Positions 1 through 64,000 of a stretch of DNA of 64,000 bases are shown here, piece by piece. The notes under the pieces were generated by a model. That model was given only the letters and a program-made list of their open reading frames with translations. It ran no database searches and was not told the DNA's origin. This DNA comes from an uncultured virus (IMG/VR IMGVR_UViG_3300008339_000030). Taxonomy: Duplodnaviria; Heunggongvirae; Uroviricota; Caudoviricetes. Each line of letters starts with the position of its first letter. The first letter of the stretch is position 1. Made by a program: the position numbers and the translations under genes. Location of the stretch: IMG/VR virus record IMGVR_UViG_3300008339_000030, positions 1 through 64,000 of that record. One strand, given 5' to 3'.

Positions 1-6
1 CAAGTA

Positions 7-702
7 ATGCAATGGCCTGATTATAATGAAAATTTTTGGACCGATTTGAATACTATATTACCTAATGTTGAGTTATTTGAAATATATGGGGGAGAACCTT
101 TCTTAATCTCCCGCCATTTTCAAGTATTACAAAAAAGTATTGAGATGGGATATAGTAAAAAACAAAAGATACACTATAATACCAACGGAACTATTTTCCC
201 TGAAATAGCTGTAAAGGAAATCTGGCCACATTTTGAGGATGTGGATATTATGCTAAGTATTGATGGAATCGGACCACAATTTGAGTATCAACGATATCCT
301 GCCAAGTGGGATAGTGTTTTGAATAACATTCAAAGATTTAAAAATGAATTTTCAGGAAGAACGCAAATTTGTCTAACCGTCAGTTCCATTAATGTATTTT
401 ATCTACCTGAGTATCTTGAATTTTTTCAATCACAAGAAATACCTGTTTGGTTAAACATTTTATATCACCCTGAGGTTCTTTCAATTGTAAATCTTTCTTC
501 ATTCGCTAAGGATAAAATTAGTGAGAAAATCAATAAGTACACGCATTTAAATACTGACCTTACTTCCGTATTAAATTTTATGAATGCTGAAGGTAAGAAT
601 CTAGAACAGGAATTCATTCACAAAATGAAAACTCATGATGAATACCGTAAACAACATTATGCTTCTGTGTATGAGGAATTTTCAAACATATTGACACTAT
701 GA
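7..702 (+). CDS. Radical SAM protein, C-terminal part (probably truncated by the window edge)
   Basis: GGEPF, YNTNGT and LSIDG...YQRYPAKW motifs. Resembles the second half of 1644..2936. The CxxxCxxC motif is not in the window. Confidence 0.8.
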   Translation: MQWPDYNENFWTDLNTILPNVELFEIYGGEPFLISRHFQVLQKSIEMGYSKKQKIHYNTNGTIFPEIAVKEIWPHFEDVDIMLSIDGIGPQFEYQRYPAKWDSVLNNIQRFKNEFSGRTQICLTVSSINVFYLPEYLEFFQSQEIPVWLNILYHPEVLSIVNLSSFAKDKISEKINKYTHLNTDLTSVLNFMNAEGKNLEQEFIHKMKTHDEYRKQHYASVYEEFSNILTL

Positions 703-1634
703 AAAAGAAACTGTTAATAACGCTAGGATGTAGTTTTACCGAAGGAGTTGGTGCATACGATTTGAATAAAATTCCTTCTGTCCATCGTCCAAACAATATT
801 GGAAATGATTTTGTTGTAGAGAGATACAAATTGTATAGACCAAGATTTCATATGCATAGTTGGTCTCGTTATTTACAAAAGAGTCTAAATTATGATGTGT
901 TGATAAATTTGGGGTTAGGAGGTTCTAGTGATTCAAATGCAATTAAACGATTTATAGAAGTATTTGATGAAAATTCTTTATCTGAAAATTATGATGTATT
1001 AGTTGTATGGGGTCTTACTTTTCCTGAAAGAATATCATTCTATAAAGATGGTAAAAATGTTAGTATATTACCTGGGTATAAACATGGCGACACCAATCAC
1101 TATTCACTCGGTGTCTCTTATAATAATTTTACCCAAAATAATATATTGGATCATTTTCTAGAACAAATTTTCCATGTCAAAACCATGAGAAATTTATGTA
1201 ACCGTTATAGTTTCAACTTCTTATATTTTTCTATGTTTAATTTTAAAACGAATATTCCAACTAATCTTGCTGAACTACATACTAAATATTTTTCACACGA
1301 TGAGTACTTAAATTCCTATCTTCCGGATTCAAATTTTTTGTTAAAAAATAATGAATATAAAAATATATCTGATGCTGATATCACAACTATGGATAAATTT
1401 AAAAGATTTTTCCCTTCTGTTGAAGAAATGTTTCGTGTAGGAATGTTATCACCTGTATGTGGTCATCCCAATGAATATGGATATAGATTCTTATCCCATA
1501 GATTATTTTCTATAATAGAACAAAAATTTCCACAATATGTAAATCATAACACTCCGGATTTTTTCAGTAGCCTATACTGGGGTGAACCTTCAACTTGGGT
1601 GGGTATTTTACCCTACCAACAAACTATCAAATAG
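699..1634 (+). CDS. Hypothetical SGNH-hydrolase-like protein
   Basis: N-terminal GCSFT, NLGLGGSS and C-terminal GHPN resemble SGNH blocks. ATGA overlap with the upstream gene. Confidence 0.5.
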   Translation: MKKKLLITLGCSFTEGVGAYDLNKIPSVHRPNNIGNDFVVERYKLYRPRFHMHSWSRYLQKSLNYDVLINLGLGGSSDSNAIKRFIEVFDENSLSENYDVLVVWGLTFPERISFYKDGKNVSILPGYKHGDTNHYSLGVSYNNFTQNNILDHFLEQIFHVKTMRNLCNRYSFNFLYFSMFNFKTNIPTNLAELHTKYFSHDEYLNSYLPDSNFLLKNNEYKNISDADITTMDKFKRFFPSVEEMFRVGMLSPVCGHPNEYGYRFLSHRLFSIIEQKFPQYVNHNTPDFFSSLYWGEPSTWVGILPYQQTIK

Positions 1635-1643
1635 ATTGTAAAA

Positions 1644-2936
1644 ATGCAAAAAGAGTTTAAAGTTTTTCCTATTAAAACTAATACAGCATGCCAGTTCAAA
1701 TGGACCTGGAGTACATTATTTCTTTCTGAGGGGTCTTCCTCTAGTTGTCATCGCTGTCATGGGTGGGATGTGTCTGATGATATCCAAAACTTCCATAATC
1801 ATCCGGATAAAATAAAGGATAGAGAAAAGATGTTGGCCGGTGAATGGCCAGGTAACGGCTGTGAATATTGTAAGACAATTGAAGATGCAGGGGGTGCCAG
1901 TGAAAGAACTTCTTTTATTAATGATTTAGACCTTGTCCCTAAAGAATTGTTTGATGTTCCTGATGCCACTCACGTTACTCCTAGAATTCTGGAAGTATAC
2001 TTCACCAATGTTTGTAATCAAAAGTGTGTTTATTGCTCGCCATTCTTCAGTTCATTAATTCAGAATGAAATTGAACGCTTTGGTCCCATTGAAGCTGAAT
2101 ATGACCTGATGGGATTCAAAAGTAGAGAAGGATATGAACATAGAAAAGAAGAATTCTGGAAGTGGATGGATAAACATTCTACCGACTTATATCATTTTCA
2201 AATTTTGGGCGGAGAACCTATGTACCAACCTGAATTTGAAGAATGTCTATCATTTTTTGAGGCTAGACAACATCCAAATACCAATTGGAAAATATTTAGT
2301 AACTTAAAGCATGATCCCGCACAGTTTAAGAAAAAAATTGAGCGCGTGGGTACATTAATTGATAGCGGAAAATTACAATCATTTGAAATTGTGTGTAGTA
2401 TGGATTGTTGGGGCCCTGAAGCAGAGTTTGCTCGATATGGTATGAGTTTAGATGAGTGGAAAACTAACTTTGAAACACTAATGACTTCACCTCACGTTAG
2501 AGTTTCTGTCCATTCTACTATCACGCCATTAACCTTGCCTACTATGGCAGAATTTTATAGTTTTTTAAATGACTGGAAAAAAACAAAATATATCAATTAC
2601 GGTTGGAATATTGTTGTGACACCATCATTTATGGACCCATGTATTATTGGCCATCATGCAACAAAATATTTTGATGACCTTATAGAACAAATACCTGTTG
2701 AGGAGTTCCCTAGAAAAAATTATCTAGATGGTTTTAAGCAAAAGGTAGTGAAACATGACATTGATCCTGTTCGCCTACGTAAGTTGTGGGATTATTTGGA
2801 TAAAATAGATGTTAGACGAGGAACCGATTGGAAAGCAATTTATCCTTGGTTATATAACATTTGTGTTGAGCATGCAAAAGATATTAAACTCAACCATGTT
2901 GATAACATAGAACTGATTAGTTTGAAAAAGAAATGA
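1644..2936 (+). CDS. Radical SAM protein with extra N-terminal Cys cluster (twitch-like)
   Basis: CNQKCVYC (CxxxCxxC), GGEP, and N-terminal C...CHRC...CEYC. Confidence 0.85.
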   Translation: MQKEFKVFPIKTNTACQFKWTWSTLFLSEGSSSSCHRCHGWDVSDDIQNFHNHPDKIKDREKMLAGEWPGNGCEYCKTIEDAGGASERTSFINDLDLVPKELFDVPDATHVTPRILEVYFTNVCNQKCVYCSPFFSSLIQNEIERFGPIEAEYDLMGFKSREGYEHRKEEFWKWMDKHSTDLYHFQILGGEPMYQPEFEECLSFFEARQHPNTNWKIFSNLKHDPAQFKKKIERVGTLIDSGKLQSFEIVCSMDCWGPEAEFARYGMSLDEWKTNFETLMTSPHVRVSVHSTITPLTLPTMAEFYSFLNDWKKTKYINYGWNIVVTPSFMDPCIIGHHATKYFDDLIEQIPVEEFPRKNYLDGFKQKVVKHDIDPVRLRKLWDYLDKIDVRRGTDWKAIYPWLYNICVEHAKDIKLNHVDNIELISLKKK

Positions 2937-4387
2937 TAATCTGGGGTATATCTGCCAATAGCCATGATGCTGCCATCTCTGTGGTCCAAGATGGCGAAAT
3001 CTTGTATGCATCACAATCTGAACGATATTCAGGAATAAAAAATGATGCTCATTTAAATCCGGGCATTGTTACAGACGCCAAACGATATGGTGAGCCTGAT
3101 GTTGTTGTGTGGTATGAGAATCCTTGGCTGAAAACGTTACGGCAACTTCGTGCAGGACAAGGATGGATCAATAATAGTATTAGAGGGTATCTAAACAAAT
3201 ACAACATCACGGCACCCGTCACTACTGTAGGACATCACCATAGTCATGCAGCGGGAGGATATTATACCTCCCCATTTAAAGAAGCGGCTGTATTAGTAAT
3301 TGATGCCATCGGTGAGTTTGACACCACAACCATTTGGCATGGCACAGATAACAATCTAACAAAGAAATTCTCTGTTAAATATCCACATAGTTTAGGGTTG
3401 TGGTATTCAGCCATGACCCAACGAATAGGATTAAAACCCAATGAAGAAGAATATATTCTCATGGGCATGGCGGCATATGGGGATCCTTTGAAGTATACCC
3501 CAATGATTTTGGAAGATTTCTTTGATAGCAGAGACATTTTGAAGTTGAATGATAATCTTCATCGAGGATGCATGAACTGGCGCCCTGAATTGAAATCTCA
3601 ACAAGACTTGTATGATATTGCCGCGGCAACACAATTTGTCTACGAACTATATTTTCATGATTTAGTAGATAAGGCACAAAAACTCACAGGAAGTAAAAAC
3701 TTAGTGTTGGGTGGCGGGTGTGCCTTGAATTGTGTTGCCAATAATATTGCCTTCCAATATTTTGAGAATGTCTGGATTATGCCAAATCCAGGCGATGCAG
3801 GAAATAGTCTCGGTGCCATTGCTGCTCATCAACAAGAATTCTTGAACTGGCGTGGTCCCTATCTTGGATTTGATATGGGTGTGAAATATCCCACGGGACA
3901 ATTGATTGAAACACTACAGAAAGATGGCATTACAGGTGTGGCATTTGGTCGTGCAGAATTTGGTCCTCGTGCTTTAGGACATAGAAGTTTATTGGCTGAT
4001 CCTCGCGGTGATGACATCAAGGATAAGGTGAATGTCATCAAGAAACGACAGAAGTTCCGTCCCTTTGCACCTGCCATTCTTGCCGAACATGCCCATGAGT
4101 ATTTTCACATGCCTACTATGGAAAGTCCCTATATGCAATACACGGCATTGTGCAAACATCCTTTACAATTCCCTGCCATTGTACACGCAGATGGGACATC
4201 TCGCGTACAAACGGTTTCTCAAAAGGATTCACCCTACTTTCATAGTTTCTTACAAGAATGGTACAAAGAAACTGGATGCCCGATGATTTTAAATACCAGT
4301 TTAAACATTAAAGGTAAACCTATGGTGAACAACCGCATTGATGCTATAGAGTTTTCCAAACGATATTCGGTGCCTGTACATACTTGA
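2933..4387 (+). CDS. Carbamoyltransferase (NodU/CmcH family)
   Basis: HDAA, HHHSHA, DAIGE, GGCALN, EFGPRALGHRS, RPFAP and LNTSLN motifs. Confidence 0.93.
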   Translation: MIIWGISANSHDAAISVVQDGEILYASQSERYSGIKNDAHLNPGIVTDAKRYGEPDVVVWYENPWLKTLRQLRAGQGWINNSIRGYLNKYNITAPVTTVGHHHSHAAGGYYTSPFKEAAVLVIDAIGEFDTTTIWHGTDNNLTKKFSVKYPHSLGLWYSAMTQRIGLKPNEEEYILMGMAAYGDPLKYTPMILEDFFDSRDILKLNDNLHRGCMNWRPELKSQQDLYDIAAATQFVYELYFHDLVDKAQKLTGSKNLVLGGGCALNCVANNIAFQYFENVWIMPNPGDAGNSLGAIAAHQQEFLNWRGPYLGFDMGVKYPTGQLIETLQKDGITGVAFGRAEFGPRALGHRSLLADPRGDDIKDKVNVIKKRQKFRPFAPAILAEHAHEYFHMPTMESPYMQYTALCKHPLQFPAIVHADGTSRVQTVSQKDSPYFHSFLQEWYKETGCPMILNTSLNIKGKPMVNNRIDAIEFSKRYSVPVHT

Positions 4388-4412
4388 CAAACCACAATGA
4401 ATGATGTATATT
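4384..4412 (+). promoter_or_regulatory. Sigma70-type (early) promoter for DNA ligase
   Basis: TTGACA (4384-4389), 17 bp spacer, TATATT (4407-4412). GAGGA RBS lies before ATG 4446. Confidence 0.7.
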
Positions 4413-4445
4413 ACATATAGACTCTTAAACGAGGATATATCATTC

Positions 4446-5738
4446 ATGGTGAACCAAATCTTTGAGCAACTTGCCGCGACTACCAGCCGCCTAGAAAAAG
4501 AAGCCATTCTTAAGGAACACCTTGCGGACCTAACACTCCGCAAGGTGTTATTTCTTGCTCTTGATCCATATACACAGTTTTACATTCGACGCATCATGCC
4601 ATATAAGACGGGCGTGAGAAACACCCATATCACACTTACACAAGCATTGGATGAATTGGAAAAGTTTTCTTCTCGGACCTTGACGGGAAATGCAGCATTT
4701 CATCATCTTCACTGGATCCTGGAATCTCTTGATGCCGATGATGCCAAGGTGATTGAACGTGTCATTGAAAAGGATTTGAGGTGTGGGGTGTCTGAGGCTA
4801 CAGTAAACAAGATTTGGCCTAACTTGATTCCCACATATCCTGTCATGTTGGCATCTGGATTTGATGAGAAAATCATGAATAAAATGACCTATCCCGCCTA
4901 TGTGCAATTGAAGTTGGATGGGATGCGATTCAATGCCATCGTGGAAAATGGTAAAGTGGACTTTCGTTCACGAAACGGTAAGCAAATTGATTTGCTTGGA
5001 AATCTTGAAGCCGAGTTTCTACAATTGGCAGGTGAACTCCCTGTGGTGTTTGATGGTGAATTGGTTGTGAGAGAACGTTCTGGCAATATCATGAACCGTC
5101 AGAAAGGTAATGGCATCTTAAACAAGGCGGTAAAGGGTACCGTCTCTGAGAACGAAGCTGGTATGGTGGAAGCTGTGGTCTGGGATATCATTCCTTTGGA
5201 TCATTTCAAGCAAGGTGAGTCCAAATGTTCCTATGAGTCGCGCTTTCAAATTCTTGAAGCAATGGAGATGCCTGAACGTGTTTCATTGATTGAAAATATT
5301 GAAGTCATTTCAGAGGATGAGGCTCATCATTTGTTCGAGGAATATTTCGCCAAGGGAGAGGAAGGTATCATTCTCAAGGACATCACCAAGGGATGGGAAG
5401 ATAAGCGCGTAAAGCATCAAGTGAAGTTCAAGGGTGAGTTGGAATGTGACCTTCGTTGTGTGGATTGGCAAGAAGGTACGGGGAAAAATGTGGGAAGATT
5501 GGGGGCACTGGTACTAGAATCTGCTGACGGCATCATTCAGGTGAATGTTGGGTCAGGATTCACAGATGAACAGCGTGATAAATATACAAAGAGTAATACT
5601 GTAGGCAAGATTGTTGCCGTCAAGTATAACGCACGTATTTGTGACAAAAAGACCAACGTGGAAAGTCTATTTCTACCGGTTTTTCTTGAATTACGTGAGG
5701 ATAAGAGTGTTGCTGATTCGTCAACCATTATTAAATGA
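4446..5738 (+). CDS. ATP-dependent DNA ligase (T4 gp30-like)
   Basis: KLDGMR, FDGEL, EGIILK, VGSG and SLFLPVF...REDK motifs. Start moved to ATG 4446 because of the RBS and promoter. Confidence 0.95.
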   Translation: MVNQIFEQLAATTSRLEKEAILKEHLADLTLRKVLFLALDPYTQFYIRRIMPYKTGVRNTHITLTQALDELEKFSSRTLTGNAAFHHLHWILESLDADDAKVIERVIEKDLRCGVSEATVNKIWPNLIPTYPVMLASGFDEKIMNKMTYPAYVQLKLDGMRFNAIVENGKVDFRSRNGKQIDLLGNLEAEFLQLAGELPVVFDGELVVRERSGNIMNRQKGNGILNKAVKGTVSENEAGMVEAVVWDIIPLDHFKQGESKCSYESRFQILEAMEMPERVSLIENIEVISEDEAHHLFEEYFAKGEEGIILKDITKGWEDKRVKHQVKFKGELECDLRCVDWQEGTGKNVGRLGALVLESADGIIQVNVGSGFTDEQRDKYTKSNTVGKIVAVKYNARICDKKTNVESLFLPVFLELREDKSVADSSTIIK

Positions 5739-5745
5739 GGTCGTT

Positions 5746-5934
5746 ATGACTAAGCATGAAGAATATACCGAAGCATTAATGGAACAATGTGAACAAAAAA
5801 TTCATTATATTTTTCTTGATATTGAAGATGAGTTAGACAACATTGAACAAGAACTAGAAACCGAAGCATCCAAAATTTTATTGAGTTGGGTACGCGATAG
5901 TATCCGGCGTGTTTCAGACAACTACAAAGTATAA
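5746..5934 (+). CDS. Small acidic hypothetical protein
   Basis: ATG 5746 with GAGG RBS, in frame with ORF 5611..5934 (MTKHEEYTEALM...). Confidence 0.6.
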   Translation: MTKHEEYTEALMEQCEQKIHYIFLDIEDELDNIEQELETEASKILLSWVRDSIRRVSDNYKV

Positions 5935-5937
5935 ATA
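5930..5937 (+). promoter_or_regulatory. T4-type late promoter TATAAATA
   Basis: Exact gp55 consensus, 5 bp before ATG 5943. Confidence 0.6.
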
Positions 5938-5942
5938 ATTTT

Positions 5943-6209
5943 ATGCCGACATATGAATATCAGTGTGAAAAATGTGAGCATTATTTCACGAAGTATACTA
6001 GCATCTCTAACATGAACCTAGCCGAGGAAGAGCCATGTCCTAATTGTACAGAACTGGCAGTCAAGAAGGTGATGTTTACCGCTCCTTCTATTGGTGACCC
6101 CGTGCGTCTACGTATTCGACGCCCTGATGGTGGATTCAAAGAGGTACTACAAAAAATTCATGAAAAGACCCCAGGTTCACGTATCAATAACAACAGTAGT
6201 TTCATTTAA
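5943..6209 (+). CDS. FmdB-family zinc-ribbon protein
   Basis: MPTYEYQCEKC...CPNC, typical of the family and common in T4-like phages. Confidence 0.85.
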   Translation: MPTYEYQCEKCEHYFTKYTSISNMNLAEEEPCPNCTELAVKKVMFTAPSIGDPVRLRIRRPDGGFKEVLQKIHEKTPGSRINNNSSFI

Positions 6210-6230
6210 ACATCTTTCATTTCACGGTTT

Positions 6231-6266
6231 AACTCCGGCGGAGCCTGCGCTCTGTCGGAGTTTTTT
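6231..6266 (+). terminator. Rho-independent terminator-like hairpin
   Basis: AACTCCGGCGGAGC-ctgc-GCTCTGTCGGAGTT forms a 14 bp stem with 2 G:U pairs, followed by a T run. Confidence 0.65.
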
Positions 6267-6290
6267 CACCCCCTACCATGCGAGAACGTC

Positions 6291-7037
6291 ATGTCACGTA
6301 AAAAGCGTCTCAAACTTGTTGCTCCTGAAATCCCCACGTTCAACAAGAATATCTTAACTTCCTCTGACCTCAAAAACATTTACCCTTTAACCCACAATCA
6401 AGAAACATTTTTCAATTTGTATCGTAAAGGACATTGTGCCATGTTACTACATGGTGTTGCAGGAACAGGTAAAACGTATATCGCCATGTATAATGCATTT
6501 CAGGAAATTTTAAGTGAAGATGCTGAAGTTAAGAAACTTGTGATTGTTCGTTCAGCAGTACCATCAAGAGATATTGGTTTTCTCCCAGGCAATGAAAAAG
6601 ATAAAGTAGAGGTCTATTCCCAACCTTACCAAGAAATATGTGAGGATTTATTTCCAAGATTTGGACCCAAGGCATACACAAAACTAAAGGAACAAAATCT
6701 TGTTAATTTCATGGTGACGTCCTATGTTCGCGGATTGACGTTAGACAACTGTATTGTCATTGTGGATGAAGTTCAAAATCTCAACGACATGGAATTGAAT
6801 AGCATCATGACTCGCGTTGGACAAAACACCAAGATTATTTTCTGCGGAGATTTTCGTCAAACCGATTTGAATAGAAAACATGATGTGTCTGGATTAAGAA
6901 AGTTCATGCAAATTGCCAATCATATGCAATCATTCCGTCATGTGGAATTCCAAGTGCAAGATATTGTTCGTAGCCAATTGGTGAAAGAATATATCATTGC
7001 CAGAATGCAATGCGAGGATTTACAACTCGTATCTTGA
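6291..7037 (+). CDS. phoH: PhoH-family ATPase
   Basis: GVAGTGKT, IGFLPG, RGLTLD, DEVQN, GDFRQTD and DIVRS motifs. Confidence 0.93.
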   Translation: MSRKKRLKLVAPEIPTFNKNILTSSDLKNIYPLTHNQETFFNLYRKGHCAMLLHGVAGTGKTYIAMYNAFQEILSEDAEVKKLVIVRSAVPSRDIGFLPGNEKDKVEVYSQPYQEICEDLFPRFGPKAYTKLKEQNLVNFMVTSYVRGLTLDNCIVIVDEVQNLNDMELNSIMTRVGQNTKIIFCGDFRQTDLNRKHDVSGLRKFMQIANHMQSFRHVEFQVQDIVRSQLVKEYIIARMQCEDLQLVS

Positions 7038-7062
7038 CAAACACAACGTAATAAGATAATTT
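7034..7062 (+). promoter_or_regulatory. Possible sigma70-type promoter
   Basis: TTGACA (7034-7039), 17 bp spacer, TAATTT. The -10 match is weak. Confidence 0.4.
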
Positions 7063-7068
7063 TATATC

Positions 7069-7746
7069 ATGAAAACATTTATACACAACCCCGTTGAAAT
7101 TGAAGAAATCTCAGCCACTACTGGTACTGATGGGAATAGAGTTTATCAAACGCCTGACGGTAAACTCTATCCCTCAGTAACCACAGTGTTATCTCAGCAT
7201 ACCAAAAAAGGTATTATGGAGTGGAGAGAACGTGTAGGTGCGGATGAAGCCAATAAGATATCTCGGCAAGCCGCCACACGTGGCACCAAGTTTCATACCC
7301 TGGCGGAACGATATCTGAAAAATGCTCCTCAGGAAAAACTGTTCCCAGATAGTTCATTAAAGTCAGTGCTAGACCAAGAACTGTTTGAGATTGCTAAATC
7401 AGAACTGAATAAGATTGACAACATTCGGGCTCAAGAAGTTGCATTATGGTCCCATCACTTACGATTGGCGGGGCGGGTGGATTGCATTGCTGAATATGAA
7501 GGAAAACTGAGTGTCATTGACTTCAAGACAGCTCGCAGAGAAAAAGATGTGGAGCATATTCAACATTACTTCATGCAGGCATCCGCATATGCTGTGATGT
7601 TTGAAGAACGTACAGGCATTCCTGTGAATAGATTGGTGATTGCCATTGCAGTTGAAGATGGATTCATGCAAGTATTTCAAAGTAAACGAGATGCTCATAT
7701 TGAAGGATTATTATACTATCGTGATATGTACGAAGTAATGAAGTGA
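7069..7746 (+). CDS. PD-(D/E)XK exonuclease (Cas4-like phage exonuclease)
   Basis: YPSVTTVL, RGTKFH, AGRVD, IDFKT and Q..AY motifs. Confidence 0.88.
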   Translation: MKTFIHNPVEIEEISATTGTDGNRVYQTPDGKLYPSVTTVLSQHTKKGIMEWRERVGADEANKISRQAATRGTKFHTLAERYLKNAPQEKLFPDSSLKSVLDQELFEIAKSELNKIDNIRAQEVALWSHHLRLAGRVDCIAEYEGKLSVIDFKTARREKDVEHIQHYFMQASAYAVMFEERTGIPVNRLVIAIAVEDGFMQVFQSKRDAHIEGLLYYRDMYEVMK

Positions 7747-7748
7747 TG

Positions 7749-7756
7749 TATAAATA
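7749..7756 (+). promoter_or_regulatory. T4-type late promoter upstream of the tmRNA gene
   Basis: TATAAATA directly before the acceptor piece. Confidence 0.7.
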
Positions 7757-7761
7757 GTATT

Positions 7762-8047
7762 GTAGGATGGTAGTAGATTGCTTAAATAGAAACTTTTCTT
7801 GGACAGGGGTTCGACTCCCCTCACCTCCACTCAGAAGTGCTCAGAAGTATGTTGGTTCGTAGTTTAGGGGGTGCCTGGTTTCGACAGGGGAAGAAGTACA
7901 GGAGAGAGCTACCCGAGAGGCGACTGCCGCAAGCAGAGCAAAAACAATTAAATGACAACAATTACATGTCATTCGCTACCTCTTACGCCTTAGCTGCGTA
8001 AGACACTTTAGCCGGGTTAAGGGGGTTCCTGGGAACAGAATACCCCC
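7762..8047 (+). ncRNA. ssrA: Circularly permuted two-piece tmRNA: acceptor piece ~7762-7830, intervening segment 7831-7866, coding piece 7867-~8047
   Basis: The T-arm AGGGG-TTCGACT-CCCCT and CACCTCC-A (7805-7829) come before the 5' end GGGGGTGCCTGGTTTCGAC (7867). GGGGGTG pairs with CACCTCC and gives a G3:U pair. The tag frame 7954-8001 reads DNNYMSFATSYALAA-stop. Outer ends are approximate. Confidence 0.9.
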
Positions 8048-8059
8048 ATTCCCCTTTCT

Positions 8060-8638
8060 ATGAATATGATACCTGAAAACACAGAAAAAATACACATATT
8101 ATTTTCAGGAGGTGCCGATAGCACCATTTTGTTGTATTTGTTATGTAAAGAAAAACATGACAAAAATTTATCAGTACCTATAATATGCCATGTGATGCTT
8201 AAAAAGCCCAAACATATTGATGAAATTATTGAGTACATTTCAAATAAATTCTCGCAGAAAATAGATTGTATATTCTGGAGTAGAAAGTTTTTCATTCGTG
8301 TATTTGTGGAATCTATACAAAAAATATATGGGGGCGTGGTGTTTTCTGGCTGTAATAAAGTTTTAACTGAAGAATTTACTCCGTCTTTTTTCATTCTAGG
8401 AGACACACCCCCTGTTCGCGGCCCTGCCTTCAATGAAAATCATATTCGTCCGTTCATTGACATAGATAAGGCAGAAATTATAAAATTCTATATAGATAAT
8501 AATGAACATGTACTATTAGATAAAACCATATCGTGTGGGGCATATGATGATGAGACCGGTTCTAAATGTGGGGGACAATGTTACTTTTGTCTTGAAAGAG
8601 ACTGGGCACTGAAACAACTTAATATAAATACTAGATAA
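8060..8638 (+). CDS. QueC-like PP-loop ATPase
   Basis: SGGADS PP-loop, RPF...K, and a C-terminal TISC...CGGQCYFC Zn cluster. Confidence 0.7.
   Translation: MNMIPENTEKIHILFSGGADSTILLYLLCKEKHDKNLSVPIICHVMLKKPKHIDEIIEYISNKFSQKIDCIFWSRKFFIRVFVESIQKIYGGVVFSGCNKVLTEEFTPSFFILGDTPPVRGPAFNENHIRPFIDIDKAEIIKFYIDNNEHVLLDKTISCGAYDDETGSKCGGQCYFCLERDWALKQLNINTR
8623..8630 (+). promoter_or_regulatory. T4-type late promoter
   Basis: TATAAATA about 30 bp upstream of the S8 protease ATG, which has a GGAG RBS. Confidence 0.7.
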
Positions 8639-8659
8639 TAACAAAATTTTGGAGATTTT

Positions 8660-10210
8660 ATGCTGAAATATAACGTCATTTACCACTCTGATACAGATGT
8701 TTCTGTATTAAAAACAACACTATCTGAAATGGGTGTTGTTGTTCACGAAGAATTTTCTGAACTGAAAGTATTAAACATTTCAGCAAATGATACGTCCTTT
8801 TCAAGTGTCTCAGGCATTATCGCCTTTGAGGAAGATGTAGAAATCAGTGTCACTGCCTCCTCAACTCCTTGGCACTTATTAAGATTGTCCACTCCAATGT
8901 TGCCCATGAAATCCTCATATGCTCCTAAGAATTTCGGTGAGCAGGGGGTTGTCTATTTGGTGGATTCAGGTGTAGATAGTAGCCATGAACAATTTTCAAA
9001 TACAAATATCGTAAATCTCCATAGTTATCTTGAAAATGATTTCACCGATACAACAGGCCATGGTACAGCAATGGCAAGTCTAATTGTAGGTAATACATTA
9101 GGTGCATCAAAAAATGCCACATTGAAGAATGTAAAGATTCCCATGTCAGCTAGTACTACGTTAAGTGTGTTGTTGTCAGCATTCAACAGCATTTTATCAG
9201 ACCATACATTGACATCGGGTGTTAAGGTCGTGAATTGTTCATGGACAATACCTAAGAGTCAAATACTTGACACAAAGATTCAAGAACTTCAAAACGCGGG
9301 ATTAGTTGTTGTGGCAGCAGCAGGTAATACCGGTGAAGCTGCCGACAATTTCTCTCCCGTTGGTTTAGATACGGTAATAGGTGTGGCTGCTTCAGATGCA
9401 TATGACCGTGTTATCTCATGGGCAACAGGTGCCTCAAGTAATTGGGGCCCTGAAGTTGATGTAACAGCACCTGGCATTGATATTGAAGTGGCGTCAATAC
9501 ATACTGAGTCAGGATATGCTACCTCATCCGGAACATCATTAGCGAGTGCACTTGTTTCGGGTGTAGTGTGTCAATACATCACAGCAGACCCAACATTAAC
9601 CGCTGACGAAATTAAATCTCAAATTATATTACCACCATATTCTTCAACGGATATATTGTTCCGTAATGAAACCATTTATGGTACAACACCAAATCGTCTA
9701 GTACATTGTCTTTTCCTTGATGCATTAATTGAGAATATTAAAACTCCTGTAATCATCAAGGCTGGGGAAACTTCAACGTTCAATCTACAATTAACACAAT
9801 ATGTAGATGCTGTTAATGTGCACAATGTTGCGATAGGAGCAAGACATCATGAAATTCCTTCTTGGGCATCGTTTGATACAGAAACCAATACATTCACATT
9901 CAATCCTCCTGCAGACATCACTACCAAGCGTATTGTTATCATGTTGGAGATATTTTTCGAAGGTGAACGATTAGGGGTTCCTGGTGTAGACCTTCGCATC
10001 TATCACAACGATACCAATGAAGTTGAAACGGAAGAAAATTATCATTTAGTGTTACGTGGAAATGAGAGCGATGTTGTGTATATCACACCTGCTGCATGCG
10101 GAGGGGGCTGTTCCTATTGGACATATTGTAATCCAGCAAGTAGTGGAAAACAACAATGTGTTTGTAGTACCAATTGGGGCGGATACTGTTATACCGGATT
10201 GTCCGTCTGA
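8660..10210 (+). CDS. Subtilisin-like S8 serine protease with propeptide and Cys-rich C-terminal tail
   Basis: Catalytic triad LVDSG, GHGT, SGTS; also AAAGN and DVTAPG. Confidence 0.92.
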   Translation: MLKYNVIYHSDTDVSVLKTTLSEMGVVVHEEFSELKVLNISANDTSFSSVSGIIAFEEDVEISVTASSTPWHLLRLSTPMLPMKSSYAPKNFGEQGVVYLVDSGVDSSHEQFSNTNIVNLHSYLENDFTDTTGHGTAMASLIVGNTLGASKNATLKNVKIPMSASTTLSVLLSAFNSILSDHTLTSGVKVVNCSWTIPKSQILDTKIQELQNAGLVVVAAAGNTGEAADNFSPVGLDTVIGVAASDAYDRVISWATGASSNWGPEVDVTAPGIDIEVASIHTESGYATSSGTSLASALVSGVVCQYITADPTLTADEIKSQIILPPYSSTDILFRNETIYGTTPNRLVHCLFLDALIENIKTPVIIKAGETSTFNLQLTQYVDAVNVHNVAIGARHHEIPSWASFDTETNTFTFNPPADITTKRIVIMLEIFFEGERLGVPGVDLRIYHNDTNEVETEENYHLVLRGNESDVVYITPAACGGGCSYWTYCNPASSGKQQCVCSTNWGGYCYTGLSV

Positions 10211-10226
10211 TATTTTCTTTTATATT

Positions 10227-10892
10227 ATGCCTACAAAAATTGTAAGTAGTAAAAATCCTGAGTTGAAATTTTGGTGGATTAAAATACCACGAACAGCAAC
10301 ATATGCATATTCTAGGTTGTTTGGGTTGTATAATTCTGAATTATTACAGCAACCCAAACATACCCATGAAGCCTACTGGCAGCTAAAAGATATTGAAATG
10401 TTACCTGCATTTACTGTTGTGCGTAATCCTGTGGATAGATTTTTCTCAGTCCTATCTCATTATCTACATTTACAAGAAAGATGTAAACAAGGTAATTGTA
10501 TATACGAAAGTCCCCCATGTATTTGGCATAGCATAAATATTCCAACTGATAGTGAACAGTCATTATATGAATTTTTCAGTGAACATTGCACTAGTAATAT
10601 CGCAGATGCAAAATCACAAATGATATTAAGCGACACTATTTTCAGAACACAGACCTGGTATGCCTACCATCCCAAAGTGAAAATATTTCGTTATGAGAAC
10701 ATCACAGAATTCAATGATTGGTTATCAATAGCATTAGGATATGATGTTTCACCACTACAGCGTGTTAATGAAACTCAACCAAAATTTCTTCACAATATAG
10801 ATAAACGTCATCCAGCATTCATTAAAACAGCAGAATATCTCTATAACATAGATTTTAAAACCTTTAACTACCCCTTGCAGTACTTGACATAA
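10227..10892 (+). CDS. Sulfotransferase-family protein (Sulfotransfer_2-like)
   Basis: KIPRTAT (5'-PSB-like), VVRNPVDRFFS (3'-PB), FRYE and Y..DF..FNY. Start placed at ATG 10227. Confidence 0.75.
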   Translation: MPTKIVSSKNPELKFWWIKIPRTATYAYSRLFGLYNSELLQQPKHTHEAYWQLKDIEMLPAFTVVRNPVDRFFSVLSHYLHLQERCKQGNCIYESPPCIWHSINIPTDSEQSLYEFFSEHCTSNIADAKSQMILSDTIFRTQTWYAYHPKVKIFRYENITEFNDWLSIALGYDVSPLQRVNETQPKFLHNIDKRHPAFIKTAEYLYNIDFKTFNYPLQYLT

Positions 10893-10912
10893 GGCTGTAA
10901 GGGTGTTAAGTT
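10884..10912 (+). promoter_or_regulatory. Sigma70-type promoter with extended -10
   Basis: TTGACA, 17 bp spacer, TGn-TAAGTT. GGAGGA RBS before ATG 10936. Confidence 0.55.
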
Positions 10913-10935
10913 TAATAGATACGAATGGAGGATTA

Positions 10936-11445
10936 ATGACGAAATTCATTAGCATACTAGTAGCATGTGTTCTATTAGCTGTGGTGCCTACCACTCTCTC
11001 GCGTGCGCACGTGCCTGTACTACCCAAAAAGCCATTCAAGGTTATTTCAGAAAAGGAATTGACTTGTTTGGCAAAGAACATAGCATTTGAAGCTCCTGAT
11101 GAATCATACGAAGGAAAGTTGGCAGTAGCCACGGTTACCATGAATCGTGTGAAATCTCGGTCATTCCCTAAGACGGTGTGTGGTGTTGTCTACCAGAGAA
11201 ATCCTCGGGGATGCCAATTCTCTTGGACATGCGGTCCACGTGGACGATTGGAAAAAGACATCTATGCTGAGTCACGAAGAATTGCACGAGCAGTATTGAC
11301 ACAGAATCTTCGACTCACTAGTTTAAAGAATGCCTTGTATTTTCATAATACAAGTGTGAGCCCCAATTGGAGTTTCGCTGAACCCATTAAACAAATAGGA
11401 AATCATATATTTTATGCCCCAAGAAGAAACAACCCAACCACCTGA
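10936..11445 (+). CDS. SleB/Hydrolase_2 cell wall hydrolase with N-terminal signal or anchor
   Basis: CLAKNIAFEA, VATVTMNRV, FPKTVCGVVYQ, QFSW and IGNHIFY motifs; hydrophobic N-terminus. Confidence 0.9.
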   Translation: MTKFISILVACVLLAVVPTTLSRAHVPVLPKKPFKVISEKELTCLAKNIAFEAPDESYEGKLAVATVTMNRVKSRSFPKTVCGVVYQRNPRGCQFSWTCGPRGRLEKDIYAESRRIARAVLTQNLRLTSLKNALYFHNTSVSPNWSFAEPIKQIGNHIFYAPRRNNPTT

Positions 11446-11704
11446 GTTAGAGAATGTTGCCCTTACGGTAACCTATCTCATTACTAGAGAATTCACAAAT
11501 CCCACAGATTTCTCTATGCACATTGAAAAAGAAGCAGTGCGTAGAAAGATTGGTTACATGGAAGCCATTGTGGATTATTGTGAAGAAAATGATATTGACA
11601 CCGGGGCGTTAACTGGGTTGATTTCCAATTCTCTGAAAGAAAAAATTCGTGCCGAAGCGGAAGAAATGAATTTGCTCAAGAAAACAAGTAAACTTCCTCT
11701 ATGA
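11414..11704 (+). CDS. Late transcription coactivator (T4 gp33-like)
   Basis: FS..IE...Y.EAI..YC...LKEKI..EA...NLL pattern; gp33-gp59-gp32 synteny. Confidence 0.85.
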   Translation: MPQEETTQPPELENVALTVTYLITREFTNPTDFSMHIEKEAVRRKIGYMEAIVDYCEENDIDTGALTGLISNSLKEKIRAEAEEMNLLKKTSKLPL

Positions 11705-12285
11705 CCATTAACGAAGCCTACAAAATTTACACGGCGTTACGATTACACTTCACAACAGACAACTTTGATATACGAAATGGTGTTCCTCCCAGAGCACCTA
11801 AGACAGGTGTAAAGACGGCGTTCAGTAAAAAGCTAGAACAAATGATGAAACAGTATAATTATGATTCAGAAGCATTTGTAGGATTTCTCGTATCAAATTT
11901 TTTGTCTGGGCATGAATGGGGTGCCATTTTTGAACCCACAGGGCATGAAGTATATCTTGAATGGAAAAAAATTCAAGAAAGATTAACATATACATTTACA
12001 CAAGACATTGACTTTCTCACATTACAAGTGAATAAAGTGGATGATTTATGGAAATGTACAGGTGAACATCCGGTGATATTGAAGTCGTATTGTGGTAAAA
12101 AAAGTCGGTTGGAAACACTTGTAATTCTAAATAAATTATATAAGTTTAGAGAACAGTTAGATGAACAACTAAAAAATGACCCCGTATGGGCATCAACATC
12201 TAGACTGGTATACAAATATTCACCGTTTGTTAACATCAACAAGGAAAAATTTTCAATGATTGTAAAGAAGGCCTTCAATGAGTAA
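11701..12285 (+). CDS. Helicase loader (T4 gp59-like)
   Basis: AYKIY.ALRLHF, FLVSNF, LETLVIL and KYSPF motifs; synteny. Confidence 0.85.
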   Translation: MTINEAYKIYTALRLHFTTDNFDIRNGVPPRAPKTGVKTAFSKKLEQMMKQYNYDSEAFVGFLVSNFLSGHEWGAIFEPTGHEVYLEWKKIQERLTYTFTQDIDFLTLQVNKVDDLWKCTGEHPVILKSYCGKKSRLETLVILNKLYKFREQLDEQLKNDPVWASTSRLVYKYSPFVNINKEKFSMIVKKAFNE

Positions 12286-12466
12286 ACATCACGATTGGGA
12301 AGATGATGACTATCGTAGTTTCAAGAAGCCCAAAAGAGTAGAAAAAGACAAGTTCGGTAAGCATCGTAAGGCAATTTACGATATGCTTGACACTGAGTTT
12401 GACGAAGATTATTTTAATGATGCATACTCTGATGAAGATTATGATGAGGTGGATGATAGGTATTAA
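12278..12466 (+). CDS. Small charged hypothetical protein
   Basis: Overlaps the gp59 stop; basic N-half and acidic C-half. Confidence 0.55.
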   Translation: MSKHHDWEDDDYRSFKKPKRVEKDKFGKHRKAIYDMLDTEFDEDYFNDAYSDEDYDEVDDRY

Positions 12467-12537
12467 TATCATGGCAGGTCCGTAGTATCATACGTTTTAC
12501 ACACTAACATACAACGCTATACGCAAGGAGTAACACA

Positions 12538-13455
12538 ATGTCTTACACAAGTTTATCCGATTTACGCAAGTCACGTGGCAATTTCGACAGTCTCATGAAG
12601 GAAGTTGAAAAGATTGCCAACCCTACAAACGAACGCCGCGAAGATGACCGTTTTTGGTCTCCTTCAGTTGATAAGGCAGGCAATGGATATGCCGTGATTC
12701 GTTTTCTTCCTCCCACAAAGGGTGAGGAGCTTCCTTGGATTCGTGTTTGGAATCATGGGTTTCAAGGACCATCAGGTCGCTGGTACATTGAAAACAGCTT
12801 GACCACATTGAATCTTCCCGATCCTGTATCTGAATTGAATTCAGAACTTTGGAACTCCGGAATTGAGAGCAATAAGGAAATTGCTCGTAAGCAGAAGCGT
12901 CGTTTAAATTACATCGCTAACATTCTTGTTGTAAAGGACTCTGCCAATCCTCAGAACGAAGGTAAGGTGTTCCTGTACAAGTTTGGCAAGAAGATTTTCG
13001 ATAAGATTAAGGACATCATGCAGCCTCAGTTTGAGGATGAGGAGCCCATCAACCCCTTTGATTTCTGGAAGGGTGCAAACTTCAAGCTCAAGATTCGTAA
13101 TGTCGAAGGATATCGCAATTACGACAAGTCTGAATTCGAACCTGTCTCAGCCATTGCTGATTCAGATGATGACATCGAAACAGTTTGGAATCAGCAACAT
13201 GCACTTCAACCCTTCGTTGATCCCAAGAACTTCAAGAGCTACGAAGAATTGAAGAAGAAGCTCGACATGGTATTGAAGGGAAGCCCGGTTGCTTCCATGA
13301 CGGCTGATAAGATTTCTGAGAGCCGGATGGATGAAGAGCCAGTTGCAGAATCTCCTAAGGTGCGTTCTGCCCCAGCCCCAACCTTCAAGTCATCAGGTGC
13401 TGACGAAGATGACGATGATACTCTAAGTTACTTCGCCAAGTTGGCTGAAGATTAA
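12538..13455 (+). CDS. Single-stranded DNA-binding protein (T4 gp32)
   Basis: DDRFW, GNGYAVIRFLP, WYIENSLTT, GANFKLK, acidic tail ending LSYFAKLAED. AAGGAG RBS. Confidence 0.97.
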   Translation: MSYTSLSDLRKSRGNFDSLMKEVEKIANPTNERREDDRFWSPSVDKAGNGYAVIRFLPPTKGEELPWIRVWNHGFQGPSGRWYIENSLTTLNLPDPVSELNSELWNSGIESNKEIARKQKRRLNYIANILVVKDSANPQNEGKVFLYKFGKKIFDKIKDIMQPQFEDEEPINPFDFWKGANFKLKIRNVEGYRNYDKSEFEPVSAIADSDDDIETVWNQQHALQPFVDPKNFKSYEELKKKLDMVLKGSPVASMTADKISESRMDEEPVAESPKVRSAPAPTFKSSGADEDDDDTLSYFAKLAED

Positions 13456-13474
13456 TTCTTAGATATAGCTAAAA

Positions 13475-13504
13475 AGAAAAGGGAGCCCGAAAGCTCCCTT
13501 TTCT
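13475..13504. terminator. Bidirectional intrinsic terminator between convergent genes
   Basis: AGAAAAGGGAGC-ccgaaa-GCTCCCTTTTCT is a perfect inverted repeat with A and T tracts on both sides. Confidence 0.85.
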
Positions 13505-13505
13505 G

Positions 13506-15638
13506 CTATACTCGCGCAACTCGCTTATCTTGGAATCGAACAAAACTATTGTCTTGTATTCGTATTTCTGTGGGTCCTATTGCAGGAGCTCCACCGCCGC
13601 CTCCTGACACATTGGTGACGACCGTACTGCCACCGCCACCTGTTGGTGCTACCATGGCAGGTATTGAATTTTCTGTTGCCGTTGATACCATCCCTGCTGT
13701 ATCTCCAGGTGCGCCTTCTATGGAAGCATTTGACATATCTCTTGCTGCCAATCCGGCATCTATGGCAGCACTTGCTGCCGTGCCTATGCCAGGCACTGTT
13801 GATGCAGCACCTGAGGCAACTTCCCCTAAGGCACCTTTCCAATCACCTGATAGTAATCGTGATGCTCCAAATCCCAATCCTGCCACTAATCCTATACCTG
13901 GTATTTTCTTTAGTAGTGATTTACCTAATGCTTTGGCACCTACTTTACCTGCTGCTCGCGCACCTAATCCACCTGCAACTCTGGACGCCAAAGGTGCTGC
14001 GCGTGATAGTAATGATCCTCCCTTGCTCATTAATCTTGAGGATCCGCGCATTAAACTTCCCCCTAATCCCTTGGTCTTTGAGAGCATTCTTCCTCCCAAG
14101 CGATCCATAATCATTTGTCCCATTCCACCACCACCTGATTGTTGTTCTGCACTGGCCACTTGTTGTGCTTCTGCACTTCCCACTTTTGCGGATTGAACAG
14201 CTTCTACTTGCCCCTTCACTTCTTCGTTGGTGAGTGTAGATTGCCCTGAATCTTCTTCACTATCACGTTCTTTATCAATTTTTGCACTAGTCCCTGTATT
14301 ATCAGCAATTTTTTCTAAGGCACTAAGAATATTGCTTTGTACTTTACCTTGTTCTTCTAATGCAGACAACAATTCAGTAGGAGCAGCAATGCTTTCCGCT
14401 GTTCTTTCTATCGGAGAAATTCTTCCTTCTTCTGCTGCCATTTGTTCCAATTCTTTTATACTGGTCTTTTTTAATTCAGAAGATGAAAGACCCAATTGTT
14501 GATTCAATTCATCCTTACTGAACAATCCTCTGCCTGATGTGCGTGCAGTTTCTTTACTGATATACTGTCCAGTATCAGTGTCCCGATATTTACCACCCTT
14601 GTCACGTTGTAGACTACCTTCCACGATGCCACGAATTACTGATACTTCTTGTAGCAGAGATTGTAGTGTTACTAGTACAGCACTATCTTCAGATGCATTT
14701 TCTGTGGCATCACCTATTGCATCCGCCATATCAGAAGTAGTTTCAGGATTTACAGAACCTTGTTCCATTCTACCCATTAATCCTTGTAACTCCTCTTGCT
14801 GACGCATTGCCTCACGTTCAGATTCTATGAGTTGTGCGTTACTAGGAGCTTTTTTATCAGGTTCCAATAGAACACTACCAAAGGCTTGCATGAATCCTTT
14901 ACCGGTCGTCACCTTCTTTAAGTTGCCCGTGAGCATATCTTTATATGATTGTCCTTCTTCGGGATTCCAACTTAATCCAGGTGCAAACTTTCGTAAAGCG
15001 GCTGTGGTGTCACCCTTAATGGCATCCATCATGGTAAGACGCTTTTCTTCAGGTTCTTGCATCTTGTTCTGTATTTCTTCAGACAACTTTTTCTGCGTTT
15101 CTAGAGACTTTGTTAAGCGTTCTTTATCTTTCTTCAATGTTGTTAATTCCACAACACGCGCTTCAAGGTCTCTCTTGATTTCTTCTTTTTCTTTCTCTGT
15201 GACAGTTTTATCTTCTTGTGCCTTTTCTTGCCAGTATTTCAGATAACGAACTTCTTCTTCTTTACTTTCCACTTCTTTCTCATTGACGACAATATCCTTC
15301 TCCACCTTTTCTGTTTGCTTTTCGGTTTGTACAACCATTTTTGCAAACATGGTTCGTAATTCTTCTCTGTCTTTGGTTGTATCACCTTGACTGGTTGCCA
15401 TTTTTTTCAAGGCGTTAAGCATGTCTTGAAAAATCTTCTTCTGTTCATCTGAAAAGTCTACTTCGTTTTGAACAGATAAGTTTTCAATTATTGAACCAAT
15501 ACTGGTTGACATTTGCCCAGCAAATTCCATGTTTCTTTGCAAGTTGTCAGCAGGCGAGGTTTTTAACATACTTGCCTGTAGATTTTTTGCAATCTCATCC
15601 TTTGTTTTATTTGCCTTGGGCTTACTTTTACGAGCCAT
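13506..15638 (-). CDS. Probable tape measure / baseplate hub protein (gp29-like)
   Basis: Long coiled-coil N-half and Gly/Ala-rich hydrophobic C-part (LLKKIPGIGLVAG). Lies downstream of gp26/gp51. Confidence 0.6.
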   Translation of the reverse strand: MARKSKPKANKTKDEIAKNLQASMLKTSPADNLQRNMEFAGQMSTSIGSIIENLSVQNEVDFSDEQKKIFQDMLNALKKMATSQGDTTKDREELRTMFAKMVVQTEKQTEKVEKDIVVNEKEVESKEEEVRYLKYWQEKAQEDKTVTEKEKEEIKRDLEARVVELTTLKKDKERLTKSLETQKKLSEEIQNKMQEPEEKRLTMMDAIKGDTTAALRKFAPGLSWNPEEGQSYKDMLTGNLKKVTTGKGFMQAFGSVLLEPDKKAPSNAQLIESEREAMRQQEELQGLMGRMEQGSVNPETTSDMADAIGDATENASEDSAVLVTLQSLLQEVSVIRGIVEGSLQRDKGGKYRDTDTGQYISKETARTSGRGLFSKDELNQQLGLSSSELKKTSIKELEQMAAEEGRISPIERTAESIAAPTELLSALEEQGKVQSNILSALEKIADNTGTSAKIDKERDSEEDSGQSTLTNEEVKGQVEAVQSAKVGSAEAQQVASAEQQSGGGGMGQMIMDRLGGRMLSKTKGLGGSLMRGSSRLMSKGGSLLSRAAPLASRVAGGLGARAAGKVGAKALGKSLLKKIPGIGLVAGLGFGASRLLSGDWKGALGEVASGAASTVPGIGTAASAAIDAGLAARDMSNASIEGAPGDTAGMVSTATENSIPAMVAPTGGGGSTVVTNVSGGGGGAPAIGPTEIRIQDNSFVRFQDKRVARV

Positions 15639-15650
15639 GGTGGATTCCTA

Positions 15651-15776
15651 TTAGTATTGTTGATTCTTTTTTTGAGCCTTTTTTTCTAAATGACGTATTA
15701 ACATACCAACGTACACATCTCTTTCCCATGGCATCATATTCTCTAGCTCAGATAAAGAATATTGATGTTCTTGCAT
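15651..15776 (-). CDS. gp51-like baseplate hub assembly protein (missing from the ORF track; possibly expressed as a frameshift extension of gp26)
   Basis: Manual translation gives MQEHQYSLSELENMMPWERDVYVGMLIRHLEKKAQKKNQQY. The frame stays open upstream to the end of gp26. Confidence 0.75.
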   Translation of the reverse strand: MQEHQYSLSELENMMPWERDVYVGMLIRHLEKKAQKKNQQY

Positions 15777-15826
15777 CAATATGAAATTTGTTTCGTAATA
15801 ATTGATGACAGAATCATGAGAAAGAG

Positions 15827-16525
15827 TTAAACGAAAAAATTGACTATCTCATTGATGTTTACAATATTATTTCTTGCACACTTTGGGCATGCAAAACGAA
15901 TATCGTGATGAATTGCTGGCATTGTGTCAAAAAACAATTTCATCATTTCAAACTGTGTACTTGTCACATTGTCAACAAATTCACGAAAATCTTCTTGTGT
16001 AGCATTTTCTCTGTTGTATACTTCTTCGTTCGTCTGAATAGTTTCAATACAGTGTGCCACCATATCGTAGATGTCATCAACCGTAGCATCTGGATTTGAT
16101 AACAATGCCAAATGTTCAATTTTTGGATATCGCATCATCACAATTAAATCTTTCGATAACTCTAACCGATTGGTATGATGTTCATTGTATAACACTTCCA
16201 CTTGATTGATATCAATTGTTGATGATGTTGAATGTTTACAATTACCACAGATGAGATTAAATTCAATGATTTCACCCACAGATTTTCCACGTATTTCTAA
16301 AAATAATTTCTGTACGTCAACCATAGAATGAGTATCACATGACACTGTTCCGTTTGTACACGCCAATACAGCTTCATTTAATGCACGCAACACGGCATTT
16401 CTATCACCACTTTCAGATGCCAATAACAATAATTTTTCTTCTCTCATGACAAACGGACGAAACGTCACTTTTTGTTTTGACACGGGTAATGTAGTTTCAA
16501 AAGTTGGTAAATGATTTATTTTCAT
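15827..16525 (-). CDS. Baseplate hub assembly protein (gp26-like)
   Basis: FRPF...EEKLLL, FLEIRGKSVGE, CxxC pairs, MRYP, FF.TMP and a terminal NFF. Confidence 0.85.
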   Translation of the reverse strand: MKINHLPTFETTLPVSKQKVTFRPFVMREEKLLLLASESGDRNAVLRALNEAVLACTNGTVSCDTHSMVDVQKLFLEIRGKSVGEIIEFNLICGNCKHSTSSTIDINQVEVLYNEHHTNRLELSKDLIVMMRYPKIEHLALLSNPDATVDDIYDMVAHCIETIQTNEEVYNRENATQEDFREFVDNVTSTQFEMMKLFFDTMPAIHHDIRFACPKCARNNIVNINEIVNFFV

Positions 16526-16533
16526 AATTTATC

Positions 16534-17097
16534 CTATGTTGTAATGTTTTCAACCGTCCAATATTTATAGGCAAATCCAATATTCAAACGATGAATTCCT
16601 ACAGCAGAATATGATGTCTGCATCAAATTCATTGACTTAGGAAATGCCTCATGCAATTTCACTTTATATCGTGTTGTTTCTTTGTATCCCTGAACAGGCG
16701 TGGGACCAATGGGACCTTCATGTACAGCTTCAATAATGATGTCACCGATGATGTCTCTGTATGGTGCCACTTCACGGGAAGTGCCAATAATGGCATTCAT
16801 CCAATCATCAAAAAACTTTTTCACCTTCCATTCAGAGTCTACAAAAAATGTAAAGTTGGCTGACTCTCCAAAAAAGTCAACCGCAGAAGGACGTTGAATG
16901 TTTAGATTGTGTATTCGTGCTGGTCGTGTAATAATGGTTTTACCCGGAAACGCGGCTTCTTCACAAAACAATGTGAGTAGCTGGTCAGCGGGTGCTGTAA
17001 CTATGTTGGGTTTGGAAACAATAGTTACAGAAAATTTTTCAGATTTTGCCAATCCTTTGGCACGTACTACTGTGAGAAAATTTTCTATACTAGGCAT
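16534..17097 (-). CDS. Tail-tube-fold protein (gp54/gp19-like tube initiator)
   Basis: CEEAAFPG, FFDDWMN, L.EAFP and FAYKYW motifs. Confidence 0.75.
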   Translation of the reverse strand: MPSIENFLTVVRAKGLAKSEKFSVTIVSKPNIVTAPADQLLTLFCEEAAFPGKTIITRPARIHNLNIQRPSAVDFFGESANFTFFVDSEWKVKKFFDDWMNAIIGTSREVAPYRDIIGDIIIEAVHEGPIGPTPVQGYKETTRYKVKLHEAFPKSMNLMQTSYSAVGIHRLNIGFAYKYWTVENITT

Positions 17098-17677
17098 CTA
17101 TGTTTTGTTTGGAGAGTTGATAGACAGATGATTTAGTTTCTCCTTGGAATGATTCAACAGGAAGAAATATAGCAGCACGCCAATCTTGAGGATTTATCTC
17201 AAGGAAACGAGATTGTATATTGGGATATAGATATCGTTTCACACAAGGTTTTGCTTCTGGGAACCGAGAAAAATTCCCAATAATATTCCAAGACATACGG
17301 AGTTGTGTGGTATTTGAAATGGTGGGTTTATCCGCCAATTTCATTAGTTCATCTAACAACTTCATACGCAAGAGTGGTGGTAGATAATGTAAGTTCAATC
17401 CCAAGAACCCCCCTTTAATCACGTTGAAGGGCATCACCAAGGGAAACTCATCATAATAGGGAAGTTTTGCTGCCATTTTAGGATTATACATGAACAAGTA
17501 CATTCGTCCAGGTTCTATGTTACTTGTCAACTTACCTATGCCCGATTCCAATGCCTTGTTCGCAGTCATGGTATTCAATCCCAACTTTCGTATTTGCGCT
17601 TGATACCATTGGTAGGATTTCACACCCTTCCCATCAGGTCTCATTTGCTCAAATGGATTCTGTTTCTTAGATTTCAT
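17090..17677 (-). CDS. DNA end protector protein (T4 gp2)
   Basis: LPYYDEFPL, GLNLHYLPP, CVKRYL and W..AIFLP motifs. Confidence 0.9.
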   Translation of the reverse strand: MKSKKQNPFEQMRPDGKGVKSYQWYQAQIRKLGLNTMTANKALESGIGKLTSNIEPGRMYLFMYNPKMAAKLPYYDEFPLVMPFNVIKGGFLGLNLHYLPPLLRMKLLDELMKLADKPTISNTTQLRMSWNIIGNFSRFPEAKPCVKRYLYPNIQSRFLEINPQDWRAAIFLPVESFQGETKSSVYQLSKQNIDA

Positions 17678-17697
17678 AAAGTGGTGAAATTGGGGGC

Positions 17698-17726
17698 TTG
17701 ACTACTACTTGACAAGGTGATAAATT
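17698..17726 (+). promoter_or_regulatory. Possible sigma70-type promoter antisense to gp4
   Basis: TTGACT, 17 bp spacer, TGn-TAAATT; a second TTGACA at 17709. Confidence 0.35.
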
Positions 17727-17759
17727 CACTATGTTAGGGATGAATAGATAATTCTGTTA

Positions 17760-18227
17760 CTATTTATCTCTGTTCTGTAAAAGCCCTAAGTCTTTCTCCG
17801 TGATGAGCATAAATTCCCATCCGTATTGAGCAGCAGCTTTACGCGCCGCTTCCCATTTGGCATTGTTCACAGCCCATTGTACAACCTCACTAATAAATCG
17901 CTTCGTTTTTTTACTAGGGATTTGAGGTTCTTGCGTGAATCGAAATGGCTTCACTTCAATCAAATACTTTTTTATAGTACCATTCTTAGTTTTTACTTTG
18001 ATGAAGAAATCCACAAAATATCGGTGAATTTTATTGTCTACTGGGCTTAAATATGGGACGACAATTTCTTCTGATCCCCATTCTATTACACCTTCGTTGA
18101 AATCACACCATTTCATAAATCGCACTTCATAACTGCTACGATAAATGATGTTTGTGACATCCCCACGATATTTGCGGGGATTTTTTGGTGTATATTTGCC
18201 TTTGTATGTATCTTTAGTATAAGCCAT
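17760..18227 (-). CDS. Head completion protein (T4 gp4, TnsA-like nuclease fold)
   Basis: PKNPRKYRGD, YRSSYE, WGSEE, HRYFVDF, IEVKP, KWEAA and LITE motifs. Confidence 0.92.
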   Translation of the reverse strand: MAYTKDTYKGKYTPKNPRKYRGDVTNIIYRSSYEVRFMKWCDFNEGVIEWGSEEIVVPYLSPVDNKIHRYFVDFFIKVKTKNGTIKKYLIEVKPFRFTQEPQIPSKKTKRFISEVVQWAVNNAKWEAARKAAAQYGWEFMLITEKDLGLLQNRDK

Positions 18228-18234
18228 ATAAATA
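18227..18234 (+). promoter_or_regulatory. T4-type late promoter for the baseplate operon
   Basis: TATAAATA overlapping the gp4 start. A CTAAATA on the minus strand near 18259-18265 may drive gp4. Confidence 0.65.
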
Positions 18235-18265
18235 ATAGGTAAACGTTCTTCACGGGATTATTTAG

Positions 18266-19387
18266 ATGGCGCAAATTCCATTAGCACCAAACAGAAACAG
18301 AGATGCCACACAGGATTCAAGTGTCCGCCAACAGCGCATCCCAGAAGGATACCGCGAGGCGTTAACACAAGGTGCCATTCGTCAGAATGAGTCACGAAAC
18401 ACATTTCGTTCAACCCAACAACTTCGATATCCCAAAGAAACCGGATTGTTAGCAGAACAACCCCATTGGTTGAAAATTCTTATTCGCGTGCGTGAACAAA
18501 ATAGCCAAGCCACTGGAGGCAATGTTGTGGGTGGCACATATACAGAAACAAGTGCTCGTAGAGTTAGTGGTGAAAATGCTACAGCAATAGCAGCAACTGT
18601 GGGAGCGGCATCGGGAGCCTCACGCCCTACAGGGGGATTAATCGGAAAAATCCCATTACTAAATTTTGCAACTAAGGCGGTGAAGGGTGTGACGGGCGCA
18701 GCAGCAGGTGCCTTGGCAACCGCCGCATCAGGTAGTAACAAATCAACAACATTATCAACATCAATATGTTTAGGCTTACAAGAACCCCCAAAAGCTGATT
18801 ATTCTGTGGAATGGGAAGAACAAGCATTGGGTTCTGTGTTGAGTGGGGGTAGTCAAGGATTGTTTAATACGGCAAAAGGTTTGGCGGGTGAAACATTACG
18901 TAGACAGATTAATCCGGGTAAGATAGGTGAAATTGCAGGCGTTGACCAAGCGGCAGCAACTGCTGCTGTAGATAAATCGTTAGGAAAAATTCGTAATCCT
19001 TATCGTGAACAAATTTTCAAACAAGTGAATTTTCGAGAATTCACCTTTGAGTATACATTCTTACCTGAAAGTGTGCAAGAAGCAGAACAGGTTTTAGCAA
19101 TATTAAAAGTTCTTCGTCAAAACATGTTACCCGAAGTTGCACAAAATAGTTTCTATATGATATATCCTGCAGAATTCTCATTGTATTACATGTACAAAGA
19201 AAACATCAATCCCCATGTGCACCAATTCAGTGATTGTGTACTCACTTCAATGTCAGTGAAATATGGTGGTCAAGATTTCGTGACGTTTAAAGGGACGCCA
19301 GGATTGCCCGCTGAAGTTACCATGACATTGAAGTTTAAGGAAATTGTTCCCATCACAGGTGATAGAGTTTACGGAGAAAATCTATAA
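18266..19387 (+). CDS. Baseplate tail tube cap (gp48-like)
   Basis: LRYP, NPYREQIF..VNFREFTF, YPAEF, CVLT.MSV.Y and L.FKE motifs. Confidence 0.85.
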   Translation: MAQIPLAPNRNRDATQDSSVRQQRIPEGYREALTQGAIRQNESRNTFRSTQQLRYPKETGLLAEQPHWLKILIRVREQNSQATGGNVVGGTYTETSARRVSGENATAIAATVGAASGASRPTGGLIGKIPLLNFATKAVKGVTGAAAGALATAASGSNKSTTLSTSICLGLQEPPKADYSVEWEEQALGSVLSGGSQGLFNTAKGLAGETLRRQINPGKIGEIAGVDQAAATAAVDKSLGKIRNPYREQIFKQVNFREFTFEYTFLPESVQEAEQVLAILKVLRQNMLPEVAQNSFYMIYPAEFSLYYMYKENINPHVHQFSDCVLTSMSVKYGGQDFVTFKGTPGLPAEVTMTLKFKEIVPITGDRVYGENL

Positions 19388-20136
19388 TGCTACGAGGACT
19401 GCCACAAATTGTTGTACCAGTTTCAACATTTACTGGAACTGATACACAACTATCCGGTGTGATTACCATCACGGAAAAGCAGATTACAGGAGTCAATACA
19501 AAGTTCATTGAAGAAATTGTAATTGGTGCTGAGTTATATGTTAATGATGTTATGGTGGGCATCATCTCTCGCATTGAATCAGATGTGTTATGTTTTCTAG
19601 AAGAACCTGCATCTGATACATATACAGGTGTTGCAACAATTCGAAATTTTCAAGTAAGTGATACAGGACGTCCAATTACAATATCAGACATCTTGTATCG
19701 CATTGCAATCAATAAAGACTTTTCACGCAAAGCATCTTTTTTGATGCCCTATACTGTAGTTGAAGGTGATACACCTGAAATTGTTTCCTTTAAGTTTTAT
19801 GGGACACCATTATATCATTGGGTAATCCTAATCATCAATGACATTGTGAATCCCCGCGAAGAATGGCCCTTGTCAGAAAAACAACTACTAGAAAAAATTG
19901 CACTACAGTATCCTGATGATTTACCATCCGATGTGTATGAGTGGAGAGAAATAAATTATGGATACGTTGTAGATTATAACGCAGGATTGGCGGCGCAACA
20001 ACAAATATATTCTGTTTCAATCTATGATTATGAAACAGAAAAAAATGAAGCAAAGCGTACCATTAAGGTACTAGACCCCAATTTCATTACTGATTTCATT
20101 ACAGCATATTCACGAGCATATACTGATATAACATAA
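19387..20136 (+). CDS. Baseplate wedge subunit (gp53-like) with N-terminal insertion
   Basis: GDTPEIVS..FYG...HWVIL..N, EWPL and YE..KNE.KR.I motifs. Confidence 0.85.
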   Translation: MLRGLPQIVVPVSTFTGTDTQLSGVITITEKQITGVNTKFIEEIVIGAELYVNDVMVGIISRIESDVLCFLEEPASDTYTGVATIRNFQVSDTGRPITISDILYRIAINKDFSRKASFLMPYTVVEGDTPEIVSFKFYGTPLYHWVILIINDIVNPREEWPLSEKQLLEKIALQYPDDLPSDVYEWREINYGYVVDYNAGLAAQQQIYSVSIYDYETEKNEAKRTIKVLDPNFITDFITAYSRAYTDIT

Positions 20137-20138
20137 TT

Positions 20139-21551
20139 ATGGCAAATCCTATAGATGCCCCAGCGTTAAATCCTGGGTCTGTTAACATTAAAGAGGTCAC
20201 ATTGTTCAAGGCGGGACAGGAATATCCATTAAAGGATTTCATTGTTGAACTATCTGTGTTTGAAGATATGTTTTCCAATACCATGTCAGCTACAATGATT
20301 TTATCTGACGGATTAAATTTGGTGGGATCACTTCCTATTACAGGCGGTGAGATTATTAATATTTCATATACTGTACCAGGATTTGAAGATTCACAAATTT
20401 TTGGTCGTGCCTTTTATGTGTTTGCTGTTCGTGATAGATTTCCCTCAAGCACAGACCGTCAACAAATGTACATGTTATCTCTCATGTCATTGGAAGCAGC
20501 TGTAGATTCTGTTACTGTTGTTTCAAAAAAATATACAGGTAAACCTAGTGAAATTGCAAAACAGATATTTGATGAATATCTTTCAATGCCTCGTTTTTGG
20601 AGCAAAGAGTACGATATGCCTGCTGGATTAAGTGACGAAGAAACATTGACACGTCCTGCATGGAAAAAATCAGTACCGCAGCAAAATAGAACATCATTAC
20701 AATTGATGCCAAACTCAGAGTCTAAAAATAAAGTTACCTGGGTTGTACCCATGTGGAGTCCAATGAAGTGTATCAATTGGTTGGCAAATCGTCATCTCGA
20801 TGAAGGTAGTAAAGCAGCCAACACCTTGGCATGGGAATCATCACAACAATTTTATTTTGCGACTGTTGATAGCATATTCAAAGCTCAAGAAAATGTGAAT
20901 GAGCGCAAGGTGTATTATTACGGATTTGATGATGCCATGATTGAACGTATTACAAAAAATAATTCTACAAAAAATACGTTGATAGAAGGATACAAGAAGG
21001 TGGAAAATGTTGCCATACCCACAAACTATGACATTCTTCGTAGTCAAGAAATGGGACATTATTCATCAACAATGCACGTGTTCGATGTGGTCACTAAAAA
21101 GTATGATGAATATGTGTTTGATTACATCAACAACTATTCACAGTTTGAACACTTACATGGCAAAACAAATCCCACGTTTCCGTCACAACAACTACGAAAT
21201 GTTCATTCATATGTAACATTCCGTCCTAAGCATAAGAAAATTTTCAATGATTTTGAAGACCCAAAATTTGAAGATTGGGTTCTACAGAGAACAAGTTTAC
21301 TATACGATATTAGTAATTTGAAAATTGAAATCACAGTTCCTGGTTTGGCAGGAACACAGGCAGGTGAAGTTGTACAATTCTATTATCCAAAAATGGCAGC
21401 AAAGGGTAGTGATGAAAATGTTGAGAATTTGATTGATAGATATCTATCAGGAAGTTATCTGGTGACTGCTGTACGTCATATTATTGCGCGAGATAAGTAT
21501 ACAATGAAATTGGAAATGGTAAAAGAATCACTTGCTTCAGGATTAGGATAA
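20139..21551 (+). CDS. Baseplate hub protein (gp27-like)
   Basis: Lies between gp53 and gp5; FEDMF...LPITGGE and SGSYLVTAVRH motifs. Confidence 0.65.
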   Translation: MANPIDAPALNPGSVNIKEVTLFKAGQEYPLKDFIVELSVFEDMFSNTMSATMILSDGLNLVGSLPITGGEIINISYTVPGFEDSQIFGRAFYVFAVRDRFPSSTDRQQMYMLSLMSLEAAVDSVTVVSKKYTGKPSEIAKQIFDEYLSMPRFWSKEYDMPAGLSDEETLTRPAWKKSVPQQNRTSLQLMPNSESKNKVTWVVPMWSPMKCINWLANRHLDEGSKAANTLAWESSQQFYFATVDSIFKAQENVNERKVYYYGFDDAMIERITKNNSTKNTLIEGYKKVENVAIPTNYDILRSQEMGHYSSTMHVFDVVTKKYDEYVFDYINNYSQFEHLHGKTNPTFPSQQLRNVHSYVTFRPKHKKIFNDFEDPKFEDWVLQRTSLLYDISNLKIEITVPGLAGTQAGEVVQFYYPKMAAKGSDENVENLIDRYLSGSYLVTAVRHIIARDKYTMKLEMVKESLASGLG

Positions 21552-22036
21552 TGCATACAAATGTATATAATAATGGGGGCTTCTATTGGTTCATGGGTGT
21601 TGTGGAAGATAGACAAGACCCTGAGGCACTAGGAAGATGTCGTGTTCGTATTGTGGGATATCATAATCCCGACAAAACTATTTTGCCTACTGAAGATTTA
21701 CCGTGGGCAATACCTCTTATGCCCATGACATCAGCTTCTATTTCAGGAACAGGACATGCACCTGTGGGTCCTGTAGAAGGAACATGGGTAATGGGATTTT
21801 TCCTTGACGGTGATGAATGTCAGTTGCCTGTCATGTTAGGCACATTCCCGGGACGTGCTGAGCCGGTCAACTTGGTAACATTACTACAAAAACTTGCCGA
21901 AGCATTATCAAAAACTCTTACATTACCTACAACTGGGTTGTCCAGTTTGGCAATTCCTACTGTGAATGTATTGGCCACCAATGAGACTCAACGAAATGAT
22001 GCCTTAAATAACAGCGTTACGGTACAAGAATCATGA
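21551..22036 (+). CDS. gp5 N-terminal OB-fold domain encoded as a separate gene
   Basis: WFMGVVEDRQDP..LGRCRVR, DLPWA and GTWVMGFFLDG motifs. Confidence 0.9.
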   Translation: MHTNVYNNGGFYWFMGVVEDRQDPEALGRCRVRIVGYHNPDKTILPTEDLPWAIPLMPMTSASISGTGHAPVGPVEGTWVMGFFLDGDECQLPVMLGTFPGRAEPVNLVTLLQKLAEALSKTLTLPTTGLSSLAIPTVNVLATNETQRNDALNNSVTVQES

Positions 22037-24993
22037 TAGATAGACGTTTAATTATCAATGAAATACAACGACAGTTTCCGAAAGATAATGATAATAGTAT
22101 TGAATCATTATTGCGTATTTCACCCACCTTACGTGGATTAATTGAATCAGAAGAAGGCGCCGAAACTTTCACAACAACATTTGGGACATTTTCTCTCCCC
22201 CAATTTCTAACTCCTTCCATTATTAATCAGATTGTTCGTGAAATTGCGGAAGCACGAAATGTTGATGGCACCTCAATTAACAGTGTTAATGCATTGTCAG
22301 CGTTAACTGAAGTTTTGCAGATTGCTCAATCTCAAAATCCATTCACAGTAACACCTGATGACATTTACGCTGCGTCACAATATGAAAATTATGAAGATAT
22401 CCCATTACAAGAAAATACATTATTAACGACATTTGATGGTGATGTATTCATTGACCCAACAACAGGAGCATTGGCATTAGCACCCACTCCTAATTCTCGT
22501 ATTCTTGCACCAGAAAAAAGTCCCGAAGGACACATTGGACCATTAACTCCTGAAGATGTTGAAATTTTTGCTTTGTTGCTCGAAGATGAAATTCGTCAAG
22601 AACGTGTGGCACAAGGATCACCTCATGGGTTAGATGTCATTGATGAAAATGAAAAAATGGGTTTATATGGATTGACGGTTCCTGATTTAGTCTCAATTGG
22701 TGTCGTAAGTCAAGGAGCCATTGATGATTGGAACTCCATCCCTGAAAATGCACGTGAAGATTATGCCAAACAAGCTGTATTGGCAGGCGTCATCTCATTG
22801 GCATTTTACAATAACATCCCATATATTCTACGAACATCATTAAGTTGGTATGTCATGGCGAATGCTCGCTTTTGGCTTGAAAGACTTATTGGTCCTAAAA
22901 ACTTCATGACGTTACAAAGAATACAGCGTTTGTTAATGTATCGTCATGTATTGCGTCAGTGGAAAACAACGTTTGCATATTTTGTTAAAAATCTCATCAC
23001 ACGCAAATCACAGATATTAGGACATTTATTGGCGGCACGATTAGTGGGTGAACGTGCTGCACGTGCATTTGGATTAGGTGGGCAATTCGCCTCGGTGATT
23101 GGAAGAACAGCGGAAGAAATTTATAATCGAGGTGTGAAGGCAGTAGAAAGTGGTATACGAAATCCTACGTCAGCAGCTCAAATTGACCAAGCGGCTCGTA
23201 CAGTACCAACACCACCCACACCTCGTCCAACAACATCTCGCAAATATAGATTCTTCCCTAACATCCTGCAGCAAAACACGAATGAACCTTTACGCCGAGT
23301 CCCAGATAATCAAGGATTCTATGACCCCAATCGTGTATATCCGCGTGTCACACATATAGGTGAACCTGATACAAATCGGTTGGCACGTAATCATAAAATT
23401 AAGGACACGATTGTACAAACAAAGGATGAAGAACGCATACTTGATGTTCCTGTTGCACGAAAATCATCTCCCACCAAATGGAGTCAACCCAAGTCCCCAT
23501 ATAACACAAAATATCCTTACAACCATGTGTATGAGTCTGAATCTGGACACGTAATTGAATATGATGACACACCAAACAATGAACGTATGCATTGGTATCA
23601 CCGTGAAGGCACCTTCATGGAAATTGATAGAAATGGTACTATGGTGCGTAAAATTGTGGGTGATGGTTATGAAATATGGGAACGAGATGGGTATGTATAC
23701 ATTGGGGGCAAGTGCAATGTAACCGTAGAAGGTAATTGTAATCTGTATGTGAAGAACAATGTGAATCTTCAAGTTGACGGAAATCTTACTGCCGATGTTC
23801 ACAAGACAGTGACTTTCAATGTTGCCAAAGATTTCAATGTTACAGCAGGCGGCACAATTAATTTGAAGGCCAAGAAAAATGTCAACGTGGAGTCAGGTGC
23901 CACTATTAATGCCAAGGCGAAAAACAACTTTAATGCGTCAGGCAAAAATGTCAACATCCAAGCTCAGGCAGTAATGAAACTGTCAGGTAAGTTGAAGGCT
24001 TCATTGGCAGCACCACAGGGACAAGCATTATTACTATCAGGTGCGGGTACGGTTGTTGTGAACGGTACAGGATTGGCATTGCTACCATTGCCAGGTGCCG
24101 CTGCGGCAACTTTGGCTAAATCGAATGAAGCATCTACCGCAGGATCTGCTGATATTGGTGATCCTCCAGGTGAACGTAATCCCCGCGAGCCTCAACTTGT
24201 ACCTTTGACATTGGAAGATAGAGTTGATGAGTGGGCGTCATCATTGTCTACATTGGCGGAAAATCCTGAAGATAATCGGGACGCCATTAATGCCTTGAAG
24301 AAGAAAGGCGTTGATGAAGGATTAGTCACAAATGAAGATTTGAATCGCCCATTGGCAGAAGGAACAAGAGATGAAACACCACCTCCGGCAGCGAGACCGG
24401 CGGCAGTTGCCTCATGTCAGCTCATCTATTCACAATCTTCATTCCCAAGTTCATATAGTTTAACTCCGAATGTTACATTAGGATCCCTGCCCGGATATAA
24501 TGTACTTCGCGGACAATATGGATTAACTGTACAGGACATGGTGTGTAATTTACGTCAATTGGCAGTAAATGTCATAGAACCCATGTTTGAATTAGTTGGG
24601 AAGGGTAACATCATCATCACCTCGGTGTTTAGAACTCCTGAATCTGTAACTGGATCCTTGAATCCACCCCGAGGCGTATCATTCCATCAACAAGGTCTGG
24701 GTATTGATGTATGCTTCCATAGAAAAAACTTCTCAGAATACTATAACATTGCTGTCCAATTGAAAAACTCCATTCAGTACGATAAACTACTTCTTGAATA
24801 TCGTTTAGGAAATGTTCGTGGGGTGTCATCATATAAACCTTGGATTCACATACAATGGCAACAACAGGGTATTAATTTAGCGAATGGGAACAAGGGAGGA
24901 CAGGCTAGATTACAAGCATTTACTCTCAAAAATGATAGAACATATTCTCAGACACTTGTTAACCTATTACCAGACTCCACATTAAGATATTAA
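22033..24993 (+). CDS. gp5 C-terminal part (spike beta-helix) with a C-terminal peptidase M15-like domain
   Basis: YPYNHVYESESGHVIEYDDTP and VxGN repeats; ITSVFR...H..G...D...WIH Zn-peptidase motif. Confidence 0.85.
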   Translation: MIDRRLIINEIQRQFPKDNDNSIESLLRISPTLRGLIESEEGAETFTTTFGTFSLPQFLTPSIINQIVREIAEARNVDGTSINSVNALSALTEVLQIAQSQNPFTVTPDDIYAASQYENYEDIPLQENTLLTTFDGDVFIDPTTGALALAPTPNSRILAPEKSPEGHIGPLTPEDVEIFALLLEDEIRQERVAQGSPHGLDVIDENEKMGLYGLTVPDLVSIGVVSQGAIDDWNSIPENAREDYAKQAVLAGVISLAFYNNIPYILRTSLSWYVMANARFWLERLIGPKNFMTLQRIQRLLMYRHVLRQWKTTFAYFVKNLITRKSQILGHLLAARLVGERAARAFGLGGQFASVIGRTAEEIYNRGVKAVESGIRNPTSAAQIDQAARTVPTPPTPRPTTSRKYRFFPNILQQNTNEPLRRVPDNQGFYDPNRVYPRVTHIGEPDTNRLARNHKIKDTIVQTKDEERILDVPVARKSSPTKWSQPKSPYNTKYPYNHVYESESGHVIEYDDTPNNERMHWYHREGTFMEIDRNGTMVRKIVGDGYEIWERDGYVYIGGKCNVTVEGNCNLYVKNNVNLQVDGNLTADVHKTVTFNVAKDFNVTAGGTINLKAKKNVNVESGATINAKAKNNFNASGKNVNIQAQAVMKLSGKLKASLAAPQGQALLLSGAGTVVVNGTGLALLPLPGAAAATLAKSNEASTAGSADIGDPPGERNPREPQLVPLTLEDRVDEWASSLSTLAENPEDNRDAINALKKKGVDEGLVTNEDLNRPLAEGTRDETPPPAARPAAVASCQLIYSQSSFPSSYSLTPNVTLGSLPGYNVLRGQYGLTVQDMVCNLRQLAVNVIEPMFELVGKGNIIITSVFRTPESVTGSLNPPRGVSFHQQGLGIDVCFHRKNFSEYYNIAVQLKNSIQYDKLLLEYRLGNVRGVSSYKPWIHIQWQQQGINLANGNKGGQARLQAFTLKNDRTYSQTLVNLLPDSTLRY

Positions 24994-24999
24994 ATTTAA

Positions 25000-25007
25000 T
25001 ATAAATA
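25000..25007 (+). promoter_or_regulatory. T4-type late promoter
   Basis: TATAAATA 5 bp before the gp25 ATG. Confidence 0.65.
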
Positions 25008-25012
25008 ATGTC

Positions 25013-25402
25013 ATGACCATACCTAATAGAATTTACCAAGATTTAGACTTAACATTTAGCGTTACTGCAACAAAAGATGTTGCAAAACGTTTGGATGTTA
25101 ATGCTGTCAAACAATCCATAAAAAATCTCTTGTTTATTCGGAAGGGAGAAAAGTTATTTCGTCCTGAAATTGGTTCAGATTTGCAAAGAATTTTGTTTGA
25201 ACCTATGGATTTTTTAACTGTAGACTTACTTCGTGACGTTATTAGTGAAACGATACAGAAATTTGAACCGCGTGTTCGCATAGAAAATATTGAGATTATT
25301 CCTGACTATGACACCAATTCATATGATTTAACATTGTATTTTTATGTGATTGGCATCTACACACCTGTTACATTTAATCTAACCTTACAGAGACTTCGCT
25401 AA
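25013..25402 (+). CDS. Baseplate wedge subunit gp25
   Basis: AVKQSIKNL, GEKLFRPEIGS and FEPRV motifs. Confidence 0.93.
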   Translation: MTIPNRIYQDLDLTFSVTATKDVAKRLDVNAVKQSIKNLLFIRKGEKLFRPEIGSDLQRILFEPMDFLTVDLLRDVISETIQKFEPRVRIENIEIIPDYDTNSYDLTLYFYVIGIYTPVTFNLTLQRLR

Positions 25403-27273
25403 TGGCCGAACTAAGAGTCACGGAACTAGAATTTCAACAAATCAAAGAGAATTTAATTCGTTATTTAGGTGCATCTGAACAGTTCTCAGATTACAATTTC
25501 GAAGGTTCAGGTATCAGTAATTTATTGGATGTGTTGGCATATAACACACATTACAATGCCATATTGGCACATCTACAAGCTAATGAAATGTTTATTGATA
25601 CGGCTGTCAAGCGTTCATCTGTTGTATCTATTGCAAAAACACTAGGATACACACCCAGAAGTGTTATCTCCCCTAAGGCGAGAGTTAATGTCACAGTGGC
25701 AAGTGCTCAGGCAGGACCTTTATCACTACCTGCAAATACAAAATTTTCAGCATCAGTTGATGGACAAAGTTTTACATTCGTATCATTAGTTGAGCATATT
25801 GCAACAAAAGTTGCCGGATCATTCACATTTAGTAATGTTGATATTGTTGAAGGTGTTGTCATCTCACAACAACAAACAGTCACATCTGACATTGTGACAG
25901 GTCCCATCACTATTAAAAATAGTAACATTGATTTGTCCACATTGGCCGTCACTGTTCAAAATAGTCAAGCAGATTTAACAACAACAGCATGGAAACGTTC
26001 AGAAACCGTTATTGATATTACAAGTAGTGATACGGTGTATTGGGTGGAAGAAGGTCAAGATGGATATTATAAGTTGTTTTTTGGTGACAACATCATAGGT
26101 AAAAGTTTGACATCAGGAAACATTGTTAACATTCAATATGTGGCATCGTTGGGTGATAGTGCAAATGGTGCACAAACCTTCTCAATTCAAACAACACTAG
26201 GCGGCGGATCTCCAATCACAACGTTAGTGCATGCTGCTTCAGGTGGTTCTGACAGAGAAAACATTGATAGTATTCGTTTTAACGCACCTCGGTATAATGC
26301 CACACGCGGCAGAGCTGTTACTGTTGAAGATTACAAGTCATTAATTTTAGCAAACTTTGATAAAGCAAAATCTGTTGCCGTTTGGGGCGGTGAACAAAAT
26401 GTTCCTCCCATTTATGGCAAAGTATTCATGTCAATTGATCCTAAAGAAGATTACATCATCACTGAATCTGACAAAGACAACATCATTAACAGTGTAATTC
26501 GTCCTCGTAGTGTATTGTCATTACAGCATGAATTTGTTGATCCTACATATCTTCATGTTGGAATGGATGTGAAAGTTTCGTATAATCCTAAAATTACACC
26601 ATACACATCCAATCAAATTTCAAGTTTAGTGGCAGGGGAAATTCGTCGCTACTTTTCTAATGAATTGTCAACATTGGATAAGAAATTCTATTATGGTCAA
26701 TTGATTAATAGAATACAAACTTCACAGCGTTCCATCTTAGGAACATTGGTGGATTTACGCTTGCAACGTAGACTTGTTCCCATTTTAAATGTCCCTGAAT
26801 CATTGAATGTGTATTTCACAACAGCCATTGAACCCAACTCGTTTAAGAGTACAAATTTCAAGACCACAATTCAAGGTGTTCAATACACCGCCTATATTCA
26901 AGATTATCCAGATGAAACTCCGCCTTCACGTACAGGAACGGGCACGTTAAAACTTCTGGATGCATCAACCAATAGAATCATTGATAACAACTACGGTAAA
27001 ATTTACTATAGTGATTCAGGGTTATTTGTTATCAACCGTTTATTGGTTACACAATTAATTGCAGGCGCATTTGATGTCCGTTTTTCTGCGTTACCACAAG
27101 ATTTAAATAAAGATTTAGCACCCACCATTGTAAGAACTACTCCTATTGTGGAACGTGCTGTTTATCCCTATCCTTCACAAAACATTGTGGTTGTGTTAGA
27201 TGATAGTCAACAAAATAAAGCCCTAGGAACATTGTCTGGTTTAACCGTTACAGCACAACCATTTGAAGGATAA
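25402..27273 (+). CDS. Baseplate wedge subunit gp6
   Basis: DYNFEGS, LAYNTHY, LGYTPRS, FGD...G, RAVT..DY and WGGE motifs. Confidence 0.93.
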   Translation: MAELRVTELEFQQIKENLIRYLGASEQFSDYNFEGSGISNLLDVLAYNTHYNAILAHLQANEMFIDTAVKRSSVVSIAKTLGYTPRSVISPKARVNVTVASAQAGPLSLPANTKFSASVDGQSFTFVSLVEHIATKVAGSFTFSNVDIVEGVVISQQQTVTSDIVTGPITIKNSNIDLSTLAVTVQNSQADLTTTAWKRSETVIDITSSDTVYWVEEGQDGYYKLFFGDNIIGKSLTSGNIVNIQYVASLGDSANGAQTFSIQTTLGGGSPITTLVHAASGGSDRENIDSIRFNAPRYNATRGRAVTVEDYKSLILANFDKAKSVAVWGGEQNVPPIYGKVFMSIDPKEDYIITESDKDNIINSVIRPRSVLSLQHEFVDPTYLHVGMDVKVSYNPKITPYTSNQISSLVAGEIRRYFSNELSTLDKKFYYGQLINRIQTSQRSILGTLVDLRLQRRLVPILNVPESLNVYFTTAIEPNSFKSTNFKTTIQGVQYTAYIQDYPDETPPSRTGTGTLKLLDASTNRIIDNNYGKIYYSDSGLFVINRLLVTQLIAGAFDVRFSALPQDLNKDLAPTIVRTTPIVERAVYPYPSQNIVVVLDDSQQNKALGTLSGLTVTAQPFEG

Positions 27274-29873
27274 TGTCAAACTTAAAGAACAAGTTACAGC
27301 ATTTAGTTGAAGGACAGATACCTGAATATCTTCGCGTATCATATCCTAGATTTGCTTCGTTCATTAAAGAGTACTATACATTTCTTGACACCAATCGTCA
27401 AGCCAATGCAGTACTTCTTAATTCTAACACTTGGACAGACGTTGATTTAACATTAGATTTATTTGTGGATGAAATGCGTAAGCAACATGCTTATGATATT
27501 TCCTCAGAAGCCTTAACTGAACAGCGTCGTTTAATTAAGTTTATCAATCAATATTACGAAGCAAAGGGAACAGAAAACGCTGCGGAATTGTATTTCCGCA
27601 TGATGTATAATGATACCGCAACTATAAAATATCCCGGTGATTATGTTCTACGTGCTTCTGATGGCGTTTGGCAGTCGAAAAAAACACTGAAGATTGATAC
27701 TGATTTCACACAAATTGATCCTGCCTCATTAGATTTAGCGCCCGCTGATTTACGTGAAGTCGCTGATGATGTATTTTCTCTGAAAGAAAAAACAATATAT
27801 TTAAAGTATCATCGTCGTGAACCTACCGGATTGAAACTATACTCACATGAATTGGGGTGTGTTGAGGTTGGTCGTATCATTACAAACAATGATATTTTTG
27901 AACTAGAAGTTGACGTTCCTAAAACCATTAACGTAAAAGATTTCAATGAAGCTTTAGCAACCTTATCATATTATGATACGGTATGGGTTACAGCATTTGT
28001 TAATGGTGTTGAATATGTGTATGGTTTTTTGACACAGCAACTTATAGGATACACCATTCTTTCCGGCGGTGAAAATTTCCGCCGCCGTGATACCTTCACA
28101 GTAGAAGTGGAAGAAAGTCCGTTATATCCTATCCCAGGACAAGAAAATAACAATGGCATCATTCGTGTAACAAGTGTAACCAAAAAAGATGTTGAAGAAT
28201 ATTTTGCGTCTGATTATGTTTCAATAGGTTCAGAGTATGCTGCTAGTGATACTGAAGGTGTCATTAATAACTTTCGTTTCATTTCTACCGGACATCGCTT
28301 TGATGTCACGGGTGATTACTTTGCAGAATTATATAATGAAGATGACGATTACACAACATATAAAGATTTCACCCGCGTATTAGAAAATCCCAGAAAAAGT
28401 AGATTCTCTACATTAGTAACAGGTGATTATTTTGAAGAACGCGAAGGTGTTACATCATACATGGAATTCAATGATGACCGAGGTTATACTGATTTCAATG
28501 AAACAATATATAATCTCAGTTCTGCCACAGTACGATTCGAAGTAGGATACATTTACGAACATCCCGGTGCATGGAAAAATAATGCTGGCTTCTTGTCAGA
28601 TATCAATAAATTACAAGACAACTATTATTATCAGGCATATTCCTATGTGGTACAAACTAAAAATGTACCATATGAAACTTGGAACACCTTATATAAAAAT
28701 AGTGCCCATCCTGCAGGGTTCATTGTGTTTGGTGAATTACTTGTTGAAAATGACATTACATTTACACCGATAGATATTACAAGTACACAATACATTATCA
28801 ACAATTTTGATGATGGTGTTCAACCAGTTGATACTGTTGCAAAACATGTTGCAAAACCTGTTACTGATACTTTCTCTGTAAGTGAAAATTCCATATACAA
28901 TTTCAATAAGTCGTTGACTGATACGGCGGTTGTAGATGACGTATCAGGATTGGAGTTAAATATTCAACCAGTCTTTAGTGATATTGTAGTATCGTCTGAT
29001 ATCCTTGCGAAAGACATTAACATTGCCAATATTACTGATGGTGTTGTTACCTCAGAAACATTCTTTGCAGAAATTACTATTGAACGTTCATTGGAAGATA
29101 CAATAATTACTAGTGATACAGTATCCACAAAGAATGTTAGTAAATTAGTGGAAGACAATACCTCTAGCAGTGATATTCTTTCATACTCTCTTACGAAAAC
29201 AAATATAACTGACTCAGTTAATACCTTAGATTCGGTTGAAAAAAATATCAGTATACAAATTGATGGTAATACGTATAATATAGAAAATTTCTTTGAAGAA
29301 GAATATGTAAGTGATAACGTGGTTACTGTGTCGGATGAGTTTTTACTTACCCGTACATATTTCTATACCGATACAGTTACAGTAGATGATACACCTTCTG
29401 TAAATTTACAACTTAATAAAACAGAAGATGTTGAGACAACTGATACTGTGGATACTATTTTCATCGAAAAAAATATTGCCGATTCTGTTATTGTCAGTGA
29501 TATAAAAAATATTGTCTTTTCACAAGAAGATGATGTAACAAGTGATTTGACTGAACAAGTGTCTATAACTGATAGCATAGAAATTTTCAGAGCATATTCT
29601 ACAGATGAAACGGTAAATATCAATGACTCAAATGTTCTTCTTGTTGGAAAAAATGTTTCAGATAGTGTATCTTCATCAGAAACTATAAACACGTTTGATG
29701 TCGATAAAAACATTATTGATACTGTGTTAACAGGTGAAATTGTAATTCGTGATTTCGAAAAGTTTTTCAATAACACAACATCATTGTCTGATTTGATTTG
29801 TATCGCCCTAGACGATTATATTGCAACAGGGTATGTTGATATAGGATATGCAGGAACGGTCAACTGTACTTAA
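27273..29873 (+). CDS. Baseplate wedge subunit (gp7-like) with acidic repetitive C-terminus
   Basis: F..FIKEYY.FL, YEAKGT, LQDNYYYQAYSY and HPAG motifs; follows gp6. Confidence 0.75.
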   Translation: MSNLKNKLQHLVEGQIPEYLRVSYPRFASFIKEYYTFLDTNRQANAVLLNSNTWTDVDLTLDLFVDEMRKQHAYDISSEALTEQRRLIKFINQYYEAKGTENAAELYFRMMYNDTATIKYPGDYVLRASDGVWQSKKTLKIDTDFTQIDPASLDLAPADLREVADDVFSLKEKTIYLKYHRREPTGLKLYSHELGCVEVGRIITNNDIFELEVDVPKTINVKDFNEALATLSYYDTVWVTAFVNGVEYVYGFLTQQLIGYTILSGGENFRRRDTFTVEVEESPLYPIPGQENNNGIIRVTSVTKKDVEEYFASDYVSIGSEYAASDTEGVINNFRFISTGHRFDVTGDYFAELYNEDDDYTTYKDFTRVLENPRKSRFSTLVTGDYFEEREGVTSYMEFNDDRGYTDFNETIYNLSSATVRFEVGYIYEHPGAWKNNAGFLSDINKLQDNYYYQAYSYVVQTKNVPYETWNTLYKNSAHPAGFIVFGELLVENDITFTPIDITSTQYIINNFDDGVQPVDTVAKHVAKPVTDTFSVSENSIYNFNKSLTDTAVVDDVSGLELNIQPVFSDIVVSSDILAKDINIANITDGVVTSETFFAEITIERSLEDTIITSDTVSTKNVSKLVEDNTSSSDILSYSLTKTNITDSVNTLDSVEKNISIQIDGNTYNIENFFEEEYVSDNVVTVSDEFLLTRTYFYTDTVTVDDTPSVNLQLNKTEDVETTDTVDTIFIEKNIADSVIVSDIKNIVFSQEDDVTSDLTEQVSITDSIEIFRAYSTDETVNINDSNVLLVGKNVSDSVSSSETINTFDVDKNIIDTVLTGEIVIRDFEKFFNNTTSLSDLICIALDDYIATGYVDIGYAGTVNCT

Positions 29874-29878
29874 AGTAG

Positions 29879-29886
29879 TATAAATA
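29879..29886 (+). promoter_or_regulatory. T4-type late promoter
   Basis: TATAAATA upstream of AGGAG RBS and ATG 29920. Confidence 0.7.
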
Positions 29887-29919
29887 CTAATAACAACTTT
29901 TACTTTTTAGGAGAAAGAA

Positions 29920-30366
29920 ATGCAAGAAAACATCAAGGCAACAGGTAAGTTGAACATTGTTCTTCGTGATGAAAATGGTAACATCAAAGAAGAACACACC
30001 CACGACAACTTAGTTGTAACAACAGGTTTACAACACATTGCATCCCGTATGGCAGGCACATCACAAGGCGTCATGTCACACATGGAAGTGGGTACAGATA
30101 ACACCGCAGCATCAGCCGGGCAAACTGGATTAATCGCAGGCGGTTTAACAGCTGGTCGTCAAGGTCTTGACTCATACACAGCCTCAGGTGCAACTGTAAC
30201 TGCCGTTGCAACTTTTGCTGCAGGTGAAGGCACAGGCGCATTGACAGAAGCAGGCATCTTCAATGCTAGTTCATCAGGCACCATGTTGTGCCGTACAGTG
30301 TTCCCAGTAGTTAACAAGGGATCATCTGATAGTATGTCAATCACTTGGACCATCACCATCTCATAA
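29920..30366 (+). CDS. Putative structural (tail/baseplate) protein
   Basis: NLVVTTG, LTEAGIFNA and ITWTITI pattern common in phage tail regions. Confidence 0.6.
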   Translation: MQENIKATGKLNIVLRDENGNIKEEHTHDNLVVTTGLQHIASRMAGTSQGVMSHMEVGTDNTAASAGQTGLIAGGLTAGRQGLDSYTASGATVTAVATFAAGEGTGALTEAGIFNASSSGTMLCRTVFPVVNKGSSDSMSITWTITIS

Positions 30367-30383
30367 TTCAGTAAGTAAACAAT

Positions 30384-32525
30384 ATGGCTAACCTGATTCC
30401 TGCTCAAACCAGGCACGAAATTGCTCGGTCAATTTATCGTGACATCATTACAGGACATGACTTTTTCTATGTTTTCGCAGGAAAATCATTTGAAGAAGCC
30501 GATACTCCTGTAGATACCCGACACTACATTTCCGACGTACATAGAAATATGTTGTTGGCAAAACGTGTCGTACCTGGTCCTTATGATGTGGTTTATATGA
30601 TTCGTCGTAAGGATTGGGAATCAGGGACCATATATGTTGAATATAGTGATTATGAAGAATTGGCATATGATGACGACGGTGTTTTTGTTGTAGAAGATTT
30701 TTATGTAATGACTGACGAATATAATATTTACAAGTGTATTCGTGTCGGAAGAAACAGTCAAGGTGTTGCCATTGCCTCAACTATAAAACCAACATCAACA
30801 ACTCCTGAGCCTGTGGTATTAAGTGATGGGTATTGTTGGAAGTTCATGTATGAAGTTCCTGTCATTGATAGAATTAAGTTTCTTACAACAGATTATATTC
30901 CTGTGCGAAATGTATCTGACGGTGTTAATTTCAATGTGAATGGTGTTATTGAAGAAGTTCGTATTGAGAGCCCAGGTGAAGGATATAATACACCATACCT
31001 AGTAATTAAGGGCGACGGATTAGTACCCACAACCATTACATTTAATGGTGGCACAGCTGTAGATTCCGCAAACGATACCATTGAATATCCGGGTCATAAT
31101 TTTGCAACAGGTGATGCCGTAACATATAATACAGGTGGCGGAACTTCCATCACAAATTTAACAAACAATACTGTTTACTATACTATATTCTATACCAATA
31201 AAGAAATTCGTTTAGCAGCATCGTTAGTTGATGCTGAAAATGGCGCATATATTAATATTGCGTCGGGTGTGGGATTGTCACACTCATTGACACCTGTAGG
31301 CACAACATCAAACGTGACAATTGACGGTGCGGGGAGTATCACTTCTGTTACTGTCACAAACTCAATGCGCGGATATACACATGCCCGTGCAATCATGTAT
31401 GATGCTAAAACTACACCTGCTGATTATAGCCCATCAATTTCTGGCTCAGAAAACTATTCAGGGACCATCTCCACTGATTCCACAACGCGATTGGTGTTGG
31501 GCACAGATACAGATTTCACAAATGAATTGGAAGATGGGTGGACCATTGTAGATTCAGCGAACAATGTGATAGGTGTTGTATCTAATATCATCTCTTCCAC
31601 TGAATTGGAATTGGTCACATTCCCAGAAGTTGAACTTGCCAACTCAACATATAGTGCATTTTCGGGTAATGGATTTCAGGGCATAGTTGTTTTAGGTGCT
31701 GAAACAGCAAGTGGTATCAATCAAGATGTGGTACTTGAAACAATTCATGGAGCCATTTATAAAGTTGATATCCTCGACGGCGGCGCTGGATATGATACAG
31801 CAACCGTTGAAGTTATTGGTGATGGTACGGGTGCAGAATTGTATATTGATCCCGATGATGATATTGTAAATGGTGTAATTAAGAATGTTCAAATTTTAGA
31901 TTACGGACAAAATTACAATTATGCTCGCATTGTAATTAATGGATTGCCCACTGAAGTGGCATCTGTGCGAGCAAACGTAGGTCCTCAACGAGGGCATGGA
32001 TTCAACATCGCCCAAGAATTGTTTGCTCATACATTGTGTATTAGTACAACAATCACCACAGAAAATGCCGATTTATTCCAAGGTAATGATTATCGTCAAC
32101 TCGGAATTGTAAAGAATCTCAAGTTGTATAATGCAACACAAGATGTTGATATTGGGTATTTTCAAAAGGATACAGGAACAAGTTCGTTCATCGTCACCGT
32201 TCCTGAAGATGAATATAATGAATATTCCATTGACGATGAAATTGAGTCATCAACAGGTGGTATATATAAAGTATTAACAAAGTTGTTTGATGCATCAACA
32301 GAAACGTATAAGGTCTATCTGGCATATGTTGAAGGAACAGAAGGACTCACAACAGAAAATACGTTCACGAACAACACAACAGAATTTGAAAACTTGACCT
32401 GTACAAATGTGGAAGACCCTGAATTTGATAAAAATACAGGCACCATCATTTACGTGAACGATTTCTCTCCCATCACACGTACAGCAGAACAGATTGAAAC
32501 TATTAAACTCTTTTTACACTTCTAG
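30384..32525 (+). CDS. Baseplate wedge subunit gp8-like, enlarged
   Basis: W.SGTIY, FYVMTDEYNIYKC, DGYCWKFMY, GHG and YRQLGIVKN motifs. Confidence 0.85.
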   Translation: MANLIPAQTRHEIARSIYRDIITGHDFFYVFAGKSFEEADTPVDTRHYISDVHRNMLLAKRVVPGPYDVVYMIRRKDWESGTIYVEYSDYEELAYDDDGVFVVEDFYVMTDEYNIYKCIRVGRNSQGVAIASTIKPTSTTPEPVVLSDGYCWKFMYEVPVIDRIKFLTTDYIPVRNVSDGVNFNVNGVIEEVRIESPGEGYNTPYLVIKGDGLVPTTITFNGGTAVDSANDTIEYPGHNFATGDAVTYNTGGGTSITNLTNNTVYYTIFYTNKEIRLAASLVDAENGAYINIASGVGLSHSLTPVGTTSNVTIDGAGSITSVTVTNSMRGYTHARAIMYDAKTTPADYSPSISGSENYSGTISTDSTTRLVLGTDTDFTNELEDGWTIVDSANNVIGVVSNIISSTELELVTFPEVELANSTYSAFSGNGFQGIVVLGAETASGINQDVVLETIHGAIYKVDILDGGAGYDTATVEVIGDGTGAELYIDPDDDIVNGVIKNVQILDYGQNYNYARIVINGLPTEVASVRANVGPQRGHGFNIAQELFAHTLCISTTITTENADLFQGNDYRQLGIVKNLKLYNATQDVDIGYFQKDTGTSSFIVTVPEDEYNEYSIDDEIESSTGGIYKVLTKLFDASTETYKVYLAYVEGTEGLTTENTFTNNTTEFENLTCTNVEDPEFDKNTGTIIYVNDFSPITRTAEQIETIKLFLHF

Positions 32526-32531
32526 GTACAT

Positions 32532-35500
32532 ATGGCTATCAATTTAGGAACTTCACCCTACTATGATGATTTTGATGTTGAAAAGAATTTTCACCGAGTT
32601 CTTTTCAAGCCCGGTTATGCGGTTCAAGCCCGTGAACTTACTCAACTTCAAACCATTTTACAAAACCAAATACAACGTTTTGGTGACCATGTATTCAAAG
32701 ATGGTTCTGTTGTAGTTGGTTGTGCTGAAACATTTCAGTTCAATGTACCATTTGTAAAAGTAAAAAACACCGATTCGGCAGGTATCACAATTGGTAGTTC
32801 TGCATATGAGTTATACAAAACAACGCTTGTGAATGCCGTTGTTAGTAACGAACTGGGTGTATCTGCCAAAATTGTGCGCGTTGATGAAGATTCAACAGGA
32901 CAACGAGTTCTGTATTTGAATTACCAATCATCATTCTACGATGAAACAGCACAAGAACTCATCACTGTGTTTGCTGAAGATGAAGCACTCACTGTGGTTG
33001 ATTCAACTGGTATAACACAATCATTTAGATTTTCTGTTTCAAGTAGTTCAGCCACAGGTGTAGGTTCACTCTACACCATTGATGATGGCATTGTCTATGT
33101 TGATGGAACATTTGTCCGTCATAACTCACAGACTAAAGTTCTGAGTTTCTATAGTAGTACACCAACAAAAAATATTGGATTCAGAATTATTACCAGTACG
33201 GTAACATCAAATGATGATGTAAGTTTACTTGATCCTGCTGCAGGGTCTTACAATTATGCAGCACCTGGCGGCGACCGATATAAACTTACCACACAACTTG
33301 AATCTTACGAAATAACAACAACACCTGACCAAGGATTCCATCTTCTATTCTTAGTTGAAGAAGGAAAGGTGAAGCGCGCATTTAACAAGCCACAATATTC
33401 AGAATTACAACGAGTATTGGCACAACGAACATATGATGAATCAGGTAACTATGTTGTCACAGGATTAAACGTCAATGTTCGTGAACATTTAAAAACATCA
33501 ACAAATAATGGTAAGTACACAGTAGAAACTATTGGCGATGCTTCCAAGTTGGTGTATGGTGTTGAACCCGGTAAAGCCTATGTAGAAGGATTTGATACAG
33601 AATTAAAGTCCACTGATTATCTTGCAGTTGATAAGGCAACTGATACATTACTAGTTGATGAACAACAAATTCCTACATTGTTTGGTAATTATGTTTATGT
33701 AAAGTCGGTGACCGGTAGTTGGTCATTGGCTGAAAACAATGCCACACTCAATCTCCGTGACGGTAGTAGTGTTTTAATTGCCACGGCAAAATTCCGTCTA
33801 TTACGTTTCTATCGTGATGTTACAGGAACAGGAAGTTCAAAATTCTACAAGTTATATTTGTATGGCATCACACTAGAAGCGGGCAAGACGGTTGATGATT
33901 TAACAACAATTCGTAACATCACAACAACAAATTCTAGTGCCACGGTGGCCATTACACCTGGAGATGATTTAGGTTCAGTTACACAAACTGGATTTAAATT
34001 ACACGAAGGCACATATAATTCACTACTATTCCCCACAGGATCCCAAGCTGTTGTGCAGTATGAAAACGATACTGACTACTTCTTCTGGAAATATTTGGGT
34101 GAATATACATTCAACGGTTCAGGTAATGGTAGTATTGCCGTAAGTGGTGTGGGACAAACCTTGGCAGGCACTAGTTCTTCCTTTAAGGATGATTTCATTG
34201 TTGTTGAACCTGTAGGTGCATCATACAACTTAGCAGAAATCACAGGATACACACCAACCAATACAACGTCAGGTACATTGGCAGTTGCCGTGGGTGATGC
34301 AGGCGCAAACAGAAAAGTATATGCACGAGTTCGTCAAGGTAATGGTGCGCCTATTGATTTGACACTTGACACCACATTTTTGGCAGTGGATGGCTCAACA
34401 TTAACTTCTACTAGTGCCACTAATTTAGCAGCAGGTAGAATTTACCTAGGCGTATCACACGCATTACAACTTGTATCAGTACACATTGCCGACGATACTG
34501 AAGCATACCCATCAACTGAAAGTGGTTTGAGTGCATGGAGTAATGTCACTTCAGAATTTACTCTATATGAAAACTCAAATGACAACGTATACAATACATC
34601 ATATGTTCAATATACAGGTGCTGAAGATTTAACTGAAAAGAAAATTGTGTTGAAGTTAAAAAACTTCACACGCTCATCAACATTAGGTTACCTAAATAGA
34701 AATTCATATCAAAGTGCCTTGATTGATTTTGATCCAACAACACTTGATTACAACAAGCAAATCTTCACATATGAATTACCCGTGTATACATCAGAATCAA
34801 CAGGCATCACATATGATATTCGTGATGTAATTGATTTCCGACCAACCGTTGAATTACGTTCGGGATATTCAGGTCAAACATATGTTGACGCCAAAAACAA
34901 CAATATGAATGCATCACATAATGTGCCTATCACAACGTTAGATACAACAAATGGTATAACGATACCTGATCCCGATAGCACATTGACGGCATCATTCACC
35001 ATTAATTTACCCAGAAAGGATAAAGTTGTATTAACCCGCGATGGTGAATTTAAGGTGATTACTGGTGTGTCTGCACTTAACCCACAAACACCTGCCGATG
35101 CCATTAACGCCATGACATTGGCAGTCATAGAATTGGCACCATATCCATCATTATCAACATTTGCTTCTCGCGTCTACGACCGCGAAGATTATGCATCAAT
35201 TGTTCGTTTAGTAGATAATCGTCGTTACACAATGCGTGACATTGGTGAACTTGAACAACGTGTGAATAGACTTGAATACTACACAGCATTGTCAATTGCT
35301 GAAAATCGTGCTGCCAATATGTTGATTACAGACGATTCAGGTAACGCCATGGTTAAGAAGGGTATTCTTGTTGATGCCTTCGATGGACATGATATTGGTA
35401 ACGTGTTTGATGCTGATTACTATGCATCAATTGATACCAAGAATAAAATATTACGAGCACCCTTCGCATTAAACAACATTGAACTTCATTTACCTTCTGA

Positions 35501-38240
35501 TGAATCTGAGGTCATCACAACAGGATATTCAGGTACATTTACCACTATCACAGAAAATAAATTTGCGTCAAAGGGTCGTGTCTGTGGTAATTTGTTACTA
35601 GGTAATTACATGGCAGGCGATTTACGTTTGGATCCGCCACAAATCACATGGGTAGATACACAAGTTCGTCCTGATGTTCAAGTAAATTATAACGGCGTTA
35701 ATGATGGATGGGAATTCAATACAAACGCCTTCAAGTTACACTGGAACAGTTGGAAAACCATATGGCAAGGTGTTGAAACAACCAATCTTCCTGTATTGAG
35801 TGTCACTACAGTTGCAGGTTTGGTAGGTGTTCGTGGTAGTGAAGCGGCACCATTAATTTCAGATGTCACAAAAAACATCATTACATCAGGTAAACTCCCA
35901 GAAAACAATCTTAGAAATATTGGTGTTCGTGTATTAGACGTTTCTGTTGTCCCATACATTGAAAAGCAAATCATCACATTCACTGCAACAGGATTGAAAC
36001 CCGGTACGGCTGTTCAGGCATATTTTGACGGCGAAGATGTCTCAGCACATTGCCGTTACTTTACATTGCCTACCGGTGTTACTGTAAATACAATACGTAA
36101 TTTGTCAGAAGGCATATTGTCATCACAATATACACCAAGTGCTTCGGCATACGGTGATCCATTAATTGTTGCAACCGATGGTACCTTAGTGGGACAATTC
36201 TTAATCCCTGCGAATACATTCCGCGTGGGAAATAAGGTGTTTAAATTAACAGATGCTTCAGAAACAACATCAGCGGCTGCACAATTACAATCATCAGGTG
36301 TCCCTAATATTGATGATGGTTCAATTTCATCAACACGATTCCCAGCAATTCGTCAAGATGCTCTTTCTGAAACACAAAACAATGTTGTGAGTCGTTTGTT
36401 GTTGTCTAATCCATCAACATTCAATCCCGCATCATTTGGCGATCCCATGGCACAGACCTTCATCATTGAAGGACATCCCGATGGTGTGTTCTTGAATAAG
36501 GTTGAATTGTTCTTCAAGAGAAAGTCATCAACCAAGAAGTTCACCATTCAAATCCGTGAAGTCATTAATGGATTCCCGGGCAATAAAATTGTACCGTTCA
36601 GTACCAAGACATTAAATGCGTCAGAAATTTCCGTCTCAGGTACTGCAAATACAGCAACCACATTTACATTTGAATCTCCGGTATATCTAAAGAACAACAC
36701 AGAATATGCTCTTATGTTATTGCCTGAAAACAACACGACTGAATATGAAGTGTGGGTTTCTGAATTGGGTGAAAATTTAATAGGCACTAACGAACGTATC
36801 ACACAACAACCTTATGTTGGTGTATTGTTCATTCCTAATAATAACACCATCTGGACAGCATTAGAATCTGAAGATTTGAAATTCAAAATGTATTCTAGAA
36901 GTTTTGAAACAACACGTACCGTCATTCTTGAATCTAAGCCCATTGATTACGTCACCATTTCACAAACAGGTACGTATGTTTTGAAACCAGGTGATGTTGT
37001 TCAAGTATTTGATGACACACAAACAGTATTGCCCGGAACAATTCAAGTATCAGAAAATGATACCATTGCGGGTTCAAGTACAGACTTCACCGACCTATCA
37101 GTGGGTGACCAACTTCGTGTATTTGCACCTTCGACAACAACCAATTTTACAGGTACTATCAGTATAACAGGTACTGCTGTCACTGGTTCAGCCACAACAT
37201 TCACCTCAGACCTACGTGTGGGTGACATTCTATATCAAGATGATAACATCACTGTTATTGGAAAGGTGGCATCAATTCAATCTGACACAGCATTAACACT
37301 TGAAGCCTCAGGGTCAGGTACTACATTGAATTATCGAGCACGCGCTTTGTTAGGTACAGTAAAAGACATCATCTCTGATACAAGTTTAGTTCTTGAAAAT
37401 GATGCAGTGAATATCACAGGAACAGGATTAACCTTCTATAAGGATGATACAACAGCTACAGGTTATGTCACGAAGGTGTATGGCACAACGGCTGAAATAT
37501 TCATAACCTCAGGTAGTTTGGCAACAAACGATACATTCACACGTGGTGCGTCTACATTCACCTTTGATAGTATTGATAACAAGCAAGCTACAGCACTTTC
37601 ACCTAACTTAGGTATCTTGAGTTTAAATCCCTCAACACAAGTGAAATTATCATACACACTACTTGATACATCAAGTACATATTATCCCGGGTTAGGCGCA
37701 TATATTACTGTGAACAATAATGATACTGTTGAGTTGCCTAAAGAATTCACAATTTATTCTCATTCAAACACAACAGGAAACATTCCTACATTGAAGATAA
37801 AGGCGGAATTATCAACCAATAATTCATTGTTAACACCTGTGTTAGACACACGAAAAATTTCTGTTCTAACATTGGCGAATGACATTGCCGCATCTGGTTC
37901 TTCAGATGCCGTGTATGTCACACGAACTGTAACATTGGATGGTGACGGCGCCGATGACTTGCGTGTATTCTTCGATATGATTCGTCCTGAACAATGTTCT
38001 GTAATTGTAGAAGCCAAGATGCAGAATGTAGAAGATGATAGACCGTTTGCTGATGTTGATTGGGTAACGTTGAATGAACAGGCTCCTGTTGTATATAATG
38101 GTAACATCTATCAGGAATATAGTTACAGTGTGTCAGCTCCTTCATCATTTGCCAAGTTTGCTGTGAAAATTACAATGAACTCCACTGATAAGAGTAAAAC
38201 TCCTCTCATTAAGAATCTCAGAGCAGTAGCGGTGATTTAA
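32532..38240 (+). CDS. Large virion structural protein (VrlC/DUF4815-like)
   Basis: PYYDDFD, VLFKPGYAVQARELTQLQ, RTYDESGNY, RYTMRDIG.LE.R..RLEYYT and DPMAQTF motifs. Confidence 0.85.
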   Translation: MAINLGTSPYYDDFDVEKNFHRVLFKPGYAVQARELTQLQTILQNQIQRFGDHVFKDGSVVVGCAETFQFNVPFVKVKNTDSAGITIGSSAYELYKTTLVNAVVSNELGVSAKIVRVDEDSTGQRVLYLNYQSSFYDETAQELITVFAEDEALTVVDSTGITQSFRFSVSSSSATGVGSLYTIDDGIVYVDGTFVRHNSQTKVLSFYSSTPTKNIGFRIITSTVTSNDDVSLLDPAAGSYNYAAPGGDRYKLTTQLESYEITTTPDQGFHLLFLVEEGKVKRAFNKPQYSELQRVLAQRTYDESGNYVVTGLNVNVREHLKTSTNNGKYTVETIGDASKLVYGVEPGKAYVEGFDTELKSTDYLAVDKATDTLLVDEQQIPTLFGNYVYVKSVTGSWSLAENNATLNLRDGSSVLIATAKFRLLRFYRDVTGTGSSKFYKLYLYGITLEAGKTVDDLTTIRNITTTNSSATVAITPGDDLGSVTQTGFKLHEGTYNSLLFPTGSQAVVQYENDTDYFFWKYLGEYTFNGSGNGSIAVSGVGQTLAGTSSSFKDDFIVVEPVGASYNLAEITGYTPTNTTSGTLAVAVGDAGANRKVYARVRQGNGAPIDLTLDTTFLAVDGSTLTSTSATNLAAGRIYLGVSHALQLVSVHIADDTEAYPSTESGLSAWSNVTSEFTLYENSNDNVYNTSYVQYTGAEDLTEKKIVLKLKNFTRSSTLGYLNRNSYQSALIDFDPTTLDYNKQIFTYELPVYTSESTGITYDIRDVIDFRPTVELRSGYSGQTYVDAKNNNMNASHNVPITTLDTTNGITIPDPDSTLTASFTINLPRKDKVVLTRDGEFKVITGVSALNPQTPADAINAMTLAVIELAPYPSLSTFASRVYDREDYASIVRLVDNRRYTMRDIGELEQRVNRLEYYTALSIAENRAANMLITDDSGNAMVKKGILVDAFDGHDIGNVFDADYYASIDTKNKILRAPFALNNIELHLPSDESEVITTGYSGTFTTITENKFASKGRVCGNLLLGNYMAGDLRLDPPQITWVDTQVRPDVQVNYNGVNDGWEFNTNAFKLHWNSWKTIWQGVETTNLPVLSVTTVAGLVGVRGSEAAPLISDVTKNIITSGKLPENNLRNIGVRVLDVSVVPYIEKQIITFTATGLKPGTAVQAYFDGEDVSAHCRYFTLPTGVTVNTIRNLSEGILSSQYTPSASAYGDPLIVATDGTLVGQFLIPANTFRVGNKVFKLTDASETTSAAAQLQSSGVPNIDDGSISSTRFPAIRQDALSETQNNVVSRLLLSNPSTFNPASFGDPMAQTFIIEGHPDGVFLNKVELFFKRKSSTKKFTIQIREVINGFPGNKIVPFSTKTLNASEISVSGTANTATTFTFESPVYLKNNTEYALMLLPENNTTEYEVWVSELGENLIGTNERITQQPYVGVLFIPNNNTIWTALESEDLKFKMYSRSFETTRTVILESKPIDYVTISQTGTYVLKPGDVVQVFDDTQTVLPGTIQVSENDTIAGSSTDFTDLSVGDQLRVFAPSTTTNFTGTISITGTAVTGSATTFTSDLRVGDILYQDDNITVIGKVASIQSDTALTLEASGSGTTLNYRARALLGTVKDIISDTSLVLENDAVNITGTGLTFYKDDTTATGYVTKVYGTTAEIFITSGSLATNDTFTRGASTFTFDSIDNKQATALSPNLGILSLNPSTQVKLSYTLLDTSSTYYPGLGAYITVNNNDTVELPKEFTIYSHSNTTGNIPTLKIKAELSTNNSLLTPVLDTRKISVLTLANDIAASGSSDAVYVTRTVTLDGDGADDLRVFFDMIRPEQCSVIVEAKMQNVEDDRPFADVDWVTLNEQAPVVYNGNIYQEYSYSVSAPSSFAKFAVKITMNSTDKSKTPLIKNLRAVAVI

Positions 38241-38431
38241 TGGAAACGCCATTTGTACGTGATAAGCATTCCAAGGCACTTATAAATACTGACACAACAG
38301 TTATTTTTGCTCGGCGTCAAGAAAAGCGTCAAGTGCAGAAGATATCCGAGCTTCAAGAAGAAATTACTGAAGTCAAAAACGACTTATTAGAAATAAAACA
38401 ATTATTACAATCAATAATCAACAGAGGATAA
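38240..38431 (+). CDS. Small coiled-coil hypothetical protein
   Basis: VRD..SKALIN followed by heptads; typical position after VrlC-like genes. Internal TATAAATA at 38281-38288. Confidence 0.7.
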   Translation: METPFVRDKHSKALINTDTTVIFARRQEKRQVQKISELQEEITEVKNDLLEIKQLLQSIINRG

Positions 38432-38434
38432 CTT

Positions 38435-39385
38435 ATGGCTACTTTAACGCTTCGCCAAACAGCCCCAGCAGCAGGAACAAACAAAGGTGCCCCACTTACT
38501 AATGCAGAAGTTGACGCCAACTTCAACAGTTTAGATGTTGCCAAATTGGAAAAATCAGGCGGCACAATGACGGGAACTTTAGTTCTTGTAACAGGAACAA
38601 CAACCATTGCTCCTGTAAAACTTGTGTCTGGCACAAACTTAACAACTCCACAAGCAGGTGCCGTCGAATTTAACGGCACGAACTTGTTTTTCACCCCAAG
38701 TTCAACACGCAAAACTGTCGCCTTCACTGATAGTAACATCACAGGCACATCGGCAGGTTGGACAACTGGTCGCACCGTGACATTCGCCACAGGCGATGTA
38801 ACAGGTAACTTCACCATTGATGGTTCTGCAAACGTATCAAACGTAGCGTTAACAATTGCCGCCAACTCAGTTGCTTTAGGCACCGATACTACAGGTGATT
38901 ATGTCGCATCATTAGTGGCAGGCACAGGTGTTACATTAACAAATAATAGTGGTGAGAGTGCCACACCCACTGTTGCCATTGGTCAAGCCGTAGGAACAGC
39001 AAGTAACGTGACATTTGGAAGTATCAATGTGGGCTCAGCAACAGGTGCTGCCACAGGACAAATCAAGGCATCAGGTGACATCATTGCCTTCTCATCCTCA
39101 GATGCAGGATTAAAGACAGATGTTGCAGTTATTTCTGATGCTCTCACAAAGGTGAAGGCACTTCGCGGTGTCACATATACTTGGAATGAAGAAGCTAATG
39201 CATTAGGATTACATGGGGCAGATACAGGTGTTATTGCACAAGACGTTGCCGGTGTACTACCTGAAGTTGTAACAACCCGTGAAAGTGGTCACATGGCTGT
39301 GAAGTATGAAAAGATGATTGGGTTGTTGATTGAAGCCATTAAGGAATTGGATGATAAGTTAAGTAAGTGCAACTGCACTAAGTAA
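38435..39385 (+). CDS. Tail fibre protein with C-terminal S74 intramolecular chaperone
   Basis: SSDAGLK cleavage motif, GVIAQDV..VLPE and V.YEKM..LLIEAIKEL. Confidence 0.85.
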   Translation: MATLTLRQTAPAAGTNKGAPLTNAEVDANFNSLDVAKLEKSGGTMTGTLVLVTGTTTIAPVKLVSGTNLTTPQAGAVEFNGTNLFFTPSSTRKTVAFTDSNITGTSAGWTTGRTVTFATGDVTGNFTIDGSANVSNVALTIAANSVALGTDTTGDYVASLVAGTGVTLTNNSGESATPTVAIGQAVGTASNVTFGSINVGSATGAATGQIKASGDIIAFSSSDAGLKTDVAVISDALTKVKALRGVTYTWNEEANALGLHGADTGVIAQDVAGVLPEVVTTRESGHMAVKYEKMIGLLIEAIKELDDKLSKCNCTK

Positions 39386-39406
39386 TAACACAGGAGAACA
39401 TAGACA

Positions 39407-40810
39407 ATGGCCATCGTATCCAGCGGGCAAATTTCAATTAAAGATGTAGGCGACGAAAAGGGATTGCCGTCAAGTGAACTATCCCTTCAGTCATTGTCTA
39501 CAAACAATGTTAACACATTGGATCCTTCTCCTAAGGTGCCTGCTAACACTTCGGGTGCGGTAGGTAATTATCCTGACGGTTCAACACCTCATGCTATCAG
39601 TGAGTTTTTTGCCTATAATCATAATTTTACTACTACAACTACCGCGGCACCAACAACTACAACATCCACATCAACAACTACCGCGGCACCAACAACTACA
39701 ACATCCACATCAACAACTACCGCGGCACCAACAACTACAACATCCACATCAACAACAACGACGACATCAACAACAGAACCACCAACAACGACGACATCAA
39801 CAACATCTACAACATCTACAACATCTACAACAGAACCACCAACAACGACGACATCAACAACATCTACAACATCTACAACAGAACCACCAACAACGACGAC
39901 ATCAACAACAGAACCACCAACAACGACGACATCTACATCTACAACATCTACAACATCTACAACATCTACAACATCTACATCAACAACATCAACTACATCA
40001 ACAACCACAGCGGCGCTCGGTGATTGTTGGACCGTATACAACACTTCACCATTCAACAATCAACAAACCTATGTGTTCGACTATATACCCTATGGTAGTG
40101 CTGGATATATACAAGGATCATTGGATTTCGGCCAATTTGTTAATTTATGTGTAGCACCAGGTACGTTGATTGTAGATGTAAGCGGACAAGGTGGATCTAC
40201 ATCAGGTGGATTTGGAGTATGTACCAACGACTCTCAATGTTCAGGCTCACCCCCAGCAACAACTACTACAACTACAACAGCAGCCACAACTACTACAACA
40301 GCAGCCACAACTACTACAACAGCAGTCTGTTATAGTTCAACATTGGGACTTTCAGGTGTTCAAGGAAGTATATCTGGAGCCTGTTCAGCCGCAGCACAAT
40401 TCACATATTATGTGGGTGGAACCAAGTTGTATACTGACTCGGGATGTGGCACGTTTGCAGACGCCGGTTATTATGGCGATGGAGGTGGGGTATACTATCA
40501 AGTAACAGGCGCAGGTAACTTGACAGGCCCAACATCGTGCCCAGGCGGAACAACGACAACAACTGCAGCTCCCACAACAACTACAACAGCAGCTCCCACA
40601 ACAACTACAACAGCAGCAACAACAACTACAACAGCAGCAGCAACAACAACAACGACAACATGTGTCGTGGGTTGTTTACCTGGCACATCAACATGTATAG
40701 GTGACGCTGCTGTATGTGACCTTCAAAATGACGATTGCACAATCACATATGGATATTTGGTACAAAACTGTGATCCTGGCTGTTGTTCAGGTGGTGCATG
40801 TATCTGCTAA
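39407..40810 (+). CDS. Mucin-like Thr-rich, Cys-rich putative fibre-tip protein
   Basis: N-terminal MAIVSSGQIS...PHAISEFFAYNH domain, three poly-Thr/Ser/Pro tracts alternating with Cys-rich modules, ending CDPGCCSGGACIC. AGGAG RBS. Confidence 0.75.
   Translation: MAIVSSGQISIKDVGDEKGLPSSELSLQSLSTNNVNTLDPSPKVPANTSGAVGNYPDGSTPHAISEFFAYNHNFTTTTTAAPTTTTSTSTTTAAPTTTTSTSTTTAAPTTTTSTSTTTTTSTTEPPTTTTSTTSTTSTTSTTEPPTTTTSTTSTTSTTEPPTTTTSTTEPPTTTTSTSTTSTTSTTSTTSTSTTSTTSTTTAALGDCWTVYNTSPFNNQQTYVFDYIPYGSAGYIQGSLDFGQFVNLCVAPGTLIVDVSGQGGSTSGGFGVCTNDSQCSGSPPATTTTTTTAATTTTTAATTTTTAVCYSSTLGLSGVQGSISGACSAAAQFTYYVGGTKLYTDSGCGTFADAGYYGDGGGVYYQVTGAGNLTGPTSCPGGTTTTTAAPTTTTTAAPTTTTTAATTTTTAAATTTTTTCVVGCLPGTSTCIGDAAVCDLQNDDCTITYGYLVQNCDPGCCSGGACIC
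39635..40010 (+). repeat. Coding tandem repeats (39 bp x3, then ACATCTACA and ACAGAACCACCA units)
   Basis: ACAACTACCGCGGCACCAACAACTACAACATCCACATCA occurs three times at 39635-39751, followed by 9-bp repeats encoding TST. Confidence 0.9.
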
Positions 40811-40839
40811 ATCATTAACAACAAGGTGATATTTACTTT

Positions 40840-41790
40840 ATGAAAAACTTACGTTATATATCAGCCCAACCTGCCATTGATTATTACACATGGCAGGTTG
40901 AGGTTATGATACACAATTTTTTAAAAAATGGTTTAAATCCAAACAATATAGATATTGTATGTTCCATTAAAAACAATCATATCCCTGATGCTTGGATTAA
41001 ATTAGCTAATCACTATAACACGGTTCGATTCTTTTTTTATAATGATGACAGAGAAAATTCGGTATATATTTCTTCAATTCGTCCACACATTCTACAAAAA
41101 CATTTTGAGAAGCATCCTTATTTAAAAGATGAAGCCATTATGTATCATGATTGCGATATCATTCTCACGAAGCCCCCACAATGGGACCATTTAGTGCATG
41201 ACGATGTTTGGTATTTAAGTGACACGCGCTATTACATTGGAGCAGAATATATTAAAAGCAAAAAATGTGGTGTGTACGAACGCATGTGTGAAATTGTAGG
41301 TATAAGTGAAGATGTTCCGGTACAATATGAGATGCACAGTGGAGGTGCTCAATATCTCATGAAAAACATTGATGCTGCTTTTTGGAAAAAGGTGTATGAG
41401 GATTCTGAAAAATTGTATCAATTTTTTCTTGACCATCTGAAAGCATTTCCTCAAACCGATAAATATCACCCCATACAAAAATGGACTGCTGATATGTGGG
41501 CAGTTTTATGGAATGGTTGGTATTTTGGACATGATACCAAAGTGGTGGACGAATTAGAGTTCACATGGCCTATGCACGGTCTTGACTTTTGGGAGAAATG
41601 TACTATCATGCATAATGCGGGAGTTACAGGAGAAACAGCAGATAAGGACAGAACTTTTTTTAAGGGTAAGTATGTTGACGGAAAATTACCGTATAATAAT
41701 ATTACTCTTGAAAATTATAACGAAAAGATGTGTACATATAAGTATGTACAAGAAATTCTTGAAACCGCTAAAACGAGTTGTTTACTATGA
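40840..41790 (+). CDS. Putative glycosyltransferase (GT-A, resembling GT95/GT96 peptidyl O-glycosyltransferases)
   Basis: YYTWQ near the N-terminus, DCD (DxD), GGAQY, WTADMWA and a late His. Confidence 0.55.
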   Translation: MKNLRYISAQPAIDYYTWQVEVMIHNFLKNGLNPNNIDIVCSIKNNHIPDAWIKLANHYNTVRFFFYNDDRENSVYISSIRPHILQKHFEKHPYLKDEAIMYHDCDIILTKPPQWDHLVHDDVWYLSDTRYYIGAEYIKSKKCGVYERMCEIVGISEDVPVQYEMHSGGAQYLMKNIDAAFWKKVYEDSEKLYQFFLDHLKAFPQTDKYHPIQKWTADMWAVLWNGWYFGHDTKVVDELEFTWPMHGLDFWEKCTIMHNAGVTGETADKDRTFFKGKYVDGKLPYNNITLENYNEKMCTYKYVQEILETAKTSCLL

Positions 41791-42356
41791 GATATGATTT
41801 TGTTGAAATAGGCACATGCGACTACCACACGTTATTAGAAGGGTGTACACCTGAACAAATAGGTTTGTCAGTCGAACCTGTAAAAACATATCTAGACCGA
41901 TTACCCGATAAACCTAATGTAACTAAGATAAACGTTGCTATATCAGCAGAAAACAACATAGTAGATTTATTTTGGGTTGAACCCGAAAATCAAGAAAAGT
42001 ATAATTTAGGTTTCACAAAAGGTTGGGCCACTATAATTAAACCCCACCGAGGTCATTCTGAAGCAAAAAAGATGTTAGAGACAGGAATGTTAACTAACCA
42101 TAAAATAGAAGCCATCACATGGTCTACCCTTGTGGAACGTTATCAAATCGAATCTGTGGATTTAGTTAAGATAGACACAGAGGGTCATGATTGTGTAGTT
42201 GTTAACAGTATACTTGATTCTTCTGTTCATCCAATACAAATAGAGTTTGAAATAACACATTGCTTAAAAGAAGAATTGGCTCAGACATATTCACGCCTTC
42301 AAAAAAATAGATATACATTAATTATAGAAGGTGAAGATGCCGTATGGAGAAGATGA
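41787..42356 (+). CDS. FkbM-family SAM methyltransferase
   Basis: FVEIG, SVEP, NVAIS and DLVKIDTEGHD motifs. ATG 41787 overlaps the upstream stop. Confidence 0.85.
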   Translation: MRYDFVEIGTCDYHTLLEGCTPEQIGLSVEPVKTYLDRLPDKPNVTKINVAISAENNIVDLFWVEPENQEKYNLGFTKGWATIIKPHRGHSEAKKMLETGMLTNHKIEAITWSTLVERYQIESVDLVKIDTEGHDCVVVNSILDSSVHPIQIEFEITHCLKEELAQTYSRLQKNRYTLIIEGEDAVWRR

Positions 42357-42983
42357 ATGATACCAAAAATAATTCATCAAATATGGGTAGGGGATTTTAA
42401 ATTACCCAAGCGAGAACAGAAACTAGCAAATGAAATAAAAGAGATGCACTCGGATTACGAATATATTTTCTGGTCTTCGCCCCCACCATTATCTAAAAAT
42501 ATTCAAAATTGGTATGACAAATTCTACTCAATAAAAAACTATGCTTTTTGTGCAGACTTGTTACGTATTTGGGCTGTTAAAGAATTTGGAGGATTCTACT
42601 TGGATATTGATTTTAAACCGGTGAATTCATTGGACGATTTTTTAAATTATGATGGGGTATTTTTATACCACAACGAAGGCGACTTAACTATTCCAAATAA
42701 TGTATTTGGTGCAAAAAAAGATTTAGATGTTCTAGAATACTGTACACAACAAATAAATGATAGCAATAATTGGTATGGGCCTAGTTGGTTTGGTAGTGTT
42801 GTTAAATCTTCTTTAGGGTATAGTTATGAAACCACACACGAAGTTATTAAAAACAAGATGAGGGAAAAGAATATAGAATATTTTGTGTACGGAGAATTTG
42901 AAAATAAATATGCAAAACATTTATCATTGTACAGTTGGTCGCCTGAAATTTGGAATAGATTAAATAACCAGGAACAGTTATGA
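42357..42983 (+). CDS. GT32 (Och1-like, DxD) glycosyltransferase
   Basis: MIPKIIHQIW, ADLLR, GGFYLDID, GP and H..L.SW motifs. Confidence 0.88.
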   Translation: MIPKIIHQIWVGDFKLPKREQKLANEIKEMHSDYEYIFWSSPPPLSKNIQNWYDKFYSIKNYAFCADLLRIWAVKEFGGFYLDIDFKPVNSLDDFLNYDGVFLYHNEGDLTIPNNVFGAKKDLDVLEYCTQQINDSNNWYGPSWFGSVVKSSLGYSYETTHEVIKNKMREKNIEYFVYGEFENKYAKHLSLYSWSPEIWNRLNNQEQL

Positions 42984-43765
42984 AAAAAGTTAGTTTTGTC
43001 TGTACATCATTTAGAAGATATACATGTGTCAATAGAATCATTGCGCAGTTTAATGCACAAACATACCCAAACAAAGAACTGATTATCCTAAATACAGATA
43101 TGGAATATCCTATGTCATTGGGATTTTCTGATGACCGTATTGTATTAATAAACAATAACACTGATATGCAAACAGGTCTTCCGTATACTAATCGAGGACA
43201 AATTTGTCGTGATGCAGTAATCTACGCCACAGGTGATTATTTCATGTTGGCTGATGATGACGACATTTACCTACCTTGGCATATTCAACAAGCTGTAGAT
43301 AAAATAGAAGAAGTGGGTACAGATGCATGGAAACCTCAAAAAAGTTTCTTTGCCACTCAACATAAATTAGAACTTACACAAAATACATTGGAAGCAAGTG
43401 TTATTGTGAAAATGCCTCGGATTCGACAAATTGGATTTCGCTCAGACATCACAGGATATGAGGGATTGAGTTGGTATACTAAATTACGCGATGAAAAACA
43501 ATTAGATGAACATTACACACACTACGTTCCCTCATATTGTTTCAATTGGTCAGACCCACATGAAATAGCAGGACATAAACAAAGTGGAAATATTAATGAC
43601 CCCAATAATTTTGAACAACATAAAGCAGCATCACAAGATTATGCAAAAGAACCTTTACGTAATGACATGAACCTCACCGACGTATATGAAAAATATTACG
43701 TCTTTTTACGAAATAATAGTGAACTATTTCCTAGTGATTTAATCCTTAAATATGTGAAAGAATAA
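42980..43765 (+). CDS. GT2-family glycosyltransferase
   Basis: VSFVC, QTYPNKELII and ATGDYFMLADDDDIYLP motifs. Confidence 0.85.
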   Translation: MKKVSFVCTSFRRYTCVNRIIAQFNAQTYPNKELIILNTDMEYPMSLGFSDDRIVLINNNTDMQTGLPYTNRGQICRDAVIYATGDYFMLADDDDIYLPWHIQQAVDKIEEVGTDAWKPQKSFFATQHKLELTQNTLEASVIVKMPRIRQIGFRSDITGYEGLSWYTKLRDEKQLDEHYTHYVPSYCFNWSDPHEIAGHKQSGNINDPNNFEQHKAASQDYAKEPLRNDMNLTDVYEKYYVFLRNNSELFPSDLILKYVKE

Positions 43766-44433
43766 TGCAACCAAACACATTTCCTGATGTAGCCAACATC
43801 ATTGATACATCGTCTGTGCCCATTTTAATACTTGTGATATCTGAAGGGTGTGAAAATGGATTAAAACCAGAACAGCAGCAGTTAGAACAAAAGCTACAAG
43901 AACATCCTACACCTGTGGTATATTACACCATGTGTATCCCAGAACATCTCATGGGATTTCCTCGTGCCCAAACTCCCACATTATACTATTTTCTTCCGAA
44001 AAATCAAACTCCTGTGTTCTGGCGATTTGCCATATTCAATAACACATTGAATGATGATTTAAACATCATCACAAAAATGATGACAGGATTGACATATGAA
44101 CAAGCTCGTTTCACACCTGAAGAACAAGAAACCATTTTAAAGGTTGATTATTTTTTAGAACAGGAGAAGGAAACCCTTCATAAGTTTCCTTCAGTATTTC
44201 AACAGGCACGGAATCTTGCCAAAGAAATGTGGAAAACAGGAAAAAACGCCGCAAAAGGATTGCCTGTCATTGTTCCTACTGAAGTGGGATTTGAACGTAT
44301 GAATATTTGTCAGTCATGTGACAAGTTGGAAAAAGATGCATTTCGCTGTACTGAGTGTGGTTGTTTCATGAAAACCAAGACTCAACTCGCCTCAGCGTCA
44401 TGTCCATTAAATAAATGGGCACCGCATGTATAA
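43765..44433 (+). CDS. Thioredoxin-fold-like N-domain plus C-terminal Cys cluster
   Basis: N-part has a TPTLYYF cis-Pro-like motif; C-terminus reads R..IC..C...C.ECGC......CP..KW. Confidence 0.5.
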   Translation: MQPNTFPDVANIIDTSSVPILILVISEGCENGLKPEQQQLEQKLQEHPTPVVYYTMCIPEHLMGFPRAQTPTLYYFLPKNQTPVFWRFAIFNNTLNDDLNIITKMMTGLTYEQARFTPEEQETILKVDYFLEQEKETLHKFPSVFQQARNLAKEMWKTGKNAAKGLPVIVPTEVGFERMNICQSCDKLEKDAFRCTECGCFMKTKTQLASASCPLNKWAPHV

Positions 44434-44436
44434 ATA
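44429..44436 (+). promoter_or_regulatory. T4-type late promoter
   Basis: TATAAATA upstream of ATG 44465. Confidence 0.65.
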
Positions 44437-44464
44437 CTATAGAACGATTAATTAGGATTTCTCA

Positions 44465-44878
44465 ATGGCAACGTTAACATTACGAACAGTTAAAGGATCA
44501 ACATTAACACATCAAGAACTTGATGACAATCTCTCAAACTTGAATAGTTTCAAGGTTGAAGGTCGTGCAGGAACGTTAACAACAACAAGTACGTCATTAA
44601 ATCAACTATTGGATTCTGTTGCAGCATCTTCTGTTAGAACATTGCGATACATTGTTCAAGTTGCCAACACAACTACGAGTGAGTTTCATGCCACATCTCT
44701 CATGATTATTCATGATGGAACCACTGTGTATTTAACTGAATATGGCACTGTATTGACAGGAAACTCTTTGGCAACATTTGATGCTGATATTAATAGTGGA
44801 AATCTTCGTATTTTAGTTACGCCTACAAATGCATCATCAACGGTGTTTCGTTTTTCTGCTATGACAATTCAGGCATAA
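44465..44878 (+). CDS. Small tail-fibre-associated structural protein
   Basis: N-terminus matches 38435; C-terminal domain matches 47829. Confidence 0.65.
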   Translation: MATLTLRTVKGSTLTHQELDDNLSNLNSFKVEGRAGTLTTTSTSLNQLLDSVAASSVRTLRYIVQVANTTTSEFHATSLMIIHDGTTVYLTEYGTVLTGNSLATFDADINSGNLRILVTPTNASSTVFRFSAMTIQA

Positions 44879-44888
44879 TTTCAAAAAC

Positions 44889-44896
44889 TATAAATA
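44889..44896 (+). promoter_or_regulatory. T4-type late promoter
   Basis: TATAAATA upstream of ATG 44905. Confidence 0.6.
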
Positions 44897-44904
44897 TTCA
44901 ACAT

Positions 44905-45237
44905 ATGGCAACTGCTCGTAATTTAGTTATTGACCAAGGTAGTACATATTCAATTTCCATTGAACTGTCTGACGCCTTGGGCAATCCTTTAGATTTAACT
45001 GATTATACCATTCGTGCTCAAATGCGTAAAAGTTATGGGTCGAATACGTATACTCAATTCACAACTTCTGCAGGTGATGAACCTGAGAATGGGGTGATTA
45101 CATTATCATTAACATCAACTCAAACAGGAGCATTACGTTTTGGTCGATATGTCTATGATATTGAAATTGAAAATGATGATGTAATTACCAGAGTTCTTGA
45201 AGGGATAGTAACCGTAACACCCGAGGTCACACGATAA
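44905..45237 (+). CDS. Conserved phage structural protein (BppU-N-like fold)
   Basis: IDQG, DLT.Y...AQMRK, GRYVYD and RVLEG..TVTP motifs. Confidence 0.65.
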   Translation: MATARNLVIDQGSTYSISIELSDALGNPLDLTDYTIRAQMRKSYGSNTYTQFTTSAGDEPENGVITLSLTSTQTGALRFGRYVYDIEIENDDVITRVLEGIVTVTPEVTR

Positions 45238-45449
45238 TGGCACTCAAAGTACAAGTATCAACACCTCAAAGAATTAATACAAATGTAAAAAAGGTTTCGT
45301 TACCTCTAGTTAATTTAGAAGAATTGAAGAACGTGAATAAAGATAATTTAGAAGATGGCGCCACTTTGATATGGAATGAAACGGAACAACGTTGGGATGC
45401 ACAGCAAATTCAAGCATCAGCAACGAATATAGATGGCGGAACATATTAA
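45237..45449 (+). CDS. Small fibre-associated protein
   Basis: DGATLIWN....W and a terminal IDGGTY shared with 45471. Confidence 0.55.
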   Translation: MALKVQVSTPQRINTNVKKVSLPLVNLEELKNVNKDNLEDGATLIWNETEQRWDAQQIQASATNIDGGTY

Positions 45450-45470
45450 AAAACCCACAGGAGATTTTCC

Positions 45471-47252
45471 ATGTCAACAGTAATTCAAATTAAGCGTTCT
45501 TCAGGATCAACAGCACCAGCAACATCTGCCTTAGCAGAAGGCGAATTAGCGTATAGTCAAGACCGCTCCAACAGCGGCGCCGGCGCTATTCTCTACATCG
45601 AATCTGTAGGTTCAGACGGTACTACCCAAGTTATTGATAAAGTAGGTGGTAAATACTACACCAACACAGTTGATGCCTTCTTAGTTCCTGCCACAGGAAC
45701 AGTGGGCGCAAAGGTGGAATTAAAGGATGCCGATGCTACACATTCTGTCACATTAAAGGCACCTAACACAGTTGCAGCCAACGTTACATACACATTACCT
45801 TCAACATTCAGTGCAGACCAATATTTAAAGACTGACGGTTCAGGTAATCTTTCATTTGCTGCCGTTCCATCAGGATCCTTCACAATTGCAGGTGACACAG
45901 GTACTGACAATTTCACAACAGGTGAAACATTAACATTCACCGGTGGCGAAGGTATTGATACATCAATTACCGATAACGTAGTAACAATTTCAGCAGAAGA
46001 TGCATCTGATACCAACAAGGGTATTGCATCATTCAACAGTACCAACTTCACAGTATCATCAGGTAACGTTGTTATCAACTCAGTACAAGCCACAAAGGTT
46101 GATATTGCAGGCGGCACATCATTAACATCATTGGCTGATTCAGATGAATTCTTGGTCTATGATGCCTCAGCAGAAGCAAATCGTCGCATCACAGCAGAAA
46201 ACGTTGCAGATTACATCTATGCCGGATTGTCAGGTGATATCAGTGTAACTGAAGCAGGTGTAGTTTCTATTGCCGCTAACTCAGTAGCACTAGGTACAGA
46301 CACAACAGGTAACTATGTTGCTACTGTTGCGGGTACAGCAAATCAAATTTCCATCACTGGCTCAGGCTCAGAAACGGCTGCTGTTACAGTTGCATTAACT
46401 GAAGATGTGGCATTGGTAGGTGATTTGACAGTTGGTGGTAACGACATCAAGATGAGTGGTGGCACAACAGCCATTACATTCTCAGGCTCAGGTGACGTTG
46501 CAGTAGCAGGTGATTTAACTGTTACAGGTAATGACATCAAGTCCTCATCAGCCACAGCACTTACTCTTTCAGGTGCTGATGTCGCAGTTGCAGGTGATTT
46601 GACAGTTACAGGTAACGATATCAAATCCTCATCAGCAACAGCACTCACATTGTCAGGCGCCAATGTTGAAGTTAAGGGTGATTTACAAGTTACAGGTAAC
46701 GATATCAAGTCATCAACAGGCGCAACTGCCTTGACACTTGATGGCGCCAACGTAACTGTGGCAGGTAACTTAACAGTTAACGGTTCATCAACAATTGTAA
46801 ACTCAACAACTGTAACAATTGATGACGTACTCTTGAAGTTGGCTGATAACAACACAGGTAACTCAGTTGACTCAGGTGTCTATGCTGAATATGTTGAATC
46901 ATCAACAACGAAGTATGCTGGTTTCTTCCGCGATGCGTCTGATAACAACATCTTCAAGTTCTTCAAAGGATTAGAATCAGAACCATCAACAACTGTTAAC
47001 GTAAGTGGTACAGGTTACTCAGTTGGTACAATCTTAGCCAACTTGACAGGCGGTACTGTTTCAAGTCTAGCTTCAGCAATCGGTGTTGCAGATGGTGGTA
47101 CAGGTGCTTCAACATTGACAAGTAACGGTGTATTGTATGGTAATGGCACAGGCGCCATTCAAGCAACAGCAGCAGGCACAAACAATTACTTCTTGAAGTC
47201 AAACAATGGCACACCAAGTTGGTCAAATGTCATTGATGGTGGTACTTACTAA
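45471..47252 (+). CDS. Tail fibre-like protein with internal repeats
   Basis: IQIKRS...LAEGELA N-terminus, GDLTVTGNDIK repeated four times, terminal IDGGTY. Confidence 0.75.
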   Translation: MSTVIQIKRSSGSTAPATSALAEGELAYSQDRSNSGAGAILYIESVGSDGTTQVIDKVGGKYYTNTVDAFLVPATGTVGAKVELKDADATHSVTLKAPNTVAANVTYTLPSTFSADQYLKTDGSGNLSFAAVPSGSFTIAGDTGTDNFTTGETLTFTGGEGIDTSITDNVVTISAEDASDTNKGIASFNSTNFTVSSGNVVINSVQATKVDIAGGTSLTSLADSDEFLVYDASAEANRRITAENVADYIYAGLSGDISVTEAGVVSIAANSVALGTDTTGNYVATVAGTANQISITGSGSETAAVTVALTEDVALVGDLTVGGNDIKMSGGTTAITFSGSGDVAVAGDLTVTGNDIKSSSATALTLSGADVAVAGDLTVTGNDIKSSSATALTLSGANVEVKGDLQVTGNDIKSSTGATALTLDGANVTVAGNLTVNGSSTIVNSTTVTIDDVLLKLADNNTGNSVDSGVYAEYVESSTTKYAGFFRDASDNNIFKFFKGLESEPSTTVNVSGTGYSVGTILANLTGGTVSSLASAIGVADGGTGASTLTSNGVLYGNGTGAIQATAAGTNNYFLKSNNGTPSWSNVIDGGTY

Positions 47253-47273
47253 TAATCTGAATAGAGACTCGTT

Positions 47274-47456
47274 ATGGACACACAAAAACTTTTAAACAAG
47301 TACATCGCCTCTTTGGGTGAACAAGTCAAACAGTTAACAATGGAAAAAACAATGTTATCTGCCCAACTTGCTCTCACCCAAGAGGAGTTGGAAGAAATGA
47401 AAAAGAAGTTAGATACTTCCCCGGCATCTGAAGAAAATAGTCAATGGCAACAATAA
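47274..47456 (+). CDS. Small coiled-coil hypothetical protein
   Basis: Heptad pattern; lies within the fibre cluster. Confidence 0.55.
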   Translation: MDTQKLLNKYIASLGEQVKQLTMEKTMLSAQLALTQEELEEMKKKLDTSPASEENSQWQQ

Positions 47457-47797
47457 TTAAACTTAAAAGAAGCGAGTTAGCATTAGCTATACCAACCGTC
47501 AATGATTTGGCGGTTGGTGAACTTGCTATAAATTCAATTGATAAAATCTTTTATATTAGAAAATCAAATGATGAAATTGTACCTGTTGCCAATTACGTTG
47601 ATATTGATCCAAGTGAAATTGACACCCGTTTAGATGCTGTTGAAACTGCTTTGTTAGGCTCAGTGTTCCCGTCAGGAGATTACGGGGATTTAGATGCTTT
47701 AACTGTAGATGCGTTTGGCGTCTTAGTGAGTAGATCCTATGATTGTTTAACGACACCGGCAGGATCTTTGTTAGAAACAGATTTAGAAAGTCTTTAA
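47444..47797 (+). CDS. Hypothetical fibre-associated protein
   Basis: IKLKRS...LAVGELAIN N-terminus paralogous to 45471. Confidence 0.6.
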   Translation: MATIIKLKRSELALAIPTVNDLAVGELAINSIDKIFYIRKSNDEIVPVANYVDIDPSEIDTRLDAVETALLGSVFPSGDYGDLDALTVDAFGVLVSRSYDCLTTPAGSLLETDLESL

Positions 47798-47828
47798 TAT
47801 AAAATATAGAGATACAGGAGATTTATAG

Positions 47829-48548
47829 ATGCCAACACAGGTGCAGTTTCGTAGAGGAACAACAACACAAAATAATAATTTCACCGGCGCTGCGGGTGAA
47901 ATTTCGGTAGACACAACTCTTAAAACTCTACGTGTTCATGATGGCACCACCCAAGGTGGGTTTTCTTTGGCAAAATCTGATTTGTCTAATACAACAGCCA
48001 TTACACCTACAAGTGTGTCTACATTAACAAACAAAACTGTTACGTTAGGTAATAACACAATAACAGGGACTATTGCAGAATTTAATACCGCGTTAACTGA
48101 CAGCGATTTTGCCACGTTAGCGGGCACAGAAACATTAACAAACAAGACGCTAACAAGTCCTACGCTAACAAGTCCTACACTGACAACACCTACGTTGGGT
48201 GTGGCATCAGCAACATCGGTTGCATTGGCTAACGGTATTCTTCGTTCAGCTACACTGACAACCTCCGCCACAACAGCAAATCAAGTAGCGGATAGTATTG
48301 CAATTGCAACGTATAGAAGTGTGAAATATCAAATTTCCATCACATCAGGTTCTGCATATCATATGACTGAAGTAAGTATCATCCACGATGGAACTGATGC
48401 ATACATCACTGAATATGGTACTATTTTGACAGGGGTATCATTGGCGTCATTTGATGCAGATATCTCAGGGGGCAATCTTCGTCTGTTGACAACACCTGCA
48501 AATGCCTCAACGGTGTATAAGATTGTAGCAACAGCAATCAATGTCTAA
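47829..48548 (+). CDS. Fibre protein with Mtd-N-like N-terminal domain
   Basis: QVQFRRGTT...FTGAAGEISVDT...VHDG.T.GG and TLTNKTL repeats. Confidence 0.75.
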   Translation: MPTQVQFRRGTTTQNNNFTGAAGEISVDTTLKTLRVHDGTTQGGFSLAKSDLSNTTAITPTSVSTLTNKTVTLGNNTITGTIAEFNTALTDSDFATLAGTETLTNKTLTSPTLTSPTLTTPTLGVASATSVALANGILRSATLTTSATTANQVADSIAIATYRSVKYQISITSGSAYHMTEVSIIHDGTDAYITEYGTILTGVSLASFDADISGGNLRLLTTPANASTVYKIVATAINV

Positions 48549-49411
48549 TGGCTATCCAATCATCAGGTGCCGTTTCTCTAGGGAACATTAACCAAGAATT
48601 GGGGCGAAGCCTTACTGCCAGTATAGGATTACGTTTGGCAGAAATAGGCTCATATGTAACAATAAATACCGGTTCAACATCTAGACCAAATGGTCAAGCA
48701 CCCCACACAATGTCAGAATGGCGGGGGTATAACCATACAGCCTCAGTGGGTCCCACTATAACCAATGCGGTAACATATGATAGTGGGGCAGGTAACAACT
48801 ATGTTTACTCACTATCTTTTTCCATACCGAGTTCAGGCCCCTATTATATACAGGTGCAAAATATTACAACAGGTAGTTATTCCGGATTATATGGATTCAG
48901 TGGTACAACAGGTACGGTAAACGCTAGTACAGAGGTAGCCTGCCAGAATGTATCTTTTCGTATGCGATTATACAATTATAACACAGGACAATATTTACCT
49001 TTTGGGCCCACATATACACTTTATGCCCCACCACCTCAATACGGGGAATATTTGTCAACTGCATATTGTAGTGGATATACTCTGTATGGAAATTTTGCTA
49101 ATGGGAATTGTGGTTCATATGTAGATGTTGCTGAATATGATTCTCCCACATGTGGTTATACTGGAGGTGGTGGCGGTTCTTGTGGGGGAAACCACACCGG
49201 TAGTGCATGTTGTAGTGCAAATGGCACGGGATTCTGGGCATTTAATAGTGATTGTGGTGATAGTTCGAGAGTTGATTTATATTATGACTCAAATGCATGT
49301 TACTATACTGGAGATGGTAGTTGTGTATCCCACACAGGAACATATAATAATGGAGTATATATCTATTATATGACGAATGGGTGTTTAAGTTATTTTGTTG
49401 GTTCCTGCTAA
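48548..49411 (+). CDS. Gly/Tyr/Cys-rich putative adhesin (paralogous N-domain to 39407)
   Basis: MAIQSSGAVSL...PHTMSEWRGYNH N-domain and a Cys-rich C-half. Confidence 0.65.
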   Translation: MAIQSSGAVSLGNINQELGRSLTASIGLRLAEIGSYVTINTGSTSRPNGQAPHTMSEWRGYNHTASVGPTITNAVTYDSGAGNNYVYSLSFSIPSSGPYYIQVQNITTGSYSGLYGFSGTTGTVNASTEVACQNVSFRMRLYNYNTGQYLPFGPTYTLYAPPPQYGEYLSTAYCSGYTLYGNFANGNCGSYVDVAEYDSPTCGYTGGGGGSCGGNHTGSACCSANGTGFWAFNSDCGDSSRVDLYYDSNACYYTGDGSCVSHTGTYNNGVYIYYMTNGCLSYFVGSC

Positions 49412-49422
49412 CTTTTATTATC

Positions 49423-49926
49423 ATGCCTAAAACAATAAGTAATTTTCTTACACAGTCTGAACGTCTAGACTGTCTCGCAGAATCATTAGAAATTTCAGAA
49501 TACATTATTCTGAACTCTACCATAGATATGGCTATGTGTATAAAGTATAGACATCATGTAACTGAATATTTCAACAATGAAAATCTACAAATTGCAGGAA
49601 CAATCAAAATATCACACCAATCCACTAAGATAAATCTTAACGATATCATACAGAATAATGTGTTTCCTATTACACCCACTCACATGGCTGTAGTATCATT
49701 GGCCGCGCTTTCTCCGCAGGACAGAGTTATGCATATTCGTCAAGGGGATGAGTTTATTATGGAACCATTTCCTTTAGAACTTGACCAGGGGTGCGTACAC
49801 GCACTTCAAAATCATACACATCTAGTCATCCCCACAAAATATTGGATAGACAATAGTGATGTAACACTATCAGCCGATAGCTGTGTGAGATTGTATCTAC
49901 TATATGGTAATATAAATACACAGTAA
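49423..49926 (+). CDS. Hypothetical protein
   Basis: ATG 49423, in frame with ORF 49381..49926. No recognisable motif. Confidence 0.5.
   Translation: MPKTISNFLTQSERLDCLAESLEISEYIILNSTIDMAMCIKYRHHVTEYFNNENLQIAGTIKISHQSTKINLNDIIQNNVFPITPTHMAVVSLAALSPQDRVMHIRQGDEFIMEPFPLELDQGCVHALQNHTHLVIPTKYWIDNSDVTLSADSCVRLYLLYGNINTQ
49911..49918 (+). promoter_or_regulatory. T4-type late promoter
   Basis: TATAAATA upstream of GAGG RBS and ATG 49951. Confidence 0.65.
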
Positions 49927-49950
49927 CCCTGCCACCGAGGATAGAGAATC

Positions 49951-52380
49951 ATGGCAACCACAAAACGTTTTGTCGCAAAAAATGGATTAGATAACAACGC
50001 TCAAAGTATTACAAATGTAGGTGTTGCAGGAGCAACTCTTACAATGTCAAACGCCCACAGTTTGACATTAACAACATCAGGAAATTCAACATTAACAGTT
50101 CCCTCAGGATCAGCCACATTACTTTCTAGTGGTGGTGCATTGGGAACTCCCAGTTCAGGCACATTAACCAACTGCTCAGGACTTCCTGTATCAACAGGTA
50201 TTTCAGGATTGGGCACAGGTGTTGCCACATTCTTAGCAACACCATCAAGTGCCAACCTATTAGCGGCTGTCACAGATGAAACAGGCACAGGCGCATTGGT
50301 GTTTGCCAATACCCCAACACTTGTCACACCCACGTTAGGTGTGGCAACAGCAACTAGTGTCAACAAAGTTGCCATCACAGCTCCCGCGACATCAGCAACA
50401 TTAACCATTGCTGATGGCAAGACATTAACAGCAAGTAACACATTGACACTTACAGGTACCGATTCAAGTTCTGTGGCATTTGGCGCAGGCGGTACCGTGG
50501 CATATACATCAAATAATCTCAGTGCATTTGCCTCAACATCATCGTCTGAATTGGCAGGAGTACTTTCAGACGAGACAGGTACAGGCGCCTTGGTATTTGC
50601 CAATACCCCAACACTTGTTACACCTGTTCTTGGTACACCTACGTCAGGTACTTTATCAAACTGTACCGGTCTTCCTGTATCAACAGGTATTTCTGGATTG
50701 GGTACAGGTGTTGCCACATTCTTAGCAACACCAACAAGCGCAAATCTTCTTGCAGCAGTCACAGATGAAACAGGCACAGGTACTTTAGTATTCTCTGCTA
50801 GCCCTACATTCACAGGAACCGTTAGCGCCGCTAATTTGACATTGAGTGGCGATTTAACTGTGAACGGTACAACTACTACAATTAATTCAACAACAATTTC
50901 TGTTGACGATAAGAATATTGAATTAGGTGCTGTTTCATCTCCTTCCAATACAACGGCTGATAATGGTGGTATCACATTAAAAGGTACAACAGACAAAACA
51001 TTTAATTGGGTAAACTCTACAGGTGCCTGGACAAGTTCTGAGCACATTGAAATTGCCTCGGGTAAGAGTTTGTTCCTCAAAGGTTCAACATCAGGAACCA
51101 TCACAGTATCTCCTGCTGCAACAGCAGGCACTAACACTCTTACTATCCCAGCAGTAACAGGTACTGTTGTTACAACAGGTGACACAGGAAGTGTCACAAA
51201 CACCATGTTGGCGGGAAGTATTGCTAATACTAAACTTACTAATAGTACCATCTCAGGTGTGGCGTTAGGTAGTAATTTAAATACATTGACAATTGGTACT
51301 GGGTTGTCAGGCACAAGTTATAACGGATCCGCAGGTGTCACAATTGCCAATACAGGTGTCACAAGTAACGTGGCAGGTACAGGTATTTCTGTGTCAGGTG
51401 CTACAGGTGCTGTCACTATCACCAACTCAGGTGTAACAAGTGCTGTTGCGGGCACAGGTATTTCTGTGTCAGGCGGCACCGGTGCTGTCACCATCACCAA
51501 CTCAGGTGTAACTGCTGTTAACGGCAGTACAGGTTCTGTCACTGTAGCGGCAACCAATCAAACGATGAACATTGGTACCACGGCCGTTGCCATTAATCGA
51601 GGTTCGGCAAACTTAGCGTTGACAGGTATTTCAAGTGTGGCAATGCCAGGCTCAACATCAGGTACAGTGACATTACAACCTGCAGCAACAGCAGGCACCA
51701 CAACAATCACATTACCCGCTACAACAGGTACTGTGATTACATCAGGTGATTCAAGTACAGTTACGAATACCATGTTGGCAGGCAGTATTGCCAACGCTAA
51801 GTTGTCTAACAGTTCCGTTACTGTCACAGCGGGCACAGGTATGTCAGGCGGCGGTTCTGTTGCACTTGGTAGTTCAATAACCTTGACAAATGCGGGTGTC
51901 ACAGGTATCACTGGAGGAACAGGTGTGTCTGCATCAGCCTCAACAGGCAGCGTAACGGTGTCTATCGGACAAGCAGTAGCAACATCCTCAAACGTACAAT
52001 TCAATAGTATAGGTGTCAATACAGGGGCATCAGGTACAGCAGGTGAAATTCGGGCAACAAACGAAATCACAGCCTATTACTCTGACGCACGACTAAAGAA
52101 CTTCCATGGGAAGATTGAAAAGGCAGGTGAAAAGGTAGCGGCATTAAATGGTTACTACTTCACAGAAAATGAACTTGCCAAGTCATTGGGATATAGTAAT
52201 GATAAGATGCAAATCGGTGTAAGTGCCCAAGAAGTGCAGGAAGTATTACCTGAAGCTGTGGCATCTGCTCCCATTGATGATAAATATTTGACGGTAAAGT
52301 ATGAAAAACTTGTTCCTCTTTTGATTGAAGCTATCAAGGAATTACAAGCTGAAGTTGCTGAATTGAAAAAGCAAAGATAA
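49951..52380 (+). CDS. Long tail fibre with S74 chaperone domain
   Basis: G/T/S-rich repeats, YSDARLK, GVSAQEVQEVLPE and LTVKYEKLVPLLIEAIKEL. Confidence 0.88.
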   Translation: MATTKRFVAKNGLDNNAQSITNVGVAGATLTMSNAHSLTLTTSGNSTLTVPSGSATLLSSGGALGTPSSGTLTNCSGLPVSTGISGLGTGVATFLATPSSANLLAAVTDETGTGALVFANTPTLVTPTLGVATATSVNKVAITAPATSATLTIADGKTLTASNTLTLTGTDSSSVAFGAGGTVAYTSNNLSAFASTSSSELAGVLSDETGTGALVFANTPTLVTPVLGTPTSGTLSNCTGLPVSTGISGLGTGVATFLATPTSANLLAAVTDETGTGTLVFSASPTFTGTVSAANLTLSGDLTVNGTTTTINSTTISVDDKNIELGAVSSPSNTTADNGGITLKGTTDKTFNWVNSTGAWTSSEHIEIASGKSLFLKGSTSGTITVSPAATAGTNTLTIPAVTGTVVTTGDTGSVTNTMLAGSIANTKLTNSTISGVALGSNLNTLTIGTGLSGTSYNGSAGVTIANTGVTSNVAGTGISVSGATGAVTITNSGVTSAVAGTGISVSGGTGAVTITNSGVTAVNGSTGSVTVAATNQTMNIGTTAVAINRGSANLALTGISSVAMPGSTSGTVTLQPAATAGTTTITLPATTGTVITSGDSSTVTNTMLAGSIANAKLSNSSVTVTAGTGMSGGGSVALGSSITLTNAGVTGITGGTGVSASASTGSVTVSIGQAVATSSNVQFNSIGVNTGASGTAGEIRATNEITAYYSDARLKNFHGKIEKAGEKVAALNGYYFTENELAKSLGYSNDKMQIGVSAQEVQEVLPEAVASAPIDDKYLTVKYEKLVPLLIEAIKELQAEVAELKKQR

Positions 52381-52392
52381 TAGGAGTACGTC

Positions 52393-52599
52393 ATGGGGTT
52401 ACTACCAGCAACTGGTTCCGCTATAACGATGGGCCGTGTGCGTAATGCATACGGCCTATCAGGAGCAGCTCGATTACGTGCTGACTTGGCACAGGCGGTT
52501 AATAACAATCCTGTAGGTACTGCACCAAACATTAATCTATCAGGTCAAGTACGCCTATCTATTGATTTTGGTGGAAGAACCACGCCTTTCAACTACTAA
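52393..52599 (+). CDS. Small protein after the S74 fibre (possible minimal fibre-tip domain)
   Basis: AGGAG RBS. LPATGSAITM..V resembles the N-termini of 39407 and 48548. Confidence 0.6.
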   Translation: MGLLPATGSAITMGRVRNAYGLSGAARLRADLAQAVNNNPVGTAPNINLSGQVRLSIDFGGRTTPFNY

Positions 52600-52607
52600 T
52601 ATACATA

Positions 52608-52636
52608 TTGACAAATAGATATTAACATATTATATT
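52608..52636 (+). promoter_or_regulatory. Sigma70-type promoter
   Basis: TTGACA (52608-52613), 17 bp spacer, TATATT (52631-52636). GGAG RBS before 52664. Confidence 0.65.
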
Positions 52637-52663
52637 TTTACTATTCTTTTTGTGGAGTGAAAC

Positions 52664-53122
52664 ATGAGTACAATTACATTTGAACAATTATTAGATGTCA
52701 TCAACGAAAACCCATCGGAATATGAAGAACGATATGTCCGATGGGTTACCGTTGCCCATGATAAAAAGAAGTTAACTGAACTTCTGTATGAATTGAAATA
52801 TCTAAAGGAAGAAAACAAGTGGCCTGAAAGAATACAACTACTTGAAGAAATTCTTGAAGAAACAGGGCATGAACATTGCTACAATCTTTTGGTGAATGAG
52901 CCACAAACCGCTCGTTTCGCTTTGATTGAAAAATTTGCTCGTCAAGCCGCCATGGAAGTATTAATTTTTGACCGATATGGTATTGAAACATTAAATATCA
53001 TCACACAACTCCCACTTGCTGATTATCAATTGGTGGTGAAGCGAGTTTATGAAATTGTCACGATGATTCGTGACATCACAACATCCACTACATCATTGGC
53101 ACAAGGATTGGCGGGTGTATGA
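52664..53122 (+). CDS. Hypothetical helical protein
   Basis: ORF with RBS, coupled to the downstream glycosyltransferase. Confidence 0.65.
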   Translation: MSTITFEQLLDVINENPSEYEERYVRWVTVAHDKKKLTELLYELKYLKEENKWPERIQLLEEILEETGHEHCYNLLVNEPQTARFALIEKFARQAAMEVLIFDRYGIETLNIITQLPLADYQLVVKRVYEIVTMIRDITTSTTSLAQGLAGV

Positions 53123-53817
53123 AGAAGAACATTTATGGTTTGAGTGCATGGAGATTTCAACCCACGAAATTGGCAATTCTTGTTCCATGTCGAGAAAATA
53201 TGTACAGTTTATTCGCATCATCACTTGTTGAATTAGTGAAAACAACAACGATGGTGGGTATTGATGTGCATGTACTTTATAATCAAAGTACTATTCTATT
53301 AACCCAACGAGAAAAGTTGGCACAACAAGCACTTGAAATTAACGCTGATTATGCCCTATGGCTAGATTCTGACATGTTATTTCCCAGCAGTGCAGCATTA
53401 CGATTAATGGGACACAATAAGGATGTTGTCTGTTCCAACTACATGAAACGTTCTGTTCCTTTACAGACAGTTGCCTATCCTGAACGAGGTGACTGGGACA
53501 ATTGGTTGCCATTGGAATATGACCAAGAATTACAAGAAGTTGAGGGGGTTGGCATGGGGTGTGTCATGATGAAAACCGAAGTGTTAACAAAAATTCAACC
53601 TCCCTATTTTGCTTTTGAGTATAAAGATAAAGAATGGCATGGTGAAGATTTCTACTTCCAAAAGAAATTACGCGATGCGGGATATAAGATTTGGGTGGAC
53701 ATGAATCTCAGCCGCCAAGTACGTCATGTAGGACAATGGGCGTTTGGTCCATCCATTGATGTGAATGACGAAAAGATTGTTAAAAAACATAAAGCTAAAA
53801 TGAAGAAGGAGTCATAA
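53119..53817 (+). CDS. GT-A (GT2-like) glycosyltransferase
   Basis: LWLDSDM (DxD), GMGCVMM, GEDFYF and G.KIWVD......H.G motifs. Confidence 0.8.
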   Translation: MKKNIYGLSAWRFQPTKLAILVPCRENMYSLFASSLVELVKTTTMVGIDVHVLYNQSTILLTQREKLAQQALEINADYALWLDSDMLFPSSAALRLMGHNKDVVCSNYMKRSVPLQTVAYPERGDWDNWLPLEYDQELQEVEGVGMGCVMMKTEVLTKIQPPYFAFEYKDKEWHGEDFYFQKKLRDAGYKIWVDMNLSRQVRHVGQWAFGPSIDVNDEKIVKKHKAKMKKES

Positions 53818-53818
53818 T

Positions 53819-54922
53819 ATGTTGAAAGGTGAAAGTTGGTTAGCCCATAGTGATTTGTTCACGAAATATTGGATTGTTGAAACAAAGCCATGGGTTCGTT
53901 CTCTTGGCTGGTTCACTGATTTTGAACAGACAGTCCGAGATTCTAAAGGGTGGGCTCAGGCGGGTGAAAAGGAACTCACCATTTATGAATACATCAATGT
54001 GTTGGAAGAAAAAGGCTCAGAGAGAAAAATTTATCAGCATGCCAATGGCAAGTGGCAACACATTTCAGCTCCTTTAGTATTCGTTGTTCGAAAAAATGAT
54101 GAACTTGTATTCATTGCAGGTTGGGCAGGAGACCCCAAAACTATCAGAGAATATCAATCTCAAAGTGTGGATCCATGGGACTGGCCGGAAAAGATTATTG
54201 TTGATGTCAATCCTCTAGCAGCAATTCACACATTGAAATTTAATCGCACAGAAAATTTAGAAACTCCTGTATTTTTTGCCAGTAACGGCGAAACAAATGC
54301 AGATGAGAATTGGGAACACCTTGTTAAAATGTGTCCGCGAGCTGTCCGTATTGATGGAATTAACGGTCGTAGAAAAATGTTTTTACGCTGTGTGGATTTA
54401 TCAGAAGGGGCATCCCACTTCTTTGTAGTCACAGGAAAAAACAAATTAACTGACAAAACAATTTTTGATTATCCAGTAAAAGATGCACCGCGGGCACATC
54501 TCGTATTTAATGCTAAAAATATGAGTAATCGTCTAGAATATGGACACATGGGTGTCGTGGCATATAATACCGATTTGGTTCTTAGCACCCCTGAAAACTT
54601 TGGTCTGGACTTCACCTCATATAGTCCCATTCATACAGTGCCGCGAACCGTATCAGAAGCCACATTTGCCACTAGTCCATTTGAGGCTTGGCGAACAGCA
54701 TTCCGTGAGTGTGTGAAACTCACGTTACGAAATTCAATAAATGACCAACATTGGTTGGCACGTTGGATGGCGTTTGCCGAGGGAGTTCATAGTAATTGGG
54801 TACTTATTGGTGCAAAAGAAGGGCATGAATTTGCTCTACGATATAAAGATTCCCCCGATGAATTACGGAACACTGTTGATTGGAATTGGCTTGATAATCA
54901 CTTCAAAACAACGCACACATAA
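53819..54922 (+). CDS. Putative glycosyltransferase-like protein
   Basis: SNGE.NADEN, RIDGING, YGHMG and AWRTAFRECVKL pattern seen in phage GT-like proteins. A canonical DxD is not evident. Confidence 0.45.
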   Translation: MLKGESWLAHSDLFTKYWIVETKPWVRSLGWFTDFEQTVRDSKGWAQAGEKELTIYEYINVLEEKGSERKIYQHANGKWQHISAPLVFVVRKNDELVFIAGWAGDPKTIREYQSQSVDPWDWPEKIIVDVNPLAAIHTLKFNRTENLETPVFFASNGETNADENWEHLVKMCPRAVRIDGINGRRKMFLRCVDLSEGASHFFVVTGKNKLTDKTIFDYPVKDAPRAHLVFNAKNMSNRLEYGHMGVVAYNTDLVLSTPENFGLDFTSYSPIHTVPRTVSEATFATSPFEAWRTAFRECVKLTLRNSINDQHWLARWMAFAEGVHSNWVLIGAKEGHEFALRYKDSPDELRNTVDWNWLDNHFKTTHT

Positions 54923-54930
54923 TCAATTCT

Positions 54931-54938
54931 TATAAATA
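54931..54938 (+). promoter_or_regulatory. T4-type late promoter for the neck/terminase operon
   Basis: TATAAATA upstream of GAGG RBS and ATG 54973. Confidence 0.7.
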
Positions 54939-54972
54939 GTTATTGTACTCATATCAATAGTTGAGGAAGATT

Positions 54973-55950
54973 ATGACAGCAATAACCACACGACAACAAT
55001 TAAAAGATTATTGTTTGCGTCGTTTAGGGTATCCCGTCATTGAAATCAATGTAGATGACGACCAAATAGAAGATAGAATTCAAGATGCCATTGACTTCTT
55101 TCATGAGTATCATTTCGATGGGGTGGAACGTGTTTATTTCACCCCAAAAATCACTTTATCTGAACTCTTTCTTTCAGGTATTTTAGGTGAAAATTTTGAG
55201 ATAGGTGAGACCGTAGAAGGGGCAACATCAGAAGCCATAGGTGTTGTTGTTAGAAAATCACCTGGTATTTTAGTTATTAAAGGAGATGATCCTTTAAGAC
55301 CTTTCGTTGCTAGTGAAGTTATTACAGGTTCCAATTCAGGATTTTCAACTACACTTCGAAACACGAATCCATATTTTGCAGGAACATTTGCAAAAAAATA
55401 TTTTGATGTAGCGGACCCGGTCACAGGTGTTATCCGCGTTTTCCCATTGGGGTCAGCAGGATCAAGTTCAGCAGGCACCACAAATATTTTCAATGTTGTA
55501 TATCAATTCAGATTGAATGACATGTATAATTTGTTGTCATCTGATGTTACATATTACAATCAAGTGAAAATGCACTTACAATTACTTGATGATATGTTTG
55601 CGGGTAATAGAACTATTCGTTTCAATAGAAAAATGAATCGTTTGTATATTGATGTAAATTGGGAAGAAACTTTCTCTGAGGGTGATTATGTGGCAGTTGA
55701 GGCTTTTGTGATGGTTGAACCAGAAACATTCACAGAAGTATATAATGATATGTTTTTAAAGAGATATGCCACAGCCCTTATCAAACGTCAATGGGGTACA
55801 AACTTAAAGAAGTTCCAAGGTATGCAACTTCCGGGCGGCGTTCAAATGGATGGACAACGTATGTTCGAAGAATCCATGGAAGAAATTCGTCAAATCGAAA
55901 TAGAAATGCAAAGTCGTTACGAACTTCCTGTTGACTTTATGGTGGGATAA
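54973..55950 (+). CDS. Neck protein gp13
   Basis: LRRLGYPVIEINV, YHFDG and KRQWG.NL.KF.G.QLPGG motifs. Confidence 0.93.
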   Translation: MTAITTRQQLKDYCLRRLGYPVIEINVDDDQIEDRIQDAIDFFHEYHFDGVERVYFTPKITLSELFLSGILGENFEIGETVEGATSEAIGVVVRKSPGILVIKGDDPLRPFVASEVITGSNSGFSTTLRNTNPYFAGTFAKKYFDVADPVTGVIRVFPLGSAGSSSAGTTNIFNVVYQFRLNDMYNLLSSDVTYYNQVKMHLQLLDDMFAGNRTIRFNRKMNRLYIDVNWEETFSEGDYVAVEAFVMVEPETFTEVYNDMFLKRYATALIKRQWGTNLKKFQGMQLPGGVQMDGQRMFEESMEEIRQIEIEMQSRYELPVDFMVG

Positions 55951-56690
55951 TGCCAACCAATTTTTATTTTCAAAGCGGTAACACCTCGGGAGTTACCAAT
56001 GAACAGCGACTCTTGGAAGATTTAATCATTGAAAGCATCAAGATTTATGGTCATGATGTATACTATCTTCCTCGTTCATCAGGTAATCAAGATAATGTAT
56101 TGGGAGAAGATGTATTAAGTCGCTTTGATACTGCCATTCCATTAGAAATGTATTTGGCAAACATTCAAGGATGGGACGGCAATGGTGAACTATTCACAAA
56201 GTTTGGTATCAATGTAAATGACCAAGCCACATTCGTTGTTTCAAAACGTAGATGGGAAGATAGTGTAGGAGCCAGTCCCCCGGAATTACTACAACTCCCA
56301 TCTCGTCCCGCTGAAGGAGATTTAATTTATCTCCCGAAAACTAACAGTATGTTTGAAATTAAGTTCGTGCAACACCTTGATCCATTCTATCAATTAGGCA
56401 AATTTTACATTTACAGTATGAGTTGTGAATTGTATCAATATAGTTCAGAAGTGTTTTCAACAGGTGTTGCAGAAATTGATGTCACAGTTGACACCATTAC
56501 ACAAGATGCCTATGAATATGAAGTGTTAACTCAAACAGGCGGCAGGTTGTTAACACAAGCAGGATTCTCAATTATCAAACAAGATTTCAAAACAATTGAT
56601 AATGTACCGTTTTCTGATACAGAATTTTTCGAATCTGAAGGCAGCGACATTCTTGATTTTTCTGAAGTTAATCCATTTGGTGAATACTAA
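55950..56690 (+). CDS. Neck protein gp14
   Basis: ESIKIYG.DVYYLPR, RPAEGDLIY, PFYQLGK and NPFGE motifs. Confidence 0.93.
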   Translation: MPTNFYFQSGNTSGVTNEQRLLEDLIIESIKIYGHDVYYLPRSSGNQDNVLGEDVLSRFDTAIPLEMYLANIQGWDGNGELFTKFGINVNDQATFVVSKRRWEDSVGASPPELLQLPSRPAEGDLIYLPKTNSMFEIKFVQHLDPFYQLGKFYIYSMSCELYQYSSEVFSTGVAEIDVTVDTITQDAYEYEVLTQTGGRLLTQAGFSIIKQDFKTIDNVPFSDTEFFESEGSDILDFSEVNPFGEY

Positions 56691-57499
56691 TGTTTAATAA
56701 TCGTCACTTCTATCATCAACATATACGTAAGGCTATTATTGCTTTTGGTACGTTGTTTAATAACATCACATTACGTAGAATAAACGCCGAAGGTGAAGTT
56801 GCACAAAGTTTGTTTGTGCCATTAAGTTATGCCCCAAAGCAAAAGTTCATAGACCGTATTCGTGAAGCTCCTGAACTAGAAACAGGTCGTGCAACGTTTC
56901 AAATTACATTACCCCGTATGGGATTTGAAATAACAAATTTTAATTATGATGCATCTAGAAAATTAGCTGTTACACAAAATGTTCGTTCAGTTGATACAAC
57001 AGGTACAACAAATACGGGTGTTCGCTATTCATATATTTCTACCCCATATAACATGGGGATTAGTTTAAGTGTGTTTGCAAAAAATCAAGATGATGGATTA
57101 CAAATTGTGGAACAAATTCTCCCCTATTTCAATCCTGATTTCAATGTCACAATTAATGAAATTCCTGAACTGGGCGTGAAACGTGACTTACAAATTGTAC
57201 TGGATAACATCAGTTATCAAGATGAGTGGGAGGGAGGATTTGATAAGCGGTTGAGTGTAATTTGGGATTTGAACTTTACAATTAAAATGAACTTCTTTGG
57301 GTATGTGCAAGATGCCAATCTCATCAAGAAAACAATACAAAACATATATACAGATTATGGATTGTTTGAAGGACAACCTCCTACAAATACTCAGGTTGGT
57401 AGAAGAATCACAACTACCACAGACCCAGAAAATGCAACACCTATAGATAATTATACATTCGTACAAGAATTTGATGACATTTTTTCGAGTGAAATATGA
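56690..57499 (+). CDS. Tail sheath stabiliser/terminator gp15
   Basis: FGTLFNNI, VPLSYAPKQKF, LPRMGFE and QIVEQILPYF.P motifs. Confidence 0.93.
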   Translation: MFNNRHFYHQHIRKAIIAFGTLFNNITLRRINAEGEVAQSLFVPLSYAPKQKFIDRIREAPELETGRATFQITLPRMGFEITNFNYDASRKLAVTQNVRSVDTTGTTNTGVRYSYISTPYNMGISLSVFAKNQDDGLQIVEQILPYFNPDFNVTINEIPELGVKRDLQIVLDNISYQDEWEGGFDKRLSVIWDLNFTIKMNFFGYVQDANLIKKTIQNIYTDYGLFEGQPPTNTQVGRRITTTTDPENATPIDNYTFVQEFDDIFSSEI

Positions 57500-57897
57500 G
57501 CTTTGATAAGTTAGATGAAAAATTTCAAGTTGTTTCAACGACAGTAGACGAGGTGGAAGAAAAGACATCTCCTGTAATAGAAGATGATGCCCAACACGCC
57601 CGTGAAACATTGAGAAATTTAATTGATAAGGGGAATGAAGCCATTGACGGTATCTTACATATTGCAAAAAACAGTGACCATCCCCGAGCATATGAAGTTG
57701 CAGGACAACTCATTAAGACTGTTTCTGATACTGCCAAGGATTTACTTGAAGTTCAAAAGCGGAAAAAAGAATTGGAAAAAACAGATAAACCAAAAATACA
57801 GACACAAAACAATTTGTTCGTTGGTTCAACTCATGAGTTATTGAAAGCCATGAAGAAAGTCAATGAACCCATTACAATACAGGATGTAAATGATTGA
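57496..57897 (+). CDS. Terminase small subunit gp16
   Basis: HPRAYEV and NNLFVGST.EL motifs. Confidence 0.92.
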   Translation: MSFDKLDEKFQVVSTTVDEVEEKTSPVIEDDAQHARETLRNLIDKGNEAIDGILHIAKNSDHPRAYEVAGQLIKTVSDTAKDLLEVQKRKKELEKTDKPKIQTQNNLFVGSTHELLKAMKKVNEPITIQDVND

Positions 57898-59533
57898 AGA
57901 AAACAATTCGTACCATGGCAATCCTAACTTAAAACCTGTTGGTCATCAACACCAGTTCACACCAGAAGAAATTCAGGAATTTGTGAAGTGTCAAGAGGAT
58001 CCAATTTATTTCATTGAGAATTATTGTCACATTGTTACACTTGACCATGGATTACAACTTTTCAAACTGTACGGTTGTCAGAAAACGAAAGTTAATGTTA
58101 TTCTGAATAATCGTAAAGTGGTACTTATGGAAGGGCGTCAGCAAGGAAAAACTATCACGGCTGCCGCATGTATCCTATGGTATACATTATTTCAAGAGAG
58201 TAAAACTGTAGCAATTCTAGCCAATAAAGGTAGTGCTGCGCGTGAAGTATTAGACCGTTATCAAATCATGTATGAACATCTTCCCATCTGGATGCAACAA
58301 GGAGTTCGTACTTGGAACAAAGGTAACGTTGAGTTGGAAAATGGAAGTAAGGTGTTTACTGCTGCCACAACAGGATCCGGTATTCGTGGTAAGTCTGTTA
58401 ACTGGCTGTATATTGACGAAGCTGCCATTATCCCGAACAACATTGCAGAACAATTCTTTGCGTCTGTATATCCGACAATTTCTGCCGGTACAACAACCAA
58501 GATTCTGCTAACATCCACCCCATTAGGTTACAACCATTTTTGGAAATTCTGGAACGAAGCTGAAAAGGGTAAAAACGGGTTCGTTCATCACTTTATTCCA
58601 TATTGGGAAATTCCGGGTCGTGATGAAGCCTGGGCAGAAGAACAAAGAAAGACGTTGGGTGATGTGAAATTCAATCAAGAAGTACTATGTCAGTTTTTGG
58701 GTTCTACAAACACGTTGATTAATGGCGCAACACTGGCATATATGAGTAGTATGGATCCTGTGTTTTACAATGAAATGGGGTTGTCCATTTATACTGAACC
58801 CAGCAAAGATAGAATGTATGTCATTTGTGTTGACGTTGCCCGAGGTGTGGGAGGAGATTATTCGGCATTCACCATTGTTGATGTCACTGAGATGCCGTAT
58901 AAACTTGTAGGTAAGTTTAAAAACAATACCATTTCTCCCATGTTGTTCCCAGATGTCATTGTGAAAGCTGCACGAGATTACAATAATGCATATATACTTG
59001 TAGAAACAAATGACATTGGCGGACAAATTGCAGACATTCTACATATTGAACATGAATATGAAAATATGCTCTGTACAATACAAGAAAACAAACAAACCTA
59101 CATTAGTCCAGGATTTGCCAAATCCACAACAATGGGTGTTAGAACCACAAAGTCTGTGAAACGTCAAGGGTGTTTCGCCATCAAATCTCTCCTCGAGGAG
59201 AAAAAACTAAATATATTTGACGCCGAAACCATTCATGAATTTTCAACATTCATTGAGAAAAATGGTACATTCGTAGCTGACGAAGGATATCATGATGACT
59301 TAGTGATGACGTTAGTACTATTTGGTTGGCTTACCACAAACCAATATTTCCGCGAACTCACAGACATCAACGTTCGTGAGAGAATCTACAAACAACAAAT
59401 GATGCAAATTGAAGATGAACTGACACCATTTGGTTTCATAGATGACGGCACTTCAGAATCCATATTTGTTGAGAACAATATTGTGTGGTCAACCGATAAA
59501 TCTTTGCCATGGAACAACATCTACAAGAATTAA
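57890..59533 (+). CDS. Terminase large subunit gp17
   Basis: RQQGKT, IDEAA, TSTP.G, DVARG and HDDLVM motifs. Confidence 0.97.
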   Translation: MIEENNSYHGNPNLKPVGHQHQFTPEEIQEFVKCQEDPIYFIENYCHIVTLDHGLQLFKLYGCQKTKVNVILNNRKVVLMEGRQQGKTITAAACILWYTLFQESKTVAILANKGSAAREVLDRYQIMYEHLPIWMQQGVRTWNKGNVELENGSKVFTAATTGSGIRGKSVNWLYIDEAAIIPNNIAEQFFASVYPTISAGTTTKILLTSTPLGYNHFWKFWNEAEKGKNGFVHHFIPYWEIPGRDEAWAEEQRKTLGDVKFNQEVLCQFLGSTNTLINGATLAYMSSMDPVFYNEMGLSIYTEPSKDRMYVICVDVARGVGGDYSAFTIVDVTEMPYKLVGKFKNNTISPMLFPDVIVKAARDYNNAYILVETNDIGGQIADILHIEHEYENMLCTIQENKQTYISPGFAKSTTMGVRTTKSVKRQGCFAIKSLLEEKKLNIFDAETIHEFSTFIEKNGTFVADEGYHDDLVMTLVLFGWLTTNQYFRELTDINVRERIYKQQMMQIEDELTPFGFIDDGTSESIFVENNIVWSTDKSLPWNNIYKN

Positions 59534-59556
59534 AGTATTTTGAAGGTGTGTAAAGT

Positions 59557-59564
59557 TATAAATA
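59557..59564 (+). promoter_or_regulatory. T4-type late promoter for the sheath gene
   Basis: TATAAATA upstream of AGGAG RBS and ATG 59633. Confidence 0.7.
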
Positions 59565-59632
59565 TTATAAACCATAGTGTAATCACGCCCTGAAAATACT
59601 ATTAAGATTTCAATCACTAACAGGAGAATAAA

Positions 59633-61306
59633 ATGGCATTTCAATTATCACCAGGCGTACTTGTAGTCGAAAAAGACCTAACAGGTATCGTTCCTGCTGT
59701 TGCCACATCAATAGGTGGCTACGTAGGAGCCTTCCAATGGGGTCCGGTAGAACAAATCACAACCATCAGCAACGAAGCTGAACTCGTCAAAACATTTGCA
59801 AAGCCAAACAATACAGTTGCCGCTAGCTGGTTCTCAGCCGCCAACTTCTTGGCATATGGCAACAACTTAAAGGTTGTTCGCTCAGTAGGTAGTAATGCAA
59901 AGAATGCTGTAACATCAGGCACAGCAATTCTCATCAAGAACGAAGACCAATGGGAAGCACAATATTCAAACGGCGCCGCATCAGTAGGTGAATGGGCTGC
60001 TAAGTTCCCAGGTGTTCTAGGTAACTCATTAAAGGTGTCAGCATGTGACGCTTCAGGCTTCTCAGCATGGACCTATCGCACAGAATTCGACGCAGCACCT
60101 GGCACATCAGACTTCCTCGTGAATTTAGGAAACACTGAAGCCGGCGACGAAATGCACATTGTCGTTGTTGACGAAGATGGTTTATGGACAGGCACACCTG
60201 GTACTGTACTAGAAAAGTTTGCATTCGTTTCAAAGGGTAGTGACGTTAAGAAGGCTGACGGATCAAATGCATTCTATCGTGATGTACTTCGTGGTTCACG
60301 TTACGTATATTGGATGGATCATCCTGCAGGAACAAACTGGGGCAGTGCTGCATCAGCATCAATCGAATATGATGGCTTAGGATCAGACGATTGGTCACTT
60401 GCCAATGGTGTTTCTGACGATGCACCATCAACCGGCGCACTTCAAACAGGTTGGGACTTATTTGCCAATGCAGAAATCGTTGATGTAAATCTTCTATTCA
60501 ACGGTCCTAACGCATTAGCAGTTGGACAATACATGATTCAAACTGCTCAAGCACGTATGGATTGCGTAGGTTTCGTTTCACCTCTCTTAGCATCTGTATT
60601 AAATAACGCAGGCAGCGAAGCTGAGGACATCATCACAGACCGTCAAGATACATTAAATGTCAATACATCATATGGTGTTATGGACTCAGGTTGGAAATAT
60701 CAATACGACAAGTACAATGATTTGTATCGTTGGGTTCCATTGAATGCCGACATTGCAGGTCTCTGTGCACGTACTGACACCATTGCCGATCCTTGGTTCT
60801 CACCAGGTGGTTTAAATCGTGGTCAAATCAAGAATGTTGTGAAGTTGGCATATTCACCTGACAAGACTGACCGCGATGAACTATATAAGAATGGCATCAA
60901 CCCAGTTGTGTCATTCCCAGGCGAAGGTACTGTATTGTTTGGCGACAAGACACTTCTTGCCAAGCCATCAGCTTTCGATAGAATCAACGTTCGTCGTTTG
61001 TTCATCGTTCTAGAAAAGGCAATTGCCACAGCAGGCAAGTATCAATTGTTTGAATTCAACGATGCCTTCACACGCGCACAATTCCGTAACTTAGTGGAAC
61101 CATTCTTGCGCGATGTTCGTGGTCGTCGTGGTATCTTTGACTTCCGCGTAGTTTGCGATGAAACAAATAACACAGGCGAAGTCATTGACCGTAACGAATT
61201 CGTAGCTGACATCTTCATCAAGCCAGCTCGTTCAATCAACTTCATGCAATTGAACTTCATCGCCACACGTACTGGTGTGAGCTTTGAAGAAGTCGTAGGC
61301 GCCTAA
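59633..61306 (+). CDS. Tail sheath protein gp18
   Basis: LSPGV...E.D, WFSPGG.NRG, FDRINVRRLF and IKPARSINF motifs. Confidence 0.97.
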   Translation: MAFQLSPGVLVVEKDLTGIVPAVATSIGGYVGAFQWGPVEQITTISNEAELVKTFAKPNNTVAASWFSAANFLAYGNNLKVVRSVGSNAKNAVTSGTAILIKNEDQWEAQYSNGAASVGEWAAKFPGVLGNSLKVSACDASGFSAWTYRTEFDAAPGTSDFLVNLGNTEAGDEMHIVVVDEDGLWTGTPGTVLEKFAFVSKGSDVKKADGSNAFYRDVLRGSRYVYWMDHPAGTNWGSAASASIEYDGLGSDDWSLANGVSDDAPSTGALQTGWDLFANAEIVDVNLLFNGPNALAVGQYMIQTAQARMDCVGFVSPLLASVLNNAGSEAEDIITDRQDTLNVNTSYGVMDSGWKYQYDKYNDLYRWVPLNADIAGLCARTDTIADPWFSPGGLNRGQIKNVVKLAYSPDKTDRDELYKNGINPVVSFPGEGTVLFGDKTLLAKPSAFDRINVRRLFIVLEKAIATAGKYQLFEFNDAFTRAQFRNLVEPFLRDVRGRRGIFDFRVVCDETNNTGEVIDRNEFVADIFIKPARSINFMQLNFIATRTGVSFEEVVGA

Positions 61307-61335
61307 ACTAAATAACTTCTAGGAGATAGAAACAA

Positions 61336-61851
61336 ATGGATATTACCCAATTTAGAAACAAGTTAGGCGCAGGTGGTGCTCGTCCAAATCAATTTTTGGT
61401 AACACTTACTTGGCCTGCAGCAGTAGGAGTAGCCGCTTCTGATGACTCATTACTTGTCACAGCCGCTGCACTCCCTGCATCAAACGTTAACCCAACAATC
61501 GTTCAATATCGTGGTCGTGAAGTAAAGATGGCAGGAGAACGCATCTTTGATCCATGGACAATCACAGTTATCAACGATACATCTTTGAAGATGCGTCAAT
61601 ACTTCGAACGCTGGACAAACTTAATGAACGACCGTGTAAACAACGGTGGTCAATTAACCCCTGCGTTGTATCAATGTGATTTACGTGTACAACAATTGGA
61701 TAGAAATGATGTTACACTTCGTACATATGAAATTCGTAACGCATTCCCAATTAACGTTTCAGAAATTGCATTAGCATACAGTCAAAATGATGTCATTTCA
61801 GAATTCACAGTGACTTTCCAATATTCGCATTTTGACGTAACACCTGTTTAA
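61336..61851 (+). CDS. Tail tube protein gp19
   Basis: GARPNQF, YRGR, W.ITVIND, QLDR and FP..VSEI.L motifs. CTAAATA late-type promoter at 61308. Confidence 0.95.
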   Translation: MDITQFRNKLGAGGARPNQFLVTLTWPAAVGVAASDDSLLVTAAALPASNVNPTIVQYRGREVKMAGERIFDPWTITVINDTSLKMRQYFERWTNLMNDRVNNGGQLTPALYQCDLRVQQLDRNDVTLRTYEIRNAFPINVSEIALAYSQNDVISEFTVTFQYSHFDVTPV

Positions 61852-61873
61852 TCTTTGACAAGGTAAAAATATT

Positions 61874-63457
61874 ATGGATATTTTTGGATATAGCATCAAG
61901 CGGAAGGAGCCCGCACGAACTGAAATTAGTTTCGTGCCTCCTTCCGACGATGGTGCTCTCGACACTGTCCGGGCAGGTGGGTACTACGGTACCTACCTCG
62001 ACCTGGATAATGCAGCAAAAAATGAATCAGATTTAATTCAACGCTATCGTGCCATTTCTTTAATGGCGGATGTTGATAGTGCCATTGATGATATCGTCAA
62101 TGAATCCATTGCCAATATTGAAGATGAGGATCCTATTGAAATTGATTTAGATGATGTAAAGGCTCCAGCATCAATCAAGAAAGCCATCAAGGAAGAATTT
62201 GCAAACATCACACAAATTCTTGACTTTAAACATCGAGCACAAGATTATTTTCGTCGCTGGTATGTAGATGGTCGTGTGTATTTTCACAAAGTTGTAGACG
62301 TAGCAAAACCCAAACAAGGGTTAACTGATATTCGTTATATTGATCCAAGAAAAATCAAGAAAATCAGAAACGTCATTAAAGAAACTGAAAAAAATACAGG
62401 TGTAGAACTTGTACGTAAGGTGGAAGAATTTTTCGTATATAATGAAAAGGGTGTATTAACTACACCTGTGACACAAGCAAGTCCAAGTGCCACACAAGGA
62501 TTGAAAATAACCAAAGACGCCATTTGTTATGTCCCATCAGGTTTAGTTGATGTAGATAATAACATGGTGTTGAGCTATTTACATAAAGCCATCAAAACAG
62601 CAAACCAATTGCGTATGATGGAAAATGCTCTTGTCATCTATCGTTTAGCAAGAGCGCCCGAAAGAAGAATTTTCTATATTGATGTAGGTAACCTTCCCAA
62701 GTTGAAGGCTGAACAATACATCAAGGACATCATGAATCGTTATCGCAACAAGTTGGTGTATGATGCCAACACAGGCGAGATTCGTGATGATAAAAAGACT
62801 ATGAGCTTGTTGGAAGATTTCTGGTTGCCTCGTCGTGAAGGAGGTAAGGGTACTGAAATTGATACTCTACCTGGTGGTCAAAACCTCGGTGAAATTGCCG
62901 ACATTGAATACTTCCAACGTAAGTTGTATGAAAGTTTATATGTTCCTGTTTCTCGTTTGCAACAACAATCAGGATTGAACTTTGGTCGTGCCGCTGAAAT
63001 TAATCGTGATGAATTGAAGTTCACAAAATTCATCAATAAATTGCGCCGTCAATTTTCACGTATGTTTGATGACCTGTTGAAAACACAACTTGTGTTAAAA
63101 GGTGTCACAACTGAAACTGATTGGGAAGAAATGAAGGAAGATATCAAGTATAAGTTTGCTCAAGATGCCTATTATTCTGAAAGCAAAGACCAAGAATTGT
63201 TGCGGGCTCGCGTTGAATTACTATCACAACTTGCAGAATTTGATGGTAAATATATAAGTAAGAGTTACATTCAAAAGCATGTGTTGCGTTTAACTGATGA
63301 AGAAATTGCACAAATGAATTCAGAAAACGAAGAAGCTGCTTCAGCAGGAATGGATTACTCTGAACCCCTTGAAGACCCAAATCAGCCCGGCAACATATTA
63401 CCTAAGGGATCTCCTTTCCCCGCCCCACCGGAGAAGAAAAAGAATGGAACTACATGA
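61874..63457 (+). CDS. Portal protein gp20
   Basis: WYVDGR, YRLARAPERRIFYIDVGNLPK and EDFWLPRREGGKGTEI motifs. Confidence 0.97.
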   Translation: MDIFGYSIKRKEPARTEISFVPPSDDGALDTVRAGGYYGTYLDLDNAAKNESDLIQRYRAISLMADVDSAIDDIVNESIANIEDEDPIEIDLDDVKAPASIKKAIKEEFANITQILDFKHRAQDYFRRWYVDGRVYFHKVVDVAKPKQGLTDIRYIDPRKIKKIRNVIKETEKNTGVELVRKVEEFFVYNEKGVLTTPVTQASPSATQGLKITKDAICYVPSGLVDVDNNMVLSYLHKAIKTANQLRMMENALVIYRLARAPERRIFYIDVGNLPKLKAEQYIKDIMNRYRNKLVYDANTGEIRDDKKTMSLLEDFWLPRREGGKGTEIDTLPGGQNLGEIADIEYFQRKLYESLYVPVSRLQQQSGLNFGRAAEINRDELKFTKFINKLRRQFSRMFDDLLKTQLVLKGVTTETDWEEMKEDIKYKFAQDAYYSESKDQELLRARVELLSQLAEFDGKYISKSYIQKHVLRLTDEEIAQMNSENEEAASAGMDYSEPLEDPNQPGNILPKGSPFPAPPEKKKNGTT

Positions 63458-64000
63458 GGTTAAGATAGGCGATACCGTTTCTTTCACCCATAAAGGAAAG
63501 AAAGTTACAGGTAGAGTAATACATCGTCACGACGGAAATAAGAATTCTGCCCTTGCGGGTCATGTGAATATTCAGCCATCAAATGCAGATTCTAATCCCC
63601 ATACCATACATGTGTCTAAATTAAAACCTGCTACACAAATAAAAGAGGATATTCAGATGGCAGATATTAACGAACAAATTTTAGATTTAATTGATAACAT
63701 TGAAGCAGGCAATCATCTAGAAGCCAATAACATCTTCAACGAATTATTACAATCAAAAATTGATGCTTTGCTTGATGCAAAGAAAAATGAAGTTTCTTCA
63801 TCAATGTTCAACACAGAAGAATGTGCTGAATGTATGGAAGAAGAAAAGAAAATGAAGAAGGAAAAGAAAGAAGATGAGGATGACGATGAAGAAGATGACT
63901 ACGAAGATGAAGATGAAAGAATGGATGAAGCTTTAATTGGTGGTCAAAAGAAAATTGATGTCAACAAGAATGGTAAATTAGATGCCATGGACTTCAAGAT
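63444..64000 (+). CDS. Prohead core protein (gp67-like), running off the window; alternative in-frame start at 63657
   Basis: Manual translation is open from ATG 63444 (MELHEVKIGD...) to the window end. MADINEQILDLIDNIEAG...F..LL..KI...L..KK..V follows a GAGG RBS. Acidic tail; position after the portal gene. Confidence 0.7.
   Translation, partial: MELHEVKIGDTVSFTHKGKKVTGRVIHRHDGNKNSALAGHVNIQPSNADSNPHTIHVSKLKPATQIKEDIQMADINEQILDLIDNIEAGNHLEANNIFNELLQSKIDALLDAKKNEVSSSMFNTEECAECMEEEKKMKKEKKEDEDDDEEDDYEDEDERMDEALIGGQKKIDVNKNGKLDAMDFK

Follow-up and report, generated by a model that had tools for sequence, protein, structure and literature searches.

A widespread phage glycosyltransferase family encoded next to poly-threonine proteins as a candidate initiator of O-glycosylation

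The window, i.e., the whole 64,000-nucleotide stretch of viral DNA analysed here, originates from a T4-like aquatic phage. Inside its tail-fibre/baseplate module, the gene of a single-domain glycosyltransferase lies directly adjacent to that of a poly-Thr protein. Megablast of positions 30000–50000 found no match among 50,697 phage records. The locus comprises the following features:

39407..40810, plus strand: mucin-like candidate acceptor protein, 467 aa, with 31.5% Thr, 11.8% Ser and 18 Cys
39620..39982, plus strand: linker 1 of the candidate acceptor, residues 72–192, with TTTAAPTTTTSTS and TTEPPTTTTSTTS repeats; main predicted O-glycosylation tract
40232..40300, plus strand: linker 2 of the candidate acceptor, residues 276–298, from the segment map
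40529..40627, plus strand: linker 3 of the candidate acceptor, residues 375–407, from the segment map
40823..40830, plus strand: Shine-Dalgarno-like AAGGTGAT, 9 nt 5' of the glycosyltransferase ATG, read from the sequence
40840..41790, plus strand: single-domain GT-A glycosyltransferase, 316 aa, ATG start, phrog_4417; proposed initiating peptidyl-Thr/Ser O-glycosyltransferase
41149..41157, plus strand: DxD codons D104-C105-D106, after strand beta4 (residues 99–102); putative metal/nucleotide-sugar site
41611..41619, plus strand: H258-N259-A260 codons in the HNAG motif; H258 is family-invariant and a putative third metal ligand
41787..42356, plus strand: FkbM-family SAM methyltransferase (Pfam Methyltransf_21, E 4.6e-09; TIGR01444, E 2.1e-07, under its cut-off)
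42357..42983, plus strand: GT32-like glycosyltransferase with DXD sugar-binding region (Pfam Gly_transf_sug, E 2.8e-12); proposed glycan extension
42980..43765, plus strand: GT2-family glycosyltransferase (Glycos_transf_2, E 1.8e-06; phrog_14775 glycosyltransferase, E 1.7e-04); proposed glycan extension
43765..44433, plus strand: DUF6171 protein, 222 aa (Pfam DUF6171, E 3.7e-06); 3' boundary of the cassette

From 39407 to 44433 the genes are packed in an operon-like manner, and the glycosyltransferase stop codon overlaps the following ATG as ATGA (41787–41790). For the FkbM gene, ORF calling puts an alternative TTG start upstream at 41778. Between 38000 and 45500, neither promoters (34 versus 26.5 ± 5.6 in shuffled sequence) nor terminators (6 versus 4.9 ± 2.0) were predicted above controls. 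The 467-aa protein is built from an N-terminal module (residues 1–71), three Thr/Ser/Pro/Ala linkers, a pair of small globular domains and, at its C-terminus, a Cys-rich knot (residues 408–467). It is the only protein of the 64-kb window with poly-S/T runs, of which nine contain at least 10 Ser or Thr in 12 residues. Searches of Pfam, PHROG and NCBIfam gave no match for it, and in the fetched loci the relatives of its globular domains were identical copies only. Linker 1 varies in length between the copies in two loci, L090 and L091, that are otherwise 100% identical.

The ORF at 40840–41790 is a member of a real and widespread protein family. It matches the phrog_4417 profile over its full length (E 9.3e-69; residues 5–309 against profile positions 2–291 of 293), an entry that PHROGs lists with function unassigned. 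At E ≤ 0.001 the family numbers 2333 proteins, or 980 clusters at 50% identity, and it occurs in 77 isolate phage records and at least 595 IMG/VR loci. The initial annotation had regarded this enzyme class as not normally associated with bacteriophages, which is wrong in the sense that the family is common there and merely unannotated. Its members are found in phages of Enterococcus, Lactobacillus, Staphylococcus, Clostridium and Bacteroidota as well as in aquatic T4-like and crAss-like phages, and some are fused to GT2, GT6, GT7C, GT29 or GT32 domains, with the phrog_4417-type domain mostly N-terminal. Pfam, NCBIfam and the literature searched hold no name for the family, and the literature searches returned no paper on it or on its pairing with poly-Thr proteins.

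Three motifs singled out from the sequence at the outset, YYTWQ with a downstream Met, DCD and WTADMWA, are all present, as YYTWQ at residues 15–19 followed by M23, HDCD at 103–106 and WTADMWA at 215–221. In an alignment of 33 relatives (51–75% identity), W18, Q19, H103, D104, D106, W215 and M219 are invariant and W220 is kept in at least 90% of the sequences. A broader alignment of 52 sequences (31–50% identity) still has D106 and M219 invariant, and W18, D104, W215 and W220 are kept in at least 90%. The motifs thus fall on the best-conserved columns of the family and are not chance strings.

The AF2 model of the glycosyltransferase (pLDDT 95.7) displays a GT-A fold with the DxD motif directly after beta4. 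In GT-A enzymes, DxD is the site of metal and nucleotide-sugar binding. Near the C-terminus, H258 is invariant and K275 conserved in the family alignments; we take these residues to resemble the metal and phosphate site of GT8 enzymes, with H258 presumably corresponding to their C-terminal metal-ligand His. The N-terminus, MKNLRYISAQPA, forms strand beta1 at residues 4–11 and, on inspection of the sequence and the AF2 model, contains no hydrophobic segment. The enzyme would be cytoplasmic, catalytically active and, given its DxD motif, metal-dependent; its family is large, unnamed and mostly phage-borne.

Which named enzymes the protein is closest to depends on whether predicted or solved structures are compared. 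In the Atlas structure search, predicted HPAT-domain models gave a TM by query of 0.75–0.76 over 282–284 residues; these matches are Chlorophyta and Streptophyta clusters, 100% of them with PF23452, and both sides of the comparison are predicted models. Of the 30 named Atlas clusters nearest to the enzyme, 20 carry PF23452. Orf49 of Lactobacillus phage LP65, a true remote family member, reached a TM of 0.74 at 21% identity. The HPAT models, the closest named relatives, score the same as this genuine distant relative. In contrast, GT8-like viral and PDB structures stayed at TM ≤ 0.52, with Foldseek TM by query of 0.40–0.50 for solved GT8-type structures. These are nevertheless the best matches among solved structures: within the 50 VIA matches listed, retaining GT8-type enzymes lead with Z 14.5–12.7 and 211–248 aligned residues, and 6mw8, 1g9r, 3u2t and 3tzt have Z 14.5–13.7. 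For 6mw8 (Skp1 glucoside alpha-galactosyltransferase), 1g9r (LgtC), 6fsn (UGGT catalytic domain), 3u2t (glycogenin), 6u4b (WbbM C-terminal domain) and 5gvv (GlyE), Z ranges over 14.5–12.9 with an rmsd of 3.6–4.2 and 212–245 aligned residues. The GT8-type enzymes have the DxD after beta4 in common with the phage enzyme, whereas their sequence identity to it is only 6–13% and a Pfam search at E ≤ 0.1 found no Glyco_transf_8 (PF01501), its sole match, Lamp2-like, being noise. GT27 polypeptide GalNAc-transferases do not appear among the 50 VIA matches listed, a similarity that may still exist.

At the sequence level, the relationship to plant enzymes is much fainter. The Pfam HPAT model PF23452 had no match in the genome of the window at E ≤ 10. 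Over 52 family members it gave a single match, in P0149, with E 0.23 and 11.2 bits against a gathering score of 23.9 bits, albeit in register (residues 9–114 against profile positions 9–115); none of the 120 relatives found in a search with P0149 was labelled PF23452. The model matched none of five genomes that carry homologues and none of 401 Bacteroidota genomes, where the controls gave no match either, so that absence does not follow from the latter. Phmmer of the glycosyltransferase against PDB sequences gave one noise match (E 2.1). A search of PDB sequences with the family profile returned TALE-repeat and MinE matches and no glycosyltransferase; we judged these spurious because they are built of many sub-threshold repeats.

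The initial annotation had likened the protein to the plant peptidyl O-glycosyltransferases HPAT and SGT1. Predicted structure and language-model features bear this likeness out, while the sequence profiles do not. Best structural matches to GT8 enzymes had been named as evidence against it; among solved structures this is indeed what is found, but in our view it does not settle the matter, since the PDB matches contain no entry with HPAT or SGT1 in its title. In our best reading, the family is probably a distant relative of the plant HPAT/SGT1 enzymes.

Gene order ties the family to poly-Thr proteins. We examined 79 IMG/VR loci, i.e., the 80 best of 595 without the copy in the window itself, and scored ORFs with at least 60% S+T in 40 aa. 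Such a poly-S/T ORF lies at position −1 relative to the glycosyltransferase in 48/78 loci and at +1 in 0/77 (Fisher p 1.5e-19, for loci that are mutually related and not independent events), and 69 of the 70 poly-S/T ORFs are located upstream. Within three ORFs downstream, 15/46 loci have extra Pfam glycosyltransferases and 10/46 have SAM methyltransferases. Single-domain homologues in bacterial genomes have a poly-S/T ORF nearby in 27/42 loci. Their typical prophage pattern places the tract at the C-terminus of an ORF of about 210 aa at −1 and of one of about 400 aa at −6, which by position are likely the major tail and capsid proteins. At the thresholds used, 22 of the 79 viral and 15 of the 42 single-domain genomic loci show no tract, some contigs ending early. 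Two-domain homologues (at least 450 aa) on Bacteroidota chromosomes have a poly-S/T ORF within 4 kb in 0/38 cases; the family is hence not tied to poly-Thr acceptors everywhere.

The strict pairing extends to distant phages. In six of seven distant isolate phages examined (33–39% identity), virion proteins beside the gene contain runs of at least five Thr. Poly-Thr-tailed capsid or tail-tube proteins are found in Enterococcus, Lactobacillus, Clostridium, Staphylococcus and Chryseobacterium phages. In phiFL1A, where the gene is flanked by those of the major tail protein and the tail chaperones, the C-termini of the major tail protein and of a putative capsid protein are poly-Thr, and in iLp84 those of the capsid, a small protein and the major tail protein. 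Capsid or tail-tube C-terminal tracts thus occur in phiFL1A, iLp84 and Bacillaceae prophages; the window itself, beyond which the capsid gene lies, contains none. No homologue of the enzyme was found in five phages with a major tail protein that shares 50–60% identity with the phiFL1A one (0/5; positive control 4/4); their tail proteins are without poly-Thr, and two of these stop immediately behind the common PGxTTGDYxNI motif. Of the 34 CDS scanned in the phiFL1A genome (38.8 kb), none matched a Pfam glycosyltransferase family, which leaves gp51 as the sole candidate there.

The closest relative of the window phage, L092, has flanks that are 74–89% identical and a different cassette at the same site. 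It encodes a Cys-rich mucin-like protein with TPTNT repeats together with two PF11397 transferases (E 7e-73 and 7e-49), a family which we take to be the GT60 polypeptide GlcNAc-transferases.

In view of this comparative context, the glycosyltransferase probably starts O-glycosylation of the Thr/Ser linkers of the upstream protein, whose glycan the GT32-like, GT2 and FkbM enzymes would then complete. The initial annotation had proposed the initiating role from the window alone; gene order across phages now lends it strong support, with the activity itself still a prediction. Using a nucleotide sugar supplied by the host, the enzyme would place the first sugar on hydroxyl groups of Thr/Ser within the three Thr-rich linkers of the 39407–40810 product. 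The co-transcribed GT32-like and GT2 enzymes would lengthen the glycan, and the FkbM methyltransferase would methylate it. We infer the acceptor and the order of enzymes from gene context. The product might be a mucin-like protein coated with glycans, presumably incorporated into the particle, as its gene is located among tail-fibre and baseplate genes. Since the pairing of the enzyme with poly-Thr recurs in very different phages, these phages probably coat parts of their own virions with sugar.

The glycosyltransferase might alternatively add later sugars, with initiation left to the GT2 or GT32-like enzyme encoded alongside it or to one from the host. Many of its best solved matches (LgtC, UGGT, Skp1 glucoside alpha-galactosyltransferase, GlyE, LARGE1) act on glycans, and the window cassette indeed offers two more glycosyltransferases. 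Yet one GT8 enzyme, glycogenin, attaches sugar straight to a protein side chain. Moreover, phiFL1A has two poly-Thr-tailed virion proteins and only this one glycosyltransferase-like gene in the 34 CDS scanned, in prophage-like genomic loci the enzyme is a single gene behind the tail-bearing ORF, and it is the constant neighbour of the poly-Thr ORF, accompanied by a changing set of other enzymes. We therefore consider a purely extending role unlikely. Even less favoured is phosphoglycosylation, where Ser/Thr would receive a sugar-phosphate or a different non-canonical group instead of a sugar in simple glycosidic linkage. Structures of a GT-A-like GlcNAc-1-phosphotransferase and of Stealth CpsY are among the matches (Z 9.7–9.9), and one family member has a weak Stealth_CR2 match. 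However, these structures rank well under the GT8 group (Z 14.5–12.7) and the HPAT models, and the Stealth_CR2 match is not significant (E 0.17); we regard such a chemistry as very improbable.

A further alternative is that the enzyme acts on polysaccharide or LPS of the host envelope, for instance to exclude superinfection, or on phage DNA, and that the poly-Thr neighbour is unrelated. The available text of PMC12801897 and PMC12619734 reads phage glycosyltransferases usually in this way, as enzymes acting on host envelope or DNA, which favours such a target. The two-domain Bacteroidota homologues without a poly-Thr neighbour (0/38) would agree with it, and the GT32-like neighbour in relatives also matches Caps_synth. 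Against it stands the pairing, which is strict, directional and strand-specific (48/78 at −1 versus 0/77 at +1), and the location of the gene within structural modules, as between the phiFL1A major tail protein and tail chaperones. Furthermore, enzyme and poly-Thr tail are lost together, and L092 has at the same site an alternative cassette with what are presumably polypeptide GlcNAc-transferases. An envelope or DNA target hence appears quite improbable, and initiation on the upstream Thr/Ser linkers remains our preferred reading.

This predicted initiation has parallels in several known systems. The plant and algal HPAT1-3 (GT95) and SGT1 (GT96) enzymes of PF23452 are the nearest in named predicted fold; the available text of PMC8012813 assigns HPAT an initiating role and relates GT95 to GT96, and that of PMC8476585 gives a GT-A-like prediction for GT95. 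Like the activity proposed for the phage enzyme, theirs is a peptide-directed initiation on repetitive, hydroxyl-rich tracts. The phage enzyme would, however, modify Thr/Ser runs instead of hydroxyproline or Ser-Hyp4. It also has no N-terminal anchor and its setting is the phage/bacterial cytoplasm, unlike the plant enzymes, which the available text of PMC8012813 describes as type II Golgi membrane proteins. Mucin-type O-glycosylation by GT27 and GT60 enzymes, with dense Ser/Thr arrays, a dedicated initiator and subsequent extension (PMC8724618, in the text available), follows the same logic as that proposed here, and L092 pairs its two PF11397 enzymes with a Thr/Pro-repeat protein. By Pfam, the window enzyme is neither PF11397 nor GT27, and its setting is prokaryotic and cytoplasmic, not the Golgi.

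Among viruses, chlorovirus PBCV-1 provides a precedent with A64R (2p6w), a GT-A enzyme encoded by the virus, which acts in the cytoplasm and glycosylates a structural protein of the virus itself. As a structural match it is much weaker than GT8 or HPAT (Z 10.5, 189 residues aligned), and it differs from the window enzyme in family and acceptor context, its acceptor being atypical N-linked sites on Vp54. To our knowledge, experimental self-glycosylation of phage particles is confined to mycobacteriophages in the literature found, as far as its accessible text goes. There, phage-encoded glycosyltransferases and glycans at capsid and tail-tube C-termini were described (Freeman et al. 2023, Cell Host Microbe, as cited in the available text of PMC12619734). 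The poly-Thr tails encoded by our distant relatives are found at the same places as the glycans in that account. Since the 77 phage records with a homologue include none from a Mycobacterium phage, the mycobacteriophage system probably relies on a different enzyme family. Also unlike the capsid and tail-tube acceptors of that account, the window acceptor is a separate mucin-like multi-domain protein.

We may speculate more broadly, and only tentatively, that tailed phages of many lineages possess a cytoplasmic mucin-type O-glycosylation of their own around a prokaryotic and viral branch of HPAT/SGT1, with a swappable cassette of acceptor and enzyme diversifying the glycan coat. The HPAT/SGT1 superfamily has so far been regarded as plant and algal. 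The hot spot of the tail-fibre module holds an HPAT-like enzyme with poly-Thr linkers here and PF11397 enzymes with TPTNT repeats in L092. Such diversification of the coat on an exposed particle protein may be likened to that of bacterial O-antigens.

Gene order, gain and loss, and cassette swapping link an unnamed family to poly-Thr tags on capsid, tail and fibre proteins. If our interpretation is correct, glycan-coated virions would be common. This would matter for the immunogenicity and clearance of phages used in therapy, for the way virions adhere to mucus and surfaces, and for the recognition of hosts. A name could be given to thousands of 'hypothetical proteins', plant GT95/GT96 would acquire a prokaryotic and viral sister group, and glyco-engineering would gain a soluble single-domain enzyme for adding sugar to simple Thr tags.

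The DUF6171 protein at the 3' boundary is only a possible member of the glycosylation system. Its AF2 model (pLDDT 83) shows a thioredoxin-fold N-terminal domain (about residues 4–108) with a single invariant cysteine, C29, at the thioredoxin active-site position, followed by a helical middle region and, at the C-terminus, the Cys-cluster domain DUF6171. The 50 VIA matches listed (Z 10.0–7.8) are thioredoxin-like domains, chains and fusions plus a few designs and large-complex subunits. As a general partner of the glycosyltransferase we rejected it, as just 2 of 79 related loci have a homologue. Complex prediction for the two proteins scored 0.00 in two runs, which says nothing for or against binding. 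The DUF6171 domain is fused to the family glycosyltransferase in three members (P0074, P0086 and P0121), and the protein is 52% identical in L092 despite the different cassette there.

The glycosyltransferase (GT) ORF starts with ATG, encodes 316 aa and fills exactly positions 40840-41790 of the plus strand. It is preceded by AAGGTGAT at 40823-40830, and at its end the stop codon and the start codon of the following gene share an ATGA. The genes from 39407 to 44433 are closely packed on a single strand, and both sides of this cassette block are occupied by tail-fibre-like genes:

39407-40810 (+), candidate acceptor, a mucin-like protein of 467 aa (31.5% Thr, 11.8% Ser, 18 Cys)
40840-41790 (+), GT
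after the GT, FkbM methyltransferase (Pfam E 4.6e-09)
after the FkbM gene, GT32-like DXD enzyme (Pfam E 2.8e-12)
after the GT32-like gene, GT2 enzyme (Pfam E 1.8e-06)
43765-44433 (+), last gene of the block, 222-aa protein ending in DUF6171

The acceptor protein combines an N-terminal module of ~65 aa (39407-39631, residues 1-75; ending ...TPHAISEFFAYNH) with three Thr/Ser/Pro/Ala linkers (residues 72-192, 276-298 and 375-407) and small globular domains; its end is rich in Cys. All nine Ser- and Thr-rich (poly-S/T) runs of the 64-kb window lie in this ORF. Linker 1 (39620-39982) varies in length among gene copies that are otherwise 100% identical: the first globular domain begins 609 nt (window), 555 nt (locus L090) or 531 nt (L091) after the gene start, with 100% identical flanks. 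This reflects either variation in the number of Thr-rich repeats or an assembly artefact in repeats.

The motifs YYTWQ (residues 15-19), DCD (as HDCD, 103-106) and WTADMWA (215-221), from which the initial annotation had started, are present and form the most conserved columns of the GT family. W18, Q19, H103, D104, D106, W215 and M219 are invariant among 33 relatives of 51-75% identity, with W220 in at least 90%; in 52 sequences of 31-50% identity, D106 and M219 are still invariant, and W18, D104, W215 and W220 occur in at least 90%. Pfam and NCBIfam searches of the GT returned nothing meaningful. Over its full length it matches phrog_4417 (E 9.3e-69), for which the PHROGs function entry is "unknown". 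The family comprises 2333 proteins at E ≤ 0.001 in a 90%-clustered collection (980 clusters at 50% identity), and none of the 120 matches listed bears a name other than "hypothetical protein". Of 50,697 records of isolate phages, 77 contain a homologue, all below 40% identity and nearly always annotated as hypothetical; their organism names begin with Lactobacillus (23), Enterococcus (21), Staphylococcus (11), Lactococcus (8), "Bacteriophage" (6), Clostridium (3), Lacticaseibacillus (2), Chryseobacterium (1), Arcanobacterium (1) or Levilactobacillus (1). In long members, the family domain is mostly N-terminal; 12 of 26 scanned carry fused GT2, GT6, GT7C, GT25, GT29, GT32, radical-SAM, methyltransferase or DUF6171 domains, and 14 gave no additional Pfam match.

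An AlphaFold2 model based on the 33-sequence alignment (pLDDT 95.7, pTM 0.92) follows GT-A nucleotide-sugar transferases in the order of its strands and helices. Strand 99-102 leads directly into the DxD motif (D104, D106), and the C-terminal part contains the invariant residues H258 and K275. Upon exhaustive comparison with 48,161 PDB representatives, retaining GT8-type enzymes came out on top: Skp1 glucoside alpha-galactosyltransferase 6mw8 (Z 14.5, rmsd 3.6, 212 residues aligned), LgtC (Z 14.4, 239 residues aligned), the UGGT catalytic domain (Z 14.1), glycogenin (Z 14.0), WbbM (Z 13.9), an Anaerococcus GT8 protein (Z 13.7), GlyE (Z 12.9) and LARGE1 (Z 12.7). Foldseek gave the same GT8-type picture at modest TM values by query (0.40-0.50). 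The initial annotation had likened the enzyme to plant-type peptidyl O-glycosyltransferases (GT95 HPAT, GT96 SGT1) and had seen GT8 as the opposing outcome of a structural comparison. Best matches among solved structures are indeed GT8-type; among predicted models, however, HPAT is closer. By structure, the ESM Atlas returned eukaryotic clusters (Chlorophyta, Streptophyta) that are 100% PF23452, the Pfam HPAT model, at TM values by query of 0.76 and 0.75 (282 and 284 residues aligned). By language-model features, PF23452 occurred in 20 of the 30 nearest named clusters, on 10-58% of their members, and DUF7164 in six; no GT8-labelled cluster was among the Atlas matches listed. As a calibration in BFVD, Orf49 of Lactobacillus phage LP65, a true remote family member of 21% identity, reached a TM of 0.74, and GT8-like proteins of giant viruses and phages reached at most 0.52. 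Judged by these models, the HPAT domain is thus as close to the GT as its remotest recognisable relatives, and clearly closer than GT8.

This likeness does not extend to sequence. The Pfam HPAT model matched nothing in the genome of the window at E ≤ 10 and none of five genomes with GT homologues. It matched one of 52 family members at E 0.23, residues 9-114 being aligned in register to profile positions 9-115. It also found no match in 401 Bacteroidota genomes, where the controls were blank too, so that this does not imply absence. One study describes HPAT1-3 as founders of GT95, related to GT96 (SGT1), and as initiating, motif-recognising enzymes (PMC8012813); in another, predictions give GT95 a GT-A-like and GT96 a novel fold (PMC8476585). 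The GT family is separate from PF23452 as now defined, and probably constitutes a distant branch of the HPAT superfamily.

Gene context points to the upstream protein as acceptor. From at least 595 IMG/VR loci with a GT relative, the best 80 (45-100% identity) were taken; 79 loci were tested after ORF calling, leaving out the window's own copies (L001, L002), for ORFs containing a 40-aa stretch that is at least 60% Ser+Thr. Such an ORF came immediately before the GT relative, on the same strand (position -1), in 48 of 78 loci, and immediately after it (+1) in none of 77 (Fisher p 1.5e-19, among the best 80 of at least 595), a p value that overstates independence because the viral loci are akin to one another. 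Among 750 flank ORFs, 69 of the 70 S/T-rich ones lay upstream of the GT relative, and 57 of the 79 loci had at least one; this directionality is striking despite the kinship of the loci. Downstream, 115 of 186 ORFs at +1 to +3 were scanned, from 46 loci of aquatic phages. GT32, GT2, GT6, GT7C, GT34 or GT9 matches were seen in 19 ORFs of 15 loci, SAM methyltransferases in 11 ORFs of 10 loci and a radical SAM enzyme in one ORF. At four IMG/VR loci (L013, L015, L032, L033) the homologue adjoins CrAss_Ring_1, CrAss_Ring_2 and crAss_MUZ_C (tail ring, muzzle) genes, so the pairing occurs in crAss-like phages too.

In isolate phages, GT homologues of 33-39% identity were examined in seven genomes. 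Runs of at least five Thr were found on structural proteins close to the GT gene in six of them, and four of seven passed a stricter cut-off of at least 70% Ser+Thr in 20 aa. In phiFL1A, the major tail protein gp50, directly upstream, ends in a 25-residue poly-Thr tail, and gp45, downstream of the scaffold gene, has C-terminal Thr runs as well. Thr runs are also found in iLp84 (capsid protein, a 125-aa protein directly upstream, major tail protein), Chryseobacterium phage MA9V-3 (two upstream proteins), phiCTP1 (gp11, gp18), Staphylococcus phage RQ1 (C-terminus of the major tail protein) and VPE25 (major tail protein and a 392-aa protein). In SAC12B, the remaining phage, the upstream protein carries TTV(K/A)P repeats in place of Thr runs. 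In RQ1 (L088:4232-4934), the annotated major tail protein ends in the Thr run and an overlapping 103-aa ORF goes on as poly-Thr; it looks as if the gene were split at the repeat by annotation, frameshift or sequencing error.

Among bacterial genomes, 128 loci had a GT relative, of which the best 80 were analysed. Single-domain homologues (<400 aa) had a flank ORF with at least 10 of 12 residues Ser or Thr in 27 of 42 loci. A regular Bacillaceae/Staphylococcus pattern places C-terminal S/T tails on a ~210-aa ORF at -1 and a ~400-aa ORF at -6, by position likely the major tail and capsid proteins. In contrast, two-domain homologues (at least 450 aa) had no such flank ORF in 38 loci (Fisher p 6e-11), which counts against a universal poly-Thr acceptor link. 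These proteins (L128, L132, L133, L136 and 34 further loci) measure 450-900 aa, some with Glyco_transf_7C or GT2 after the family domain, and reside on chromosomes of Chitinophaga, Pedobacter, Sphingobacterium, Mucilaginibacter and relatives. They probably represent a cellular family branch, with another pathway and a different acceptor.

Gain and loss of the tail can be followed around phiFL1A. Streptococcus Javan prophages and Lactobacillus plantarum phages encode homologues of its major tail protein body at 50-60% identity. The family profile, which detected four of four known carriers at E ≤ 1e-83, found no GT homologue in any of Javan47, Javan505, Javan311, Silenus and phiJL-1, and none of these five GT-less records has a poly-Thr tail on its tail protein. 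In Javan505 and Javan311 the tail protein stops directly behind the shared motif PGxTTGDYxNI, and in the remaining three it has a short tail that is not Thr-rich; among these six records, only phiFL1A shows the poly-Thr continuation. In the window's own lineage, 28 loci, many of them incomplete, encode a remoter relative of the DUF4815 structural protein found upstream and lack the GT; 27 of them lack a poly-S/T run.

In L092, the closest relative of the window, the flanks are conserved (DUF4815 protein 74%, fibre protein 81%, DUF6171 protein 52%, downstream genes 76-89% identity), and the mucin-like, GT, FkbM, GT32-like and GT2 genes are absent. The site of window 39407-44433 is taken by an alternative cassette (L092:8147-14764) that includes the conserved DUF6171 protein. 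It encodes a 445-aa Cys-rich protein of TPTNT-type repeats, two PF11397 "Glycosyltransferase (GlcNAc)" proteins (E 7e-73 and 7e-49), two unknown ORFs and an NAD-dependent sugar epimerase/dehydratase. PF11397 is the Pfam counterpart of CAZy GT60. Polypeptide alpha-GlcNAc-transferases of GT60 start mucin-type glycosylation in Dictyostelium and T. cruzi, according to PMC8724618. Two Thr-rich acceptors at one site, each with its own candidate peptide-directed enzyme, suggest a glycoprotein with its initiating enzyme, and would otherwise be hard to explain. The repeat protein's C-terminal end (L092:9290-9484; ending ...APHGIGEFIGYHH) and the window's N-terminal module share 31% identity over 68 aa (pairwise E 2e-5), and may represent a docking module at opposite ends of the two acceptors.

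The 222-aa DUF6171 protein has an N-terminal thioredoxin-fold domain (model pLDDT 83). For residues 4-108, the matches listed (top 50; Z 10.0-7.8) are thioredoxin-like domains, chains and fusions, led by the Grx3 Trx-like domain at Z 10.0, with a few designs and large-complex subunits as the remainder. One invariant Cys (C29) occupies the active-site position, and the C-terminal DUF6171 part holds a CxxC...CxxCxC...C cluster. Being common to both cassette versions and kept beside two different Cys-rich acceptors, the protein may have a redox or folding role. A homologue occurs in only two of 79 related loci; in other phages, DUF6171 is fused to the GT family domain.

The GT had been proposed to add the first sugar to Thr/Ser of the upstream protein. 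In phiFL1A (38.8 kb), 34 of 61 annotated CDS were scanned with Pfam, leaving out those below 75 aa or already assigned (integrase, repressor, large terminase, portal, tape measure, holins, endolysin). Pfam glycosyltransferase families were not matched by any of these 34, so gp51 is the sole candidate there and must add the first sugar, if the phage glycosylates the tails. By analogy to GT-A/GT8 enzymes, the GT would bind a nucleotide sugar via D104, D106, H258 and a divalent metal and transfer the sugar in the cytoplasm onto Thr/Ser hydroxyls of the disordered acceptor linkers. The GT32-like and GT2 enzymes might then lengthen the glycan, and FkbM might methylate it. From its gene position among fibre and baseplate genes, we infer that the mucin-like protein is part of the virion. 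The initial interpretation is thus partly supported: the predicted fold is HPAT-like, the sequence is not that of PF23452, and the upstream protein is a candidate acceptor, well supported by gene context.

Phage self-glycosylation as such is already known, and the GT system would be a variant of it. In the full-text literature searched, mycobacteriophage virion glycosylation is the closest known phenomenon, and no paper turned up that deals with the phrog_4417 family or links poly-Thr tags to a glycosyltransferase of phages.

The 64 kb of the window form the start of a viral contig of 78.5 kb from IMG/VR, whose estimated completeness is 44%. PHROG matches identify a T4-like myovirus structural module (baseplate hub and wedge, tail sheath, portal, large terminase), the portal being ~52% identical to those of Synechococcus T4-like cyanophages. 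Megablast of window 30000-50000 against the 50,697 phage records found no close isolate phage at the DNA level. Positions 1644-4387 (+), 35 kb away from the cassette, encode a radical-SAM protein (phrog_1802) and, after it, a Nol-like carbamoyltransferase (phrog_1601, E 1.3e-103); the two may be sugar-modifying auxiliary genes.
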